NCBI GenBank assembly: GCA_002104905.1
Contig: MCFE01000056.1
Coordinates: 124,001-188,000 of the forward strand
Direction: 5' to 3'
Length of the DNA stretch: 64,000 bases
From: Basidiobolus meristosporus CBS 931.73
Lineage: Eukaryota; Fungi; Basidiobolomycota
Shown here: positions 1-64,000 of the stretch, piece by piece
How positions within the stretch are numbered: the stretch's first letter is position 1
How the letters are laid out: each line of letters starts with the position of its first letter
The notes under the pieces: model-generated
The model's database searches: none
What the model saw: only the letters and a program-made list of their open reading frames with translations
Told to the model about the DNA's origin: nothing
Program-made: the position numbers and the translations under genes

Positions 1-601
1 GTCACTAAGTGGTTTCACAGATTATTTGGAAAATGCTGTCTTATATGCAAAGTTAGCTGTAAGTAATTGGGATGACTATATAGACCAAGCACTTTTAGCC
101 TTCAGAGTTATTGTCCATAACACCACCCAACAATTGCCATTTTACTTAGTGTATGGATGTGAACCAAGGATCCCAGGAGATCACACACAGCCAAAGCTTA
201 TAGATACCTTAGAAGATAAACTCAGTCAGTCTAGTAGAAACCAGCAGCTGCAGCAAAGATGTCAAGCGGTACAGACCAATATACTTCAAAGTGCAGGAAA
301 GATGAAGTAGATATTTGATAAGACTGTATCACTAGAAGCATTAACAATTGGGAACTTTATATTGCTGAGACACAACACTTGGAAGAGGTCTGAGCCACAA
401 CAGACAAGACATTTCAAGATTGTTACAGAATGTCTGTTTGCCACTTACCAACTTGTAGACAAACAAGGGAATATCCAGGAAGATTTAATTCATAGAGACA
501 GACTAAAGTTTGCAAGACTTGCTGACAATACTGAATCATCAAGATATTAGGATCACAAGAAAGAGAGTCAGGAGAACCCTCTAAACTTTAGTAGAGCAGA
601 G
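1..601 (+). mobile_element. Ty3/gypsy integrase 3' end remnant
   Basis: ORF 26-310 reads WDDYIDQALLAFR...PFYLVYGCEPRIP, typical of gypsy integrase. ORF 362-550 is homologous to 11692-11988 and 3400-3700. Confidence 0.8.
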
Positions 602-1043
602 TGTTATGGACTACTGCTTGAGTGTTTAAGCTAGATCAGCTTTTAATCATATCAATTAGTTAAATGTTTGGCCTATCAATATATTAGTGTTATCTTATTA
701 ATCAGTAGTGTTAGTCAGCAGATGAATCAGCTTATGCTTATCTGACAGAGATAAATATATCAAGTAGCATCTATTTAGTGATGCTGATGCAATCAAATTA
801 GTCATTAGCCACAACCCACATTAGGAAATATGATTAGTCAGCAATTGATCTGGCTATATGTATAAGGAGCTTCTGGAACCTCAAAGAAAATTAGTTCAAA
901 TTTTGGTGAGCTCATACTAGCTACACTCCCTATTCCTCTACAACTCTTATATCCCAACTTGTAACAAATAACAGCTCAGATATTATCATTGTTGCTTGAT
1001 ATTATCCTTGTATCCAGATCACTTCAAAATTGAAACAATAACA
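602..1043 (+). repeat. gypsy 3' LTR (decayed)
   Basis: Starts TGTTA and ends TAACA directly after the integrase tail. Homologous to LTR copies near 3160-3368, 7570-7936 and 11300-11716. Confidence 0.65.
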
Positions 1044-1899
1044 GCTTCAAGCATACTTAATTCAGAAAGTGGGCCCCTGAACATGAGGTAGAAGCCCAAG
1101 GATAATATATATCAATGCTGCTTTAGATGAAGAAGTAAAGACATTCTCACTACTTTGCAGCTTACTGCACAGGTTTGATCCACTAACACTCTCTTTTGAG
1201 AGCAGGGGGGACATTTTGACCTTGCACTATATGAAAGAAATGTATCATCACAAAGAACTCAGATGCTATGCTGAGTAGACAAGATCAAGATAATGCATTA
1301 CTGAGCCCAGAAATGCATAGAGAAAAGAAGGGAAAGCAACAGAAGTAACACAATCCTGGCTACTATAACTGCTGTAAGAAGCAAGGATAGTGGGCAAGAG
1401 ATTCAAAGAACAATCAAGTGGAAGTAAAATATATGCTGGAACAAGAAAACCATATAACAACAGTAGAACAGCTATATCTAATGAGTATTTCAGCAGTATT
1501 GAATATGGGGCACTGCAGCATATTTTTGGTACAAAGGAGAAATTCAGTAAGCAATACACTATCTATGTAAAAGCATTTACCTGGATGACTACTCTGCACT
1601 GGAAGCTACTGCTGGTGGAACTATACAGCAAAGTATGGGTGATATGTCAGGGGCTAAGACAGCAAAACAACTGAGGTAGACTATGTGCCTAGAATAGCTA
1701 AAGGTCTACTACCTTTATTTAACTTAAGCAGGGTTTCCCACTAATCATGCACACACTTAGCATATAAATATATATCACCATTTATTGAGGGAAGGGGTAG
1801 AGAATTACACAGTAGGGTCAGCTTAATACCAAATTAACAAAATACTTGCATATATTTTGGCCAAGCCACTTGCTAGGCTATACTTCTGAGAACTCAGAG

Positions 1900-2700
1900 G
1901 GATATTGGTATTGCAAATTTTTTAGTTGAGAGGAAGTGCCAAACTTAGTAATATTTTGTATCATTCCGCAACTGAAAATTTACTTGGTAATTCTGCATTA
2001 GTCTTAACAGGGGGAGGACTCATCTGCAGATCTAACTTTGCCAACTTCTTTCAGGTCAATGATCCAAATACTATTTTTTCATGATTATAATCAAATAAGT
2101 ACTCTTATTAAATGTCATGCATTGAGTCTGAGGCAATTGTAATATCCTCCTTTATTTTAAGGAACATCATTTGTGCTTCCAGGTGGTGAGTAGTTTAAAG
2201 TAGAGTTAACTTCCTATCTCTCAAGTGGTCTTAAAGGTTCCAGAAGGAAGTTACTGGTAGTTGCTTGTGGCTGCCTATGGTTGATTTGGCAGCTTCTTGA
2301 TGGCTTATAAGCTTCTTTATACCTTCATTAGTTGTAGGCTATCAAGCTCTGGCTCTCACAAGGCTATAGCCCTGTCTCAATATCAAGATGCCCATGTTTA
2401 TTGTGCAAGCTATGCATTGATTCCAAACCAGAGACATAGGTTTTTATGTAACACAGTTGCCATCAACACTTTGGTGGTGCTTCATCCTGAACTATAAGCT
2501 TGCTGGCTTCTTTCCAGATTATATTTTGAATCTGCTAATGCCCCACATATTGATTAGATTGGTCCTGCAGAAGTGGAGATATATCTCTCCTTGTATATGT
2601 TGGTGCTGATGGTACTAGGTTGTTACAAGAGCTCTTAGGTCAAGTCAGTACCTCTTAGTCCAGGATAGCTGCAAATAACAGTTAACAAGGAATATCAACT
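1900..2700 (-). mobile_element. second gypsy integrase C-terminal fragment
   Basis: Minus strand near 2170-2245 reads GPFKTT*EIGS*LYFKLLTTWKHK, a decayed GPF/GPY-type integrase tail. Many stops. Confidence 0.45.
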
Positions 2701-3159
2701 TATATCTGATGTGTCCCAGTCTACTTTTATAACAAGACTGCACTGACATATATTTCAAACTGGGAGGGGCCTAGGACATAAACAATGTGTCAGAAATAGT
2801 GGCTGAAACACCTTCCTGATAGGGCAAGTATTCTAATCAGATTTGAGCTGTCAAAATATTTGACTCTTTGGTATTTGCAGCAGCTTAATATAAGTGCAAC
2901 AACTCTGAACTAATCATTGCCAGTATCTGCCTCATATGCTGCTCTAGCTTTGCCTTTTGCTGTCAGATCTATGATCTTATGGTTATCCCCCTGCTGTCCT
3001 GTGCTACAAGTCTCAATATAAGAGATGGAGAGGAATAGTGGGCTTAGCAAGTATTGTATTCACTGAGACTTGAGCCACTTTTTATGGAGATTCCAGCCAC
3101 TCCTTGTATACTTTATGCTGAATCAATTGTTAACTGATAGTATTTCCTAATGTGGTTGT

Positions 3160-6100
3160 AGCTGATGCCTCATTTAATTGCATCATCATCACTAAATTAG
3201 ATCATACCCAGTTTGTCTATTTCTATGTGATAAGTATCTGCTGATTCATCTGCTGACTAATGCTACTAATTTTATAGACAACACTGATATACTAATAAGC
3301 CAAACATTTAACTGATTGATATGGCTAAAAGCTGATCTAGCTTAAACATTCAAGCAGTGATCCATATCACTCTGCTCTACTAAAGTTGAGAGGGTTCTCC
3401 TGAATCTCTTTTCTTGTTGTCCTAATATCTTGATGGTTCAGTATTGTCAGCAAGTCTTGCAAGCTTGAGTCTGTCTCTATGAACTAAATCTTCCTGTATA
3501 TTTCCTTATTTGTCCACTAGTTGGTAAGTTTCAAATGAACATTCTCTGATGATCTTAAATGGTCCTGGTCTTTGTGCATTAAGTTTCATCCAAGTGTGTT
3601 ACTCAGCAATGCAAAGTTCCCAACTGTTAATGCTTCTGGTAATATAGTCTTATTAAACCTCTGCTTAATTGTTTCTGCACCTTGTGATACTTTTGCATGT
3701 GCCTCTTGATGTCTTTGTTCCAATTACTGGTATCCACTTAGCTGACTGAGTTCATCTTCCAAGGCATCTGTAAGCTTTGGCTGTGTGAGATCTCTTGAAA
3801 TCCTTGATTCACATCTACACACCAAATACAATGGCAATTGTTGGGTGGTGTTGTGCACTCTAATTCAATAGGCAAAAAGTGCTAGGTCCATATGCTAATC
3901 CCATCTACTGACAGCTCCATTTGATATACTTGGTAAGCATTTTTCCAAATAATCCATTAAACCCCTCACTAACTCCAATAGTCCTGGGGTGATTTTCCAA
4001 GGTTTCCAACCATTTGATCTGCTGCATTTAAATGTAAGCTTCCAATGTCTTAGCCATTAAGCTTACTCTTCTATTAGGAAAGATATTTGTAGGGTATCCA
4101 AACTTCACAAAGATCTCATGGCAGATGAAGCCTGCTGCTCCTTGTTCACTGGCTACAGGTACAGCTTTAGCCATTAGCTGTTTAGTGGCAGAGTCAATTG
4201 CTACTAGGAGTCGAGGGTTCCATTTCCTGGTGGCTGGCAGTCTTCTAATAAAGTCAATTTCCCATCTCTCCAATGGTCTCAAAGGCTCCAAGGGAAAGTG
4301 CTCAGCAATTCTCTTTTGTTGTTCTTAGCTGATTTGATAATTTGGGCATGTTCTCACCAGCTTCTCAACATCTTGTTTCATTCTGGGCCACCATGCTGTA
4401 GCACTTACAAGGCTATAGGCTCATCAATTCTAGGTTGTCCATATCTATTGTGTAGCTTATGTATTAAATATAGGCCAGCAACATGAAGGAAATAGCTAAT
4501 AGGCAATATGCCTTCCATCAACAATTTGAAAGAGTGTTTCATTCTATGCTACAAATTGAATGGCTTCATTCTGGATCATCTTCTTGACTTCTTTATCAAC
4601 CTCATCAGGCGTAGCTTGGTCCTTGAAGTACTTTAATAATAGGCTAGCGTCATCTGATGCATGCACTAAATTGAGTTGTGCAACCTGTTCTTGCCTTGAT
4701 ATGGTATCCACAACTCTGTTGCTTTTCCCAGGGCAGTACACAATATCCAAGTCAAACTGCTGAATATATTGACTCCATCTTGTCATTCTTCTGGACAGCA
4801 CCTTCTGAGTAAACATATACTTGAGTGAGCCGTGCTCAGTCTTCACAGTGCACTTAATTCCTTCAAGATAGCATCTCTAGGTCTTCAAGTAGTGTATTAT
4901 TGCCAGCATCTCCTTTGCATGCACCAAATGGTACTGTTCTGCTGAGTTCAGTTTCTTGGATTCAAAAGCAACTGGGTAGTCCTTTCCTTCATATCTTGGC
5001 TCAGTACCCCACCAATTACATAGTGTGTAGCATCTGTGCCCAGAGTAAATTTGTTTCTGAAGTCTGGGATTCTTCAGCTTAGCAACTTAACAAGTTCATT
5101 CTTGAGCATCTGAAAGGCAATCTGACAGCCTATGTTTTATTTTATGATGTTGTCTTTCTTGAGGATATCAGTTACAGCGGCTTCAATACTTGCTGAGAAC
5201 TTGACAAATCTCCAAAAATTGGAAACCATTCCAAGAGACAATCTGAGTTCTGATATGCTAAGGGGCTGCTTCAGATTTTTGATGACCTCAACCTTCTTGG
5301 GGTGAAAATTCACTCCTATGCTTGTCACTAAATGTCCCAGGTATTTAATATATTTGATCAAGAATCCACACTTTGCTAGCTTGCCACATAGCTTGTTCTC
5401 TCTTAGTTTCTTTCAAGCCTTTTCAATGTCCACCAAATAGTCCTGTTCTGTCTTGCTGTATATGAATATGTCAACTAGGTAGACTGCCACAAACCTGTCT
5501 AAGTACCTCTGGAGACAGTTTGCATTAATGTTATGTATGTTGCAGGGGCAATGGTGAGGCCAAAACTCATGACTAAGTACTATAGTGTCAGTATATGGTC
5601 CTCAATGCTGTTGTAGGGATGTTGTCTGGTTTCACCCTAATCTGGTTGAATCCTGACATAAGGTTGATCTTGCTGAATATGGTGGCTCTGTTGAGTTAGT
5701 CAAAAAACTCACCAATCCAAGGTATGAGGTACTTATTCCTCAAAGTAACTCAGTGGAGGGCTCTGTAGGCAATGGATATCCTAGGTATTCCATCCTCCTT
5801 TTTCACAAAAACCATTGGTACTCCCCAAGGTGACTTGCTGGGTCAGATATATCTTTACTCCAATAGCTGATCTATTTGTCTCTTCATCTCTTCCAGCACT
5901 ATTGAGCTTACTCTGTAAGGTGTCTTACTCACTGGAGGGCTATCTTCCATATCAATGGCATGATCCACATCAACAGTTGGTAGTAAGCCAACAAGCTCAT
6001 CAGGCAACATATCTGAATATTCCTTCAAAAGAGTCTGGACCTACTGGGTGCTGGAGTAGAGGAAGCCATCTGTGATGTACCATGAGGAACATTTGGGTAC

Positions 6101-7936
6101 CTTTTCTAAGTGCTCTGCAGATCTGTATCTTGCTAAGCTCACTTGCTTTACACACACTGGGACTGAACAGGCTGAAATCCATTCTGGCAGGTAATAGCTC
6201 ATTGGTCTTGTTGTCCCTCAGGATCTGAATAGCATGGGTCCTCAAGTATATTGATGGATTACAACCAAATGGCCAGGTTTTTCCAAGTAAAAGGTCAAAT
6301 CTGCAGTTCCCAAATATATATGCCTGTAGGTCTTCTTCATAGTTATTAATCTTCAGTCCTACTGGCAGAATAACACTGTTGATTATGTGAGAGTTCCCAT
6401 CAGCTGTTGAAACTGAAGAAGATTTGGTGGGATTCAAGTAAATTCCAGCTATTAAGGCAATTTGCTCTGACATGTACTCATATCATGCTCCTGAGTCAAT
6501 CATGATCTTGGCAGGTACACCATTGATTGCTCCATTGAAATATAATAGCTTCCCTGAATTTGAAGTCATTTGGGACAAGAATTCTTCTGTCATTTGGAGA
6601 GTGAGTTCTGAGTCTTTTGCAAGGTCACCCTCCATATTACTATGTTCAAGGGCTTCAATGTGGTTGAAGGTTCTTGTAGAATAGTGTCAATTTCTTCTCT
6701 GAGGGCAGCACTTTGCAATCTGACCTTGACAGTGACAATTGAAGCCAAGTCCTTTCTTCTTACATTTTTCTGAGGTGGGTTTCTATAGCATAGCATCTAT
6801 TTCCATTGGCACTGCTTTGGTTTGTCTTCTTTCAATATGTTTATAGCCTCTCTGATTAGTCAATGTAGGCTTCCCAACTCCAATAATAGCCAAGTCATAG
6901 TCAATATCTATCTTGATGGCGTGTTCAATAGTCTGAGGTCTTTAATAATTCACTTCCTTGCAAGTTCTTTCTTTCAACCCATCAGTAAAGTATAGAACTT
7001 GATCTGGGGGGTCCATTCTTTGAGTTTGTTCAAGTAGACATCAATACTCATAGATGTATTCTTGAACCATTCCTTTCTGTCTGAGTATATGCAGCTTCCT
7101 TCTTGGTAGTGTCTGCTAGTGGGGAGGTTCAAAGGCATCTTGAATTTTCAACACCAACTCACTACATGTAAAGATAGTAGTGCATCCCATCATAGTGGCT
7201 GATCCAATCTTGCTGAGATACTACTGTAAAGCTGCATCTGCCAGGTAAGTGGCTACTTAATGTAATTTGCTTTCTGGGGCAATTCCTTTACCTTAAAGGC
7301 TACTTCAATCTGAAAGAGCCAAGTTCCCAGGTTTTCATCAACACTACCATGGGCATAGTTAACATATAGACTAAAGTTTCTCTTGACAGGGCTATGCTTG
7401 TTTTGGGTTGTGGTAGTCATCCCTTGATGCTGCTGGCTGATGAACTCAAGAAATGTAGCTGTTGGGCTGGGATATGTAGCATAGCATTCTTCTGTTCTTG
7501 ATTTTATGACATCTTGAGGGAGGCTTCTACTTTCTGCAGGATGGAGGTGCTGGGTATTTGCGCTACCAATGTTACAAGTCTTGATATAGGAGCTGTAGAG
7601 GAGTAGGGAGTTTAGCTAGTATTGTATTCACTTAAACTTGAACTGATCTTTATTGAGGTTCCAGCAGCTTCTTATATACATTTTGCTAGATCAATTACAA
7701 ACTGATTGTATTTCATAATGTAGATTGTGGCTGATTACTCATTTGATTGCATCATGATCACCCAATTAGATCTTACTTAACATATCAATTTCTGTCTAAT
7801 AAGGATCTGCTGATTCATCTGCTGACTAATGCTACTGATTAGATAGATACACTGATATACTGATAGGCCAAGCATAAAACTAAATGCTTGTATTAAAAAC
7901 TGATCTATCTTAAATATTCAAGCTGTAGATATAACA
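3160..7936 (-). mobile_element. near full-length decayed Ty3/gypsy retrotransposon
   Basis: Minus-strand order is LTR, PBS, gag, protease (IMIDSGA near 6490), RT (YLVDIFIY near 5470; KYLGHLV..GV..HPKKVEVI), RNase H (RWSQYIQQFDLDIVYCPGKSNRVVDTISR), integrase (PLERWEIDFI..LVAIDSATK), partial 3' LTR. This is gypsy domain order, with many stops and frameshifts. Confidence 0.9.
7570..7936 (-). repeat. gypsy 5' LTR with adjacent PBS (7560-7568, TGGTAGCGC)
   Basis: TGTTAT...TAACA termini on the minus strand, followed by TGGTAGCGC, which matches the fungal initiator tRNA-Met 3' end used by Ty1/Ty3. Confidence 0.8.
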
Positions 7937-8499
7937 CCAAATAAACATAAACCCATAAGCTGCTACAGCATGCCCTTAAATCCTAAGAAACTCTTCTAAC
8001 TAGGTGTTAGAGTGGTAATATATCTCCAAAGATATAAATTTATGGAGAAACCTGTTGTTTATTTGATATGCTACTCATTGCAAGGATATTGTTATTAGCA
8101 GCCTAGCCAGTGATGGGGAATCTTATTTCAAAGCTTCTCTGTTGGTTAGTATCATTTTTAATTCATCCATGCAGTGAGATCATTAGTGTTGTGGTAATAT
8201 GCAACCCTGAGGACCTGTGTCACATCTATAATTTTTGCACAGACAGACCACAATACTCAGACTAGAGTATCTGAGGACATTATTCACCGCAAATAAAATA
8301 TTACAGTATGGATAAGACTGTTGTCTTCAGATATTCAAAGTAGATGGCATAGGGCTCACTCCAATTTTAGAAAATACCTTGTAGTAGTTGAGGAGTATTA
8401 CTCTTCTCACACTGTTCTTATGAAGTAGCCAACAAGGTCAATCCTCACTTAGTAGAAGTGCTAGTAAGCTAGTATATGTGCTGTTTTCAGCATCTTTTA

Positions 8500-9060
8500 A
8501 TGCCAGCTAAATCTATTGCAGGTGGCACATCTTAGTAATGCATTCATGATGTTAGTCATGATCCTTTTCCATTGAAATCTTTTACTTAACCTCTTGTATG
8601 CTTTAGGGGGCTAGCAAGTTCTAGTAACCTATGTATTTTGCCTGTTACTTCTTCACAGGCAGCTACTTGGGGAACCATGTCTCTGAACTCCCCTTGAAGG
8701 AATTGTATTTGATTTTCTTGTACATCATTCTATTGCCACTTTCTTTATTATTCTTTCTTCCAATTGTTTTTATGGCATATGCAAGATACTACTCCCTCTT
8801 TTTAAAGCAGGTTGCATTCATGCAACTGTCTCTGATATGAGCCTGGCAAACTTGAATATTGCTAAGGAAGTCCACATAGTGATGTTTCTTGCCATGGCAG
8901 TGAATTATTTCAAAGATGTATTCCAGCTGTTGGAGGGCCTGATGTGCCAGCTGGCCAGTGAAGTCATTAGTATTCATCAGCCTACCAGTGCACTGAACTG
9001 AGTTGTTGTTGTGCTTTGGCAACCATAAAAGTGCATATGGGATTGTTTAATTACACTAGT
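8500..9060 (-). mobile_element. gypsy RNase H / integrase fragment
   Basis: ORF 8789-9022 GQLAHQALQQLEYIFEIIHCHGKKHHYVDFLS resembles the decayed motif GRLARWALRLQEYDFEIIHRPGK..ADALS. Confidence 0.55.
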
Positions 9061-9799
9061 AGCATTCAATTATTTTATCTTGTTAATGGGACAATTATGT
9101 TTGTGTTTGGTTTGTAAACAGCTCATGTAGCCCCTTAAGTGGAATTAGCCTAAGACTTGTAGACTATGATTCTGGTGACTATGTAGAGTGTGTGTTTTGT
9201 GTAATTATAGCAGTGTCATTCAGCTATGTGGTCATATTAGCTATTGCAGCTGAGATCTCTCATAAATAGAAATCTCAAAAATGAAACTCATCAGATTACA
9301 TGCATGCATTCTACTGATATTCTCACATAAGCTTACCAGTATTCTGCTGGTGCTTTTCCTTCAAGCCTTTGGCTCCAATATCAGGGCCAATTGGTAGGAA
9401 ACTGAGTACCATAACTACCAACAATGCTTGTTGGTCTTGACTCTTCCTTGATATTATAGCTACAATTATGCCAAGTATTTATGGCCTGATATATTATGTG
9501 TTTACATTTCAAGAATCTTAGAGCTCATCTTATAATTTCATTGTCATCAACTGGCTTTCTCTTGTTTTTCTCTCAGGTAGGATGTTGAATATTTCCTTAG
9601 CTGATGGTACTATCAATATCTTTTTAGTCCCTATGAGAGTAATTTGGCTCCACAGGTAGATCCACTCTGGATCAGCCACCAGGATCTCACATAAGGGCCA
9701 TTAAAATGCCAGCAGCTTGTAATGACTTATGCATTTTACAATCTTGTGAGAGTATAGCAATGGTGTTATGCAGTATTCATAATTAAATACAGTATCAAA

Positions 9800-11290
9800 C
9801 CTGACATTATTAAAATGGACTTCTTGTGTGGCTTGCATGGCACTTGAACAGTCTTACAACAGTCTGTAATTATATGAGAGAACCTAACAAGCCAATCTAT
9901 ACAGTTCCCATATATGGTCAAGAGCTTGATGGGGCATTGACTGCATATGTGGGGCCTCTGTTAGTATTGTTGTAACAGTACACTGGCCCACAGCTATTCC
10001 TTTAGAATGCTGCATTACCAATTTACCAAAGGGTATTTCACTTTTCCACTGCCTCCTTCTGTCATTGATATACTCTACTGTAGCATCACACATCATTATT
10101 TGTTTACCCACTGCCACTATTGATATTTCATACATGGTTTAAATAACAAACTATGGCATCCTGCTTATTGACCACTATACATGTAATCCTCTTGATGAGA
10201 TTAATGTTGAAATATTTGAGAGATTTACTAGAAGTGAATATTCAAGTTAGAAGATTTGCATAATATTTACCTGTTATTTGATTGAGTTACAGCCCAGTAT
10301 TTATGTATATTGCAATACAACATAGATGTGCCAATTTGATCATTATTAAGGGAATTTCAAGGGTACATGTGCCAAGTTCCAGCTCATTTGGACAAGTTTC
10401 AGATTTTCCTAAGATTCTGTAATTCACTAATTTCTAATACTTAGCAAGTAACTTACAAACCAATGACAAGTAAATAATATGAGATACAATACTTAGCTAA
10501 GAGCTAGCTCACAGTATATCAATAATGAGGTGGATTCCAAATTATTTCAACAATTGGCAAATGGTAGTACTTGTAACCTGGCACATCTTCCTATCCCCCC
10601 ACACGTAGAGTTTGTAGGAAACTCCCAGAAGGTGAAGCAAAGTCCAATATTCTCCACACACCAAGCAAGATAGATTATAGAGGTATCACCATAGGGGCAG
10701 AGATATATGCACCCTGCTTTATACTAGTAATACAATGATTCAAGTCCTGACATGAACTCCTTGCATAAAAGCTGGAGATGCTTAAAGCTAGCATTGGTAA
10801 TCTATTACTGAATTAGTATTTCTACAATGCTAACATATGGCTCCCATTGCTTTCAGTGTACTCTGGGTAAAAATTGTTTTGGATATCAACTTTTACAAAT
10901 GCATATCCACTTCATTCAGTCCTTGCATCCATTTTGCCACATGGAGCTGTTAACATTGATTGAAGCTAGTGAGCAGAACATAGGGTAGCATATAATCTGT
11001 GATATCTTGTTAGTTTGTTCAAGTTTCTCCAGCATCTCAAAGGATGCATTTAGATTGAAATGTCCCATATGCACCAAGATTGTAATATTGCAATACTGCT
11101 GAAGTGCAAATACATTGTTACTAGTGGTAAGCTTTTGCTCCAGCAATTCCCTCTATCTTGGGTATCTTCAGATTGGAATAATATCATATTCTTGTTAATG
11201 GCATATAGCTTCCCACCTTTGCTACTGCTGCATGATGACTGCTCTACATTCTGTCTGTGTCATGATAATGCTCTTACTTTTGGGATTTAG
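9800..11290 (-). mobile_element. CACTA/EnSpm-like (tnp2) transposase remnant
   Basis: ORF 10916-11146 (LEQKLTTSNNVFALQQY...GHFNLNASFEMLEKLEQT) is homologous to 14815-15105, which lies in the tnp2-like fragment. Confidence 0.5.
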
Positions 11291-11297
11291 ATAAATG

Positions 11298-11990
11298 TAA
11301 TGCAGGTGTGCTTTGGAGTAGGTCCCCCAGATCTCACATATGTAGTTACAAATGTTATATAAGAGTTGTGAAGAAATGGAAGGCTTAGCTAGTATTGTAT
11401 TTACTAGAACTTGCACTAATCTTTGTTGAGATTCCAGCAGCCCCTTACATAGATTTTGCCAGATCAATTGCTGACTAATTGTATTTTCTGATGTAGGTTG
11501 TGGCTGATGGCCCATCTAATTGCATCATCATCACCCAACTAGATCTCACTTGATATACCCATATCTGTCTGACAAGGATCTGATGATCTGTCTGATGACT
11601 AATACTATGGATTTGATAGATATTACTGATGTACAGATAAGCTAATCATAAAACTACCTGCTTTGACTAAAAACTGATCTAACTTAAATATTCAAGCAGC
11701 TGATCTTAGCACTCTTGCCAAATAAAGCTGAAAGTGTTCTTCTGTATCTCTTTTATTGTGATACCAGTATCTTAAAGGTTCAGCATTGTCAGTAAGTCTT
11801 GCAGGCTTTGGTCTGTCTCTGTGAACTAAATCTTCTTGAATATTTCCTTGTTGGTCCATTAGCTGGTAAGTTACAAATGGACATTCTCTAATGATCTTGA
11901 AAGGTCCCATCCTTTGTGGCTCAAACTTCTTCCAAGTGTTGTTTCTCAGCAATACAAAGTTCCCCACTGTCAATGCTTCTGGTGACATAG
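11298..11990 (-). mobile_element. gypsy 3' end with LTR (third copy of the family)
   Basis: ORF 11692-11988 KKFEPQRMGPFKIIRECPFVTYQL... is homologous to 362-550. It is followed by an LTR homologous to 602-1043. Confidence 0.75.
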
Positions 11991-12049
11991 TCCCTATGAA
12001 AATTATTGTGATGATCCCATTAAAAGGCCATTACAGATTCTAAGTTTCA

Positions 12050-14250
12050 TGACTAAGAGGTATTGATTCCATAAGGACACTGCACAAAGAACATCTAAAA
12101 GTAATTGCACCACAGATATCATAAAAAACTTAGTCAAAATTTTTCCTCACAATAATACAAAAGTGGCTTCCAATTAGTTCTTTGCCAATTTTCTCACCAT
12201 CTGATCCCAGACCCTCTATCACCTCCTACATTTGTGTGAATTGATTGGTTATTGCCTCTTTTTCACACTCCTTACTACCTGACTCAACCATTTCTCCTAT
12301 TTTTTCTGCATACAAATTGATTTATTTCTGCTTAAACTTCAGTTGTACCTCAATTGTTAATTATATTGACCTATACAAGTACCTTTATCCTACACTAACA
12401 TTAAGCCTAGACCCACACTCAACAAGCAACTCCATTAAAATCCACTACTCAATAAGTATTTCTGCTGTTATGCTGTGTTTTAACAACTTTGACAGGAACC
12501 CTGCAGCTTTATGCCATTATTCATTCACTGGTTCCAATACGTCCTGGTCTTCAGCCAGCACTGCAAGGTCTAGCTCCTCATCTGCTAGTTGTTGCAATAA
12601 GTCCTTGCAATATTCAAGTGCATTTTCTTGAGCACTGCGCTGGGATAAGGGCTGCAACCTCCTGATATGCCTATTAATGTTCCAATATTCCACCAAAGGC
12701 ATTGTGATAACCTTCTGAGTTCTTGATATTGCTACTTAGTCTGTCAGTGGGATCTCCACTCTGTCAACAATGGAGGACATGGAGGCTGTGGTAGACATAT
12801 TGCCTCTCTCTGCAAACTCATCTACCTCACTGCAGTGTAGCTTAACTGGATGTGCCTCCAACTGTTGTGAAACAGCTATTTTCTTGCTGTTAATTCTTTA
12901 AGGCTATGATACAATTCAATCTGTTCAGGGCTCACAGCATTGATTGGCAAGAACTGCAGCTTTTTTTGTATGCTACCCTGTCTCTGGCTTGAGTACACTT
13001 TTTCCCCTTTATCTTTTCTTTCATCACTGCCAGGTCTTTCACTGCTACTTTGACTGAGTGCCTCTTGAGTAATACTGCACTTTTTCCTTGGTAAATGTTG
13101 TGCTGGTATATATGTGTCTGCCTACTTTTCTCTTATCAGCATTCTTCCAGCCACCTGATGCCTCTTTGATGCTTGTTTAGAGCTTTTGGTCCTGCTTGTA
13201 ACAGGCTCTTGAGGAAGCCAGTGGTTTTTAGCCATGGCACCCTTGTTCTTCTGCTGTTGACAGTTTCTGCTATTCTTGAGATACATTTTTAGCATATCAA
13301 TGCTGGCCCAGAATCTGTTTGCTTGTTTGAATCCAGGATAATGCTCATGGTGCAAGTCAAGCACATTCTGCTTGGCCTTGCATTCCTGACAGTCCCATGG
13401 TATGCTGGCCTTCAAGTGTTGGCATGCAGTACTTCTAACAGCCTCTTGCATATTAGCTCACACTTCATCATTGCACTCAAAGGCTTCACAGATATTCAAT
13501 GTCTTTTGACTTTTAGGCTTTGGTATAAATACTACATTTTCCCCCTCACATGCTATAATAGGTTTTCTGTGGGCCTTATCTTTGGGCATTGTTGTTGTGC
13601 TTCAATGACTGTATGGTGTTCCTCTGCTGTTACATTGGGAAATGGCCCAATTCTTGGCTGTGACATTTAGCTACTTGAGTTCCTTCTTGGCAACAAAGAT
13701 AATGTTTTCTCTACCTTGGATATTGATTGTTTTTACACCTTTCATCTGCTCATCTTGTTTCTGGACTATTTCCTGATTTCTCTGGGCCATTGAATCTATC
13801 CTATCAGCCACTGCACCTAATTGTCTCATTAATGCTTTGTAGGAGCTGACAACATGCTTGCTAATACAGGTGATGGTGATGTTATCACAGCCACTTGCTG
13901 GTCTTCAGCTGATGGTAGTGCTTTTGCTACATTGTCATCTGCCTCAGCAATATGGTCAGCTTGTGGCTCCACAGAAATTCCTAATAGCCTACTTGACTGT
14001 GAGCCTGAGGAGTCTGCATTATTCCCTTCAGTGGGCACACTGACCTTAGGGTCTTTTTTGGTTGTAGCCCCACTTGTTGCACTGAATGTCCAGGCAAGCT
14101 GTTGTCCAACCATTCTTCTGCTGCTGTCAGCAGTGGGGTGTGGTTGGGAACCAGACAACTTTGCTTTATTTTTTGGTGGCATATATATATATGGAAGTGA
14201 GTCAAACCCAAGGGGATATGGTGTTATAGATACATGTGTATATGGTTCCA
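12050..14250 (-). mobile_element. decayed repeat, unclassified (possibly non-LTR ORF1-like)
   Basis: CpG-depleted fragmented ORFs (13829-14182, 13122-13451, 12517-12702) with no diagnostic motif that I recognise. Confidence 0.3.
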
Positions 14251-14299
14251 GAACTTTATTTGTAATGCTTACTATGGTGGGTCATCATTGAATCTTACA

Positions 14300-15105
14300 T
14301 TTATGTAGGTGCAATGTCTCAAATACAAGACTGTTATAAATACTGGCCACTGATCTTATCAACTTGAATCTACCACCAATCTTATGGACCAGAGCAGAAC
14401 TCTGGTGGTAGTCTCACAGGTATCTGGGCCTAAATTGCTATCCAACCTGGTTAGCTACCTGTATTCATTGCTGGATAAGCTTTGTATGCTTTCCAGTGGG
14501 ATAGCAATAAATGGCCATCATGTAAAAGAGCCTATTATTATCTGCATTAGAGATACCCCAGCCATCAGCAAGATAGGTGGCTTTACTGGGCACAATGTAT
14601 GGTATTGCTGTCAAATGTGTGAGATTCAGGGGACTTACTCCACAACTCATGCACATTATTATTACCCAAACACCAACACTAAGAACATCATCTTTCTACT
14701 GAGAGGACATACAGAAGTCAGCATGCAATTACAGTAAAGTTGGCAAGCTATAAGCCATTGACCAGAATATGAGATTAAATGGAGACCAGAGATACTTAAG
14801 ATAGAGGGTATCTGTTGGAGCAAAAGCTTTCCACTGGGAGCAATGCATATGCTTTTCAGCAATATCCCTATACTGATTACCAAGTGTACAAGGGGCATTT
14901 CAAGCTAAATGAGCCCTTTGAGATACTGGAGAAACTTGAAAGAACTGGCAAGATATTAAAGAGTATCTGCCACCCTAAGTACTTCTCATGGGCTCCAATC
15001 AACATTCATATGCATATGCAGCAATACAAGTGTCAGGACTGGATGAACTGGATATTTATTTATTCAAGTGGCCTTCTAAAGCCATTTCTACCTGATGGAA
15101 AATAA
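14300..15105 (+). mobile_element. CACTA/EnSpm-like tnp2 transposase remnant
   Basis: ORF 14384-14737 contains DTPAISKIGGFTGHNVWYCCQMCEIQG, matching the DxPA..K..G..GH...C..C...G pattern of tnp2 transposases. Confidence 0.7.
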
Positions 15106-15109
15106 AACT

Positions 15110-16602
15110 TGGGACTAAGTCAAATCATCAATCAACCAAAAATCAATTGGATGCAGATGGGTCTTCAAGACAAAATACAAGGCTGATGGTACAATTGAAA
15201 GATACAAAGCAAGACTTGTGGCCAGACAATACTCTCAAGCAAAAGGACTTGACTATACTGAGACCTTTGCACTGGTAGCCAAGCTTTAATTCCATCAGAT
15301 TAATATTGGCTATTGCAGCCAAATATAAGTTTTTTATTCATCAAATGGATATAAAAACTGCATTTTTGAATGGAGAACTTGACAAGGACATGTATATGGA
15401 CCAGCCTGATGGGCTTGTTGACCAAGATAACCCTTGTTTGGTCTACAAGCTCAAAAAGTCACTATATGGTCTCAAACAATCACCAAGAGCCTGGAATTGC
15501 AAGATATATTCTTATTTGAAATCTCCAAGTTTCAAAAGGAGTAATGCTGACTATAGTATATACTGTTAGCCAGATAGAGCAAATCCAGTTATAATAGCTC
15601 TATATGTGGATGATCTTATTATAGCCACCAATACCTAGAAACATTGGAAGAGACTAAATCCAGCCTATACAAGGAGTTCAAGATGTCCGATCTAGGAGAA
15701 CTCAGCTACTACTTGGGGATTAAGTTCTCCATAGACAGAAGTACCCAGACTATTACCCTAAGCCAATCCAAGTATATTCACAATATATTAAAGAAGTACA
15801 AAATGGAAGACTGTAAACCAACAGCTACCCCAATGGAGACCAACCTTAACTTGGTCAAAACTCAACCAAATCAAGAGAGCTTGGTGCCATCTGAAAGCCC
15901 TGAATTTCCTTAGCAATCTATGATCGGTAGTCTGACTGTGTATATCATGCTTGGAACACGTCCAGATATCTCATATTCAGTAGGGAGTTGTCAGCCAACA
16001 TAATCAGAACTATGGATCTGATCATATTGCAGCAGTTAAGCGGATTTTTAGATACCTGAAAAGGAACTGCTGATATCTGCTTAAGATACACTTATAAGGA
16101 CTCAGAACAGGATCTTGTGGGATACTCTGATGCGGATTGGGACAGAATTTGGAAGACAGAAGATCCACCACAGATTACACCTTCTTTACTGTAAAGGAGC
16201 AATTTCATGGAATTCAAGAAAGCAACCAACTGTAGCACTTTCTACCACAGAGGCAGAGTATATGGCAGCCTGTGAAGCTACAAAAGAAGCAATGTGGCTA
16301 AGAAAGCTTTTTACAGATTTAGGCCTATGTCAAAAACATGCCTATTACTTTATTTCAAGATAATCAAGGATGTATACAATTAGGTAGAAATCCAACTTTC
16401 ATGCTAATACTAAGCACACTTAGATAAGATATTAGGCATCATTTCATATGTGAAGCTATAGAGAATAACTTAGTTAGCTTAGCTTACTGCCCTTCAGATG
16501 AAATGATTGCAGACATATTTACAAACCATTAGCTAGAGACAAGTATGAATATCTTACGTCAAAATTGGGACTAGTCAGTATGAGCATTTAGCGGAGTGGG
16601 AG
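15110..16602 (+). mobile_element. Ty1/copia RT-RNase H remnant
   Basis: Motifs [65 protein letters not shown] and YCPSDEMIADIFTKPL. Polypurine tract GCGGAGTGGGAG at 16591-16602. Confidence 0.92.
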
Positions 16603-17687
16603 TGTTGTAATAATTTGGAATTCCACCTAAATATTCACCTAACTTAGTCACTTAGATCATTATCTTCATATCCTAGAGAATACTGACCAAATTCCTTGTT
16701 GGGATTTGCTTGGAATATTTTCACCAAAATACCAGGTACCCAGAACATGAAAATTTTCAAAGTTGTCCAAACAGCCCTAAACTTTGCACACATGTTCTTG
16801 AGACCTTCCTTGGCCTATTCTATGTGCTTGTTATGCTAAGACTATGTAAAAGTATAAATACTACTTTTACATCAGATTTGTTCCACTGGATATAGTGCCA
16901 CACTGAGCCATGAGTGCCAAATGATACCGTAGTGTATCAGGGAGGCCAAGTGAGCCTATACTTGGCCACAGAGTGTGAAACATAGCTCTGCATCTTCATG
17001 CAGAGCAGCCCCTGTGTTTTACCCATTGTACTAGAGAGAATCCATTTTTTGACCTTTTTTTTGGATCAATGTTATGTAGGATGTGTAAGAGCACAAAAGG
17101 AATGAAAACATACATCTGGTACTCAATACCCATGGCACTCTGAATCTATCTCCTGTATCTTGTATCAAGTCACAAAAATGTATGGCACTATCTTGGTCCA
17201 CTGGTACTATCTGGCACTCTAAGTGCTTTATATGGGTTTTACTTTATGGCTGATATTTAAATATAGTGCCTGATAGTACCAGTGGACCAAGATAGTGCCA
17301 TATGTTTTTGTGACTTGATACAAGCAACAGGAGATAGATTCAGAGTGCCATGGGTATTGAGTACCAGATGCATGTCTTCATTCCTTCTGTGCTCTTACAC
17401 ATCCTGCACAGCACTGATCCAAAAAAAAGGTTAAAAAATGGATTTTCTCCAGCAAAATAGGTAAAACACAGGGGCTGCTTTGCATGAAGATGCAGAGCTA
17501 TGTTTCACACTCTGAGGCCAAGTTTAGGTCTGCAATGCCTTTCTAGCATGCAATGGCACTATTTGGTACTCATGGCTCAATGTGGCACTATCCAACAGAA
17601 CAAGTCTATTCAATAAATCATTAAGTGAAAACCACATAATCTACTTGTCCTCCCAATCACTTCCAATATCTCCAAGACTCTTACAAT
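16603..17687 (+). repeat. copia 3' LTR interrupted by a foldback element
   Basis: TGTTG start after the PPT. The two halves (16603-16872 and 17609-17687) join to match the intact solo LTR at 56856-57188. Confidence 0.85.
16873..17608. mobile_element. about 736 bp foldback/MITE-like palindromic insertion
   Basis: Two inverted arms of about 345 bp around an approximately 46 bp spacer (17219-17264). Termini CAGATTTGTTC...GAACAAGTCTA. Non-coding. Confidence 0.85.
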
Positions 17688-18777
17688 ACAAAAAGCATAA
17701 TCTCTTACACATTGAAACAATGATCTGTTACAACACAACTGTGTTTGGTAGCCAATGAATATGTTGTGTTTTGCTGAGGACAAGTAGACAAATGTCTTAG
17801 AAAATATTGCACCTGGATTACCCTCATTTCAGTTGGGGTCAGGGTCAGCACCCTGACAGCAGAGATATTTAAGGTTGGAAATTTAACTGAAAACTACCAG
17901 CAGAATACCAGTGGTATGCCAGTGAAGTACCAGTAGCAGTTTGTATGAAGTCCAAGCAGGATCTTTTTCAAAAGGTACATGATTTACACCAGCTCTGGTT
18001 CCCACCCTCCCATAACCTTTGGTGAAGCATTCTTACTGGAATTTTCTTGGCCATGAAACAGATGCACATCAACCACAAAACAACTTCGTAGGCTATTCAT
18101 TACCACTGAAAATAATGAGAATACTGAGCATTTTCGGATTCCTCATACTTGACCAAAAAGCCTGGATGGAGGTGTGTTGGCTGTTGCAGGTCTTAAGGAC
18201 CAGGCATATGATCGAAAATGGAGCATATCATCCAGGTTGGGATGATTCACAAAAGAGGGAACGGAAGGGATAGAGAAATATATGAAAGATATGTGCCCAG
18301 TTTAGGGTCACATAGACGCCCTAATATTGTTGGTACAATTCCAACCAGATACTCATGGGAACCAAGTCCAAATCGGCCTGATACATATGATTCATCGAGA
18401 GCAATGCTGATTACCAGCAACAGGCATAAATTCAATAAGCTAATAGGTTCAAAACACCAACTCCCTCCACCTCCACTCACTCAGCTCTTACGACCACTGG
18501 CTTCGAACCTCCCACCTACAATCTCTTCGAAACCATCCGAATTGTGCACAGTTGTGGCTATAAATGATAAGGAGGTTTTCAACCGAAGCGATTTCTAGAT
18601 AACACTGTAGAACGCAGTGCCTATTCTTACGGGCTGCGGATGATCCGAGATGATATATCGAGATTGGTGGAACATCGCGGACGATGATCCAAATAGGTCG
18701 ATGAGGCATATTTGCCATTGCCTGAGGGCCAATATATATATCTCCGGGATAAAGACCGGTGGAGCCATACGAAATTC

Positions 18778-19440
18778 ATGAACGCCTTCACCGTGAGTCA
18801 GAATTTTCGAGTCGCTCCTTGGAGGCTGCGTGGCCTGGCGTGGAGCAGGCTGGCGGTTATTCCTAGGGCGTACAGCAGTAGTTGTTGTCAGCACCAGACC
18901 AAGAAGGAGGACAGCCACCCCCCGGGTTCCGACCACTCGCTCCCCGTCTCTAACCTGTCGTTCTGGTCGGACTCAACCGTGTGGAAACGGGCTGGGATCA
19001 ACACCACCCGCTGCCTCGTTGGTTGCTCCTTGGGGGACCTCAGCATGTTCATGTACCTGACCCATTACCACCCGGACGTGTCCATACTTTACAGCATGCC
19101 GTTGTCCATGGCGGCAGGGCTTGGCACCTCCATCGCGCTGGAGACGGTGTTCCTGTATTACAAGGAGCGGTTCAACTCGGTCAAACAGGCGTTCCGAACC
19201 GCCGCCGGCATGAGTCTGATCTCCATGCTGGTTATGGAGGCGTCCGAGAACCTGGTGAATCTGTACACCACCAACCAGTTGGTCAAGGCGACCGGTTGCT
19301 CGTTGGCCGAGCTGACGTTGGCCAACAACGGGGTCGCCACGCTGGGTAGCATCCTCAGCGTCTCCATGTTGGCCGGATTTCTGGCTCCGTTGCCATACAA
19401 TTATTTCAAGTTGAAAAAGTACGGGCGTGGTTGTCACTAA
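18778..19440 (+). CDS. DUF4396-family membrane protein (intronless)
   Basis: Motifs NTTRCLVGCSLGD, AAGMSLISMLVME and AGFLAPLPYNY..LKKYGRGCH match my recollection of DUF4396. First in-frame ATG is 18778. Confidence 0.75.
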   Translation: MNAFTVSQNFRVAPWRLRGLAWSRLAVIPRAYSSSCCQHQTKKEDSHPPGSDHSLPVSNLSFWSDSTVWKRAGINTTRCLVGCSLGDLSMFMYLTHYHPDVSILYSMPLSMAAGLGTSIALETVFLYYKERFNSVKQAFRTAAGMSLISMLVMEASENLVNLYTTNQLVKATGCSLAELTLANNGVATLGSILSVSMLAGFLAPLPYNYFKLKKYGRGCH

Positions 19441-19565
19441 ACTCAGTCCAATCCCATCCAATCCCATCCAATAAATCCATCTCCTTCACAATCAGTTTGA
19501 TTTGTTTACTCTTGATGCACCATATTTATTGTGATCGATCCTCACTCCATGGAGCGATCGTGAAG

Positions 19566-21077
19566 ATGGGCTCTCCCTCAATCCAAATAACGCCCAAGTA
19601 AGTATCGCTCTGTATCGTCAAGTCACTTTCAGCCAGCTTATCCGAGTCCCCTAGGCTTTTTCAGGAGAAACCCACCGACCAACCTACACCGAATGAGCCA
19701 AGCCCGTTCAACTTAAGTGACGACGAGTTTTGGGAAGAATGGGGACAAACGGTCCAAGTCAATCCCGCCCTTCCTAACCAACAAGAGGGCCCCGAGAGCG
19801 GACTTCAAAAGCGGCAACTTCAACTGAAGGAGCGCCCTTTCCCCTTCAACAAAATCTTCACCGAAACACCGCCATACCACCCATACGACGAGCAACAAGG
19901 GACGCCTTCACCCTTGTACCCAAATACACCCGAGAACCCCGAGTTTACCCCACTCGGCCCCACCTACTCTACAAACTCCAACCCTTTCAACACTTCCGAT
20001 TCCACCTTCGCCTTCACCCCCAACCAAAACCCCAATGAGAGCCCCTGCGACACGAACCAGGAGGAGTTCTGGAGAGAGTGGGCCGAAGAGTTCAAAACTC
20101 CCCCCTCCACCATAAATCATCCTACTCGACCGGCCGAGAATAGCCTCGGTAGGGTGTTCACTCCGGAAGAGATCGACTTGACCAATTCACCCACGGCAAC
20201 CCCTTCCCCGGACCTCAAGAAGGCTTCTCTGGATTCACCAGACAGCGCGAACCTTCCCTCCTTGGCGTTCGTCACTGTGAGAAGGACCGGACGTCGCGAC
20301 AGGCGGTTCCAGTTGAGAAACTCCACCCCGGGATCACCGCTTAACCCCAATAATCGCAAGGCTGACAACAGGAGCAACATCCATAGCGTCGCCGATCGAT
20401 TCTCCGCTATTCAGCTGGACAGTGAGGAGGAGGGAGAGGTCGGGAAGGAATCGAGTCCACCACGGGGGAACAAACCCGAGGGTCCCACCGAAATGGACGA
20501 CGAGGAGTCGTTGAGTGAGGCGTTCTACACCCCTGCACCTAGAGGTCGCCGAAGAATGGTGATTCTAAGCGATGAAGAATCCGATGGTGAGGAGGAAGCC
20601 GCCGCGGAGAGTCCACTACCCGAGATCAGGCCCGAGACCGAGACGGAGTCCGAGGAATCTGAGCATGAGACCTTGGAATTCAACGTGGACTCCGAGGCGA
20701 CCATGATCGAAACGAATTCCAGCCTGAATTGCACCCCGGAGAAATTGAGTGAGGACCGGGTCGATAGTCCGGACAGCCTGTTTACGGTCAAGCGAAGAAT
20801 CAAGCCCAACCGACTCTTGGTGGTGGACAGTGATGACGAGAACTCCGATTCGGAAACATCCCAACCTCAACCTCCCACTCCCCCCTTCCAATCTATTGAG
20901 GTGGACCTGAACGACCCTGAGTTCGATAGAGCACACAATGCTACCCCCGACAACCCTCCGCATCGGGATGTTCAAAGCTCGATCTTTGACACCCCTGAGG
21001 ATATCCAACCGCCCAAGTTCACTGTAGATAGCGACAACGAGATGGACGGCAATTCCGAAACCGAAGGTACCTCCCCC

Positions 21078-21110
<33 letters not shown>

Positions 21111-22540
21111 CCAGAAACCATCCTTTCCGAACCTTTCACTCACCTTGACCAGTCAGCTCCGACGACTCCGACCTCGACTCCGGGATCATTGTGTAGTAAG
21201 TAGGCCCCTTCTATCGAAGTGACTGTGACAGAGCGATCGCTGAGCAGGGAGATTTTTCTAGCGAGGGAAACATCACGAATCGAGTGATCGAGATCAAGGA
21301 GGATGACACGTTCTGGATGGAGCCACCACCCACCCCGGAGACCCCTCGGACCCCATACAGAACTCCCCAGCCAGCCACCCTGATCGACTCCTCTTCCAAG
21401 ACCGCCACCGTCCGACAATTCAAAAAGCATCGGGAACACCTGACCCGGGAGCTCTTCCACGAGTACAACCGGAAGGTGTTCGACAACAAGCTACCCAAGG
21501 AGATGAAGATCACCTGGTCGGTGACACTGAAAACGACCGCTGGCCGAGCGATTTCTCACAGGTATCGTTGGCGGCACCCATCCTCTCCCGTGGTATCCGG
21601 TATTCACCATTCACTTTAGGCAAAGACGTGACGACGAGTGGACCTACGTCTCCAGGGTAGAGCTCTCGACCAAAGTGGTGGACAACATCGGTAAGTTCCC
21701 CTCCTCCTCCTCCTCCTCCCCCTCCCCCTTCCCTCGCCTAAATGAGTAGCTAACCAAGCGACCATGGGCCAGATCGACTCCGGAACACGTTGGCTCACGA
21801 GCTGTGCCATTGCGCAGCTTGGATCATCAATCATATCGCGAAACCGGCGCACGGGGCCGAGTTCAAATACTGGTAATTCATGGCGACCTTGACCCCATCC
21901 CTTTCGAACCGTCACTCACTCGGTACAGGGCACAGCAAGTGATGAAGGTCTACCCGGACCTCAATATCACCACCTGTCATTCCTACGAGATCGCCTACAA
22001 GTACTACTTCGAGTGCGTCAACCCCATGTGTAAGAAAGTGTAAGTGTGGACGATGTTCTTCATAACTGCCCGTCACCGTACCCGTACCCTAACCCGTACC
22101 CTAACCTCAATCCGTCTAGTTACGGCCGACACTCGAAATCCATTGATCCGGATAGACACGCGTGCGGAGTATGTCGCAGGTAACCCCCTAGAAAGTCACC
22201 AATTCACCCGCATACGACTAACCCCTGAGACGCTAGCAAACTGCGGGAGATGGAGAGGCTGAAGAAGGATGGGACACCGTTCAAGAAACGGGAACCCAAC
22301 AAGTACCAGCTGTTCATCAAGGTAGGTTGGATGTTATCGTGGAACCATGGTGGTCGGCGCTGACCCAGCATATCCTTACCGCAATAGGAGAACTTCAGAC
22401 GGGTGAAGGATGCGAACCCGTACGCCACGCAGTCCCAGTTGATGTCGCTGCTGTCGGCAGAGTACAAGAAGAAGTCCGCCCAGGAGAGCAAGGCCATCGA
22501 CGAGTTGGCCAACTCCATTCACCGGATCGAACTGGACTGA
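19566..22540 (+). CDS. GCNA/ACRC-like SprT metalloprotease (acidic disordered N-terminus, SprT, Zn finger, HMG-like C-terminus), multi-exon
   Basis: Long acidic low-complexity exon 19655-21196, then LAHELCHCAAWII..HGAEFKYW (HExxH), YKYYFEC..C, YGRHSKSID...CGVC and NKYQLFIK.ENFRRVK. Canonical GT-AG introns. Confidence 0.88.
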
Positions 22541-22776
22541 GCATTCATGTAAAGAACGAATCCATGTATTTTTAATCCCAGCAAAGGGAAGGGAGGAGAT
22601 ATTGGTACGACTGCGTGTGACTTCATCTCACCCGGCTCCAATAAACTTGGTTAATTCAAATCATCCACTTAATCATGTTCAGATGGTGGGACGTTGAAGG
22701 GGGATACCCGCTGACCTAAATCGAACCAGCACCCTCCGTTATATGGCCCAGTGACAACCAGCTCTAGGCACTGACG

Positions 22777-25389
<2,613 letters not shown>

Positions 25390-25638
25390 TCCCACCTCCA
25401 CATCAACAGACGTGTATTCCACCCGAACCGATGTATTTTCTCCCATTAAAATCGAGTTCACAGCGAAGAAATTGTCTTAGATCCGGTCCCATTTAAATCA
25501 GGATCACATCAATATTTGGTTACGGTTCTCTTTAGAAAGTAGTCGCAGTGAAAGCCATAGTAGCAGTACGTCCTAAGTACACGGCATATGCATCGATATC
25601 GAGAGAATTCGAATTAACCAACCCACACGCTCTAGGTA

Positions 25639-28600
25639 ATGGACTCTGCGACCCAACCGACCCAACCGGACCAAAGCACCCAGGAGGTATCCCAATCCCA
25701 AGAGGTACCCTTTGCCCAGGAAGAGATCCTCGCCAAGCTCATCCCCCTATCCCCCGAATTCCCACCTGTGGACTTGTTCAAAGAGAAACTGGAGTTCGGC
25801 TATCTCCTTGGTAGACATCCAGGTTGCGACGTCGTCCTTCCCGACGACAGACGCATCAGCAACAAACATTGCAGAATCTTCACCGTACGTACACATACTC
25901 TGTTGGTCGAAGTGGACCGAGACGTCCGACTTTATTGACCCAACTTCTTCAGCCTTACAAAAACGACCATTCCATACACGGAACTTCTATACTCATCGAG
26001 GATCTCAGGTAATCGACAAACATGGTGCTGAGTGGTTTCCCGAGAATCAAACTGAACTCCATCCCCCCCCCACCCCACCTTCCTGGTGAATCGTACGTTA
26101 GCACCAATGGTACATACATAGGGAAAAAACCTCTAGGGAAAGGCAACCGGATTTTGTTGGTTCACGGGGACGAACTTTGCTTAGGGACTTTACCCAAGTC
26201 GAATGGTCGCTCAGGACACCGTCAGTGTTTATTTACGTGAGAGGCGGCACCTGTACCGAGGCTGACGATTATTTCCTAGACTACCTGTTTCAAATCACAA
26301 ACCACGAACCGGTGACTCAGGTGACTCAGGTAAGACGCGACCATATCCAGCAAGCTTGTGACAATCGGATATCGCTCAGCACTGAACCTTCAACCAGAAA
26401 AACCACGCGATCATCCACGAGAAGTATTCGTTTCGGCATATTCTTGGCACGTACGTGGACTTGGGTCGTCTTGGCCACTGATCGACCCCAAATAACCCTC
26501 ACCTCCGTTTAGCGGGAACTTCTCGGTCGTCCATCTGGTGGCAGACAAGCAGACGGGAGAAAACTACGCGTGTAAGGTGATCGATAAAACCCGGTTCTTC
26601 ATGAAGCCGAAAGTCAAGGAAGCCTTCGCACGTGAAGTGGGTGATCAAAACCGGCCCGATATCCCCCCGAGAGTTCGCTAATACTTGTTTGCACATCAAC
26701 CAAGGTCAAGATACTGAAAACCCTCAACCACGTAAGTGAATAAGCACCGAAATCCCGAACCAACCCTCGATGATTCCCGATTCCCTAATCCCTCTGAAGC
26801 CGAACATCGTCTCTTTCGTCAGTTGCTATGACACCGAGGAGACCCTGTGGATCGTCATGGAGCTGGTCACCGGTGGAGATCTTCTCGCCTACATCACCGA
26901 AAAGGGAACTCTGCCGGAGAGTGAATGCAAGTCACTTTTCCACCAGATATGCCTCGCCTTGCAGGTAGGCAGCCTTGCCACTGAACCCTTCACCACGCCC
27001 CGCTAAAAGCGCCTAGTATTTACATCATCAAGGAATCACCCATCGTGACATGAAGCCCGAGGTGATTGACGATTTCCCTTGCTCCAGCAATCCCCAAACA
27101 CTTAGCATTCTATAGAATATTTTGATGACAGATCAAGAGAAGAACACCATAAAGATCTCGGACTTTGGTAGGTGCTCCGGCCTTTCCGCCGTTCTAACCA
27201 CACGATGATTAATCTCTGCCATTGAAAGGACTTGCCAAGGTAGTAAGCGAGCAGTCAATTCTACAAACGATGTGTGGAACCTTGACCTATTTGGCACCAG
27301 GTAAGGCGGTGATAATCAACGAGCCGGATTTGCAGAGGACTAATCGCTCTGCCTGTAGAGATCATGTCAGCCGATAGCCAGAGAAGCTATAGTCAAGCAG
27401 TCGGTGGGTACACTTCTTCGTAGGCAGTGATCTCCACGGAACCTTACCATTCCCATTGTAGATCTGTGGTCGTCAGGAATTATATTGTACTTAATGTAGG
27501 CGCACTAGGCTGGCGATTCTTTCGCGATAGATACTGACGGGAATCCCGACCCTCGTGCAGGCTGTTTGGAAGTTTCCCTTTCTCCCCACCAGAATCGATG
27601 CCTACCAAAATAGAGACCCCACGTGTATTGAAGTTTCCAAAGCACCCGAGGGTCAGCGACCAAGGTAGCCACGTATCATCAACCTCCATTCTTGACCGAC
27701 CTCACTCATCAACCAGCCCCTTGTTAGCAAAACACCTCTTGGAACGCCTACTAACCGAAGACCCGAACAAACGAATCAATATCGATGAGACGCTCGATCA
27801 TCCTTGGTTCACTGTAGGCTATTACTTACCTAATCCACCTTTCCCGGTCATTAATCTCACCCATGGCACTGCCTAAAGTCCGACCCACACTCCGCCCTTA
27901 TAATCGAGGATAAACCCTCAGCAAAGCGAACATTCGACTCCACTCAAATCAAGAATACCTCCAATAGAACCGACCTTATAGAGAGCTCATCATCCGAAAC
28001 CTCCAATACCACCGGTAACACCCCCACGCCTGGCAGCGAACAATCCCATCATATCACTAAATCCACCCCCATTTCCAACAGAGGAGAACCCAGCCCAACA
28101 TTGGGGAACCCTCAAGATAGTCCCCGGGAGTCGTACGGGAAAAGACGTTCAACTCTACCGAGAATCAAACTTTTTCGGTCGAAGCACAAGTGAGTTCAAG
28201 ATGGGTGTAGCGATGATGGGACGCCCGTTGACCAACGTTTTTCCCTTAGAGAGCGAGATCCAAATCCAGGATCCCCGAATCAGCGGTAAACACTGCAGAG
28301 TGTGGAAAGACGCGGTGAATCAAGCCTACTTGCAGGATCTTAGGTAAATCGGGCTCCTCCTCTTCTTCCTCACCCGCTACCTGAGCCAACTCCTCCCTTT
28401 GTTGTAGCGCCAACGGGTGTTACGTGAATGGCCACCCGCTGGGGAAAGGAAAGGTCACCTTGCTAAATGACAACGACGTGATCGGCATCATTATCAACGA
28501 AGCCGATGTCAATGGTAGCGTAAACGTCTACATCCACAACTCCCCGTAGCCCGTAGCTCAACCCACTCCTTTCACGTCATAAGATTTCGTCAAGTACGTA

Positions 28601-29432
28601 TTCAAGTCGAATGTCACCTCTACCGTGGCATCGAACCTGCAATCGAGCGTGTTCCGAATCCCCCTCCCCTCTCCACAGAAGAACCGAGTCTTGGTAGGCT
28701 TCCGGTGAACCCCTCATCCTCCTCCTGGATCAATCACTCACTCGGCTCCAAGCATCTTCCAACAGATTCCCCCACAGCCAAGCGAAAGAAATCCCTGGAT
28801 CACCGGGAGGTGACGATCTGGGGCAGACTCCGATCCTTGCACTCAAATCACCCGAACGTTTGGCTGAAAGGGCACCAGCTGGCCTTCGGAAGGCATACAA
28901 GTTAGAATCCATGGATCGATTCCTTTGTGCGCCTATGTGACCTTCTAACCGCATTGAAATTTAGGTTGCCCCGCGGCAGTCAGATACAACAACCCCATAA
29001 TCAGTAGCATACGTAGGTTCAGCCACCCTCCCCCCCCCCACGCACACACACCATTGCTCACCGGATATTTAGATTGCAATCTCGAGCGACGTGGGAACGT
29101 CGTTTACCTGAAAGATAAGAGGTGGGTCTGCGGAGCACGAAGAGATCCTTGCACGTTCACTAACCTCGACCCGTTCACTGGGACTTTGTAGCACCAACGG
29201 GACCTTCGTCAATGGTAAGTTGCTAGGCCAAGGAAACGAGATCGCCCTGAAGTCCATGGACCAAATAGTCCTGGCCTATGATGACAAGAGTCCCCCGGGT
29301 AACCGCGACGCGGAATCGGAAGGTAACGGAGGATGGGAGGAACTTTTCTCAGTAGATGTGACGACTAACGGCTCCACAGTCCTGATAGGATATTGCTACG
29401 AACCGTATGATCTGCTCGAACAATGTAAATAA
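25639..29432 (+). CDS. Rad53/Chk2-like FHA Ser/Thr kinase with three FHA domains, multi-exon
   Basis: N-terminal TQ/SQ cluster and FHA1 (LGRHPGC..ISNKHC..STNG). Kinase motifs GNFSVV, ACKVIDK, HRDMKPE, DFG, CGTLTYLAPE and DLWS. FHA2 (FGRST..ISGKHC..SANG) and FHA3 (FGRHT..ISSIHC..STNG). Confidence 0.85.
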
Positions 29433-29549
29433 AGGGACATCGACAAAATTTTTATTGGTACATCAACGGGAATTAGAATAGAACACGAAATATTACAACC
29501 AGGACATCTTGATCTAAGCCTACTCACTCACTGCTCACTGCCGCGAGCA

Positions 29550-30866
29550 CTACTCCGCCGAAACAAAGGCACGGTAATAGGTGGCCGGCTCCTCATCACT
29601 GCTCAAGGTGACCTCGATGTCGGGAGAGATGAACCAAACCTGGCCTTGCTTCAACGGGATCGTCTCCCCGGAATGAGCCACGCTCCCGCTCCCCTTGGTC
29701 ACGATCAGAATACTGGGTCCATGGATGCCGGGCACTTTCTCCTTGCAGTTCGCCGGGAGCTCTGTACGGATGACCGAGAACTCCTCGATGGGTGGGTCGT
29801 AGAGGAGCGAGTGGGTCAGCTGATGGAACTTTTCCCCGTGCATGATCTTCGACTGGATGTCGTAGGATTCGTACGTCAGCATCTTCACCAGCACCTGGAC
29901 GTCCTTAAATTTCGGGGTCAGCCCGGAGCGCACCACGTTGTCGCTGGTGGCCATGCACTCGATGCAATCCCCGGAGAGGTACGCGTGGGGCTCATTCGCC
30001 TGAAGGAATATCGCCTCCCCAGGTTGCAAGACGGTGTAGTTCAGGAACAGCACCGCGAAACACCCGATGTCCCCAGGGTATTGGGAGTTCAGTCGCACCA
30101 GGAGTTCGGTGATCTCCGGGTGCTTTGACTCCTTGGTGACTCTGGCCAGTAGCGCGGTCAACTCCCGCTCGACGACCTGGCTCTCTTGGGTCATCACCGC
30201 TTGGAAGAGGGCCTTCAAGGCGTTCTTCTTCTCGAGGGAGCCCACCTCACCCTCGGCATCGGGGAATCTCTCGAGAGTGGAGTTGAAGTGTTGCACCAAG
30301 TCGGCCCCCACCAACCTGGCAAACTCCGGGTATTCTTGGAGATGTTGTCGGATCACCTCCAGCGGTCTGAACCCGCATAACGCCTCGAACGGGGTCAGGG
30401 CGACCGCCATCTCCGGCTTGTGGTTGGGGTCTTTGTACAGGTCGGGACGTTCGCTGAACAGCTGCTGGGCCAATTTCTTGTCCGGATGCGCTTGGATGGA
30501 GAGGGCCTTGTTGATGGAGAGCACCTTGAATAGAAAGGGGAACTCTCCTTCGTATTTCCGGTAGATCTCCTCCGTCGACAGCTCCACCTTCTCCGATATA
30601 AGGCTTTTCAGGGATACCGGCTCCTGGCCTGGAAGGAGGGCGACCGAGGGGGCGTTCGGATGCGTACCCATCCATAGCTATGTAGAGGTTAGTTTAGTAA
30701 AGGACCAGGACTTGGGAGGGAGCTCGGCATACCTCAGCGTAGGGCTTCTTGGGCTCCACAACGAAGTCGGGACTAGCCTGAGCGTATTGTGCGACCTTAC
30801 TCTCACCACCCAGCTTCCCCCACTCGTAACTTTGAGTCTGGCACTGTAACTGGAAGATAGGGTTCA
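29550..30866 (-). CDS. PMI40: mannose-6-phosphate isomerase class I (2 exons)
   Basis: Motifs QSYEWGK, PYAELWMGTHP, FLFKVLSINKALSIQAHPDK, YKDPNHKPEM and EPHAYLSGDCIECMATSDNVVR. Confidence 0.96.
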
Positions 30867-31254
30867 TGGGCTGAGGGGATATCTTGGGAAAGGGTTCTAG
30901 TGAAACGTGCAAATGTCACCACCATATCTTTTATACATCCCGCCTTGATTCCTGCGTGTGGATCTGGGTAATTGGGATAAGTCTACATGTCAACATCCCA
31001 CCCAATACGTACTGATTGACTGATTGGGTACTGTGAAACGTGGACGAGGGTTCGGTTCTGGTGACCCGACACCACACCGATACCAGTAGTGTCGACCATT
31101 TCGGAAGGTGGTTTCAATTGATCATTTACCTGGACATTCGACCACCAAGATATGGCGTTGAATCATCCTAAACCATGCGAAATGAGGCCAAATTTATCGA
31201 CAAAATTATCAGGATTTATTAACTTTAATACAAATGGGAACGTAGGGGATGCAT

Positions 31255-31882
31255 TTATTTGGTCATCTAGATGGTAAAGGTCAGAGTTAGCGTGGGTGCG
31301 GGTGCGGGTGCGGTGCGGGTGCGGGTGTTGGCACTCGAGATACCAAAGCGAAAATTGGTGGGTGAGAAAGGCTTACCATCATCTTGACGAATTCCTCGTA
31401 GTTAATCTGACCGTCACCGTCGACGTCGGCCTCGCGGATCATCTCGGTGATCTCCTGCTCGGAGAGCTTCTCGCCAAGGTTGTTCATGACGTGGTGGAGC
31501 TCGGAGGCGGAGATGAAACCGTTGCCGTCCTTGTCGAAGACCTTGAAGGCCTCCTTGATCTCGGCCTCGGAGTCGGTCTCCTTGAGCTTGCGGGACATCA
31601 AGTTCAAGAACTCGTTGAAGTCGATCTGACCGTTGCCGTCGGCGTCGATCTCGCTCACCATATCTTGCAACTCCACCTCGGTGGGGTTTTGTCCGAGGGA
31701 ACGCATCACGGTGCCCAACTCCTTGGTGGTGATGCTACCATCACCATCCTTGTCGAAGAGGGAGAAGGCTTCCTTGAACTCGGCGATTTGTTCTTCGTTG
31801 AATTGACTAGCCTAGATAGGTGGGATCGGTCAGTGGATATGCATGGGGATTCGGAGGATCGGAGAATTCGATCACTTACCAT
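31255..31882 (-). CDS. CMD1: calmodulin (3 exons; ATG alone as exon 1)
   Basis: [26 protein letters not shown]... with four EF hands. Exons 31880-31882, 31377-31811 and 31255-31266 (MTK*). Confidence 0.93.
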
Positions 31883-32254
31883 GGTGATAAGAGTGGAATC
31901 CAGTACCATCCAATCCCCCTACCTTTATAAACTCCCATTGACAGGGCCACTACACACTCATTCCCGCATTGTCACTATCCCCGGGGCCTTACAGTTCCCT
32001 CTCGTAACATCAGCCGTAGCGTTCACTGGCTATTTAGGTTCATTTAAAGATGTGCTACAGGTTTATTTCCAATCTTCACCTTATCTTGTTCTACATGGCA
32101 CGAAGCGCATGATTGGTTTACCTAAATTGTGAAATCAGGTGATCATGGGAATGGCTGAAGACACGTTTATTTGGGCTGAGGATTGATTGACGAGAAGCAG
32201 AAGGCGAGGGTGAGGATGAGGATGAGGGTGAGGGAGGGGGGAGTGGCCATGGAT

Positions 32255-33497
32255 TTAACTGGCTTCAGTGACAGCCTCGGGGGATGCATTTTCGGTGACT
32301 GCTGGATCGACAGCAGTTGGCTTCTTGTTGTGCTTCTTCTTCTCCTTCTTCACCTTGACGGGTGCGACGGGGGCAGGATAGGCGAGGTCAGCCAACTTGC
32401 GGAGCTCGGGATCCTCAAAGACCTTACGGATGGGGTCCAACATGCGGTTCAACACCTCGATCACGGACTTCTTCAAATCTCCAGGATGAATCTCCTTGTT
32501 GGCGAAATCCGCCTCCAATGCCTCGTAGTTGGTGTAGACCACGTTTCCACCGTATTTCTCCGGGCGCAGGATGGTGAAGTTGGCCTCCTTTCCGTTCAAG
32601 GAGCTGATGGGCAAGAGGACGTACTTGACGAAGCTGAGGACTCCGTTCTCGGTGACATTGCCCTCCTCGCAGAACGCCTTCTTGATCTTCTTTTCCACTG
32701 TCTTGGGCTCGTCCAAGAGGTCGAGTTTGGAGTCGACATCGGAGGCGCTCATCTTGCTGCCAGTCAATCCGGGAACCATGGGGTTCATCAAATGGGCGCG
32801 CTTCTTGTAGCCGAGGTGTGGCAGGTATTTCTCAGCGAAAGTGAAGATCTTACGTTGATCCACGCCACCGAATTGGGCATCCACTCCGAGGTATTCCTCG
32901 TCAAGTGCCTGCAGACCGGGGTAAAGAAGACCGCTGAGGAGTGCGGAGTCCACCTGCTTTACCACCTCAGCACCGGCCTTCTTGGCATCGTGCTCGGTCA
33001 CGGTGGCGCAAAGACGGTAGTTGTCCATGTTGAATTCCTTGGTCAATTGGTAGGACGAACCAACGACAAAGCGCAATTTCTCCAGAGGAACGCCCAAGGA
33101 GGTGAGCATGGCTTTGATCAAGGCCTCGTAGTATTTGGTACGGTACTCGACCAACTCCAAGGGGGCCTTCATGTTGTCCAAGAATGCGTGAATGTCGGCG
33201 AAGAGAATGGTAACCTGAGGGGAAATCAAAGAGGGTCAGGTTATTTCAACAGAACTCCCTTCCGAACAGGGCTCTACTTTTGGAAGGGAAACTCACATCA
33301 CAACCGGCGGAGAGGAAATCTGCGATCTTGGTCATAGGTACGAAATATCCGATATGGGGTTTACCGGTGGGTGCGGTACCCCAATAGAGCTTCAAATCAC
33401 GCTCGGCGAGGATCTTCTTGATCTCCTCCTCTCCGAGGACCTCCTGCAAGTTCCGTTTGATAATGGCTAATCTTTCCTCGACGGTTAAATTGGACAT
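32255..33497 (-). CDS. TYS1: cytosolic tyrosyl-tRNA synthetase (2 exons)
   Basis: Motifs [15 protein letters not shown] (HIGH), [22 protein letters not shown] and KMSAS (KMSKS). Confidence 0.97.
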
Positions 33498-33769
33498 GGT
33501 GTTGGCGTGCTTCTACGACGGTGGAAAGCAAAACCCCCTGAGCCGGAAAAACTCCATTTAACGGAGGGGACGAAAAAAAATGATAGGCTTAAACGACGAT
33601 TGATTGATTGGTTTTGATCAGATAAGGTGCGGTTGCGAATCACTTAACAAATATGCAACCACGGTGCCCGTTGTAGTCATGCTGAATACTATAAACCCAG
33701 CGCTCGGCACTCGAGTTGGTTGGCTTGGCCTCAACCACACCTGGTTTCTTGATTGTGCCCATTTTTACC

Positions 33770-34694
33770 ATGTCCTACCACGAGTTACTGCTTCCCAAAC
33801 TAGAAGAATTCGTCAAATGCTACATGAGCAGATACGACCCATCTCACGACTGGGAACATGTCCATAGAGTTCGAAATTTAGGTTGGTTCTCCCACGTAGC
33901 TTGAACCACCCTTCCAAGTTCTTAGCTTCCTTTCCCAAGCGTTAAAGCTGGCCCACTCGGTGGAGGGGAAGCCAGACTTCGAGGCAGTTGAGATCGCAGC
34001 GTTGCTACATGACTTCAATGACAAGAAGTACCAAGAATCCTCGGAAGCCTTTGACGTTTCCGGGTACCTGAAGTCGCTTGGCTACCCGGCGGAATTAAGT
34101 TCCTTGGTTGACAGAATAGTGGACAACGTGTCATATCGAAAGGAACTGCAGTATAAGGCACTTGGGGAGATAGACACTTGGAGGGAAGGCTGCATAGAAT
34201 TACACATGTACCCTGCTCAGTTCTACCTCAAATTAGATAATTTCTTAATGATATCCTCGACTTTTTAGTGTCCAAGATGCTGACAAACTTGATGCCATGG
34301 GCGCTTTTGGTAGACTCAGACTGCATCCATGCACCTTTACAAGGGGATGTTAACCTCGTATCACCCTTAGGGATTATGAGATGTGCCGCTTTTAGTGGGT
34401 CAAGAAATATCTTGTTGTACAGTTCTCAACTGGACTACATGCCCGACCCCAAACCCACTAAGGACGTGGTAACACCCAGAGAAGACAGCTGCGTGTATCA
34501 TTTCCATGGTAAATCCTCCTCTACTTCTCCTCATACCCTGCCTGAACTTACCCCCCCCCGGTTGAACAGAGAAATTGCTGGACCTTAAGGACTCCATGAA
34601 AACGAAAGAAGGTATTCGGTTAGCGAAAAGCAGACACGAGTTCATGTTGCAATTCCTTGAACAGGTCGACATGGAGTTCAGCTTGAGGAGTTGA
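33770..34694 (+). CDS. HD-domain metal-dependent phosphohydrolase, multi-exon
   Basis: Motifs SHDWEHVHRV, AALLHDFND, VQDADKLDAMGAFG, HFHEKLL.LKD.MKT and RHEFM..FL. Confidence 0.88.
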
Positions 34695-35143
34695 TATGTC
34701 CGTAATAAAGCAATTGATGGCCAATGTTGACAACGGATATGGGCCTCAACACTTTGATAAATGATATTGTAGCTACTAAACTTGATTTGATATCCACGCT
34801 CAACACCACCTATAATTCGATGGAGTAAAAAAGCATCGAATGCGGTGCTTGATCATAGGAGCTGTTTCTCTGTATGCTCAATAGCCAACCCCACCCACAG
34901 CAAAATGGTTTTTTCTCCTAACTAATGTACCAGTGCTTTTGCAAACCAAGCAAAAACACTCGTCGACCTTAGGTTCGGTAACAAGTCCAACTCAAGGATG
35001 CACCATAAGAGGAGTTTACAACAGCTCAGCAGTATCCATAGATCGTATCATTTGTTGCGCTGTTGAGCCAACACTTACATATCTTTTCAATACTCATCCC
35101 CGCTGGGTAAACAATCCACTTCCTCGCCCGGTAAAACCTGGCG

Positions 35144-35303
35144 AAAAAGCCGGACCAAGACAGCCAGCAAATACAATCTCAGGTTTGCTCGGTCTCCTCA
35201 AGAAGGAACAGTTAGGCTCCAGTTTCGGATTTGGCTAGACGTCATCAGCGTATACTAGATACATCAGACTAGGCTTCATTTGCATGGCTGTCTTGGTCCA
35301 AGC
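35144..35303 (-). ncRNA. putative about 160 nt structured ncRNA, family unknown
   Basis: 21-bp terminal stem with one bulge (35152-35172 pairs with 35278-35299). It begins about 30 nt downstream of TATAAAA and is followed by a T5 run. Confidence 0.5.
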
Positions 35304-35324
35304 TTCGCCGAGAGCCCCTCGCTC

Positions 35325-35353
35325 TTTTATAGCTCATGATTGGGTCACGTGAC
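35325..35353 (-). promoter_or_regulatory. TATAAAA, CCAAT and GTCACGTGAC (E-box) promoter cluster
   Basis: On the minus strand: GTCACGTGAC 35344-35353, CCAAT 35339-35343 and TATAAAA 35325-35331. They point away from the eL8 3' end into the stem-loop. Confidence 0.55.
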
Positions 35354-35511
35354 ATAACCCCATGTATATGACACCCAGCCTTGATTACACTGCAAAACCG
35401 TAAACCGCAAATTGACGGTTATCTTTGAGGAAAAACAAAAAGGATTCTTCAAAATGTGCAATAGTAGCATTGTTTATTGGTGTGTTTGGTGCATTCAACG
35501 AATCTCCCAAT

Positions 35512-36370
35512 TTAAGCCTTACCAGTAGCCTTGGCGAGAGCCTTTTGCTTCTTAAGAGTAGCGGCTTGGGACTTGGCGCCCATGATACCACCACCCCAGT
35601 GCTTACGGACTTCCTCGTATTTTTCGTTGTAGTTGGCCTTGATGGAGTCAACCAACTTGGCGAGATCGGCCTTGTCCTCCTCACGGATGTCAGTGATGGC
35701 AAGAGCAGTGGCGGTCTTCTTGTGGACAACGGTACCGAGACGAGCCTTACCCTTGACGATGCAGTAAGGGATGCCCATCTTGCGGCAGAGAGCTGGCAAC
35801 CAGAGGACGATTTCGATGGGGTCAACATCATCAGCGATGACAACGAGTTGAGCCTTCTTGGCCTCGATGAGAGCGGTGATGTGGTTGATACCGTACTTGA
35901 CGACGACGGGCTTCTTGGACTCAACCTTACCACCCTCGGCGGTGACCTTGGCGGCCTCACCGAGACGAGTCTTCTTCTCTTGCTTGGTCTCGGGACGGTA
36001 CTTGTTCAAGACCTTGAAGAGCTCGGTGGCGGTGTTGCGGTCCAAAACCTTGGTGAATTGGTTGATGGAGGGGGGGACCTTAAGACGGAGCTTGAGGACC
36101 TTTCTTTGACGTTGGAGGCGGACATACTCGGGCCACTTGACGAAACGAGACAAGTCGCGCTTGGGTTGGATATCAGCACCAATGGCGAAGTTCTTGGGGG
36201 TCTTCTCGAACAAGGGGTTCTTGACGACCTTGCTGGATTGCTTACCCTTCAAAGGATAGGGAGCGGGGGCGACTTTCTTGGTGGACTTTCCCTTAGGCTA
36301 GAGATGGATGGACTTGGTAAGTATTTGGATTAATCGGGAAGCAGCGTGAACTCATAATGATTCGTACCAT
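35512..36370 (-). CDS. RPL8: 60S ribosomal protein eL8 (L7a/L8), intron after ATG
   Basis: [48 protein letters not shown] and IADDVDPIE. Exons 36368-36370 and 35512-36297. Confidence 0.97.
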
Positions 36371-36628
36371 GATTAAAGCTAACTATTTGCACCTTTGGAC
36401 CAAGTCAAAGATTAAGCAGAAAAGGAGGATTCGGCTGGACATCATCATTTACTATTTATTCTCCTCCCATGACCACCTATCCAATCTGACCATCCGCGTC
36501 GATCCCGAATTGCATGATCTTTTTTTCCTGAAAATTCCTCGGCCCAAACCCTACCCTGACCCTAACCCTAATCCTAATCCAGATGTCTGGCATGTGGTGT
36601 CAACTGATTTAATGGTTCAGAGAAAAGT

Positions 36629-37588
36629 CTACATTTCATGTGAGGTTGAATAGAAGATATGCAAAGTTGGAGTGGATGGGAGGGGGGGGGCAGTTAATTC
36701 TTGTTCTTCTTCTTGTAAGGTAAGGGGGATTTCGCCTTCAACCATATCCTTGGTGAGTCCCAATTGCTTCAGACAAACATAGTAGCGTTCGAGAGATTGG
36801 CCCTTGAGGTAGCGTAGCATCTTGGCACGCTTGTGGAGCAGATGGACCAAGGAGCGTCTGTTGTGAACATCCTTGTGGTGATCCACCATGTGGCGCTCCA
36901 AGTTACGAATACGGACCGTCCAGATGGCAGCTGTGATGGCGATCATTTAGTATGCTGTTCGCAATTCGGCGGGTCCAGCGCTTACCTTGAACCTCCGGAC
37001 TTCCAGTATCCCCCTCGCATCTACCAAACGTCTCCATCGCCTTACGGATATTGTACAACATAATCCCCTTTTGGTTCGAGTTCTCGAGACTAACTAAGCG
37101 ACGAAGCATCTCGGCCTGTTCCTTGATTTTTTCCGCGTCGGTTTGGAAACTATTCGAGGAGGTTGCCGTGACAGCCTCGGTAGTTGTTTCAAAGAGGAAC
37201 TTTGCCTCATCGTTCGAAAGGAAATGCTGGTATTGGGTGTCGGTGGGGGCCTTCCACAAGGCGTCTTTTTTGGGAATTAGGTTGGGCGAGCTCAGCAATT
37301 GCTGCAAAAATTCGCTGTTCTGCTCGGCCTTTTGCTTGGCTCCCTGGAACTCCGCTTCTTGACGCTCGGCCTCTCTTTCGGCCAAAAGTTTGGCTTTCTT
37401 ACTCTTCTTGGAGAAGACCGAGGAGGTGCAGTGAATGCTGCGAGCGCCTGGAGTTACTGTCGTCAGGACATTATGCCCGGAATGGAGCGAGCTCATGTAT
37501 GAACCTACCTTGAATGCTAGTCACGCGAACGGCAGCTTGGATTCCGCGGGTGGTGACAATGCGACTTGGTTGGAACATTGTCTAACTG
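36629..37588 (-). CDS. mitochondrial ribosomal protein uS15m, multi-exon
   Basis: FGRCEGDTGSPEVQ, WTVRIRNLERHM..HHKDVHNRRSLVHLLHKRAKMLRYLK, and an Arg-rich presequence-like N-terminus. The exact C-terminus is uncertain. Confidence 0.9.
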
Positions 37589-38074
37589 TGGGTTTCGCAG
37601 GATAGAATGGAAAGGAATCTCGGGTTAATTTTCGTCTCGCACAATGTTAGAAACGTAACTAGGAACGCCTACGAACCGAAGTAGAATATCTTCAAAGACA
37701 AACGAATAGACCACACGTGTGTAAAGATATCGACCGAACGAACAATTTTTTCCATTACTGCAATGGGGTGGGTCATTGCGATCGGCCGGAAAAGTAATCA
37801 TGCGCAAATAATTAATATCCCATTATTTACGGAGCGAAATAAATGCCCCTCGAATTGCTCGTTGCATCTTCAGCATCGTTTCCTCGATTATTACTTGAGA
37901 GTACCGTCATCCAACGGTTTCAAGACTGTCGTCGAGGATTAGATTGAATGTGGGACAAGTTGGGGATTCTTTCCGAGCCAGCGATGGTTATATTGAAGAT
38001 TCCCTTACAGTCTACACGACAATTCCCTTTTATATCTTGAAAAGTAAAGTTGTTGGTTGTTTATTAGGATTGCA

Positions 38075-39310
38075 TTAGATAGATTTGATCGCTCTTCTGT
38101 TGTGACGTTTTCTGTAATGGGGTTTACCGGCGTGTTTACATTCATGTTTACCGCCACCGTTGGATCCGTGACCTCCTGAGCCGGTACCTTTATCTGCGCC
38201 ATAGCTAGAATCATGCGTCCCAGATTCATAATCCTTGCTACCACTACCACCTCCATGTTCACCTGTATCATAGCTTCCAGCTACCTTTCCAGAACCTCCA
38301 CTGCCACCACCATTCTCATAATTGTCGCCATTCGCTCCATGCTCTCCAGAGTCGTAATCCTGTTTACCACCTCCACCGCCACTTCCATTGTGTTCACCAG
38401 ACCCATAGCTTTCAGGCACTTTACTACCGTTTCCGCCGTTTCCGCCACTTTCATAGTCATCCTCTTCTGCTGTATGCTTTCCAGAGTCGTAGTCATGTCC
38501 CTTGCCACCCCCATTTCCTCCGTGTTCACCTGATTCATAGCTGCCGGAACCTCCGCCACCATTACCACCACTTCCATATCCTTTGTCTTGGACGCCACTA
38601 CCAGAGCCATGGTTATCACCACCACCACCACCATTGCCTTCATAATCATCCCCCTCGGAGTAATCGCCAGCTCCATGGCTGTTGCCGCCATTACCACCAC
38701 TACTTTCATAATTCTTCTCCTTGGAATGATCACCGGAGCCAGAACCAGTGCCATAGCTATCACTACCGCTACCTCCGATGTCACCACCTTCATAATCCTT
38801 GTCTTTTGAATGGCCGCCAGAGTCATAACTATCACCGCCGCTACCACCAGTACCTCCGTTGCCATCGCCTTCATAATCATTGTCCTTTGAGTGGTCACCT
38901 GAGCCATAGCTATCATCACCGCTACCACCGCTGCCACCACTGCCTTCATAATCCTTGTCATTTGAGTGGTCACCTGAGTCATAGCTATCACCACCGCTGC
39001 CACCACTGCCACCGCTGCCTTCATAATCCTTGTCTTTTGAGTGGTCACCTGAGTCATAGCTATCACCAGCACTACCTCCACCCCCATTATGATCATCGTA
39101 GTTGCCAATGTCATAGCCACCTTTACCACCACCACTGGCGCCGGTACTGGTTGACTGATAACCGGAGCCACCACCTCCTGAGATATCTGTACCCTTCCCA
39201 CCGGTGTATTTCTTCACGTCATAGCCACCTCCATGTTCGTCCGTATTGTAGGTAGGGAGAGCAGTTACAGTTGCGATGTACAATAAAGAAGCGAACAAAG
39301 AAGTCTTCAT
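38075..39310 (-). CDS. secreted Gly/Ser/Asp/Tyr-rich repeat protein
   Basis: Signal peptide MKTSLFASLLYIATVTA, repeats of DSYDSGDHSKDKDYEGSGG, and a basic His/Arg tail. Intronless. Confidence 0.8.
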   Translation of the reverse strand: MKTSLFASLLYIATVTALPTYNTDEHGGGYDVKKYTGGKGTDISGGGGSGYQSTSTGASGGGKGGYDIGNYDDHNGGGGSAGDSYDSGDHSKDKDYEGSGGSGGSGGDSYDSGDHSNDKDYEGSGGSGGSGDDSYGSGDHSKDNDYEGDGNGGTGGSGGDSYDSGGHSKDKDYEGGDIGGSGSDSYGTGSGSGDHSKEKNYESSGGNGGNSHGAGDYSEGDDYEGNGGGGGDNHGSGSGVQDKGYGSGGNGGGGSGSYESGEHGGNGGGKGHDYDSGKHTAEEDDYESGGNGGNGSKVPESYGSGEHNGSGGGGGKQDYDSGEHGANGDNYENGGGSGGSGKVAGSYDTGEHGGGSGSKDYESGTHDSSYGADKGTGSGGHGSNGGGKHECKHAGKPHYRKRHNRRAIKSI

Positions 39311-39719
39311 ATTTCAAATCTAGTAGGAACGTAACAAGTGAATGTGAGTAGAAGTTGACAGCAAGCCTCTCTTTTATAGATGTTCATCCGGAATCTCGCT
39401 GCGTTGTGAGGCATGCTAATGCTAGCTATTTTAGTGATGTGGAGAGTTCATTAGGGGGCGCATAAAGTGCATCTGATTGCCTCTTACCCTTCTGCCTGAA
39501 TTCCCAAATATGGGCATGGTTCCCTCATGGCGTATTCCCTTATGTCGGATTTTCACATTACCTTTGGCTTGCCTTTGTATTTGCCTAACTAGAGACTGAT
39601 GAGTGATTCAAGTTGGAAAGGTCCGAACAATTATTCTTAAAACGTCAATAATTTATTAAATTAAATCGGGGCATGAATACATCTCTCAGTAACTTTAAAT
39701 TGGTGCGTGAATACATCTC

Positions 39720-40316
39720 TCAGTAACTTCCATGTTCATCATCATACTCCCCCTCTCCACTGCCACCACCATCACCGCCTGCGCTGTAGTCTCCAGAACC
39801 GTGATCCTCATCCTCATGATAATCATCATCACCACCTCCGCTTCCGCCGCCACTTTCATGGCCACTAGACCCATAGCTTTCACTGGCTTCACCGCCATTA
39901 TCATAATCTTCGTCATCTTCGTAGTGTCCCTCGCCTCCTCCATGGCCACCGGATTTGTAACCTCCATCGCCCTTTCCACCACCTTCACTTACTTCACCTC
40001 CTCCATGGCCACCTGCCTCATAGTCTTCACCACTACCTCCGCCATGACCACCTGACCCGTAGTCCTCCTCATCACCACCACCACCACCGCCAGAATGATG
40101 GTCATCGTCTCCATGATAGTCGTCGTGACCGCTTCCATTATCATCGTAGTCACCAGAATCATGATGAGTGGTGTCACCAGCGCCAGAGTGACCGCCACCG
40201 TGACTGTCATCGTAAACCTGAACCTCATGGCCGCCTCCAGCACCGCCGGTACTATATGTGGGCAGGGCGGTTACCATGGCCAGATAGATCAAAGAAAGGA
40301 AAAGTGAGGCTCTCAT
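39720..40316 (-). CDS. secreted Gly/Asp/His/Tyr-rich protein, paralog of 38075-39310
   Basis: Its N-terminus MRASLFLSLIYLAMVTALPTY matches MKTSLFASLLYIATVTALPTY. Confidence 0.8.
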   Translation of the reverse strand: MRASLFLSLIYLAMVTALPTYSTGGAGGGHEVQVYDDSHGGGHSGAGDTTHHDSGDYDDNGSGHDDYHGDDDHHSGGGGGGDEEDYGSGGHGGGSGEDYEAGGHGGGEVSEGGGKGDGGYKSGGHGGGEGHYEDDEDYDNGGEASESYGSSGHESGGGSGGGDDDYHEDEDHGSGDYSAGGDGGGSGEGEYDDEHGSY

Positions 40317-40785
40317 GATTGGTGAAGAAAAAAAACTGATGGGTTGAAGGGTCGAAATCTCGCAACACTTTATACCTGTCTTCGCTAAGTCCACTCAAGC
40401 AACAATCCCTGATCTCCTGCGTAACTTTAAGCACGTTGATGCCAGACTTCCAATTACCCCAGGCCGCTGCTTACATTGATCCAAAACGGTCGTTGCCTTT
40501 TTTGGGAAGCCCTGATGATTGGGTCAAAATTACGATGTAATTTACCTTTCTTCCAACGTGGAAGGTGGAGTTGATCCGGGACCGAATCGGAGAGAACCTA
40601 ACCACGCGGCCTGGGGACCTTTACCAGACTGTCGACTTCGGCATTGGATGGAATGAAATTGACAACACCGTAAATTTTACAGATTGGTCGAGCGGTGGGA
40701 ATGTTCGGTGCTCTGGACCTAATGTTCGATACCGTCCGTGGCTTATATAAACCGGAGGGATGCCCATTTCTCTAACCACACAATC

Positions 40786-41265
40786 ATGAAGTTCTCCGCT
40801 TTTCAAATCCTCCTGCCCTTGACCGTTGTCGCCCAGCTGGCCTTGGCTTTCGATGCAAACACCCTCCTAGGAATGGTCAATCAAGAACGACAGAAGGTTG
40901 GCGTCCCTGTTCTATCGCTAGATGCTAGACTCATGGTGGCCGCTCAGAGACACAATGCCTACCAAGTCAGCATCCAAACCATGACCCATGACGAGCCCAA
41001 TAGATCTCTGGGAGATAGAGTAAGCGAGACTGGATACCAATGGAGTAATGTTGGGGAAAACGTGGCCGCCGGCTTTCCCGATGAAGCGTCCGTAATGAAT
41101 GCTTGGATGAACTCCCCAGAGCACCGTAGCAATATCCTGAGTCCCGCATTTACTCAAATCGGAGTCGCCTACAATCCCCAAGGCAGCTATTGGACTCAGG
41201 AATTCGCGAGACCAATGATCATGAGAAAGAGATCTCCAAAATTTGTTGGCAGAAACAATCACTAA
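40786..41265 (+). CDS. secreted CAP/SCP protein, bacterial-type subfamily
   Basis: Signal peptide, then LLGMVNQERQKVGV..L, AAQRH, GENVAAG, WMNSPEHRSNIL and IGVA..YWTQEF. Intronless. Confidence 0.9.
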   Translation: MKFSAFQILLPLTVVAQLALAFDANTLLGMVNQERQKVGVPVLSLDARLMVAAQRHNAYQVSIQTMTHDEPNRSLGDRVSETGYQWSNVGENVAAGFPDEASVMNAWMNSPEHRSNILSPAFTQIGVAYNPQGSYWTQEFARPMIMRKRSPKFVGRNNH

Positions 41266-41721
41266 TCCGCACGTTACCCAGACCGCAATACCATACCCTA
41301 CCCTACCCATACCATTCCTGTTACCCAGGTCGAAATCCTAGATACCAATAGAAAACGAGGCTTTCCCTCCGGAAGGGGAATAATATATCTGTTACCTAGA
41401 TCAGTTCAATAAATTCTAATGGCTGTCCGTCGATGGGCGCTAACTTACTATTTCCGCTTTGTGCAAATCTAATCAACTTGCTTTAAATTGCTGCGTCTAT
41501 ACCTCTACCTAACCCATCCAATCCCAGCGAATCCTTTGCAATTCTAGTGAAAATACACAACCATCGAGCCTCTCATCGCATGAAACATTGGGCCCGGTCC
41601 ATTGGTTTGTAAAAGGTTTCGGGAAATTTCCAAAATTTTCCATTCGAGATCTTGGTAGTTATACTACCATACGATAGCATAACATTTGTGTGGTTTATTA
41701 TGTACTTGGTATCAAAACTCT

Positions 41722-41925
41722 CTAATAATCATCGTAGTCATCCCCACCACTGCCCCCTCCATACATTCTTCTTCCGTGGCTGTGGTCGCCATAATCATAA
41801 TCACCACCACCATGACCTACTCCCTTGTAGTCGGGATCGTAAGAACGCTCAAGGACTGTAGCATTGATGACCACCGCTGCGGAGACGACAAGGAATAGCT
41901 TTACAGCGGAGAATCTCCTGTTGAA
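41722..41925 (-). pseudogene. YD-repeat array copy 1 (short, start codon lost)
   Basis: The family start ATG AAA TAC TCC reads AGG AGA TTC TCC here. The rest is VLERSYDPDYKGVGHGGG...DDY*. Confidence 0.6.
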
Positions 41926-42266
41926 ATAATGATATAAAGCAGTGGACAGTCGGGTCATTTTATAGTGCGACTGAAGTATGTAATACAGTAGTATACTTCA
42001 TCTGTATTACGAGTTTGAAATCGAGTCATAAGTTCTGGTGCCCTCGCTCTGCAATGTTATAGTAGGTTCACGCTTTTGTTTCCTTGTAGTGCTCCTGTTA
42101 TACCAACTTAGTAGGACCTAAACTTTCTGTTGTGACTAAACACTGGCACACTAGTTGGCCTGATCTTGTTGCTGGTAGAGATTTCCAACATTTAAGAAAA
42201 TATATGGAGATATTCACTCGAATGTCGTTTATTGTGTACTTGGTATCAAGAGGGTATCCAAAATCT

Positions 42267-42650
42267 CTAATAGTCGTCATAGCCATCACCACGACCACGA
42301 CCACCACCACCATGCTTCCTCCTTCCATCGTAGTCATCATCGTAGTCGTTGCCGTCGTATCTCTTTCTCCCGTGGCCGCGGCCATCGTAGTCATCATCGT
42401 AGTCGTCACCATCATGTCTCCTTCCTCGGCCACGGCCATTGCCATCGTAATCATCATCGTAGTCGCCACCTCCGCCACCACCATATCTCCTTCTTCCGTG
42501 ACCATGGCCGTCGTAGTCATCGTCGTAGTCACCGCCACCACCGTGACCTACTCCCTTGTAGTCAGGATCGTAAGAGCGCTCAAGGACTGTGGCGTTGATA
42601 GCCAACGCAGCGGAGATGACAAGGAGAAGCTTTGCAACAGAGTATTTCAT
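42267..42650 (-). CDS. YD-repeat secreted protein, array copy 2
   Basis: MKYSVAKLLLVISAALAINA-TVLERSYDPDYKGVGHGGG followed by DYDDDYDG repeats. Confidence 0.85.
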   Translation of the reverse strand: MKYSVAKLLLVISAALAINATVLERSYDPDYKGVGHGGGGDYDDDYDGHGHGRRRYGGGGGGDYDDDYDGNGRGRGRRHDGDDYDDDYDGRGHGRKRYDGNDYDDDYDGRRKHGGGGRGRGDGYDDY

Positions 42651-43098
42651 CTTGAGATGGTGATTTGAAGGAGTGGACGGCTGGTGGTATTTATAAGAAG
42701 AAACCATGCGTGAGTATTAGCACGCTCTATAGGTTTATCAGTGTTGTGGGTTTGTATACGCACATTCAAATGCAGAGTGCATACACTGCAAGCTAGCCAT
42801 GGCTTACGACAGGATCATACCTTCACTCTGCAGCGTCAGTTTGTAGATCTTCAGGTGTAGGTGTGTCCCGTGCGCCGCGTAGTACTTGCAGCATCAATAT
42901 GTGCCAGCTACGAATCAATCACTATTTTGGTCAGATCTTGTTGTTTGCCCATTTCAGCAATAAGAAGGCAAGCAGTGGTTTCAGAAATTTAAGCTCACAT
43001 GACTGCTTAATGCCTGTAAGTATTTACAACTCTGGATGTGTAATGGCGTAGCATAGTTTATTGTGAATCTGGTATCAAAAAGAATGTATCTCAAGTCT

Positions 43099-43458
43099 CT
43101 AGTAGTCGTCATAGCCATCACCACGGCCACCACCACCACCATGCCTCTTTCTCCCATCGTAGTCATCATCGTAATCATTGCCATGCTTCTTTCTTCTTCC
43201 GTGACCGTGACCATCGTAGTCATCGCCGTAGTCATCGCCATCATATCTCCTTCCTCTTCACGCATGCCATCATAGTCTCATCGTAGTCATCGTCATACTT
43301 CTTCTTCCATGGCCATTACCATCGTAGTCATCGTCGTAGTCACCGCCACCATGACCTACCCCCTTGTAGTCAGGGTCGTAGGAGCGCTCAAGGACTGTAG
43401 CGTTGATAGCCAACGCAGCGGAGACGACAAGGAGAAGCTTTGCAATGGAGTATTTCAT
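43099..43458 (-). pseudogene. YD-repeat array copy 3 (frameshifted or mis-sequenced)
   Basis: Clustered small deletions at about 43255-43310 relative to its twin, copy 8. Confidence 0.6.
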
Positions 43459-43891
43459 GCTGAGATAGTGATTTGAAGGAGAGGCCGATCGGATTTATAT
43501 ACAGGGTGGTGAGAGTAAACACAAGCAGTAGCACGCTTCACTGGTGTTGTGGATTTGTATTGCACAATAAATCTTTGTGATCGAATCATGACATGTGGTA
43601 GTCACCTCCCACAGTCTGCAGTGTTAAGGCATCGAATATTATGATCCTCTATTTAATTCAGGCACCACGTGTTACTTATAGTCACGGCGGGATACTCTAA
43701 ATGACTACAACTTATTAATATTAGCTAAGTACACCATTGGCAAATTACCAGAATTTCCTGAACTTCGTATAGTCTATTGTGGTTCTTATGCTAGCATGAA
43801 GCTAATATCATTCAAGGAATCTTGCAACTTTGTTAATTGGTGACAATCGCTGTTTATTAGATATTTGGTATCAAGAGGGTATCTAGAATCT

Positions 43892-44239
43892 CTAGTAGTC
43901 ATCATAGCCATCACCACGGCCACCACTACCACCACCATACTTCTTTCTTCCATCGTAATCGTTGCCATGCTTCTTTCTTCTTCCGTGACCGTGGCCATCG
44001 TAGTCATCACCATCGTATCTCCTTCCTCTTCCACGGCCATTGCCATCGTAGTCGTCATCGTAGTCATCGTCATACTTCTTTCTTCTTCCATGGCCATTGC
44101 CGTCGTAGTCATCGTCATAGTCACCGCCACCATGACCTACCCCCTTGTATTCAGGTTCGTAGGAGCGCTCAAGAACTGTAGCATTGATAGCCAACGCAGC
44201 GGAGATGACAAGGAGAAGCTTTGCAATGGAGTATTTCAT
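43892..44239 (-). CDS. YD-repeat secreted protein, array copy 4
   Basis: Intact ORF with the family signal peptide and repeats. Confidence 0.85.
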   Translation of the reverse strand: MKYSIAKLLLVISAALAINATVLERSYEPEYKGVGHGGGDYDDDYDGNGHGRRKKYDDDYDDDYDGNGRGRGRRYDGDDYDGHGHGRRKKHGNDYDGRKKYGGGSGGRGDGYDDY

Positions 44240-44691
44240 GCTGAGATAGTGATTTGAAGGGGGGGGGGCTGATCAGATTTATATACAGGGTGGTGAGAGT
44301 AAGCATAAGCAGTAGCACAAGCAGTAGCATGCTTCATCAGTGTTGTGGATTTGTGTTGAGCCTTGCAATCGCTTCAAGCTGCAGTGCTAAGGCATGGGGA
44401 TTGTCGGTTTGATACATGTGCCACGTGTTAATTTTGGCCACAGTGGGGTGTCAACTTGTCACAATATGCTCTACCAGGCCACAATTTGGTCTGTTTTCTT
44501 TGCTAGATAACCACACTAACAGCAAATTACCAGATATTTCCTGAACTTCGTGTTTCAGCATTCGGTACTTGACCTCTTGTGGGTTCTTATGTTGGCATGA
44601 AGCTGATATTATTAGAGGAATCTTACAACCTTGTAAATGGAGAAAATTACACTTTATTAGTTATTTGATATCAAAAGGGTATCTGGAATCA

Positions 44692-44898
44692 TTAATAGTC
44701 GTCATAGTCGCCACCCCCACCTCCGCCATATCTCCTTGTTCCGTGATCATGGGCGTCGTATTCATCGTCGTAATCACCACCACCGCCGCCATGGCCTACT
44801 CCCTTGTAGTCAGGATCGTAGGAGCACTCAAGAACTGTGGTATTGATAGCCAACACTGCGGAGATGACAAGAAGGAGCTTTGCTACAGAGTATTTCAT
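44692..44898 (-). CDS. YD-repeat secreted protein, array copy 5 (short, 68 aa)
   Basis: Intact short ORF. VLERSY is changed to VLECSY. Confidence 0.7.
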   Translation of the reverse strand: MKYSVAKLLLVISAVLAINTTVLECSYDPDYKGVGHGGGGGDYDDEYDAHDHGTRRYGGGGGGDYDDY

Positions 44899-45209
44899 CT
44901 GGAGATAGTAAATTAGAGTGACAAACCTAGTGCATATATAGGGTGATGAGAGTGAGTATATGTGATATCATGCTCTACAGTTTATGTAAGATCTAACAGG
45001 CTACAATATGGCTCTAATCATTTGTTAATCAAGCACACCATTAGCAAATTACCAAAATTCCTGAACTTTGGTATTCAAAATATAACCTGTGGTGGTTTCT
45101 TATGCTGATAGTATTGGTGTGTAATTTTATCACTTAGTAAACTGGAGATAATCAGTGCTTATTGTGTATATGGTGTCAGGAGGATATCATGAAGGTATCA
45201 AGAGAGTAT

Positions 45210-45542
45210 CTAGAATTGCTGGTAGTCGTCATAACCATCACCACGGCCGCTACCACCATACTTCTTTCTTCCATCGTAGTCGTTGCCATGCTTCTTTCTT
45301 CCGTGACCGTGGCCATCGTAGTCATCGCCATCGTATCGCCTTCTTCCACGGCCATTGCCATCGTAGTCATCACCATACTTCTTTCTTCTTCCATGGCCAT
45401 TGCTGTCATAATCATCGTCATAGTCACCACCACCATGACCCATCCCCTTGTAGTCAGGATCGTAAGAGCGCTCAAGGACAATAGCATTGATAGTCAGTGC
45501 CGTGGAGATGACAAGGAGAAGCTTTGCGATGGAATATTTCAT
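45210..45542 (-). CDS. YD-repeat secreted protein, array copy 6
   Basis: Intact ORF. The family stop is read through to give GYDDYQQF*. Confidence 0.8.
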   Translation of the reverse strand: MKYSIAKLLLVISTALTINAIVLERSYDPDYKGMGHGGGDYDDDYDSNGHGRRKKYGDDYDGNGRGRRRYDGDDYDGHGHGRKKHGNDYDGRKKYGGSGRGDGYDDYQQF

Positions 45543-45923
45543 GTTGGAAGCGTGGCAGGAAACCATATCTTTTTGTAGGGTGATGGGAGTATATACATGC
45601 AGTAGTGCGCTGTACAGTTTCATCAGTACTGTAGCTTGGTATCGAGACATGATACCGATGTCTTTACTCCGTAATTTAACTCACAACTTTGTTTACTTGA
45701 GATGCTCCTGTTATATCAACTCTTCTGTTGCGGGTCCTAACCAATCACGGGCATACTAGTTGGCCTGATCTTGTTGCTGGTAGAGATTTCCAACATATAA
45801 GCCCTGGCGAGGTATTTTATGTAAATGAGGCATTTTATGCAATTTGGGGCCAGAAAATATATGGAGATATTCACTCGAATGTCGTTTATTGTGTACTTGG
45901 TATCAAGAGGGTATCCAAAATCT

Positions 45924-46313
45924 CTAATAGTCGTCATAGCCATCACCACGACCACGACCACCACCACCATGCTTCCTCCTTCCATCGTAGTCATCATCGT
46001 AGTCATCGCCGTCGTATCTCTTTCTTCCGTGGCCGCGGCCATCGTAGTCATCGTCGTAGTCGTCACCATCACGTCTCCTTCCACGGCCACGGCCACGGCC
46101 ATTGCCATCGTAATCATCATCGTAGTCGCCACCTCCGCCACCGCCATATCTGCTTCTTCCGTGACCATGGCCGTCGTAGTCATCGTCGTAGTCACCGCCA
46201 CCACCGTGACCTACTCCCTTGTAGTCAGGATCGTAAGAGCGCTCAAGGACTGTAGCGTTGATAGCCAACGCAGCGGAGATGACAAGGAGAAGCTTTGCAA
46301 CAGAGTATTTCAT
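45924..46313 (-). CDS. YD-repeat secreted protein, array copy 7 (twin of copy 2)
   Basis: Intact ORF with flanks nearly identical to copy 2. Confidence 0.85.
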   Translation of the reverse strand: MKYSVAKLLLVISAALAINATVLERSYDPDYKGVGHGGGGDYDDDYDGHGHGRSRYGGGGGGDYDDDYDGNGRGRGRGRRRDGDDYDDDYDGRGHGRKRYDGDDYDDDYDGRRKHGGGGRGRGDGYDDY

Positions 46314-46760
46314 CTTGAGATGGTGATTTGAAGGAGTGGACGGCTGGTGGTATTTATAAGAAGAAACCATGCGTGAGTATTAGCACCCTCTATAGGTTTA
46401 TCAGTGTTGTGGGTTTGTATACGCACATTCAAATGCAGAGTGCATACACTGCAAGCTAGTCATGGCTTACGACAGGATCTACCTTCACTCTGCAGCGTCA
46501 GTTTGTAGATCTTCAGGTGTAGGTGTGTCCCGTGCGCCGCGTAGTACTTGCAGCATCAATATGTGCCAGCTACGAATCAATCACTATTTTGGTCAGATCT
46601 TGTTGTTTGCCCATTTCAGCAATAAGAAGGCAAGCAGTGGTTTCAGAAATTTAAGCTCACATGGCTGCTTAATGCCTGTAAGTATTTACAACTCTGGATG
46701 TGTAATGGCGTAGCATAGTTTATTGTGTATCTGGTATCAAAAAGAATGTATCTCAAGTCT

Positions 46761-47129
46761 CTAGTAGTCGTCATAGCCATCACCACGGCCACCACCACCA
46801 CCATGCCTCTTTCTCCCATCGTAGTCATCATCGTAATCATTGCCATACTTCTTTCTTCTTCCGTGACCGTGGCCATCGTAGTCATCGTCGTAGTCATCGC
46901 CACCATATCTCCTTCCTCTTCCACGGCCATTGCCATCGTAGTCGTCATCGTAGTCATCGTCATACTTCTTTCTTCTTCCATGGCCATTACCGTCGTAGTC
47001 ATCGTCGTAGTCACTACCACCATGACCTACCCCCTTGTAGTCAGGATCATAAGAGCGCTCAAGGACTGTTGCGTTGATAGCCAATGCAGCGGAGATGACA
47101 AGGAGAAGCTTTGCAATGGAGTATTTCAT
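46761..47129 (-). CDS. YD-repeat secreted protein, array copy 8 (twin of copy 3)
   Basis: Intact 122 aa ORF. Confidence 0.85.
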   Translation of the reverse strand: MKYSIAKLLLVISAALAINATVLERSYDPDYKGVGHGGSDYDDDYDGNGHGRRKKYDDDYDDDYDGNGRGRGRRYGGDDYDDDYDGHGHGRRKKYGNDYDDDYDGRKRHGGGGGRGDGYDDY

Positions 47130-47652
47130 GCTGAGATAGTGATTTGAAGGAGAGACCGATCAGATTTATATATAGGGTGGTGAGAGTAAGCATATGTAGC
47201 AGCATGCATATAGCTTTCGACGCGTTCGCCTTGCATTCATACGATAAGACTTGGATTAAATGCTAAGCTGGGTAAATCAATATGATGCAGGCTTGTTTGT
47301 AGGTTCATCATCTTGTTAGCTTTCCCACAATTCGATATTTTGGGCGCAATGGTTGCTTATTGAGTGCTTGTGGGCTCTAATGATCGACATATCTATCACA
47401 CCGACCCTTGATCGTTGAAAAGGCACAGTGTCTGAAGTGTGAAGTAATTTTGCTTGTGGATGTCAAGCAATGGATATAATATCAGCCTTCTGCTCTCATA
47501 AATCCCGTAACTAAGCACTGTATTGAGCGGGCTATTTTTTCGAGGTTCAAGTAGCTGCAGCCTATCATATCTATAAATATATACACCCGTCAACGTATTG
47601 TAAGTAAACATCGTTTATTGTGTACTTGGTAACAAGAGGGTATCTAGAATTT

Positions 47653-48009
47653 CTAATAGTCGTCATAACCATCACCACGGCCACCACCATACTTCTTTCT
47701 TCCATGTCCATTGCCATCATAGTCATACTTCTTTCTTCTCCCGTGACCGTGACCATCGTAATCATCCTCGTAGTCATCTCCATCGTATCTCCTTCTTCCA
47801 CGACCATTACCGTCATAATCGTCATCGTAGTCGTTGCCATACTTCTTTCTTCTTCCATGACCATTGCCGTCATAATCATCGTCATAGTCACCGCCATCAC
47901 CATGACCTACCCCCTTGTAGTCAGGATCGTAAGAGCGCTCAAGGACTGAAGCATTGATGGCCAACGCAGCGGAGATGACAAGGAGAAGCTTTGCAATGGA
48001 GTATTTCAT
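47653..48009 (-). CDS. YD-repeat secreted protein, array copy 9
   Basis: Intact ORF from MKYSIAK. Confidence 0.85.
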   Translation of the reverse strand: MKYSIAKLLLVISAALAINASVLERSYDPDYKGVGHGDGGDYDDDYDGNGHGRRKKYGNDYDDDYDGNGRGRRRYDGDDYEDDYDGHGHGRRKKYDYDGNGHGRKKYGGGRGDGYDDY

Positions 48010-48315
48010 CTTGAGATGGTGATTTGAAGGAGTGAACGACTGGATGTATTTATAGGATAATGAGAGTAGACGCATGCAGTAGCACACTTTATCAGTGTTG
48101 TTGATTTGTATCGGTGGACTGCACAGCGCTAACAGTGATGTGTGATCTCATCTTATGAGGTAGTTGATTTATGCCAAAACTTGCGTTCAACATGTGATCG
48201 GATTTGATTAATATGTCAACTATGGTTACCGCTATTCCCATGTTTAATGGCTCAATCACGTAGAATCGATCAAAGGAGATAGTGTTGTGCCCTGAGCTGA
48301 AGTTTGGAGAGTGAA

Positions 48316-48388
48316 GGGGCGTTGGCCTAATGGATAAGGCATCAGACTTCGGATCTGGGGATTGTGGGTTCGAGTCCCATGCGCCTCG
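48316..48388 (+). tRNA. tRNA-Arg(UCG), copy 1
   Basis: 73-nt cloverleaf GGGGCGT...GCGCCTCG with anticodon loop CT-TCG-GA and T-loop TTCGAGT. Confidence 0.95.
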
Positions 48389-48625
48389 TTTTAGTATTTC
48401 AGCACCTCGATCCAGATTGGGTCAATCGCACTTTTTCTAACACTTCACCATGTTCGCCATTTCGGTGATTATCGGATGATTTGGATCAACTTCCAACACT
48501 TAAGCTGCCATTTTATGCTTTGCTAACGTCGCGTTGATAACCTTATAAATGGATACACCTCTCAACATACCATGTGTAAATATCAGTTTATTGAGTATCT
48601 GGTATCAAAAAGGTATCTCAAGTCT

Positions 48626-48991
48626 CTAGTAGTCTTCATAGCCATCACCACGACCACCACCACCATGCCTCTTTCTCCCATCGTAGTCATCATCGTAATC
48701 ATTGCCATGCTTCTTTCTTCTTCCATGACCGTGGCCATCGTAATCGTCGTCGTAGTCATCACCATTATATCTCCTTCTTCTTCCACCGCCATTGCCATCG
48801 TAGTCGTCGTCATAGTCATCACCATATTTCTTTCCTCTTCCATGGCCATTGCCGTCATAATCATCATCGTAGTCACCACCGCCATGACCTACCCCCTTGT
48901 AGTCAGGGTCGTAGGAACGCTCAAGGACTGTAGCATTGATAGCCAACGCAGCAGAGATGACAAGGAGAAGCTTTGCAACGGAGTATTTCAT
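48626..48991 (-). CDS. YD-repeat secreted protein, array copy 10
   Basis: Intact ORF from MKYSVAK. Confidence 0.85.
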   Translation of the reverse strand: MKYSVAKLLLVISAALAINATVLERSYDPDYKGVGHGGGDYDDDYDGNGHGRGKKYGDDYDDDYDGNGGGRRRRYNGDDYDDDYDGHGHGRRKKHGNDYDDDYDGRKRHGGGGRGDGYEDY

Positions 48992-49549
48992 CTTGAGATA
49001 GTGATTTGAAGGAGTAGCTGACCGAATGTATTTATAGGATAATGAGGGTAGACGCATGCAATAGCACACATTATCAGTTTTGTCGATTTGTATCGGTGAG
49101 CTGCACGGCACTAACATTGATGTGGGATCCCTTCTTATGAAGGAGTTGATTTATGCCAATACTTGCGTTTAACATGTGTTCAGATTCGAAGGATACGTCG
49201 AATAGGGTTACTACTATATCTCCAGATTTTGGTCCAACACGGTATTGGATTTTAAGTAGGTTCATAGAATTGCTAAAGAAGGGTAGTCTTCTACCCTGAG
49301 CTGGACTTTGAAGTGTTATGAAATCCAGGCCAGTTCCCGTCCTTCTGTTTGGTGTAACAAGGTCTGTCCTTTATTTTAGCGTAGGATCTACTTTTTATAC
49401 ATTTCTCGATCATTTGCATACAACTTGTCTTACTTTAGCCCATCAGTCTTTGATCATTTTTGATGATTTTTGGTGTTGACGCATCTCTATATGCGACAAC
49501 TTGCTGCCTGTTCTGGTCGGGATTCAGACTTTCATAACAGAAGAGTGAG

Positions 49550-49622
49550 GGGGCGTTGGCCTAATGGATAAGGCATCAGACTTCGGATCTGGGGATTGTG
49601 GGTTCGAGTCCCATGCGCCTCG
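49550..49622 (+). tRNA. tRNA-Arg(UCG), copy 2
   Basis: Identical 73-nt cloverleaf. Confidence 0.95.
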
Positions 49623-50284
49623 TATTTTGTGCTTCATCGTTAGATGTCTCGAACTAGAGCCATAATAGCATTTAGCTCTGCAAATATTTTCACAGTTTAG
49701 ACATTTAGCAACTGCTAAAGCAATTGCAACAAAATTATAGACATCACATACTGCTACTCTGTGCTCGTAGCAGGATGAGGCCAGAGGAACCCACCACTGG
49801 TTTTGGGCAATTTAATTGCAATCTCACCAGTAAATCCATTTTTCCGTTGTCGTTAACATACTTCTTCCTTTCCAGATTGTTCGAAGAGTAATAAAATCCT
49901 CGAAATGCCCTAGCCCATGCCGATGTGTCCGTACAAAGTAGAACCGGAGGATTTCTATACAGCACATCGGTGTTATGATTCGCATTTGATAGAGTAGCAT
50001 AGTGTTTTGATGTCTGCAGTTGTATTATATATGAAACTAGCAGTAATCATCATCAGTGTCCTTGAAATGCTCGTGCTCATGTCCTTTCATTTACTTCGTA
50101 TTAGCGTGACTATTAAAAACAAGTGAATTACCTAGTGAACAAGAAAAAATATAGCAGAGCACCTGCATTTGTAGGAAATATAATATATTCTCTGTTTAGG
50201 AAGTAATAATTCTTTGTGAAAGTACTGTTTATTAAGTTGTATAACGAGGTTAAGTCTTTGGTATCCAGAGGGTATCTTAAGTCT

Positions 50285-50665
50285 CTAATAGTCGTCGTAG
50301 TCATCACCATGGCCACGGCCACCACTATACTTCCTTCTTCCATGGCCATTGCCATCACCATCATAGTCATTATCGTAATCATTGCCATACTTCTTTCTTT
50401 TTCCGTGACCGTGGCCATCGTAGTCATCTCCATCATATCTCCTTCTTCCACGGCCATTACCATCGTAATCATCGTCGTAGTTGCCACCTCCACCGCCGCC
50501 ATATCTCCTTCCGTGACCATTGCCGTCATAATCATCGTCATAGTCACCGCCACCACCATGACCTACCCCCTTGTAGTCAGGATCGTAAGAGCGCTCAAGG
50601 ACTGAAGCATTGATGGCCAACGCAGCAGAGATGACAAGGAGAAGCTTTGCAATGGAGTATTTCAT
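50285..50665 (-). CDS. YD-repeat secreted protein, array copy 11
   Basis: Intact ORF. The upstream flank is nearly identical to that of copy 9. Confidence 0.85.
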   Translation of the reverse strand: MKYSIAKLLLVISAALAINASVLERSYDPDYKGVGHGGGGDYDDDYDGNGHGRRYGGGGGGNYDDDYDGNGRGRRRYDGDDYDGHGHGKRKKYGNDYDNDYDGDGNGHGRRKYSGGRGHGDDYDDY

Positions 50666-50971
50666 CTTGAGATGGTGATTTGAAGGCGTGAACGACTGGA
50701 TGCATTTATAGGATAATGAGAGTAGACGCATGTAGTAGCACACTTTATCAGTGTTGTTGATTTGTATCGGTGGACTGCACAGCGCTAACAGTGATGTGTG
50801 ATCTCATCTTATGAGGTAGTTGATTTATGCCAAAACTTGCGTTCAACATGTGATCGGATTTGATTGATATGTCAACTATGGTTACCACTATTTCCATGCT
50901 TAATGGCTTAATCACGTAGAATCGATCAAAGGAGATAGTGTTGTGCCCTGAGCTGAAGTTTGGAGAGTGAA

Positions 50972-51044
50972 GGGGCGTTGGCCTAATGGATAAGGCATCA
51001 GACTTCGGATCTGGGGATTGTGGGTTCGAGTCCCATGCGCCTCG
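50972..51044 (+). tRNA. tRNA-Arg(UCG), copy 3
   Basis: Identical 73-nt cloverleaf. Confidence 0.95.
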
Positions 51045-51281
51045 TTTTAGTATTTCAGCACCTCGATCCAGATTGGGTCAATCGCACTTTTTCTAACACT
51101 TCACCATGTTCGCCATTTCGGTGATTATCGGATGATTTGGATCAACTTCCAACATTTAAGCTGCCATTTTATGCTTTGCTAACGTTGCGTTGATAGCCTT
51201 GTAAATAGATAAACCTCTCAACATACCATGTGTAAATATCAGTTTATTGAGTATCTGGTATCAAAAAGGTATCTCAAGTCT

Positions 51282-51662
51282 CTAATAATCGTCATAACCA
51301 TCACCTCGGCCGCCGCCACCACGACCACCATACTTCTTTCTTCCATTACCATCGTAGTCATCATCGTAATCATTGTCATACTTCTTTCTCTTTCCGTGAC
51401 CGTGGCCATCGTAGTCATCGTCGTAGTCATTGCCGTCATATCTACTTCCTCTTCCGCGACCATTGCCATCGTAGTCGTCGTCATAGTCATCGCCGTACTT
51501 CTTTCTTCTTCCGTGACCGTGGCCATCATAGTCATCATCATAGTCACCGCCACCATGACCTACCCCCTTGTAGTCAGGATCGTAAGAGCGCTCAAGAACT
51601 GTAGCATTGATAGCTAGCGCAGCGGAGATGACAAGGAGAAGCTTTGCAATGGAGTATTTCAT
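51282..51662 (-). CDS. YD-repeat secreted protein, array copy 12
   Basis: Intact ORF from MKYSIAK. Confidence 0.85.
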   Translation of the reverse strand: MKYSIAKLLLVISAALAINATVLERSYDPDYKGVGHGGGDYDDDYDGHGHGRRKKYGDDYDDDYDGNGRGRGSRYDGNDYDDDYDGHGHGKRKKYDNDYDDDYDGNGRKKYGGRGGGGRGDGYDDY

Positions 51663-51984
51663 GCTGAGATAGTGATTTGAAGGAGGGCCGATCAGATTTA
51701 TATACAGGGTGGTGAGAGTAAGCATAAGCAGTAGCACAAGCAGTAGCATGCTTCATCAGTGTTGGCGATTTGTATTGATGATTTAAGCTGCACAGCACTA
51801 ACATTGATGTATGCTCCCATCTTGTGATAGAATCAACTTGTGTCAACATTTGCGTTCAACATGTGTTCGGATGTGATTGATATGCCAACTATGGCTACCG
51901 CTGTTTCCATACTTAATGGCTCAGCCATATAGAATTGATAAAAAGAGAGAGCAGTTTACCCTGAGCTACACATTTGAGAGTGAA

Positions 51985-52057
51985 GGGGCGTTGGCCTAAT
52001 GGATAAGGCATCAGACTTCGGATCTGGGGATTGTGGGTTCGAGTCCCATGCGCCTCG
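51985..52057 (+). tRNA. tRNA-Arg(UCG), copy 4
   Basis: Identical 73-nt cloverleaf. Confidence 0.95.
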
Positions 52058-52291
52058 TTTTTGTAATTTCAACTCCATAATCGAAATGGAGTCAGTAACA
52101 CTGTTTGAATTATTCGCCAAGGTCACCATTTCGAAGTAAATCAAACAATTTGGATATTTCAATTTCCAACTTGAAAGTTTTAGCGTTACATTTTGATACC
52201 CTTGTAGGTAGCCACAATTCTGAACATGTCATGTGTAAATGTTGGTTTATTGTGTATTTGGTATTTGGTACCAAGAAGGTATCTCAAGTCT

Positions 52292-52678
52292 CTAATAATC
52301 GTCATAACCATCACCTCGGCCGCCGCCGCCACCGCCGTACTTCTTTCTTCCATGACCATTACCATCATAATCGTCGTCATAATCATTGTCATACTTCTTT
52401 CTTCTTCCGTGACCATGACCATCGTAGTCATCGTCGTAGTCATCCCCGTCATATCTCCTTCTTCTTCCACGGCCATTACCATCATAATCATCATCGTAGT
52501 CGTTACCATACTTCTTTCTTCCTCCATGGCCATTACCGTCATAATCATCGTCATAGTCACCACCACCACCGTGACCTACCCCCTTGTAGTCAGGATCGTA
52601 AGAGCGCTCAAGGACTGAAGCATTGATAGCCAACGCAGCGGAGATGACAAGGAGAAGCTTTGCAACGGAGTATTTCAT
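52292..52678 (-). CDS. YD-repeat secreted protein, array copy 13
   Basis: Intact ORF from MKYSVAK. Confidence 0.85.
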   Translation of the reverse strand: MKYSVAKLLLVISAALAINASVLERSYDPDYKGVGHGGGGDYDDDYDGNGHGGRKKYGNDYDDDYDGNGRGRRRRYDGDDYDDDYDGHGHGRRKKYDNDYDDDYDGNGHGRKKYGGGGGGRGDGYDDY

Positions 52679-53667
52679 GTTGATATAATGATTGGAAATA
52701 ATCAGAAGATCAAGGCATTTATACATATTACAATGCAAGAATATGCAGAAGCACGCCCATCAGTGTTTGCTGATCACACGTACAGTGTTGAGGAGAGATG
52801 TCCGTAGCATTCATGGCTTTAATCTAGTGCGCATTTAGCAGTTTTATAATGCGATATGTGTTGTTGGTTAAGCACACTCAGTACCAAACTACCTGTGCTG
52901 ACAACTCAGCTTGTAAGCTGTACATCAATTAGATGCTTCCCAACTTGTGCTATACTTGCAGTCATGGCTCTTTCTGCAGGTGACTTGAGTTTGATATGTC
53001 CAGATGCATATTATGTTTTGAAATCAGATTTTCTTGAGTGCCAATGACACGCCTGTGGTAATGCTGTACGTAGGTTTTCTGGCCAACGAGAAGCAGTAGT
53101 CAGTCATATAGTATTGTGGCATATTTCTAAATGGAATTCTGAGTCAGTTTACTTCAGGCCACTACACTGTGCAATATTCCTAGCAACGGCCAGACATTTC
53201 TTTGTAGCATATCAACCAGCAACAGTAGTAGCAGTAGTAGTTAAAATCATCGTTGGTGAAGCGTTTCAGCAGATTGAAATAATAGGAAGCAAAGTATAAC
53301 GTGCTTTATGTTTGCTTGCTTAGACTCACGGTGAAATGCCACTCTCAATTTGCGAGATAAATACATTCAAGCACCTGAATACGGGGTAACCCAAGGAGAA
53401 TTTTAGTGGCGAAATTTGTCAGGTATTTAGTTCGGATATATTCGGATATATTGTATTAGGTAACCACTCCAAATAGATAATCCACAATTTCCTTTTATGA
53501 CCCACTGTTCTTCGCGGAGGTTACTAATGGGGAAATGTTTTATTGATATGAGGAACGTTCTCTAGTTGGAATGACAAGATATTTTATATGTTCTAGATGT
53601 ATGGCAAGCGTTTCTATTTAAATAGGCCTGTTAGCATTTTCTATCACTGGAAACGAATCTAAGCAAA

Positions 53668-55599
53668 ATGAGACATGTAATTATTGGAGGTGTAGCCGGA
53701 GGAGCAACAGCAGCCGCCCGATTGAGAAGAGTGGATGAGACGGCTGAGATCATTTTATTGGAGAAGGGTCCCTATATCTCTTACGCCAACTGTGGTTTGC
53801 CGTACTATATCGGCGGAGTCATTGCTAAACGCGAAAAACTGCTGCTGCAGACGCCAAAGTCGTTTGGTACGCGTTTCCGTATTGACGTCAGAATAGAGAG
53901 CAAAGTAATTGCCATCCATCCAGAGGATAAAAGCCTGACCATTCGTAGGGCAAATGGAGAAGAATACAAAGAAACTTACGACAAGCTGCTACTATCACCA
54001 GGTGCCAATCCCGTGAAGCCGCCATTGGAGGGTATCAATTCCGAAGGCATATTCACCCTGCGCAACGTAGAAGATACCGACCATATCAAAGCGTACATTG
54101 CTGAGAAACAGGTAAAGCGTGCCGTAGTAGTAGGTGCCGGTTTTATCGGGCTGGAGATGGCGGAGAACCTGCACCATGCCGGGGTGGCTGTTTCCGTAGT
54201 CGAAATGGGCAACCAGGTTATGGCTCCTATCGACTTCTCTATGGCAGCGTATATCCATCAACACTTGACACAAAAGGGCACATCTTTATATCTTGAAGAA
54301 GGTGTTACGCACTTCCAGCGTACAGACAGCGGCATTACTGTTTTCCTGAAAAGTGGCAGGACCATTCCTGCCGATATGGTATTACTCTCTATCGGCGTGC
54401 GTCCAGCAACAGCATTGGCGCAACAGGCCGGCTTGAAGTTGGGAGAGACGGGTGGCATCTGGGTAGATAAACACTTGGAAACCTCCCAAAAGGATATCTA
54501 TGCAGTGGGTGATGCTATTGAATATCCTCATCCGTTGACCGGGAAACCGTGGCTCAACTATCTTGCCAATCCGGCTAATCGCCAAGGTCGTATCGTAGCC
54601 GATAACATGGTATTTGGCAACACGGTTTCTTATGAAGGGGCTATCGGTACTTCTATCGCCAAAGTATTCGATATGACTGTGGCTTCTACAGGACTGGCAG
54701 CCAAGCGTTTGAAGCAGTTGGGAATGGAGTATCAGAGTTCAGTTACCCACTCCTCTTCCCATGCAGGCTATTATCCGGACGCTTTGCCCTTGACGCTGAA
54801 GCTAACCTTTCACCCTAAGACTGGTAAGCTTTACGGTGCGCAATGTGTGGGCTACGAAGGAGTGGACAAGCGTATCGACCAAATAGCTGGAGTCATCAAA
54901 CATGGCGGGACGGTATATGACCTGACGGAAACTGAGCACACCTATGCACCCCCTTTCTCATCTGCCAAAGATCCTATAGCCATTGGTGGATATGTTGCCT
55001 CCAATATAATCAGCGGGGCTATGCCGGCTATTTCCTGGCGCGAACTCGTTGATGAGAAAGACCAAGTGATGATGTTTGATACCCGTACTGCCGAAGAATA
55101 CTCATTTGGCTCCATTCCGGGGGCTGTCAATGTTCCCTTGAATGAATTGCGTGAGCACATTGCTGAAATCCCGATGGATAAACCAGTTGTTCTATTCTGT
55201 GCCATAGGACTGCGCGGCTATCTAGCTCAGCGCATCTTGATGGGACGCGGTTATCGCAATGTTCGCAACCTAATCGGCGGCTATAAAACTTATTCCACCA
55301 GCGTAGCTCCTATTGCAAAGCCTTCTACCGAGGTTCCTTCACCACAAGAGGCTGGTGAGGCGACAAAGATAAACGTATGCGGGTTACAGTGTCCCGGGCC
55401 TATCATGCAGGTAATAGAAGCGATGAACAGCATTGCGGTTGGCAAACGTGTTACAGTCACGGCAACTGATGCAGGTTTGGCTCGTGACGCCTCTGCCTGG
55501 TGCGACACTACAGGCAACAAATTGATATCAAAGCATGAAGAAAAAGGTCGCTACACAGTTGTTCTAGAAAAAGGAGAACCCGCCACTAAACAGAATTGA
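53668..55599 (+). CDS. bacterial-type CoA-disulfide/persulfide reductase fused to rhodanese and TusA(SirA) domains
   Basis: Motifs IIGGVAGG (FAD), SYANCGLPYY (redox Cys), VVGAGFIGLE (NAD(P)H), YAVGD and YAPPFSSAKDP. Rhodanese loop FCAIGLRG and TusA motif CGLQCPGP. Intronless 643 aa. Confidence 0.93.
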   Translation: MRHVIIGGVAGGATAAARLRRVDETAEIILLEKGPYISYANCGLPYYIGGVIAKREKLLLQTPKSFGTRFRIDVRIESKVIAIHPEDKSLTIRRANGEEYKETYDKLLLSPGANPVKPPLEGINSEGIFTLRNVEDTDHIKAYIAEKQVKRAVVVGAGFIGLEMAENLHHAGVAVSVVEMGNQVMAPIDFSMAAYIHQHLTQKGTSLYLEEGVTHFQRTDSGITVFLKSGRTIPADMVLLSIGVRPATALAQQAGLKLGETGGIWVDKHLETSQKDIYAVGDAIEYPHPLTGKPWLNYLANPANRQGRIVADNMVFGNTVSYEGAIGTSIAKVFDMTVASTGLAAKRLKQLGMEYQSSVTHSSSHAGYYPDALPLTLKLTFHPKTGKLYGAQCVGYEGVDKRIDQIAGVIKHGGTVYDLTETEHTYAPPFSSAKDPIAIGGYVASNIISGAMPAISWRELVDEKDQVMMFDTRTAEEYSFGSIPGAVNVPLNELREHIAEIPMDKPVVLFCAIGLRGYLAQRILMGRGYRNVRNLIGGYKTYSTSVAPIAKPSTEVPSPQEAGEATKINVCGLQCPGPIMQVIEAMNSIAVGKRVTVTATDAGLARDASAWCDTTGNKLISKHEEKGRYTVVLEKGEPATKQN

Positions 55600-56245
55600 A
55601 GCATTTTGCGTGGCTACAAAAATGCTCCACCTTCCTATAACATTAGTTTAGTTAGTTTCCCAATTTGGGATTATATAAAGTCATTTGCAATCATGCCATT
55701 CCATTCCATAAATGTATGAGGCTCTTGTGCTCACTAAATCCAGATCAATAATGCTCCCGATATTCTCAAAATAGTACATAATTGACCAATTCGTCTCTTG
55801 CTTCAAGATCTTGATATGGATTGAAAATGAATATGAATGCTAGCCAAAGAAGGCGATTGAAGGCAATACTTCAACTAATGTAATCCTCAATTGTTACAAA
55901 TACTTTCCTCGTACACAAATAGAACAGCTAATAGTACTAATTGATTGGATATTTGTCAGCCATTAGAAAATATCATACGATAAACTGGCTCTTTTTGTTA
56001 TGAAAGTCTTGCATATTGTAAGGCACGTGAAGTAAATGTAGGTTTTTTGATTTTCACATCATGAATATTGCATGTAAAGGGAGTTTTTAAACTTAAGTAA
56101 GCTCTGGCAAGACAACATGTAAAAATATTTATGAAGATCCCACAAATACATGTTGTAAGAGTTTTTGCGTTATTGGAAGTGATTAGAAGTACAAGTATAT
56201 CATGTGGTTATCACTTAATGATGGATTGAATGTAAAAGTTGTATT

Positions 56246-58960
56246 TGTTGCAAGAGTCTTGGCAATATTGGAAGTGATTGGCAGAACAAGTAGATTGTGT
56301 GGTTTTCACTTAATGATTTATTGAATGCAAAAGTAGTATTTATACTTTACATAGTCTTGGGATAATAAACACGTAGAATAGATTTAAGAAGGTCCCAAGA
56401 GCATGTGTGCAAAGTTAGGGGCTGTTTGGACAACTTATCCAATTTTCATGTTCTGGTACCTGATATGTGGGTGAAAATATTCCAAGTAGATCCCAACAAA
56501 AAATTTAGTCATTATTCCCTAAGATTTGTAGGTAATGATCAAAGTGACTAAGTTAGGTGAATATTTAAATGGAATTCCAAACTTTTACAACACTCCCACT
56601 CAACTAAATGCTCATATTGACTAGTCCTAATTTTGAACTAAGATATTCAAGTTTGTCTCTAGCTAATGGTTTGGTAAATAGGTCTGCAATCATTTCATCT
56701 GTAGGACAGTAAGCCAAGTTAGCTAAGCTAATCTCTACTGCTTCACATATGAAATGATGTTCAATATCAGTGTGCTTAGTTCTAGCATGAAAAGTTGGAT
56801 TTCTAGCTAATTGTATACTTGCTTGATTATCTTGAATTAAAGTAATAGACATTTTTGTTGTAAAGATTTGTAATTCCACCTAAATATTCACCTAACTTGG
56901 TCACTTAGATCATTACCTTCAAATCCTAGGGAATACTGACCAAACTCCTTGTCAGGATTTACTTAATATATTTACCCAGAACATGTAAATTCTCAAAGTT
57001 GTACAAACAACCCCAAACTTTGCATACATGCTCTTGAGACCTTCCATAACCTATTCTACATGCTTGTAACTCCAAGTTCATATAACAAGTATAAATACTA
57101 CTTTTACATTCAATAAATCATCAAGTGAAAACCTCATAATCTATTGTCCTCCCAAATCACATCTAATATCTTCAAGACTCTTGCAACAATTTTTGCTAGT
57201 AGAGCCAGATGTGCTCTATCTGGCTTATAGTAGATAGCATAGTCAGCAGTACTCCTTTGGAAACTCAAAGATTCCAAATAAATATTTATCTTGCAATTCC
57301 CAGCTCATGGTGATTGTTTGGGACCATATAGCAACATTCTAAGCTTGAAGACCAAATGGGAGTAATCCTGTTGAGCAAAGCCATCAGGCTGGTCTATATA
57401 CATGTTATCATCAGATTTCCATTCAAAAATGCAGTTTCTACATCCATTTGATGTATAAAAACTAATATTTGGCAGCAATAGCTAAAATACATCTGATGGA
57501 ATCAAACTTGGCTACTGGTGCAGAGGTCTCATTACAGTCACATGCTTTTGTTTGAGAGTATCCTTTGGCCACAAGTCTTGCTTTGTATCTTTCAATCTTA
57601 CCATTAGCCTTGTATTTTGTCCTGAAGACCCATCTGCATGAAATCAAATTTTGATTGATTGGTAATTTGACAAAGTCCCAAGTTTGATGTTCCATCAGTG
57701 CCTGATAATCCTTAGTTGTTGCAGATCTCCAAGACTTTGTCTAAGGGCTATTTAAGACCTCTTTTATAGTCTGGGGTGCATCAATATGGACAGAATAGGC
57801 ATAGGCTGGGTTTGTACCCTCATCAATATAGTAATCTGGGCCATTTCTGTTCCAAGTAGAATCTGATAGTCTGTAATACTGCAATGATCACACCAAGGAT
57901 ATTCCTGGGTGCTGAAACAGGTTGTACCACAGTTGCAGAGTCTTCTGAAGAGAAAAAGTCTTCATTCTCTTGCTCTGATTAAATCCTGACTGTTGGTGGA
58001 CTTGAATTTGGATTTTTGTTATCATTTGATGTCAATTTGTGGGAAAATCATGATTTTCATCAAGGAGCACATCCCTGGCATTGATCAGCTTCTTTGCTTT
58101 GGCAGTGTAGAGTATGTATGCTTTGCTCTCATTACAGTAGCCTAAAAATATGCATTTTGCACTTTGTGGCTCAAACTTTGACTGATTACCAGGCAGTTCC
58201 TTGGCAAATACTTAACACCCAAGCATTCTTAGATGTTCTGCACTTAGTCTGTAGTCATACCTTGCCACAAGTGGAGTAGAAGCATGTAGTATTCTGTTAT
58301 GACTCCTACTTTTAAGGAATACAGCTGTGGCAACTAATCTGACCTAATATTATAGGATAATTTTGATCATGGACCATATATCTTGCCATATCAATTTTTT
58401 TGGCTCTATTTGCAGCTTCTGCTACCCCATTTTGCTGTGGGGAGTATGGTACAGTAGTCTCTTGCTTTATCCCATAGGTTTTGCAGAAGTGGATCAAGAG
58501 CTTTAAGGAATATTTTCCATCATTGTCAGAGCATATTTTCTTGATTTTTTTACCAGTTTCTCTCTCCACCAAAGCTTTAAACTCCTTGGGCTTAGACAGA
58601 GCTACTTTCTTTCTCTCCATGAAGTAGACCTATGTGCATCTTCTATAATCTTCAATAAAAGTGATTAAATAATACATCCTGCACAAAGAAAAATTTTGCA
58701 TTGATCCACACAGATCTGAGTGAATTAGATCTAATTTCTTCTTAGTTTTGACTTGCTCAGAGCTCCTGAAAAATTGTATGGCTTGTTTGCCATATATGCA
58801 GGCTTCATAGTACTCCAGATTAGCTGGGGGATCAGTTTTTACTCTGGAAATTAGCTGATCATTGATCATTTTGTGCAATTATTCATAATTACTTTGTCAG
58901 ATTGCCTGTGCCAAAACATTGATGTTTCCTCATTTAAGTAACTCATAGTTGATTCCTGAA
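56246..58960 (-). mobile_element. decayed, internally deleted Ty1/copia element (same family as 15110-17687)
   Basis: GAG-pre-integrase/integrase (LDLIHSDLCG; TVPYSPQQNGVAE), RT ([10 protein letters not shown]) and RNase H end (HARTKHTDI; MIADLFTKPL). PPT at 56593-56602 and 3' LTR at 56246-56592. Confidence 0.9.
56856..57188 (+). repeat. copia solo LTR with 5-bp TSD
   Basis: TGTTG...CAACA termini flanked by ATTTT on both sides (56851-56855 and 57189-57193). Confidence 0.88.
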
Positions 58961-59039
58961 TGGATGGAATATAGTCAACTTGTATAGATTCTGATCTATG
59001 ATACCCAAGGCAATATGGGCACCATTTTGATCATGTTAG

Positions 59040-60770
59040 GGTTGAGGGGGGAGGAATGTCACCAAGTGGTGGAGTCTTTATTTATTTATGACAAGTATCC
59101 AAAGAAGCCAACTTAATCTGAAGTTATTCCTAGAAAGCTAGGTCTGAGAGTTGAGAAGCTGAGTGGTACTGTATTACCTAGTTAGCTAGGTCTGAGAGAG
59201 GTTTCCTGCAAAGTCAGGCCTGAGAAGTAAGAATCTTAGTATATCTGAGGTAAGTTGTACTGGTTTGTGGTAGCTGCATTGTGGCCAGAATGTCCAGTTG
59301 AGTGAGGGAACTGAGGGGAACTTCTGGGCAATCACCAGTCAAATTCACTAGGCAAATCTGACCAATTAGAGCTAGGGGGAAACAGTCACCAACAGGTAAA
59401 ATCTTTATTTCAGCTGGAACAAAGAAGACAGTGCTACTGTCATAGCTTTTATACAAGAGTGTCTAGCTGAGTGGAACTTGTAGGTAAGGTAACAAGGAGA
59501 GATGATAGCTCTCAGTGCTGAAGATACTGTTCAGTGGGAAGGGGGGTAGCAAGAGGGGCAAGAATGATTTGTGAACAACATGGATAAAAGTTAAGGGGGA
59601 TGATAATCACCAAAAGGTGAAATCTTAGGGTTAGGGGATCCTATGATAAATAATTTGGGATAGTGGGAGACAGTCACCAACAGACAAAATCTTTATTTCA
59701 TTGAAAGAAAGAAGCCAGTGCTACTGTTGAAGCTTTGATACAAGAGTGTGTAGCTGAGGGGAGTTTGTAGGTAAGTTAATAAGAAGTGGTGATAGTTCTT
59801 CAGTGCTCAAGACACTGTTCAGTGGAAGGGGGGAGCAAGAAGGGTGAGAATGATTTGTGAACAACATTAATGAGGAGAATATGATAACAATTAATATTTG
59901 TCATAAAGGGAGTGTGCTGCTTCAGATACTGCTGCCAAAGATCTGTCAAGTACTTCAGATAGGCCAGTTTGGGTTTTTCTGACTGCAGAATATAATGAGC
60001 AAACTTCTTGACTTCAGGATCTCCAAGTATAGTTCTCCAGCAGGAGCCAGGTGTAGCATGGTGTGTTCTCTTACAGGCATTGATTAGTTGGTTGCTGCAG
60101 TGGTGAATTCTGAGATATAATGTGGTTCTAAGGTAGAGAAGTCTAATCATATAGGGCATAAACCCAAAAGCACCAAGAATAGCATGTCTGTAGGGGCATA
60201 CAGGCAGACAAGGCACCAAGGAGGTAATACACCAGACTGCAAGCTTGTCAAGCTTAGTGCAGTTGCTAGCAGTAAGAGAGAGAAGTGGTAAGCCAAATTC
60301 CAGGACAGGAAAGACAAGCTGTTTGAGAAGAAGAAGGCAGTGGGAGCTGAAGTTGTAGGAGCAACAGCCAGTAGCTTGTGGAGAGCCTGTCATGCCAGGA
60401 TAATTCTCTTCTTCAGGTGTGCTCCAGAGCCTAGTCCAGTAGGAAGGAAAGGAAAGCCAAGATATGCAGCAGAAACCTGAGCAGGTAGAGTGCAGTTTTC
60501 TAAGTTGATGGGACTACTAAAAGGTACTGTCTTTGCAATGAAAAGCTGGAGATTATTCTTCTGCAAATGCTAGTGAATGGTCTGGGAGTCTTGTAGCTTG
60601 AACCAAAGCAGGTTTCTGTCAGCTGAATCAAAGGCTTTAGTAATATCAAACAGAACAGAGGGATACTTGCACTGGAGAGAGTGATCTTGGCTAAGTACGA
60701 CTGCATATTCCAAGGAGAGGCTAGGAACAAAGCCAAACTGTGCCGGGTGAAACTTACATCACTCAATAGT
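59040..60770 (-). mobile_element. non-LTR (LINE-like) retroelement 3' remnants
   Basis: ORF 59800-60393 LLKQLVFPVLEFGLPL resembles the post-RT L..P.LEY region of LINEs. CpG-depleted, with a duplicated 3' region. Confidence 0.5.
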
Positions 60771-60771
60771 C

Positions 60772-61242
60772 ATGTCTGCAGTCAAAAGAACTCACAAAAA
60801 CTCCCTTGGTGGTGACCAGGATACTCGTGGCAATGTCTCCGGTAACCCAGAAAAAGTAGCAGCCTCCAACAACATCAAGATGAACCATGTGGACCGGGCG
60901 CTCCTTCATACATATCCGGTGTATTGCTACAACTATGTGGCTAAGTTTGTGGGTTTCTCCAACAAAGATGTCCAGGCCATCAAATCAGTGTCGGAGAGAC
61001 TGGCCCCTCTTAGTGGTGTCGTAGTGGACACTGTGTATGACAAGCTCAGAGCATTTGACATCACTTGGGAATCCATGGCCAAACAACACAAGGGGTATGC
61101 TGGCAAGGTGGTTGAGAAAGTGCAGGATCTCAAGGTCGACAGCTCCCAGATCAAGTACAGAAAAGATATGCTGACCCGAATGGGAAGACATTGCATATTC
61201 ATTTTTGAACGCAAATTGGCGTTGGAAATTGAAAATAGGTAG
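60772..61242 (+). pseudogene. protoglobin/sensor-globin domain, C-terminally truncated
   Basis: YVAKFVGFSNKDVQAI..LAPL..VVDTVYDKLRAFDIT..GYAG..L..DSSQIKYRKDML matches the N-terminal half of fungal protoglobin-like proteins. Similarity stops abruptly. Confidence 0.7.
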
Positions 61243-62748
61243 ATTTTATGGTTCTCTGGTTTCCACGAATTTAGGGTAGTGTCAAGTAAGGAAGAAAAGA
61301 CCAATACCCGAGGTATGGTAAGAGGTATGGCCAACATATTGAAGAAAAAAACTAGAATGCACGCAACAAGCGAAACAATCTGAATAGGTCATGCTCTTTG
61401 GATTACATTTAAGAGGTGTCGCTGCAAAGTTGACAATGAGGATTTATAAATACGCTAGGGAGTGTCACGCGGGCGTGGCACACTCACACAAGTGCAGGTA
61501 TTCTTACAAGCGCAGATCATCTTGACCTTGACCTTCTGGCACTCACATTACTTTGACAGTAATCACCCGGGAACTGAAATCAATTTACTATGCTAGGGGG
61601 ATGTTGACACCACAAAGATCCGTATTGTTATCAGCACAGTCAATCCAACAGGTTGCTTTTTCTTGTGTACGTTGAATCCATATGCAGAATAATCATGATA
61701 TTAAATACGGAGCACCACCTTGCCACAACACCTCCTCCAACAACCGCTTCTCACACACTAGTACAAATTGGGGTTAAGGCTATTTAGTAGTAGCTACAAC
61801 TAAGGGTGTATGGAGTGCTTGCTGTTCTAGACATATCCAATTCATTGACATTACTAGTAATGAGCAAAGAATTGAATCAATCTTCAAACATACTCTGGTA
61901 CAGTATTCACTTTGCAACATAGTTCTGTCACCCTATATGGGTGTGTACACTAGGTTGGGTCATGACTGTGTTATAAGAGTGCCCAAGTCACTAAGTCTGA
62001 ATAGAGTGTTGACCTCAGTTGTATCGTAACACATGCACAAACATCATTGGAACTGACTTTGTTCTGTTGTGCTCGGGCTGAACTGTTTGCTTCATTCAAG
62101 ATGCTATTGTACGGAGCATCCATAACAAAGCATTAGAAGCTACACAGGAAGATAACGAGTCTACCTTCTTAGCATTTTGTACTGACGATAAACAAGTACT
62201 TGTTAGATTTAGGCCATGTGCCACCACGAGTTGTCTTCCTAGTTCAATTCACTTCTACTCCTTGCCAGCTACTAATAGTGATGGGACTTTTCAGAGCATG
62301 ACGTGGGATGTTGTGCGGTACAAAGTGAGAATGAAACTAGCTCAATACATAATACAGCGCCCGCCAATGCGTGGGCGTTTGTAGGTGGATAACGTACTCA
62401 CTTCATTGATTTTGCCGAAATTGCAAATGAGCTAATGAACATAGATGTCGATGATGTTTTGCTGAGTAGCGCATTTCAAATCTGTTCATTGAGGTATACT
62501 ACAGTATATATACATACATATATATAATAGGCATAGCAGACTTATTCTACATGACACAATTGTTATTGGATTGAAACTGGTTGAAAGTAATAAGAAGTCT
62601 GTACTATGGATTCAACGTTCAGCTTCCATACTAGTATTGACATTCGATCAAATAGAGTTATTGCATAAGATTAGTAAGGTTGGGATTTATTTCCAGTTAT
62701 CTATAGATATCTAAAAAACTGCTTGGATATAAGTTCTGATGGCTGTGC

Positions 62749-63951
62749 TTAATACTTGTAGAAGCCGCCACTCCCGTGCCCTTCATATTCTCCACCACCT
62801 CCACCGTTGCCGCCATATCCACCGCTGCTGCCACCACTGCCGTTTCCACCATGTCCTCCGCTGCCACCACTGCCGTTTCCACCATGTCCTCCGCTGCCAC
62901 CACCGCCATTTCCACCATATCCTCCTCCGTTGCCGCCACCGTTTCCACCATATCCTCCACCACTGCCGCTGCCACCACCGCCATTTCCACCATATGCTCC
63001 TCCGCTGCCGCCACCGTTTCCACCATATCCTCCACCACTGCCGTTGCCACCACCGTATCCTCCGCTGCCACCACCGCCATTTCCACCATATGCTCCTCCG
63101 CTGCCGCCACCGTTTCCACCATATCCTCCACCACTGCCGTTGCCACCACCGTATCCTCCGCTGCCACCACCGCCATTTCCACCATATGCTCCTCCGCTGC
63201 CGCCACCGTTTCCACCATATCCTCCACCACTGCCGTTGCCACCACCGTATCCTCCGCTGCCACCACCGCCATTTCCACCATACGCTCCTCCGCTGCCGCC
63301 ACCGTTTCCACCATATCCTCCACCACTGCCGTTGCCACCACCGTATCCTCCGCTACCACCACCGCCATTTCCACCATATCCTCCTCCACTGCCGCCACCG
63401 TTTCCACCGTATCCTCCGCTGCCACCACCGCCATTTCCACCATGTCCTCCACTACCACCACCACCATTTCCACCATATCCTCTACCGCCGCCGTTTCCAC
63501 CATATTCTCCGCCGCTGCCGCCACCGTTTCCACCGTATCCTCCGCTACCACCACCACCGTTGCCACCATATCCTCCGCTTCCACCATATCCTCCTCCGCT
63601 GCCGCCACCGTTTCCACCATATCCTCCACCGCCGCCGCCACCGTTTCCACCGTATCCTCCGCTACCACTACCACCGTTGCCACCATATCCTCCGCTATCA
63701 CCACTACCGTTTCTACCATAACCTCCGCTACTGCCACCGCCGTTTCCACCATGTCCTCCGCCGCTGCCGCCACCGCTTCCACCGTATCCTCCGCTACCGC
63801 CACCACCGTTTCCTTCATAGCTATCACCGTGAGCTACACCACCACCTTCACCAGCGTAATCTTTGGTGTTGTATCCGCGCTCGAGAACAGCAGCACTCGC
63901 CATGGACAAGATTGAAGCTGCAAGAAGGAGTTTGACCGAAGAGATTTTCAT
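62749..63951 (-). CDS. secreted Gly-rich (GYGGNGGG) repeat protein
   Basis: Signal peptide MKISSVKLLLAASILSMASA followed by AVLERGY. About four near-perfect 96-nt internal repeats. Intronless. Confidence 0.85.
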   Translation of the reverse strand: MKISSVKLLLAASILSMASAAVLERGYNTKDYAGEGGGVAHGDSYEGNGGGGSGGYGGSGGGSGGGHGGNGGGSSGGYGRNGSGDSGGYGGNGGSGSGGYGGNGGGGGGGYGGNGGGSGGGYGGSGGYGGNGGGGSGGYGGNGGGSGGEYGGNGGGRGYGGNGGGGSGGHGGNGGGGSGGYGGNGGGSGGGYGGNGGGGSGGYGGGNGSGGGYGGNGGGSGGAYGGNGGGGSGGYGGGNGSGGGYGGNGGGSGGAYGGNGGGGSGGYGGGNGSGGGYGGNGGGSGGAYGGNGGGGSGGYGGGNGSGGGYGGNGGGSGGAYGGNGGGGSGSGGGYGGNGGGNGGGYGGNGGGGSGGHGGNGSGGSGGHGGNGSGGSSGGYGGNGGGGGEYEGHGSGGFYKY

Positions 63952-64000
63952 ATTGAGTGATTGATTTGTTGGATGGAATTAAGCTCCCCATTTATAGCCG

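Follow-up and report, generated by a model that had tools for sequence, protein, structure and literature searches.

What do the closely packed Tyr/Asp-repeat genes of Basidiobolus meristosporus CBS 931.73 produce: secreted precursors that are cut into many short peptides, or a secreted chain that is used whole? The locus raising this question lies on contig MCFE01000056.1, within the 64,000-nucleotide stretch of DNA analysed here (the window), where 13 intronless gene copies on the minus strand span positions 41722-52678. A sequence-only reading had described a 13-copy array, and this count is exact for the interval, whereas only 10 of the 13 copies proved intact and full-length (110-129 aa, n = 10); the others are one short form, one copy without a start codon and one with in-frame stops. 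The repeat architecture set out in that reading held throughout, as all 13 copies carry the head motif VLE[RC]SY[DE]P[DE]YKG[VM]GHG and, after it, DYDDDYDG-type blocks with basic clusters as spacers and an ...YDDY end.

Numbered from the high-coordinate end and all on the minus strand, copy 1 (52292..52678, intact, 128 aa, four basic clusters) is flanked by a TATA box at 52716-52723 and an AATAAA signal at 52246-52251, and an identical version of its protein occurs in contigs MCFE01001205 and MCFE01001009. Copies 2 (51282..51662) and 3 (50285..50665) are both intact at 126 aa, the former with one spacer decayed to GSR and the latter with a tail devoid of RGD. Also intact are copies 4 (48626..48991, 121 aa), 5 (47653..48009, 118 aa), 6 (46761..47129, 122 aa, unannotated in the public record) and 7 (45924..46313, 129 aa, one spacer decayed to RSR). 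Copy 8 (45210..45542, intact, 110 aa) is the most diverged, with a shifted stop and an added QQF, a weak TATA box and AATAAG instead of AATAAA, and forms the first half of the GenBank model ORY02534.1. The short form, copy 9 (44692..44898, 68 aa), has a single RR site, and copy 10 (43892..44239, 115 aa) is intact. Copy 11 (43099..43458) is disrupted by two in-frame stops that result from five small deletions (9 nt in total) after codon 53; the GenBank model ORY02532.1 splices across this defect, and the counterpart in contig MCFE01001009 is intact. Copy 12 (42267..42650) is intact at 127 aa, and copy 13 (41722..41958), a short divergent end copy, has AGG in place of the canonical ATG, so that its 78-aa open reading frame begins further upstream, at an ATG next to the TATA box. 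Interleaved with these copies are four identical plus-strand tRNA-Arg(TCG) genes, at 48316..48388 (divergent from copy 5, ~300 nt upstream), 49550..49622 (upstream of copy 4), 50972..51044 (upstream of copy 3) and 51985..52057 (upstream of copy 2). The idea that they supply tRNA for Arg-rich products was rejected because CGA accounts for 4 of 118 Arg codons and CGG for none.

Judged by comparison of the paralogs, which share 75-88% DNA identity, the array copies are genes under purifying selection, kept by selection. Nei-Gojobori estimates gave a dN of 0.07 against a dS of 0.66 (ratio ~0.10), and pairwise differences at codon positions 1, 2 and 3 were 0.079, 0.048 and 0.266, respectively. A TATA box lies 40-46 nt upstream of the ATG in 11 of the 13 copies, and AATAAA follows the stop by 23-52 nt in 12 of the 13. 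The low dN/dS, the third-position excess and the conserved TATA and AATAAA signals exclude a chance or antisense artefact. Long open reading frames on the plus strand and in other frames across the array were discarded as by-products of GAY/TAY/GGN codon repeats.

The encoded products share one layout, in which a signal peptide precedes a conserved 31-33-residue head and 3-4 acidic Tyr/Asp/Gly/His blocks with basic clusters between them. The signal peptide was recognised heuristically from a basic n-region with K2 and K7, a hydrophobic core (Kyte-Doolittle maximum over 10 residues, 2.4-2.9) and the cleavage motifs ALA/INA, the exception being copy 13, which lacks the canonical start. AlphaFold predicted a helix at residues 5-21 only, with pLDDT ~40-46 elsewhere and no further fold. 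The mature chain is composed of ~27% Gly, 26% Asp, 15% Tyr and 17% Arg+Lys along with His, lacks Cys, has hardly any Ser or Thr and is free of hydrophobic residues beyond mature residue 15. Twelve copies contain 40 basic clusters of 3-4 residues, longer than cleavage requires, preceded by Gly in 39 of 40 cases and followed by Tyr or His in 38. KR or RR is present in 32 of them; the remaining 8 (RKK, KK) have no canonical [KR]R and hence no Arg at P1, and 23 of the 40 end in Lys, both of which are poor features for classical Kex2 and argue against cutting by it.

This layout was compared with the published rule for Kex2-processed repeat proteins (KEPs), which calls for an N-terminal ER signal peptide and at least three tandem repeats of 8-100 residues each between KR/KK/RK/RR (Umemura 2020). 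All 10 intact copies contain 4-5 segments of at least 8 residues each, as the KEP architecture proposed from the sequence had implied; copies 9 and 13 have only 2 segments and copy 11 is broken. The further proposal of a new system goes too far, as KEPs are a known class, and both the KEP wealth of this strain and a Tyr/Asp-rich, Basidiobolus-only type had already been published (PMC7329392). The strain is the KEP-richest of 1461 fungal assemblies, with 43 KEPs (Umemura 2020, PMC7329392), among which type S-3 (#158), found in one strain only, is Tyr-rich with several Asp residues, has no DUF3328 nearby and comprises 7 annotated genes by the paper's count. The array family and S-3 may be the same, a comparison made by description and not by accession (the accessions concerned being ORX75516, ORX75519, ORY02534, ORY02532 and ORX91597). 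They share the strain, the signal peptide and at least three repeats of at least 8 residues between dibasic sites, and differ in number, with 7 annotated genes in the paper against at least 39 mostly unannotated DNA copies on four contigs here. Basidiobolus is not among the organisms covered by the Le Marquer 2019 supplements. The array family is best read as an addition to the known KEP class.

The earlier remark that no known family could be recognised agrees with our searches, in which Pfam returned no family, EF-hand or other domain for two copies, and large protein libraries returned nothing significant outside B. meristosporus. A word-based search of 5.8 billion proteins, run with the whole protein and with the N-terminal 42 residues, matched B. 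meristosporus only, as did a profile HMM against 1.84 billion representatives apart from one insignificant repeat protein, P0008. When JGI metagenomes were scanned using the alignment of the family, 600 pattern matches came up, 0 of them confirmed; the top ESM Atlas feature score of 0.76 was at noise level, with structure matches that derive from the disordered model; and a literature search on the peptide motifs gave no relevant match. The array neighbours a bacterial-type CoA-disulfide reductase gene whose nearest non-self match, P0010, is a Bacteroides-like metagenome contig, and a B. ranarum contig with the orthologous reductase gene contains neither a family copy nor a tRNA-Arg inside its 8.3 kb. 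So far, then, the family is known from B. meristosporus only and appears lineage-restricted.

The reading we prefer, at a probability of roughly one half, is that of a lineage-restricted KEP-type family in which secreted precursors would be cut to short polyanionic peptides acting in bulk; as part of this explanation, the array would have grown by tandem duplication and unequal crossing-over. Each copy would be transcribed independently as an intronless unit, with a TATA box, a short and conserved 5' UTR and an AATAAA signal of its own. A classical signal peptide, MKYS[IV]AKLLLVISAALAINA, would direct the product into the ER and leave a disordered mature chain of ~100 residues made up of Gly, Asp, Tyr, Arg, Lys and His. 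Cleavage is the default expectation for a dibasic site that lies exposed in a disordered protein of the secretory pathway. By analogy with known KEP processing, a late-Golgi kexin would probably cut after [KR]R in 3-4 basic clusters and a Kex1-type carboxypeptidase would then trim the basic residues, releasing a single conserved head peptide of 31-33 residues, TVLERSYDPDYKGVGHGGGDYDDDYDGNGHG, together with 3-4 acidic peptides 7-21 residues long, for example YDGDDYDDDYDGHGHG, and a tail, often with RGD. This KEX2/KEX1 route has been demonstrated experimentally for other fungal KEPs (PMC9769878). Kexins are found in related Entomophthoromycotina; one survey of the subtilases of that group recorded S8B kexins for Conidiobolus incongruus alone and listed none for B. 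meristosporus (PMC6169396), which counts against cutting. Once released, the peptides might act in bulk, as secreted polyanions that either bind Ca2+ or other metal cations or form a coat on surfaces. This last step is the weakest. Cation binding is suggested by composition; the DDDYDG strings fit DxDxDG, but position 12, which is acidic in a complete 12-residue EF-hand loop, is Arg or Lys here. Bulk action would be more plausible than recognition of one precise ligand because the peptides vary among copies in sequence and length (through DYDD slippage), yet keep their Tyr, Asp, His and Gly positions.

Several known systems resemble such a precursor. Rep1 of Ustilago maydis is likewise a secreted repeat protein, cut by Kex2 to many peptides, alike though not identical, with a bulk action at the cell surface; its peptides are amphipathic and form amyloid-like fibrils, whereas those of the array are strongly acidic and without hydrophobic residues, and the sequences show no similarity. 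MiSSP8 of Laccaria bicolor and the yeast alpha-factor precursor (MF-alpha1) share the signal peptide and the short cores between dibasic sites, and in the repeats of MiSSP8 Asp occurs with an aromatic residue and RR (the DWRR motif). Each of the two is encoded by a single gene whose short cores are identical, and alpha-factor has Ste13 spacers; the array family, in contrast, has no XA/XP spacers, variable cores, basic clusters of 3-4 residues and genes in an array. Asp-rich anionic or mineral-binding proteins are similar in that Asp-rich anionic peptides with DxDxDG-like strings are predicted here, and animal neuropeptide precursors with Gly-dibasic amidation sites in that Gly stands before the basic clusters; neither group is homologous to the array family.

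The main rival, which we consider unlikely, has the uncut chain serve as a structural or adhesive material built of charge blocks, in which alternating blocks of about -6 and +4, Tyr/Arg contacts and Gly spacers would drive self-association into a coacervate that might be Tyr-crosslinked in the spore wall, in an adhesive on conidia or in a coat around hyphae. The charged-residue fraction is 0.41-0.46 and kappa is 0.40-0.47 compared with 0.16 for shuffled chains (z 4.8-7), a segregation that would suit an uncut polyampholyte equally well, as would a Gly/Asp/Tyr/Arg+Lys-rich composition with no hydrophobic core, the Lys-ended clusters that exceed the needs of a cleavage site and the tolerated variation among copies. 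A disordered chain that crosses the Golgi with KR or RR in most of its clusters would, however, require protection to remain uncut. Its net charge of -3 to -11 is unbalanced, and the C-terminus, ...GDGYDDY, has no GPI signal, nor does the chain possess a Ser/Thr-rich, PIR or Cys-rich module for anchorage or a known wall-protein domain. Nor were genes for crosslinking enzymes (tyrosinase, peroxidase) found in the flanks, among the families listed in the scan described below.

That scan also bears on an improbable variant in which the copies encode precursors of modified peptides, either RiPPs of the ustiloxin/dikaritin type or peptides whose Tyr residues are sulfated, hydroxylated or cross-linked, with the tailoring enzymes encoded elsewhere. 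Precursors of the UstA type share the KEP-type architecture and a Tyr in each core, here invariant, and the Asp-Tyr contexts look like the tyrosine-sulfation sites of animals and plants. The flanks at 26-41.7 kb and 52.7-64 kb (15 kb + 11 kb) were scanned with Pfam through 82 open frames of at least 75 aa. Among the 25 families listed, of 40 matched, there was no DUF3328 (UstYa) or tyrosinase, as the sequence-only reading had noted, and likewise no P450, methyltransferase, sulfotransferase or peroxidase; in a dikaritin/ustiloxin cluster a DUF3328 gene, usually together with a tyrosinase, lies near the precursor. The cores here are also long and variable as opposed to the identical short cores of dikaritins, and DUF3328 was nearby in 0 of 185 Zoopagomycota KEPs (PMC7329392).

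It is highly improbable that the array represents a subtelomeric repeat that is decaying or silent, with reading frames no longer expressed. Three of the 13 copies are degenerate, GenBank annotates merely 2-3 of the 13, and exact-protein look-ups for transcripts gave genomic contigs only; against this stand the low dN/dS over an appreciable dS and the concentration of differences at third positions, the TATA and AATAAA signals retained in nearly all copies, and the parallel arrays on three other contigs that keep the same reading frames. There is a similarly slim chance that the copies are Gly-extended, neuropeptide-style precursors, with the C-terminal Gly amidated or Tyr oxidised by a secreted PHM/DBH/MOXD copper monooxygenase, which would amount to a fungal amidated or oxidised peptide system, but the Gly before the clusters may simply belong to the repeat, since Gly makes up so much of the chain, and we know of no fungal peptide-amidating enzyme.

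Basidiobolus, an unusual early-diverging fungus, inhabits the guts of frogs and lizards and is able to infect humans. B. meristosporus has the largest KEP repertoire in the published survey, yet all of these proteins still await study. To this repertoire the locus would contribute a family kept by selection in dozens of copies and several arrays, mostly missing from public annotation. Because the class is known and the mechanism is a proposal, what the family chiefly offers is improved annotation and a clear, inexpensive target for experiments. If expressed, the family would flood the surroundings of the fungus with polyanionic Tyr/Asp peptides or place a charge-block material on its spores, and either outcome would bear on how it handles gut cations, microbes or surfaces.

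All 13 tandem copies claimed in the sequence-only reading were recovered at 41722-52678 of the window as minus-strand ORFs with a shared design (ORF listing and motif scan). The N-terminus MKYS[IV]AKLLLVISAALAINA-TVLERSYDPDYKGVGHGGG is common to all of them, and downstream of it DYDDDYDG[NH]G[HR]G-type blocks and basic clusters lead to a C-terminus in ...GDGYDDY. Ten copies are intact and full length (110-129 aa). Copy 9 (c44692) is a short form of 68 aa with a single RR, copy 13 (c41722, 41722-41958) lacks the shared ATG and reads AGG there, and copy 11 (c43270, 43099-43458) carries two in-frame stops that arise from five small deletions past codon 53, downstream of which the frame is restored. 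The counterpart of copy 11 on another contig of the same assembly, MCFE01001009, is intact.

The paralogs share 75-88% DNA identity, and their pairwise differences at the three codon positions (0.079, 0.048 and 0.266) are greatest at the third, which accounts for 88 of 135 segregating sites. Across 11 codon-aligned copies the Nei-Gojobori estimates were dN 0.07 and dS 0.66, a ratio of about 0.10 that is alike in the head (0.10) and the repeats (0.10). Flank alignment revealed a TATA box (TATAAATA or TATATAAA) 40-46 nt 5' of the ATG in 11 of the 13 copies, a conserved 5' UTR (CTTCAAATCAC.ATCTCA) and, 3' of the TAG stop in 12 of 13, a conserved stretch of ~40 nt ending in AATAAA. The third-position excess, the dN/dS ratio and these conserved signals together indicate that the minus-strand frame is coding and that every copy is a separate compact intronless unit; the long plus-strand and other minus-frame ORFs over the array are by-products of GAY/TAY/GGN codon repeats. 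GenBank annotation covers two or three of the 13 window copies and a handful family-wide, and the existing models look wrong: ORY02534 fuses copies 8 (45210-45542) and 9 across a spurious intron, the lesion of copy 11 is removed by splicing in ORY02532, copy 13 is represented by a 66-aa model, and ORX91597, from another contig, takes an ATG further 5' as its start, which would leave the signal peptide internal.

Past the signal peptide, the mature chain of ~100 residues comprises ~27% Gly, 26% Asp, 15% Tyr, 11% Arg, 6% Lys and 5% His, lacks Cys and has its hydrophobic residues confined to the head, with a net charge of -3 to -11. AlphaFold, run with a 14-sequence family alignment, modelled only a helix at residues 5-21 and left the remainder at pLDDT around 40-46. 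Block order is position-specific and common to paralogs: the head is followed by RRKK, a second segment ends in GNGRG(RG) before RR(RR), a third ends in GHGHG before RRKK or RKR, a fourth block precedes RKK, RKR or RRK, and the fifth segment is the tail [YH]GGGG..RGDGYDDY. Block lengths vary by four-residue DYDD steps, in agreement with a 12-nt period (TRF). The 12 readable copies contain 40 basic clusters (RRKK 10, RKK 7, RR 6, RRR 5, RKR 4, RRK 3, RRRR 2, KRKK 2, KK 1), preceded by Gly in 39 and followed by Tyr or His in 38; KR or RR is present in 32 and Lys stands last in 23. Cutting at these clusters is predicted to release a head peptide, YDGDDYDDDYDGHGHG-type cores and an RGD tail, and the predicted fragments are nearly all unique (47 distinct sequences among 53). 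The RGD lies in the C-terminal peptide (...GGRGDGYDDY) of nine of the ten intact copies, for example at 52292-52340. RGD is an integrin-binding motif of animals, and Basidiobolus meristosporus inhabits animal guts; with so much Gly, Arg and Asp in the chain, however, the motif could have arisen by chance.

The earlier statement that no known family is recognisable was borne out. Pfam, run on two of the array proteins, found no domain, and neither word searches of the protein library, queried with the full-length sequence and with just the head, nor a profile HMM against 1.84 billion representatives, returned a relative outside B. meristosporus; a JGI metagenome scan found no family relative. 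In protein libraries and metagenomes the family is so far confined to this species, and unannotated copies may exist in other Basidiobolus genomes. The proposed Kex2-processed repeat protein (KEP) architecture likewise agrees with published definitions, which call for a signal peptide and at least three repeats between KR, RR or KK sites, the repeats in Umemura's version being 8-100 residues long and bounded by KR, KK, RK or RR (Umemura 2020, PMC7329392); the ten intact copies conform to them. The same survey credits B. meristosporus CBS 931.73 with 43 KEPs, more than any other of its 1461 assemblies, and describes a type S-3 of seven genes, found only in Basidiobolus, with high Tyr and multiple Asp (PMC7329392). 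At least four annotated family members would pass that pipeline, and the family is therefore very probably already in the catalogue; that it is type S-3 itself is uncertain, though somewhat more likely than not. A survey of 154 subtilisin-like proteases from six Entomophthoromycotina lists two S8B kexins, both from Conidiobolus incongruus (PMC6169396), so that a B. meristosporus kexin is undocumented there despite the strain's record count of predicted KEPs.

Versions of the array also occur on three further contigs of the same assembly, for a total of 39 family copies on four contigs (motif scan). MCFE01001205 is 99.5% identical to the window array over 8.9 kb and structurally different beyond that, MCFE01000314 is 84-92% identical, and MCFE01001009 is colinear at 95-98.6% identity, with a chimeric copy, an extra copy pair and the intact copy 11. 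Because MCFE01001009 has this extra pair and lacks the copy-12 type (42267-42650 in the window), array versions differ structurally within one strain. Its chimera (positions 5630-6001) combines the 5' part of copy 6 with the 3' part of copy 7 (window copies together spanning 45924-47129), the footprint of an unequal crossover between the two.

Four tRNA-Arg(TCG) genes, 100% identical and on the plus strand (48316-48388, 49550-49622, 50972-51044 and 51985-52057), lie between precursor genes in the array's right half, divergent from copies 2-5 (51282-51662, 50285-50665, 48626-48991 and 47653-48009) and 300-560 nt upstream of them; the three other array contigs show the same interleaving. A role in serving the array genes was ruled out because the family encodes Arg by AGA, CGT, AGG and CGC, with CGA at just 4 of 118 Arg codons. 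The tRNA gene was apparently carried along as the repeat unit multiplied. A secreted CAP/PR-1-type gene (cysteine-rich secretory protein family; 40738-41265) directly adjoins the left end of the array, and 1 kb from the array lies an intact bacterial-type CoA-disulfide reductase-rhodanese-TusA gene (53668-55599, 643 aa), whose product shares 83-85% identity with Bacteroides proteins and 91% with one metagenome protein. This gene also occurs in B. ranarum (83% DNA identity) without an adjoining array, and its contig there holds no family copy. Short interstitial TTAGGG repeats are present at 36554-36577 and 59625-59636 (4 matches vs 0.2 expected).

We favour, at a probability of about one half, the reading that the array products are KEP-type precursors cut to short polyanionic peptides, because exposed KR/RR sites in a disordered chain that passes the secretory pathway should attract cutting and the proteins fit the formal class. 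For other fungal KEPs, experiments have demonstrated the action of signal peptidase, KEX2 cleavage at dibasic sites, trimming by KEX1 and secretion (PMC9769878). Counting against cutting, Arg at P1 is missing in a fifth of the basic clusters. The main rival, which we judge unlikely, is that the chain stays uncut as a charge-block material; it draws on the charge pattern, as the predicted chain, if uncut, is a strongly segregated polyampholyte (kappa 0.40-0.47 vs 0.16 shuffled). RiPP-type modification of the peptides is less likely still and appears improbable: the flank families listed by Pfam across 82 open frames are housekeeping genes, a CAP-domain gene, the CoA-disulfide reductase, a protoglobin and a copia-type fragment. 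As the sequence-only reading had held, neither DUF3328 nor tyrosinase is among them, nor is any other evident tailoring enzyme, and DUF3328 was near 0 of 185 Zoopagomycota KEPs (PMC7329392). A silent array, for which it may be said that we found no transcript evidence and that exact-protein look-ups matched genomic contigs only, is very improbable and likewise ranks below uncut material. Under the favoured KEP-precursor reading, putative cutting at the exposed KR/RR sites would yield short polyanionic peptides that, judged solely from their composition and variability, would in bulk bind cations.

Follow-up and report, generated by a model that had tools for sequence, protein, structure and literature searches.

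A bacterial gene encoding a sulfur-redox protein resides in the chromosome of the fungus Basidiobolus meristosporus CBS 931.73, where it has been held under purifying selection; the evidence supports its transfer from a Bacteroidales gut anaerobe, and a single acquisition by the shared ancestor of B. meristosporus and B. ranarum is the favoured history. Gain of bacterial genes by Basidiobolus is already described in the main text of PMC7466969 and the enzyme family is known, so that the event itself is unsurprising; what is new is the identity proposed for a promoter/operator block upstream of the gene, together with fossil donor genes in B. ranarum. In the stretch analysed (64 kb, hereafter the window), a 643-aa intronless open reading frame (ORF) beginning with ATG is by far the longest. 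Features of the locus are as follows, in window positions.

49540..58889, no strand: fungal segmental duplication carrying the gene, 96% identical to MCFE01001009
51985-52057, upstream side: nuclear tRNA-Arg(TCG)
52292..52738, minus strand: last unit of a small-secreted-protein tandem array, the upstream host neighbour, whose units recur in paralogous loci
53447..53498, plus strand: 52-nt upstream block common to B. ranarum (L081 2853-2905, 69% identity)
53611..53654, plus strand: retained donor promoter/operator block, 44 nt, by homology to B. ranarum and thence to Bacteroides
53668..55599, plus strand: acquired gene, a 643-aa CoADR-rhodanese-TusA ORF, intronless
53671..54963, plus strand: FAD/NAD(P)H disulfide-reductase module, by Pfam and alignment to 3icr
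55045..55296, plus strand: rhodanese domain (aa 460-543, Pfam E 1e-16)
55366..55572, plus strand: complete TusA domain (aa 567-635, profile positions 2-70 of 70, E 5e-16)
55584..55599, plus strand: 3' break in the TusA-DsrE linker, comprising the final codons and stop, where the Bacteroides match is gone
56604..57695, minus strand: CpG-free remains of a copia-type retrotransposon, the downstream host neighbour, with RVT_2 at 57462-57695

The product retains all three catalytic cysteines, and the intronless ORF with its catalytic motifs, first described in a reading of the sequence without database searches (the sequence-only reading), was borne out by ORF calling, Pfam searches and inspection of the cysteine codons. 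The reductase module is defined by matches to Pyr_redox_2 (aa 2-285, E 2e-61), Pyr_redox (E 6e-16) and Pyr_redox_dim (aa 331-432), and carries the nucleotide-binding motifs GGVAGG (FAD Rossmann, aa 7-12) and GAGFIG (NAD(P)H, aa 156-161). Its redox Cys42, read off the sequence at codon 53791-53793 (NCG motif), lies within an S-x-A-N-C-G motif that lines up with the motif around the active-site Cys in 3icr, and is invariant in the fungal and Bacteroides sequences. The rhodanese active-site Cys511 (codon 55198-55200) occupies a loop, F-C-A-I-G-L-R-G, that likewise aligns with that of 3icr, and TusA Cys575 (codon 55390-55392) occurs in C-P-G-P. Matches to solved structures include B. anthracis CoADR-RHD (3icr, E 3e-174), Shewanella Npsr (3nta, E 7e-158) and the Enterococcus CoA-persulfide reductase (8a56, E 4e-152). 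On these alignments, assignment to the CoADR-RHD / CoA-persulfide (polysulfide) reductase subfamily of class-I pyridine nucleotide-disulfide oxidoreductases appears unambiguous. The CoA-disulfide reductase equivalog TIGR03385 scored 482.7 bits, under its cut-off of 578.8, and the other CoADR equivalogs also fell below theirs; on these scores the protein is not classed with the Staphylococcus-type CoADRs.

The gene had been called intact, which holds for its open reading frame and not for its domain complement. Compared with every close bacterial relative it lacks the C-terminal DsrE/DrsE_2 domain (~170 aa) and a further 18 aa of the rhodanese-TusA linker, and nucleotide homology with Bacteroides spans 53665-55583. 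The B. ranarum protein stops at the equivalent linker position, six codons longer, both ORFs ending within this short linker on a matching last Asn codon and stop; no DsrE remnant was found downstream in the window or in L081, L082 or L083. The best 120 database matches outside the Basidiobolus cluster are, short copies excepted, Bacteroides-type four-domain proteins with 81-85% aa identity, and among these 120, with five short ones examined, the three-domain architecture is absent from intact close bacterial relatives. Five proteins of 659-667 aa lacking DsrE (P0073, P0074, P0091, P0102 and P0106), considered as possible additional fungal orthologs, were rejected: they are bacterial, resemble B. 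stercoris, and carry a frameshift or a cut close to the terminus. By its alignment with these relatives, the fungal gene is a 3'-truncated derivative of a Bacteroides four-domain gene.

A resemblance to Bacteroidales gut anaerobes, previously suggested, proved correct: the nearest relatives of the fungal protein are Bacteroides spp. (83-85% aa identity). A maximum likelihood tree unites the fungal copies in a single clade (UFBoot 100 / SH-aLRT 99, stem 0.098) inside Bacteroidaceae, four nodes deep, the nodes above it within the family having supports of 91/78, 90/95, 91/96 and 100/100; placement with Bacteroidaceae as against other Bacteroidales received 100/100. The nesting within a bacterial clade that had been anticipated was thus recovered in the trees, but a topology in which the fungal clade falls outside the whole set of 41 Bacteroidaceae sequences sampled was not rejected by an AU test (p 0.139), and nesting of the clade within the crown genus is for that reason not secure. 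Assignment of the donor to the family also rests on synteny, the arrangement running from a sigma-70 gene to the reductase within 3 kb having been seen only in loci L001-L033 and L040. Together these comparisons support a predicted donor in Bacteroides (Bacteroidaceae).

The upstream DNA retains further traces of this source. The block at 53611-53654 is homologous to positions -77..-33 of the B. ranarum gene (z 8.6) and, via the B. ranarum sequence, to positions -110..-54 in Bacteroides (z 10-15). It contains a degraded TTTCC..GGAAA inverted repeat (TTTCT at 53638-53642, GGAAA at 53649-53653); in B. fragilis, the regulator BmoR binds TTTCC inverted repeats of the BF638R_0572-bmoR promoter (PMC6158253). 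By homology, then, the block is identified as a decayed Bacteroides promoter/BmoR operator. The TATA-like TATTTAAATA noted earlier lies exactly at 53615-53624, inside this Bacteroides-homologous block, and so loses its value as a sign of domestication. The element thus falls within a block conserved in both fungal species, the other flanking DNA having diverged. Similarly, the absence of a Shine-Dalgarno sequence and the A-rich start context were correctly observed, but not as fungal adaptation: Bacteroides homologues also lack the former and possess an A-rich leader, and both are donor traits. The 52-nt block farther upstream, whose alignment with B. ranarum scores z 7.0 (0/300 dinucleotide shuffles), is collinear with the promoter block and has no detectable match in any sampled Bacteroides sequence.

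Remains of neighbouring donor genes are preserved in B. ranarum. Two segments of L081, 2590-2651 and 2649-2754, correspond to the 3' terminus of the Bacteroides sigma-70 gene (89% and 85% identity, E 4e-19 and 7e-29), 2942-2982 match the 3' end of a C11 peptidase gene, and 3041-3080 match the promoter block, all of them collinear with Bacteroides gene order; the sigma-70 remnant bears an internal 159-nt deletion. From the collinear sigma-70 and C11 scraps it follows that the incoming DNA measured at least 4.2 kb and broke before DsrE and bmoR. In the window, the DNA upstream of the gene was likewise searched for traces of sigma-70 and C11; nothing significant emerged except the promoter block.

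The gene is integrated in the fungal genome, as had been proposed. Its site between the secreted-protein array and copia remains was confirmed by the array unit and tRNA-Arg upstream and RVT_2 downstream. Contigs of runs X1 and X2 bridge both junctions (53400-53803 and 54787-56168), and word depth in these runs, which may be the assembly's own data, ranges over 417-520 within the gene, against 460-520 for the flanks; a chimeric join or bacterial-level coverage, which the sequence-only reading had named as grounds for abandoning its proposal, was not observed. Besides the match to MCFE01001009 tabulated above, window positions 51976-56856 are 96% identical to MCFE01000487; the two further gene copies (99.0-99.7% identical) lie on two other contigs, in these 5-9 kb segmental duplications with common fungal flanks. 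Another copy, L084, situated at a contig end, is probably this same locus assembled again; its four one-base indels, unaccompanied by any substitution, look like assembly errors for those two reasons. In B. ranarum, whose assembly is independent, the ortholog adjoins a fungal repeat that also occurs in the window. Runs X4-X6, of the same species label and from another study, yielded almost nothing of the locus at a likeness of 90% or more, and are silent on a more diverged copy. Composition was uninformative, since neither CpG nor GC/GC3 distinguishes the gene from host genes or Bacteroides homologues: the reported retention of CpG is real (observed/expected 0.88 in the gene, 0.01 in transposon DNA at 56200-59000), but shows merely behaviour like that of host genes, the neighbouring array standing at 0.84.

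Comparison with the sister-species ortholog, which had been suggested as a check, yielded a dN/dS of 0.09 at a dS of 0.68, and the gene is accordingly under purifying selection in two Basidiobolus species. Among the paralogues dN/dS is 0.14-0.31, and the gene is less diverged than the flanks. The contigs of run X3, from the same study, total 27 M letters; they match the gene body (53672-55414) with at least 99.6% identity and include no intergenic flanks, a pattern that hints at a transcriptome. The RNA nature of the run is a guess, the record reading 'DNA?'. We infer that the gene is likely expressed in the fungus.

Two independent transfers from one unsampled gut Bacteroides lineage, possibly of the reptile or amphibian gut, would also account for a fungal clade, its stem then representing donor history. 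Such a course would agree with an interspecies alignment that covers only the gene and ~220 nt upstream, with downstream flanks of the two species in which no homology was found, and with sigma-70 remnants that occur in B. ranarum only and are 85-90% identical to living Bacteroides despite the fungal dS of 0.68. It is nevertheless improbable in our estimation, given that both ORFs end at an equivalent Asn-stop in the same short linker, that the 52-nt block is shared at collinear spacing and has no Bacteroides counterpart, that the fungal clade is strongly supported (100/99) on its stem of 0.098, and that the 159-nt internal deletion, affecting as it does an essential sigma-factor gene, cannot have been present in the donor itself.

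That the gene might lie outside the fungal genome altogether, as an assembly chimera or bacterial contaminant, is effectively refuted. Its intronless bacterial-type ORF would suit such an origin, and the bridging runs X1 and X2 may be the assembly's source data; yet depth is equal over the gene and unique flanks, contigs cross both junctions, paralogous loci share fungal flanks, and the independent B. ranarum assembly places the gene beside a fungal repeat and pseudogenised donor scraps. Moreover, the truncated three-domain form occurs in no intact close bacterial relative among the best 120 matches, and the nearest bacterium is only 78% identical in nucleotide sequence. Very little more credence attaches to the gene being integrated and functionally dead or neutral, a recent insertion caught before decay. 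The lack of a confirmed RNA run, the repeat-rich surroundings and the indels of L084 might be cited in its favour, but those indels resemble assembly errors, and a dN/dS of 0.09 over a dS of 0.68 needs long-term constraint; furthermore, the neighbouring donor genes have all decayed while the reductase ORF stays open in both species, and conservation between paralogues is higher over the gene than over its flanks.

Taken whole, we consider it highly probable that a Bacteroides fragment was transferred and truncated at its 3' end, that its other genes decayed while reductase and promoter were kept, and that duplication followed, the product serving in sulfur redox. A piece of Bacteroides (Bacteroidaceae) chromosome of at least 4.2 kb would have entered an ancestor from which the B. 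meristosporus and B. ranarum clades descend; it would have begun within a primary sigma-70 gene, taken in a hypothetical gene and a C11 peptidase gene, and ended in the linker that follows TusA in a BF638R_0572-type reductase. At the 3' break DsrE would have been lost and, downstream of it, bmoR, the gene of the MarR-type repressor; co-transferred neighbours would then have decayed by deletion, leaving the reductase ORF and ~45 nt of AT-rich promoter/operator, and in B. meristosporus the gene with its fungal flanks would later have been copied by segmental duplication. A more tentative suggestion, which we think somewhat unlikely as it stands, is that the fungus reused the donor AT-rich promoter/operator as a core promoter, rather than building a new one; the A-rich leader without Shine-Dalgarno and the loss of bmoR could have further aided expressibility on arrival.

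Most probably the protein is an FAD enzyme of the cytosol, inferred to act as an NAD(P)H-dependent CoA-persulfide/disulfide reductase. In the predicted cycle a Cys42-S-S-CoA centre would be reduced by NAD(P)H and would in turn reduce its substrate, which may be CoA persulfide, polysulfide or CoA disulfide; rhodanese Cys511 and TusA Cys575 would serve as persulfide carriers, and the benefit may lie in thiol or reactive-sulfur homeostasis in a sulfide-rich gut. Glutathione, rather than CoA, is the main thiol of fungi. The structurally solved enzymes of B. anthracis (3icr), Shewanella loihica (3nta) and Enterococcus faecalis (8a56) align over aa 3-545 with the NCG redox Cys and rhodanese Cys conserved, an alignment from which chemistry proceeding from NAD(P)H to FAD, Cys-S-S-CoA and persulfide is predicted; unlike the fungal protein, which adds a TusA sulfur-carrier domain, they end after the rhodanese domain.

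The closest characterized system is B. fragilis BF638R_0572, which is repressed by BmoR and whose loss confers diamide sensitivity (PMC6158253). BF638R_0572 and the closest matches are members of one Bacteroides four-domain family, and its first three domains are ordered as in the fungal protein; its upstream promoter block with TTTCC inverted repeats also precedes the fungal gene, and the B. ranarum remnants correspond to the Bacteroides gene neighbourhood (sigma-70, hypothetical gene, C11 peptidase, reductase, MarR). Unlike BF638R_0572, the fungal gene lacks DsrE/DrsE_2 and the 18-aa linker segment, has no bmoR beside it and mutated operator arms, and is multicopy in a eukaryotic chromosome. 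For the same strain, CBS 931.73, the main text of Tabima 2020 (PMC7466969) reports 806 candidates for bacterial transfer to Basidiobolus, situated amid fungal genes, mostly intronless and of host-like composition, with Bacteroidetes among the donors and 'Oxidation-reduction' as the top GO term. That main text does not discuss the present gene by name; relative to it, the present locus adds a Bacteroidaceae donor, domain truncation, a kept promoter/operator and fossil neighbours in B. ranarum.

The transfer is unusually legible: the donor can be assigned to a family, the transferred DNA can be given a minimum size and bounded on either side, neighbour genes are seen decaying while one ORF is preserved, and a donor promoter/operator is recognisable upstream of a eukaryotic gene. 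The locus thereby makes testable how a bacterial gene gains transcription and translation in a fungus, whether loss of DsrE and the repressor alters the action of the enzyme, and whether a CoA-persulfide reductase aids a glutathione-using eukaryote against swings of sulfide and oxygen in the reptile or amphibian gut. If reuse of donor promoters were general, it could help to explain the establishment of Bacteroidetes genes in gut fungi.

The gene is an unbroken ORF on the forward strand, the longest within the 64-kb window. The ORF scan, the Pfam domains and the cysteines read directly from the sequence bear out the sequence-only reading, which had described an ORF of this length with its catalytic motifs:

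window 53668-55599, + strand: CoADR-rhodanese-TusA ORF, 643 aa
aa 2-285: Pyr_redox_2 (Pfam), pyridine-nucleotide disulfide oxidoreductase module
aa 331-432: Pyr_redox_dim (Pfam), pyridine-nucleotide disulfide oxidoreductase module
aa 460-543: rhodanese domain (Pfam)
aa 567-635: full-length TusA domain (Pfam)
Cys42: in the NCG motif
Cys511: in the rhodanese loop
Cys575: in C-P-G-P

At 90% identity or more, the window protein clusters with four others, three from B. meristosporus CBS 931.73 and one from B. ranarum; the remaining top matches of the protein database search are Bacteroides-type proteins, about 811-821 aa long (81-85% identity), each with an additional C-terminal DsrE/DrsE_2 domain. 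Aligned with these homologues, the fungal protein has a shorter rhodanese-TusA linker and ends in the linker directly after TusA. Since its product lacks DsrE and stops in that linker, the gene is an open but 3'-truncated derivative of the four-domain Bacteroides protein. Nucleotide homology to Bacteroides ends at window 55583, and no DsrE remnant was found downstream in any fungal locus searched; in B. ranarum, six further donor-like codons (C-P-S...) precede an Asn-stop equivalent to that of the window gene. The B. fragilis counterpart, BF638R_0572, is required for diamide tolerance and is under repression by BmoR, a MarR-type regulator encoded next to it (PMC6158253). In Bacteroides, bmoR lies past the fungal 3' break and was therefore not retained, so that the fungal gene lacks both the DsrE/DrsE_2 domain and the repressor gene, whereas Bacteroides has both. 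One metagenomic Bacteroides homologue (P0002, locus L085 4001-6886) has some 100 aa duplicated internally, which looks like an assembly artefact; the donor-type gene neighbourhood is clearly visible on its contig.

Two trees, one of 79 sequences and a careful one of 52, grouped the four fungal sequences as a single clade (100/99) nested inside Bacteroidaceae under nodes of 91/78, 90/95, 91/96 and 100/100; closest to it is the group made up of B. sp. GD17, B. muris, B. fluxus and B. heparinolyticus. The resemblance to Bacteroidales proposed from sequence holds, but the AU test does not reject placing the clade immediately outside the 41 Bacteroidaceae sequences sampled (p 0.139), so that nesting within the crown genus is likely rather than proven. 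Synteny provides separate support for the donor. In Bacteroides the genes run HtrA, sigma-70, hypothetical, Peptidase_C11, reductase, MarR, Fkp, and collinear scraps of this neighbourhood, separated by large deletions, survive upstream of the reductase gene in B. ranarum (L081):

L081 2590-2651: sigma-70 3' end, 89% to Bacteroides, E 4e-19
L081 2649-2754: sigma-70 3' end, 85% to Bacteroides, E 7e-29
L081 2942-2982: C11 peptidase 3' end, 78% to Bacteroides
L081 3041-3080: promoter block, 78% to Bacteroides

When 3-kb flanks were compared, the sigma-70-to-reductase arrangement occurred only in the bacterial loci L001-L033 and L040, from Bacteroides and close relatives. The direction of transfer was from bacterium to fungus. 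The incoming DNA covered no less than the stretch between a point within the sigma-70 gene and the TusA-DsrE linker, which on the GD17 scale measures about 4.2 kb.

Donor sequence also persists immediately upstream of the ORF. Window 53611-53654 shares homology with B. ranarum -77..-33 (z 8.6), a stretch that itself is homologous to -110..-54 of many Bacteroides species (z 10-15). The window block contains a TATA-like element and the TTTCC..GGAAA inverted repeat described as the BmoR operator (PMC6158253), one arm of which is mutated in each of the two fungi. The element TATTTAAATA lies exactly at 53615-53624, as had been reported, but sits inside this donor-homologous block; likewise the missing Shine-Dalgarno and A-rich start are real but inherited rather than signs of domestication, since Bacteroides homologues share both.

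Contamination or chimerism is effectively excluded. Contigs of sequencing runs X1 and X2 span both junctions, upstream (53400-803) and downstream (54787-56168), and word depth over the gene (417-520) matches that of unique flanks (460-520), although this bridging is not independent evidence because the runs may be the assembly's own data. Two independent lines of support exist. Copies on MCFE01000487 and MCFE01001009 are 99.0-99.7% identical within the gene, and 5-9 kb of their fungal flanking sequence matches that of the window at about 96%. A B. ranarum assembly from a different project contains an ortholog (83% nt, 89% aa), next to which lies a repeat also found in the window. The closest bacterial DNA reaches only 78% nucleotide identity, and the three-domain truncated architecture was found in none of the intact close bacterial relatives. 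The copy at the end of MCFE01001205 (L084 6001-7985) differs by no substitutions and four one-base indels, around which its public 537-aa gene model is "spliced"; it probably represents the window locus assembled a second time, with errors.

The flanks are eukaryotic, as first described: upstream, small secreted-protein genes form a tandem array within which tRNA-Arg genes lie, and downstream there is a copia RVT_2 fragment. The contrast in CpG content was also confirmed (o/e 0.88 in the gene, 0.84 in the adjacent array, 0.01 in downstream transposon DNA). Several further features were recorded:

50972-51044 and 51985-52057: tRNA-Arg(TCG) genes within successive array units, each of which seems to carry its own tRNA gene
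1-18000 and 56200-60000: transposon-rich DNA, CpG o/e 0.00-0.03 versus ~0.85 in genes, which suggests CpG-targeted mutation of repeats
56151-57189: 95-nt tandem pair with nested inverted repeats, foldback-like (arms about 56196-56592 against 56856-57189), beside the copia fragment; read joints numerous
58011-58885: repeat family shared with L081 316-1189 (67% identity, 883 nt), in each species no more than a few kb from the acquired gene, but on different sides of it
62795-63813: long imperfect repeat (33-nt period, also 96 and 129 nt), C-rich on the + strand, overlapping 376-400 aa ORFs on both strands

Whether the two species acquired the gene once or separately was weighed on several features. 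The fungal clade with its stem of 0.098, the common stop position and a 52-nt upstream block (window 53447-53498 = L081 2853-2905; z 7.0, 0/300 shuffles), collinear with the promoter block and with no Bacteroides match found, favour a single transfer; against it count the downstream flanks of the two species, which do not align, and the B. meristosporus locus, in which no sigma-70 scraps were found. In our judgement, it is highly probable that the gene was transferred once, before the two major Basidiobolus clades diverged (bioRxiv 10.1101/2025.03.31.646025).

The ORF is kept under purifying selection in the fungus, and all co-transferred neighbours have decayed. Selection is indicated by low dN/dS, which against the sister-species ortholog of B. 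ranarum is 0.09 (dN 0.0625, dS 0.68) and between paralogues 0.14-0.31 (0.02-0.05 between Bacteroides species), and by paralogues in which the gene is 2-5 times less diverged than its flanks. RNA-seq of CBS 931.73 exists. Run X3 (27 M letters of contigs, dated 2013, from the same study as the genome runs) covers the gene body 53672-55414 at no less than 99.6% identity, with no intergenic DNA on either side, the pattern expected from a transcriptome; because the run is not labelled as RNA in its record, expression is no more than likely.

Homology to B. anthracis CoADR-RHD, Shewanella Npsr and Enterococcus CoA-persulfide reductase (E 3e-174 to 4e-152), with whose catalytic residues those of the window protein align, suggests a shared mechanism. 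NAD(P)H would reduce FAD, which would reduce the Cys42-S-S-CoA centre; the bound CoA thiol would then attack persulfide or polysulfide sulfur on rhodanese Cys511, and TusA Cys575 would be an additional carrier of sulfur. Because no N-terminal extension precedes the Rossmann fold, the protein is expected to be cytosolic. It scores under the cut-off of the NCBIfam canonical CoA-disulfide reductase, which fits membership of the rhodanese-bearing subfamily and not of the Staphylococcus type.

Tabima et al. 2020 (PMC7466969) listed 806 candidates of bacterial origin in CBS 931.73, with Bacteroidetes among the donors; the main text of that paper, as distinct from its candidate tables, does not name this gene, since rhodanese, disulfide and sulfur are absent there. 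The transfer is a real, well-documented instance of an already known kind of event. New are the donor promoter/operator kept upstream of a fungal gene, the fossil remains of neighbour genes in B. ranarum, the repressor gene's loss along with the 3' break, and the recognition of a "eukaryotic-looking" start context as a donor trait.
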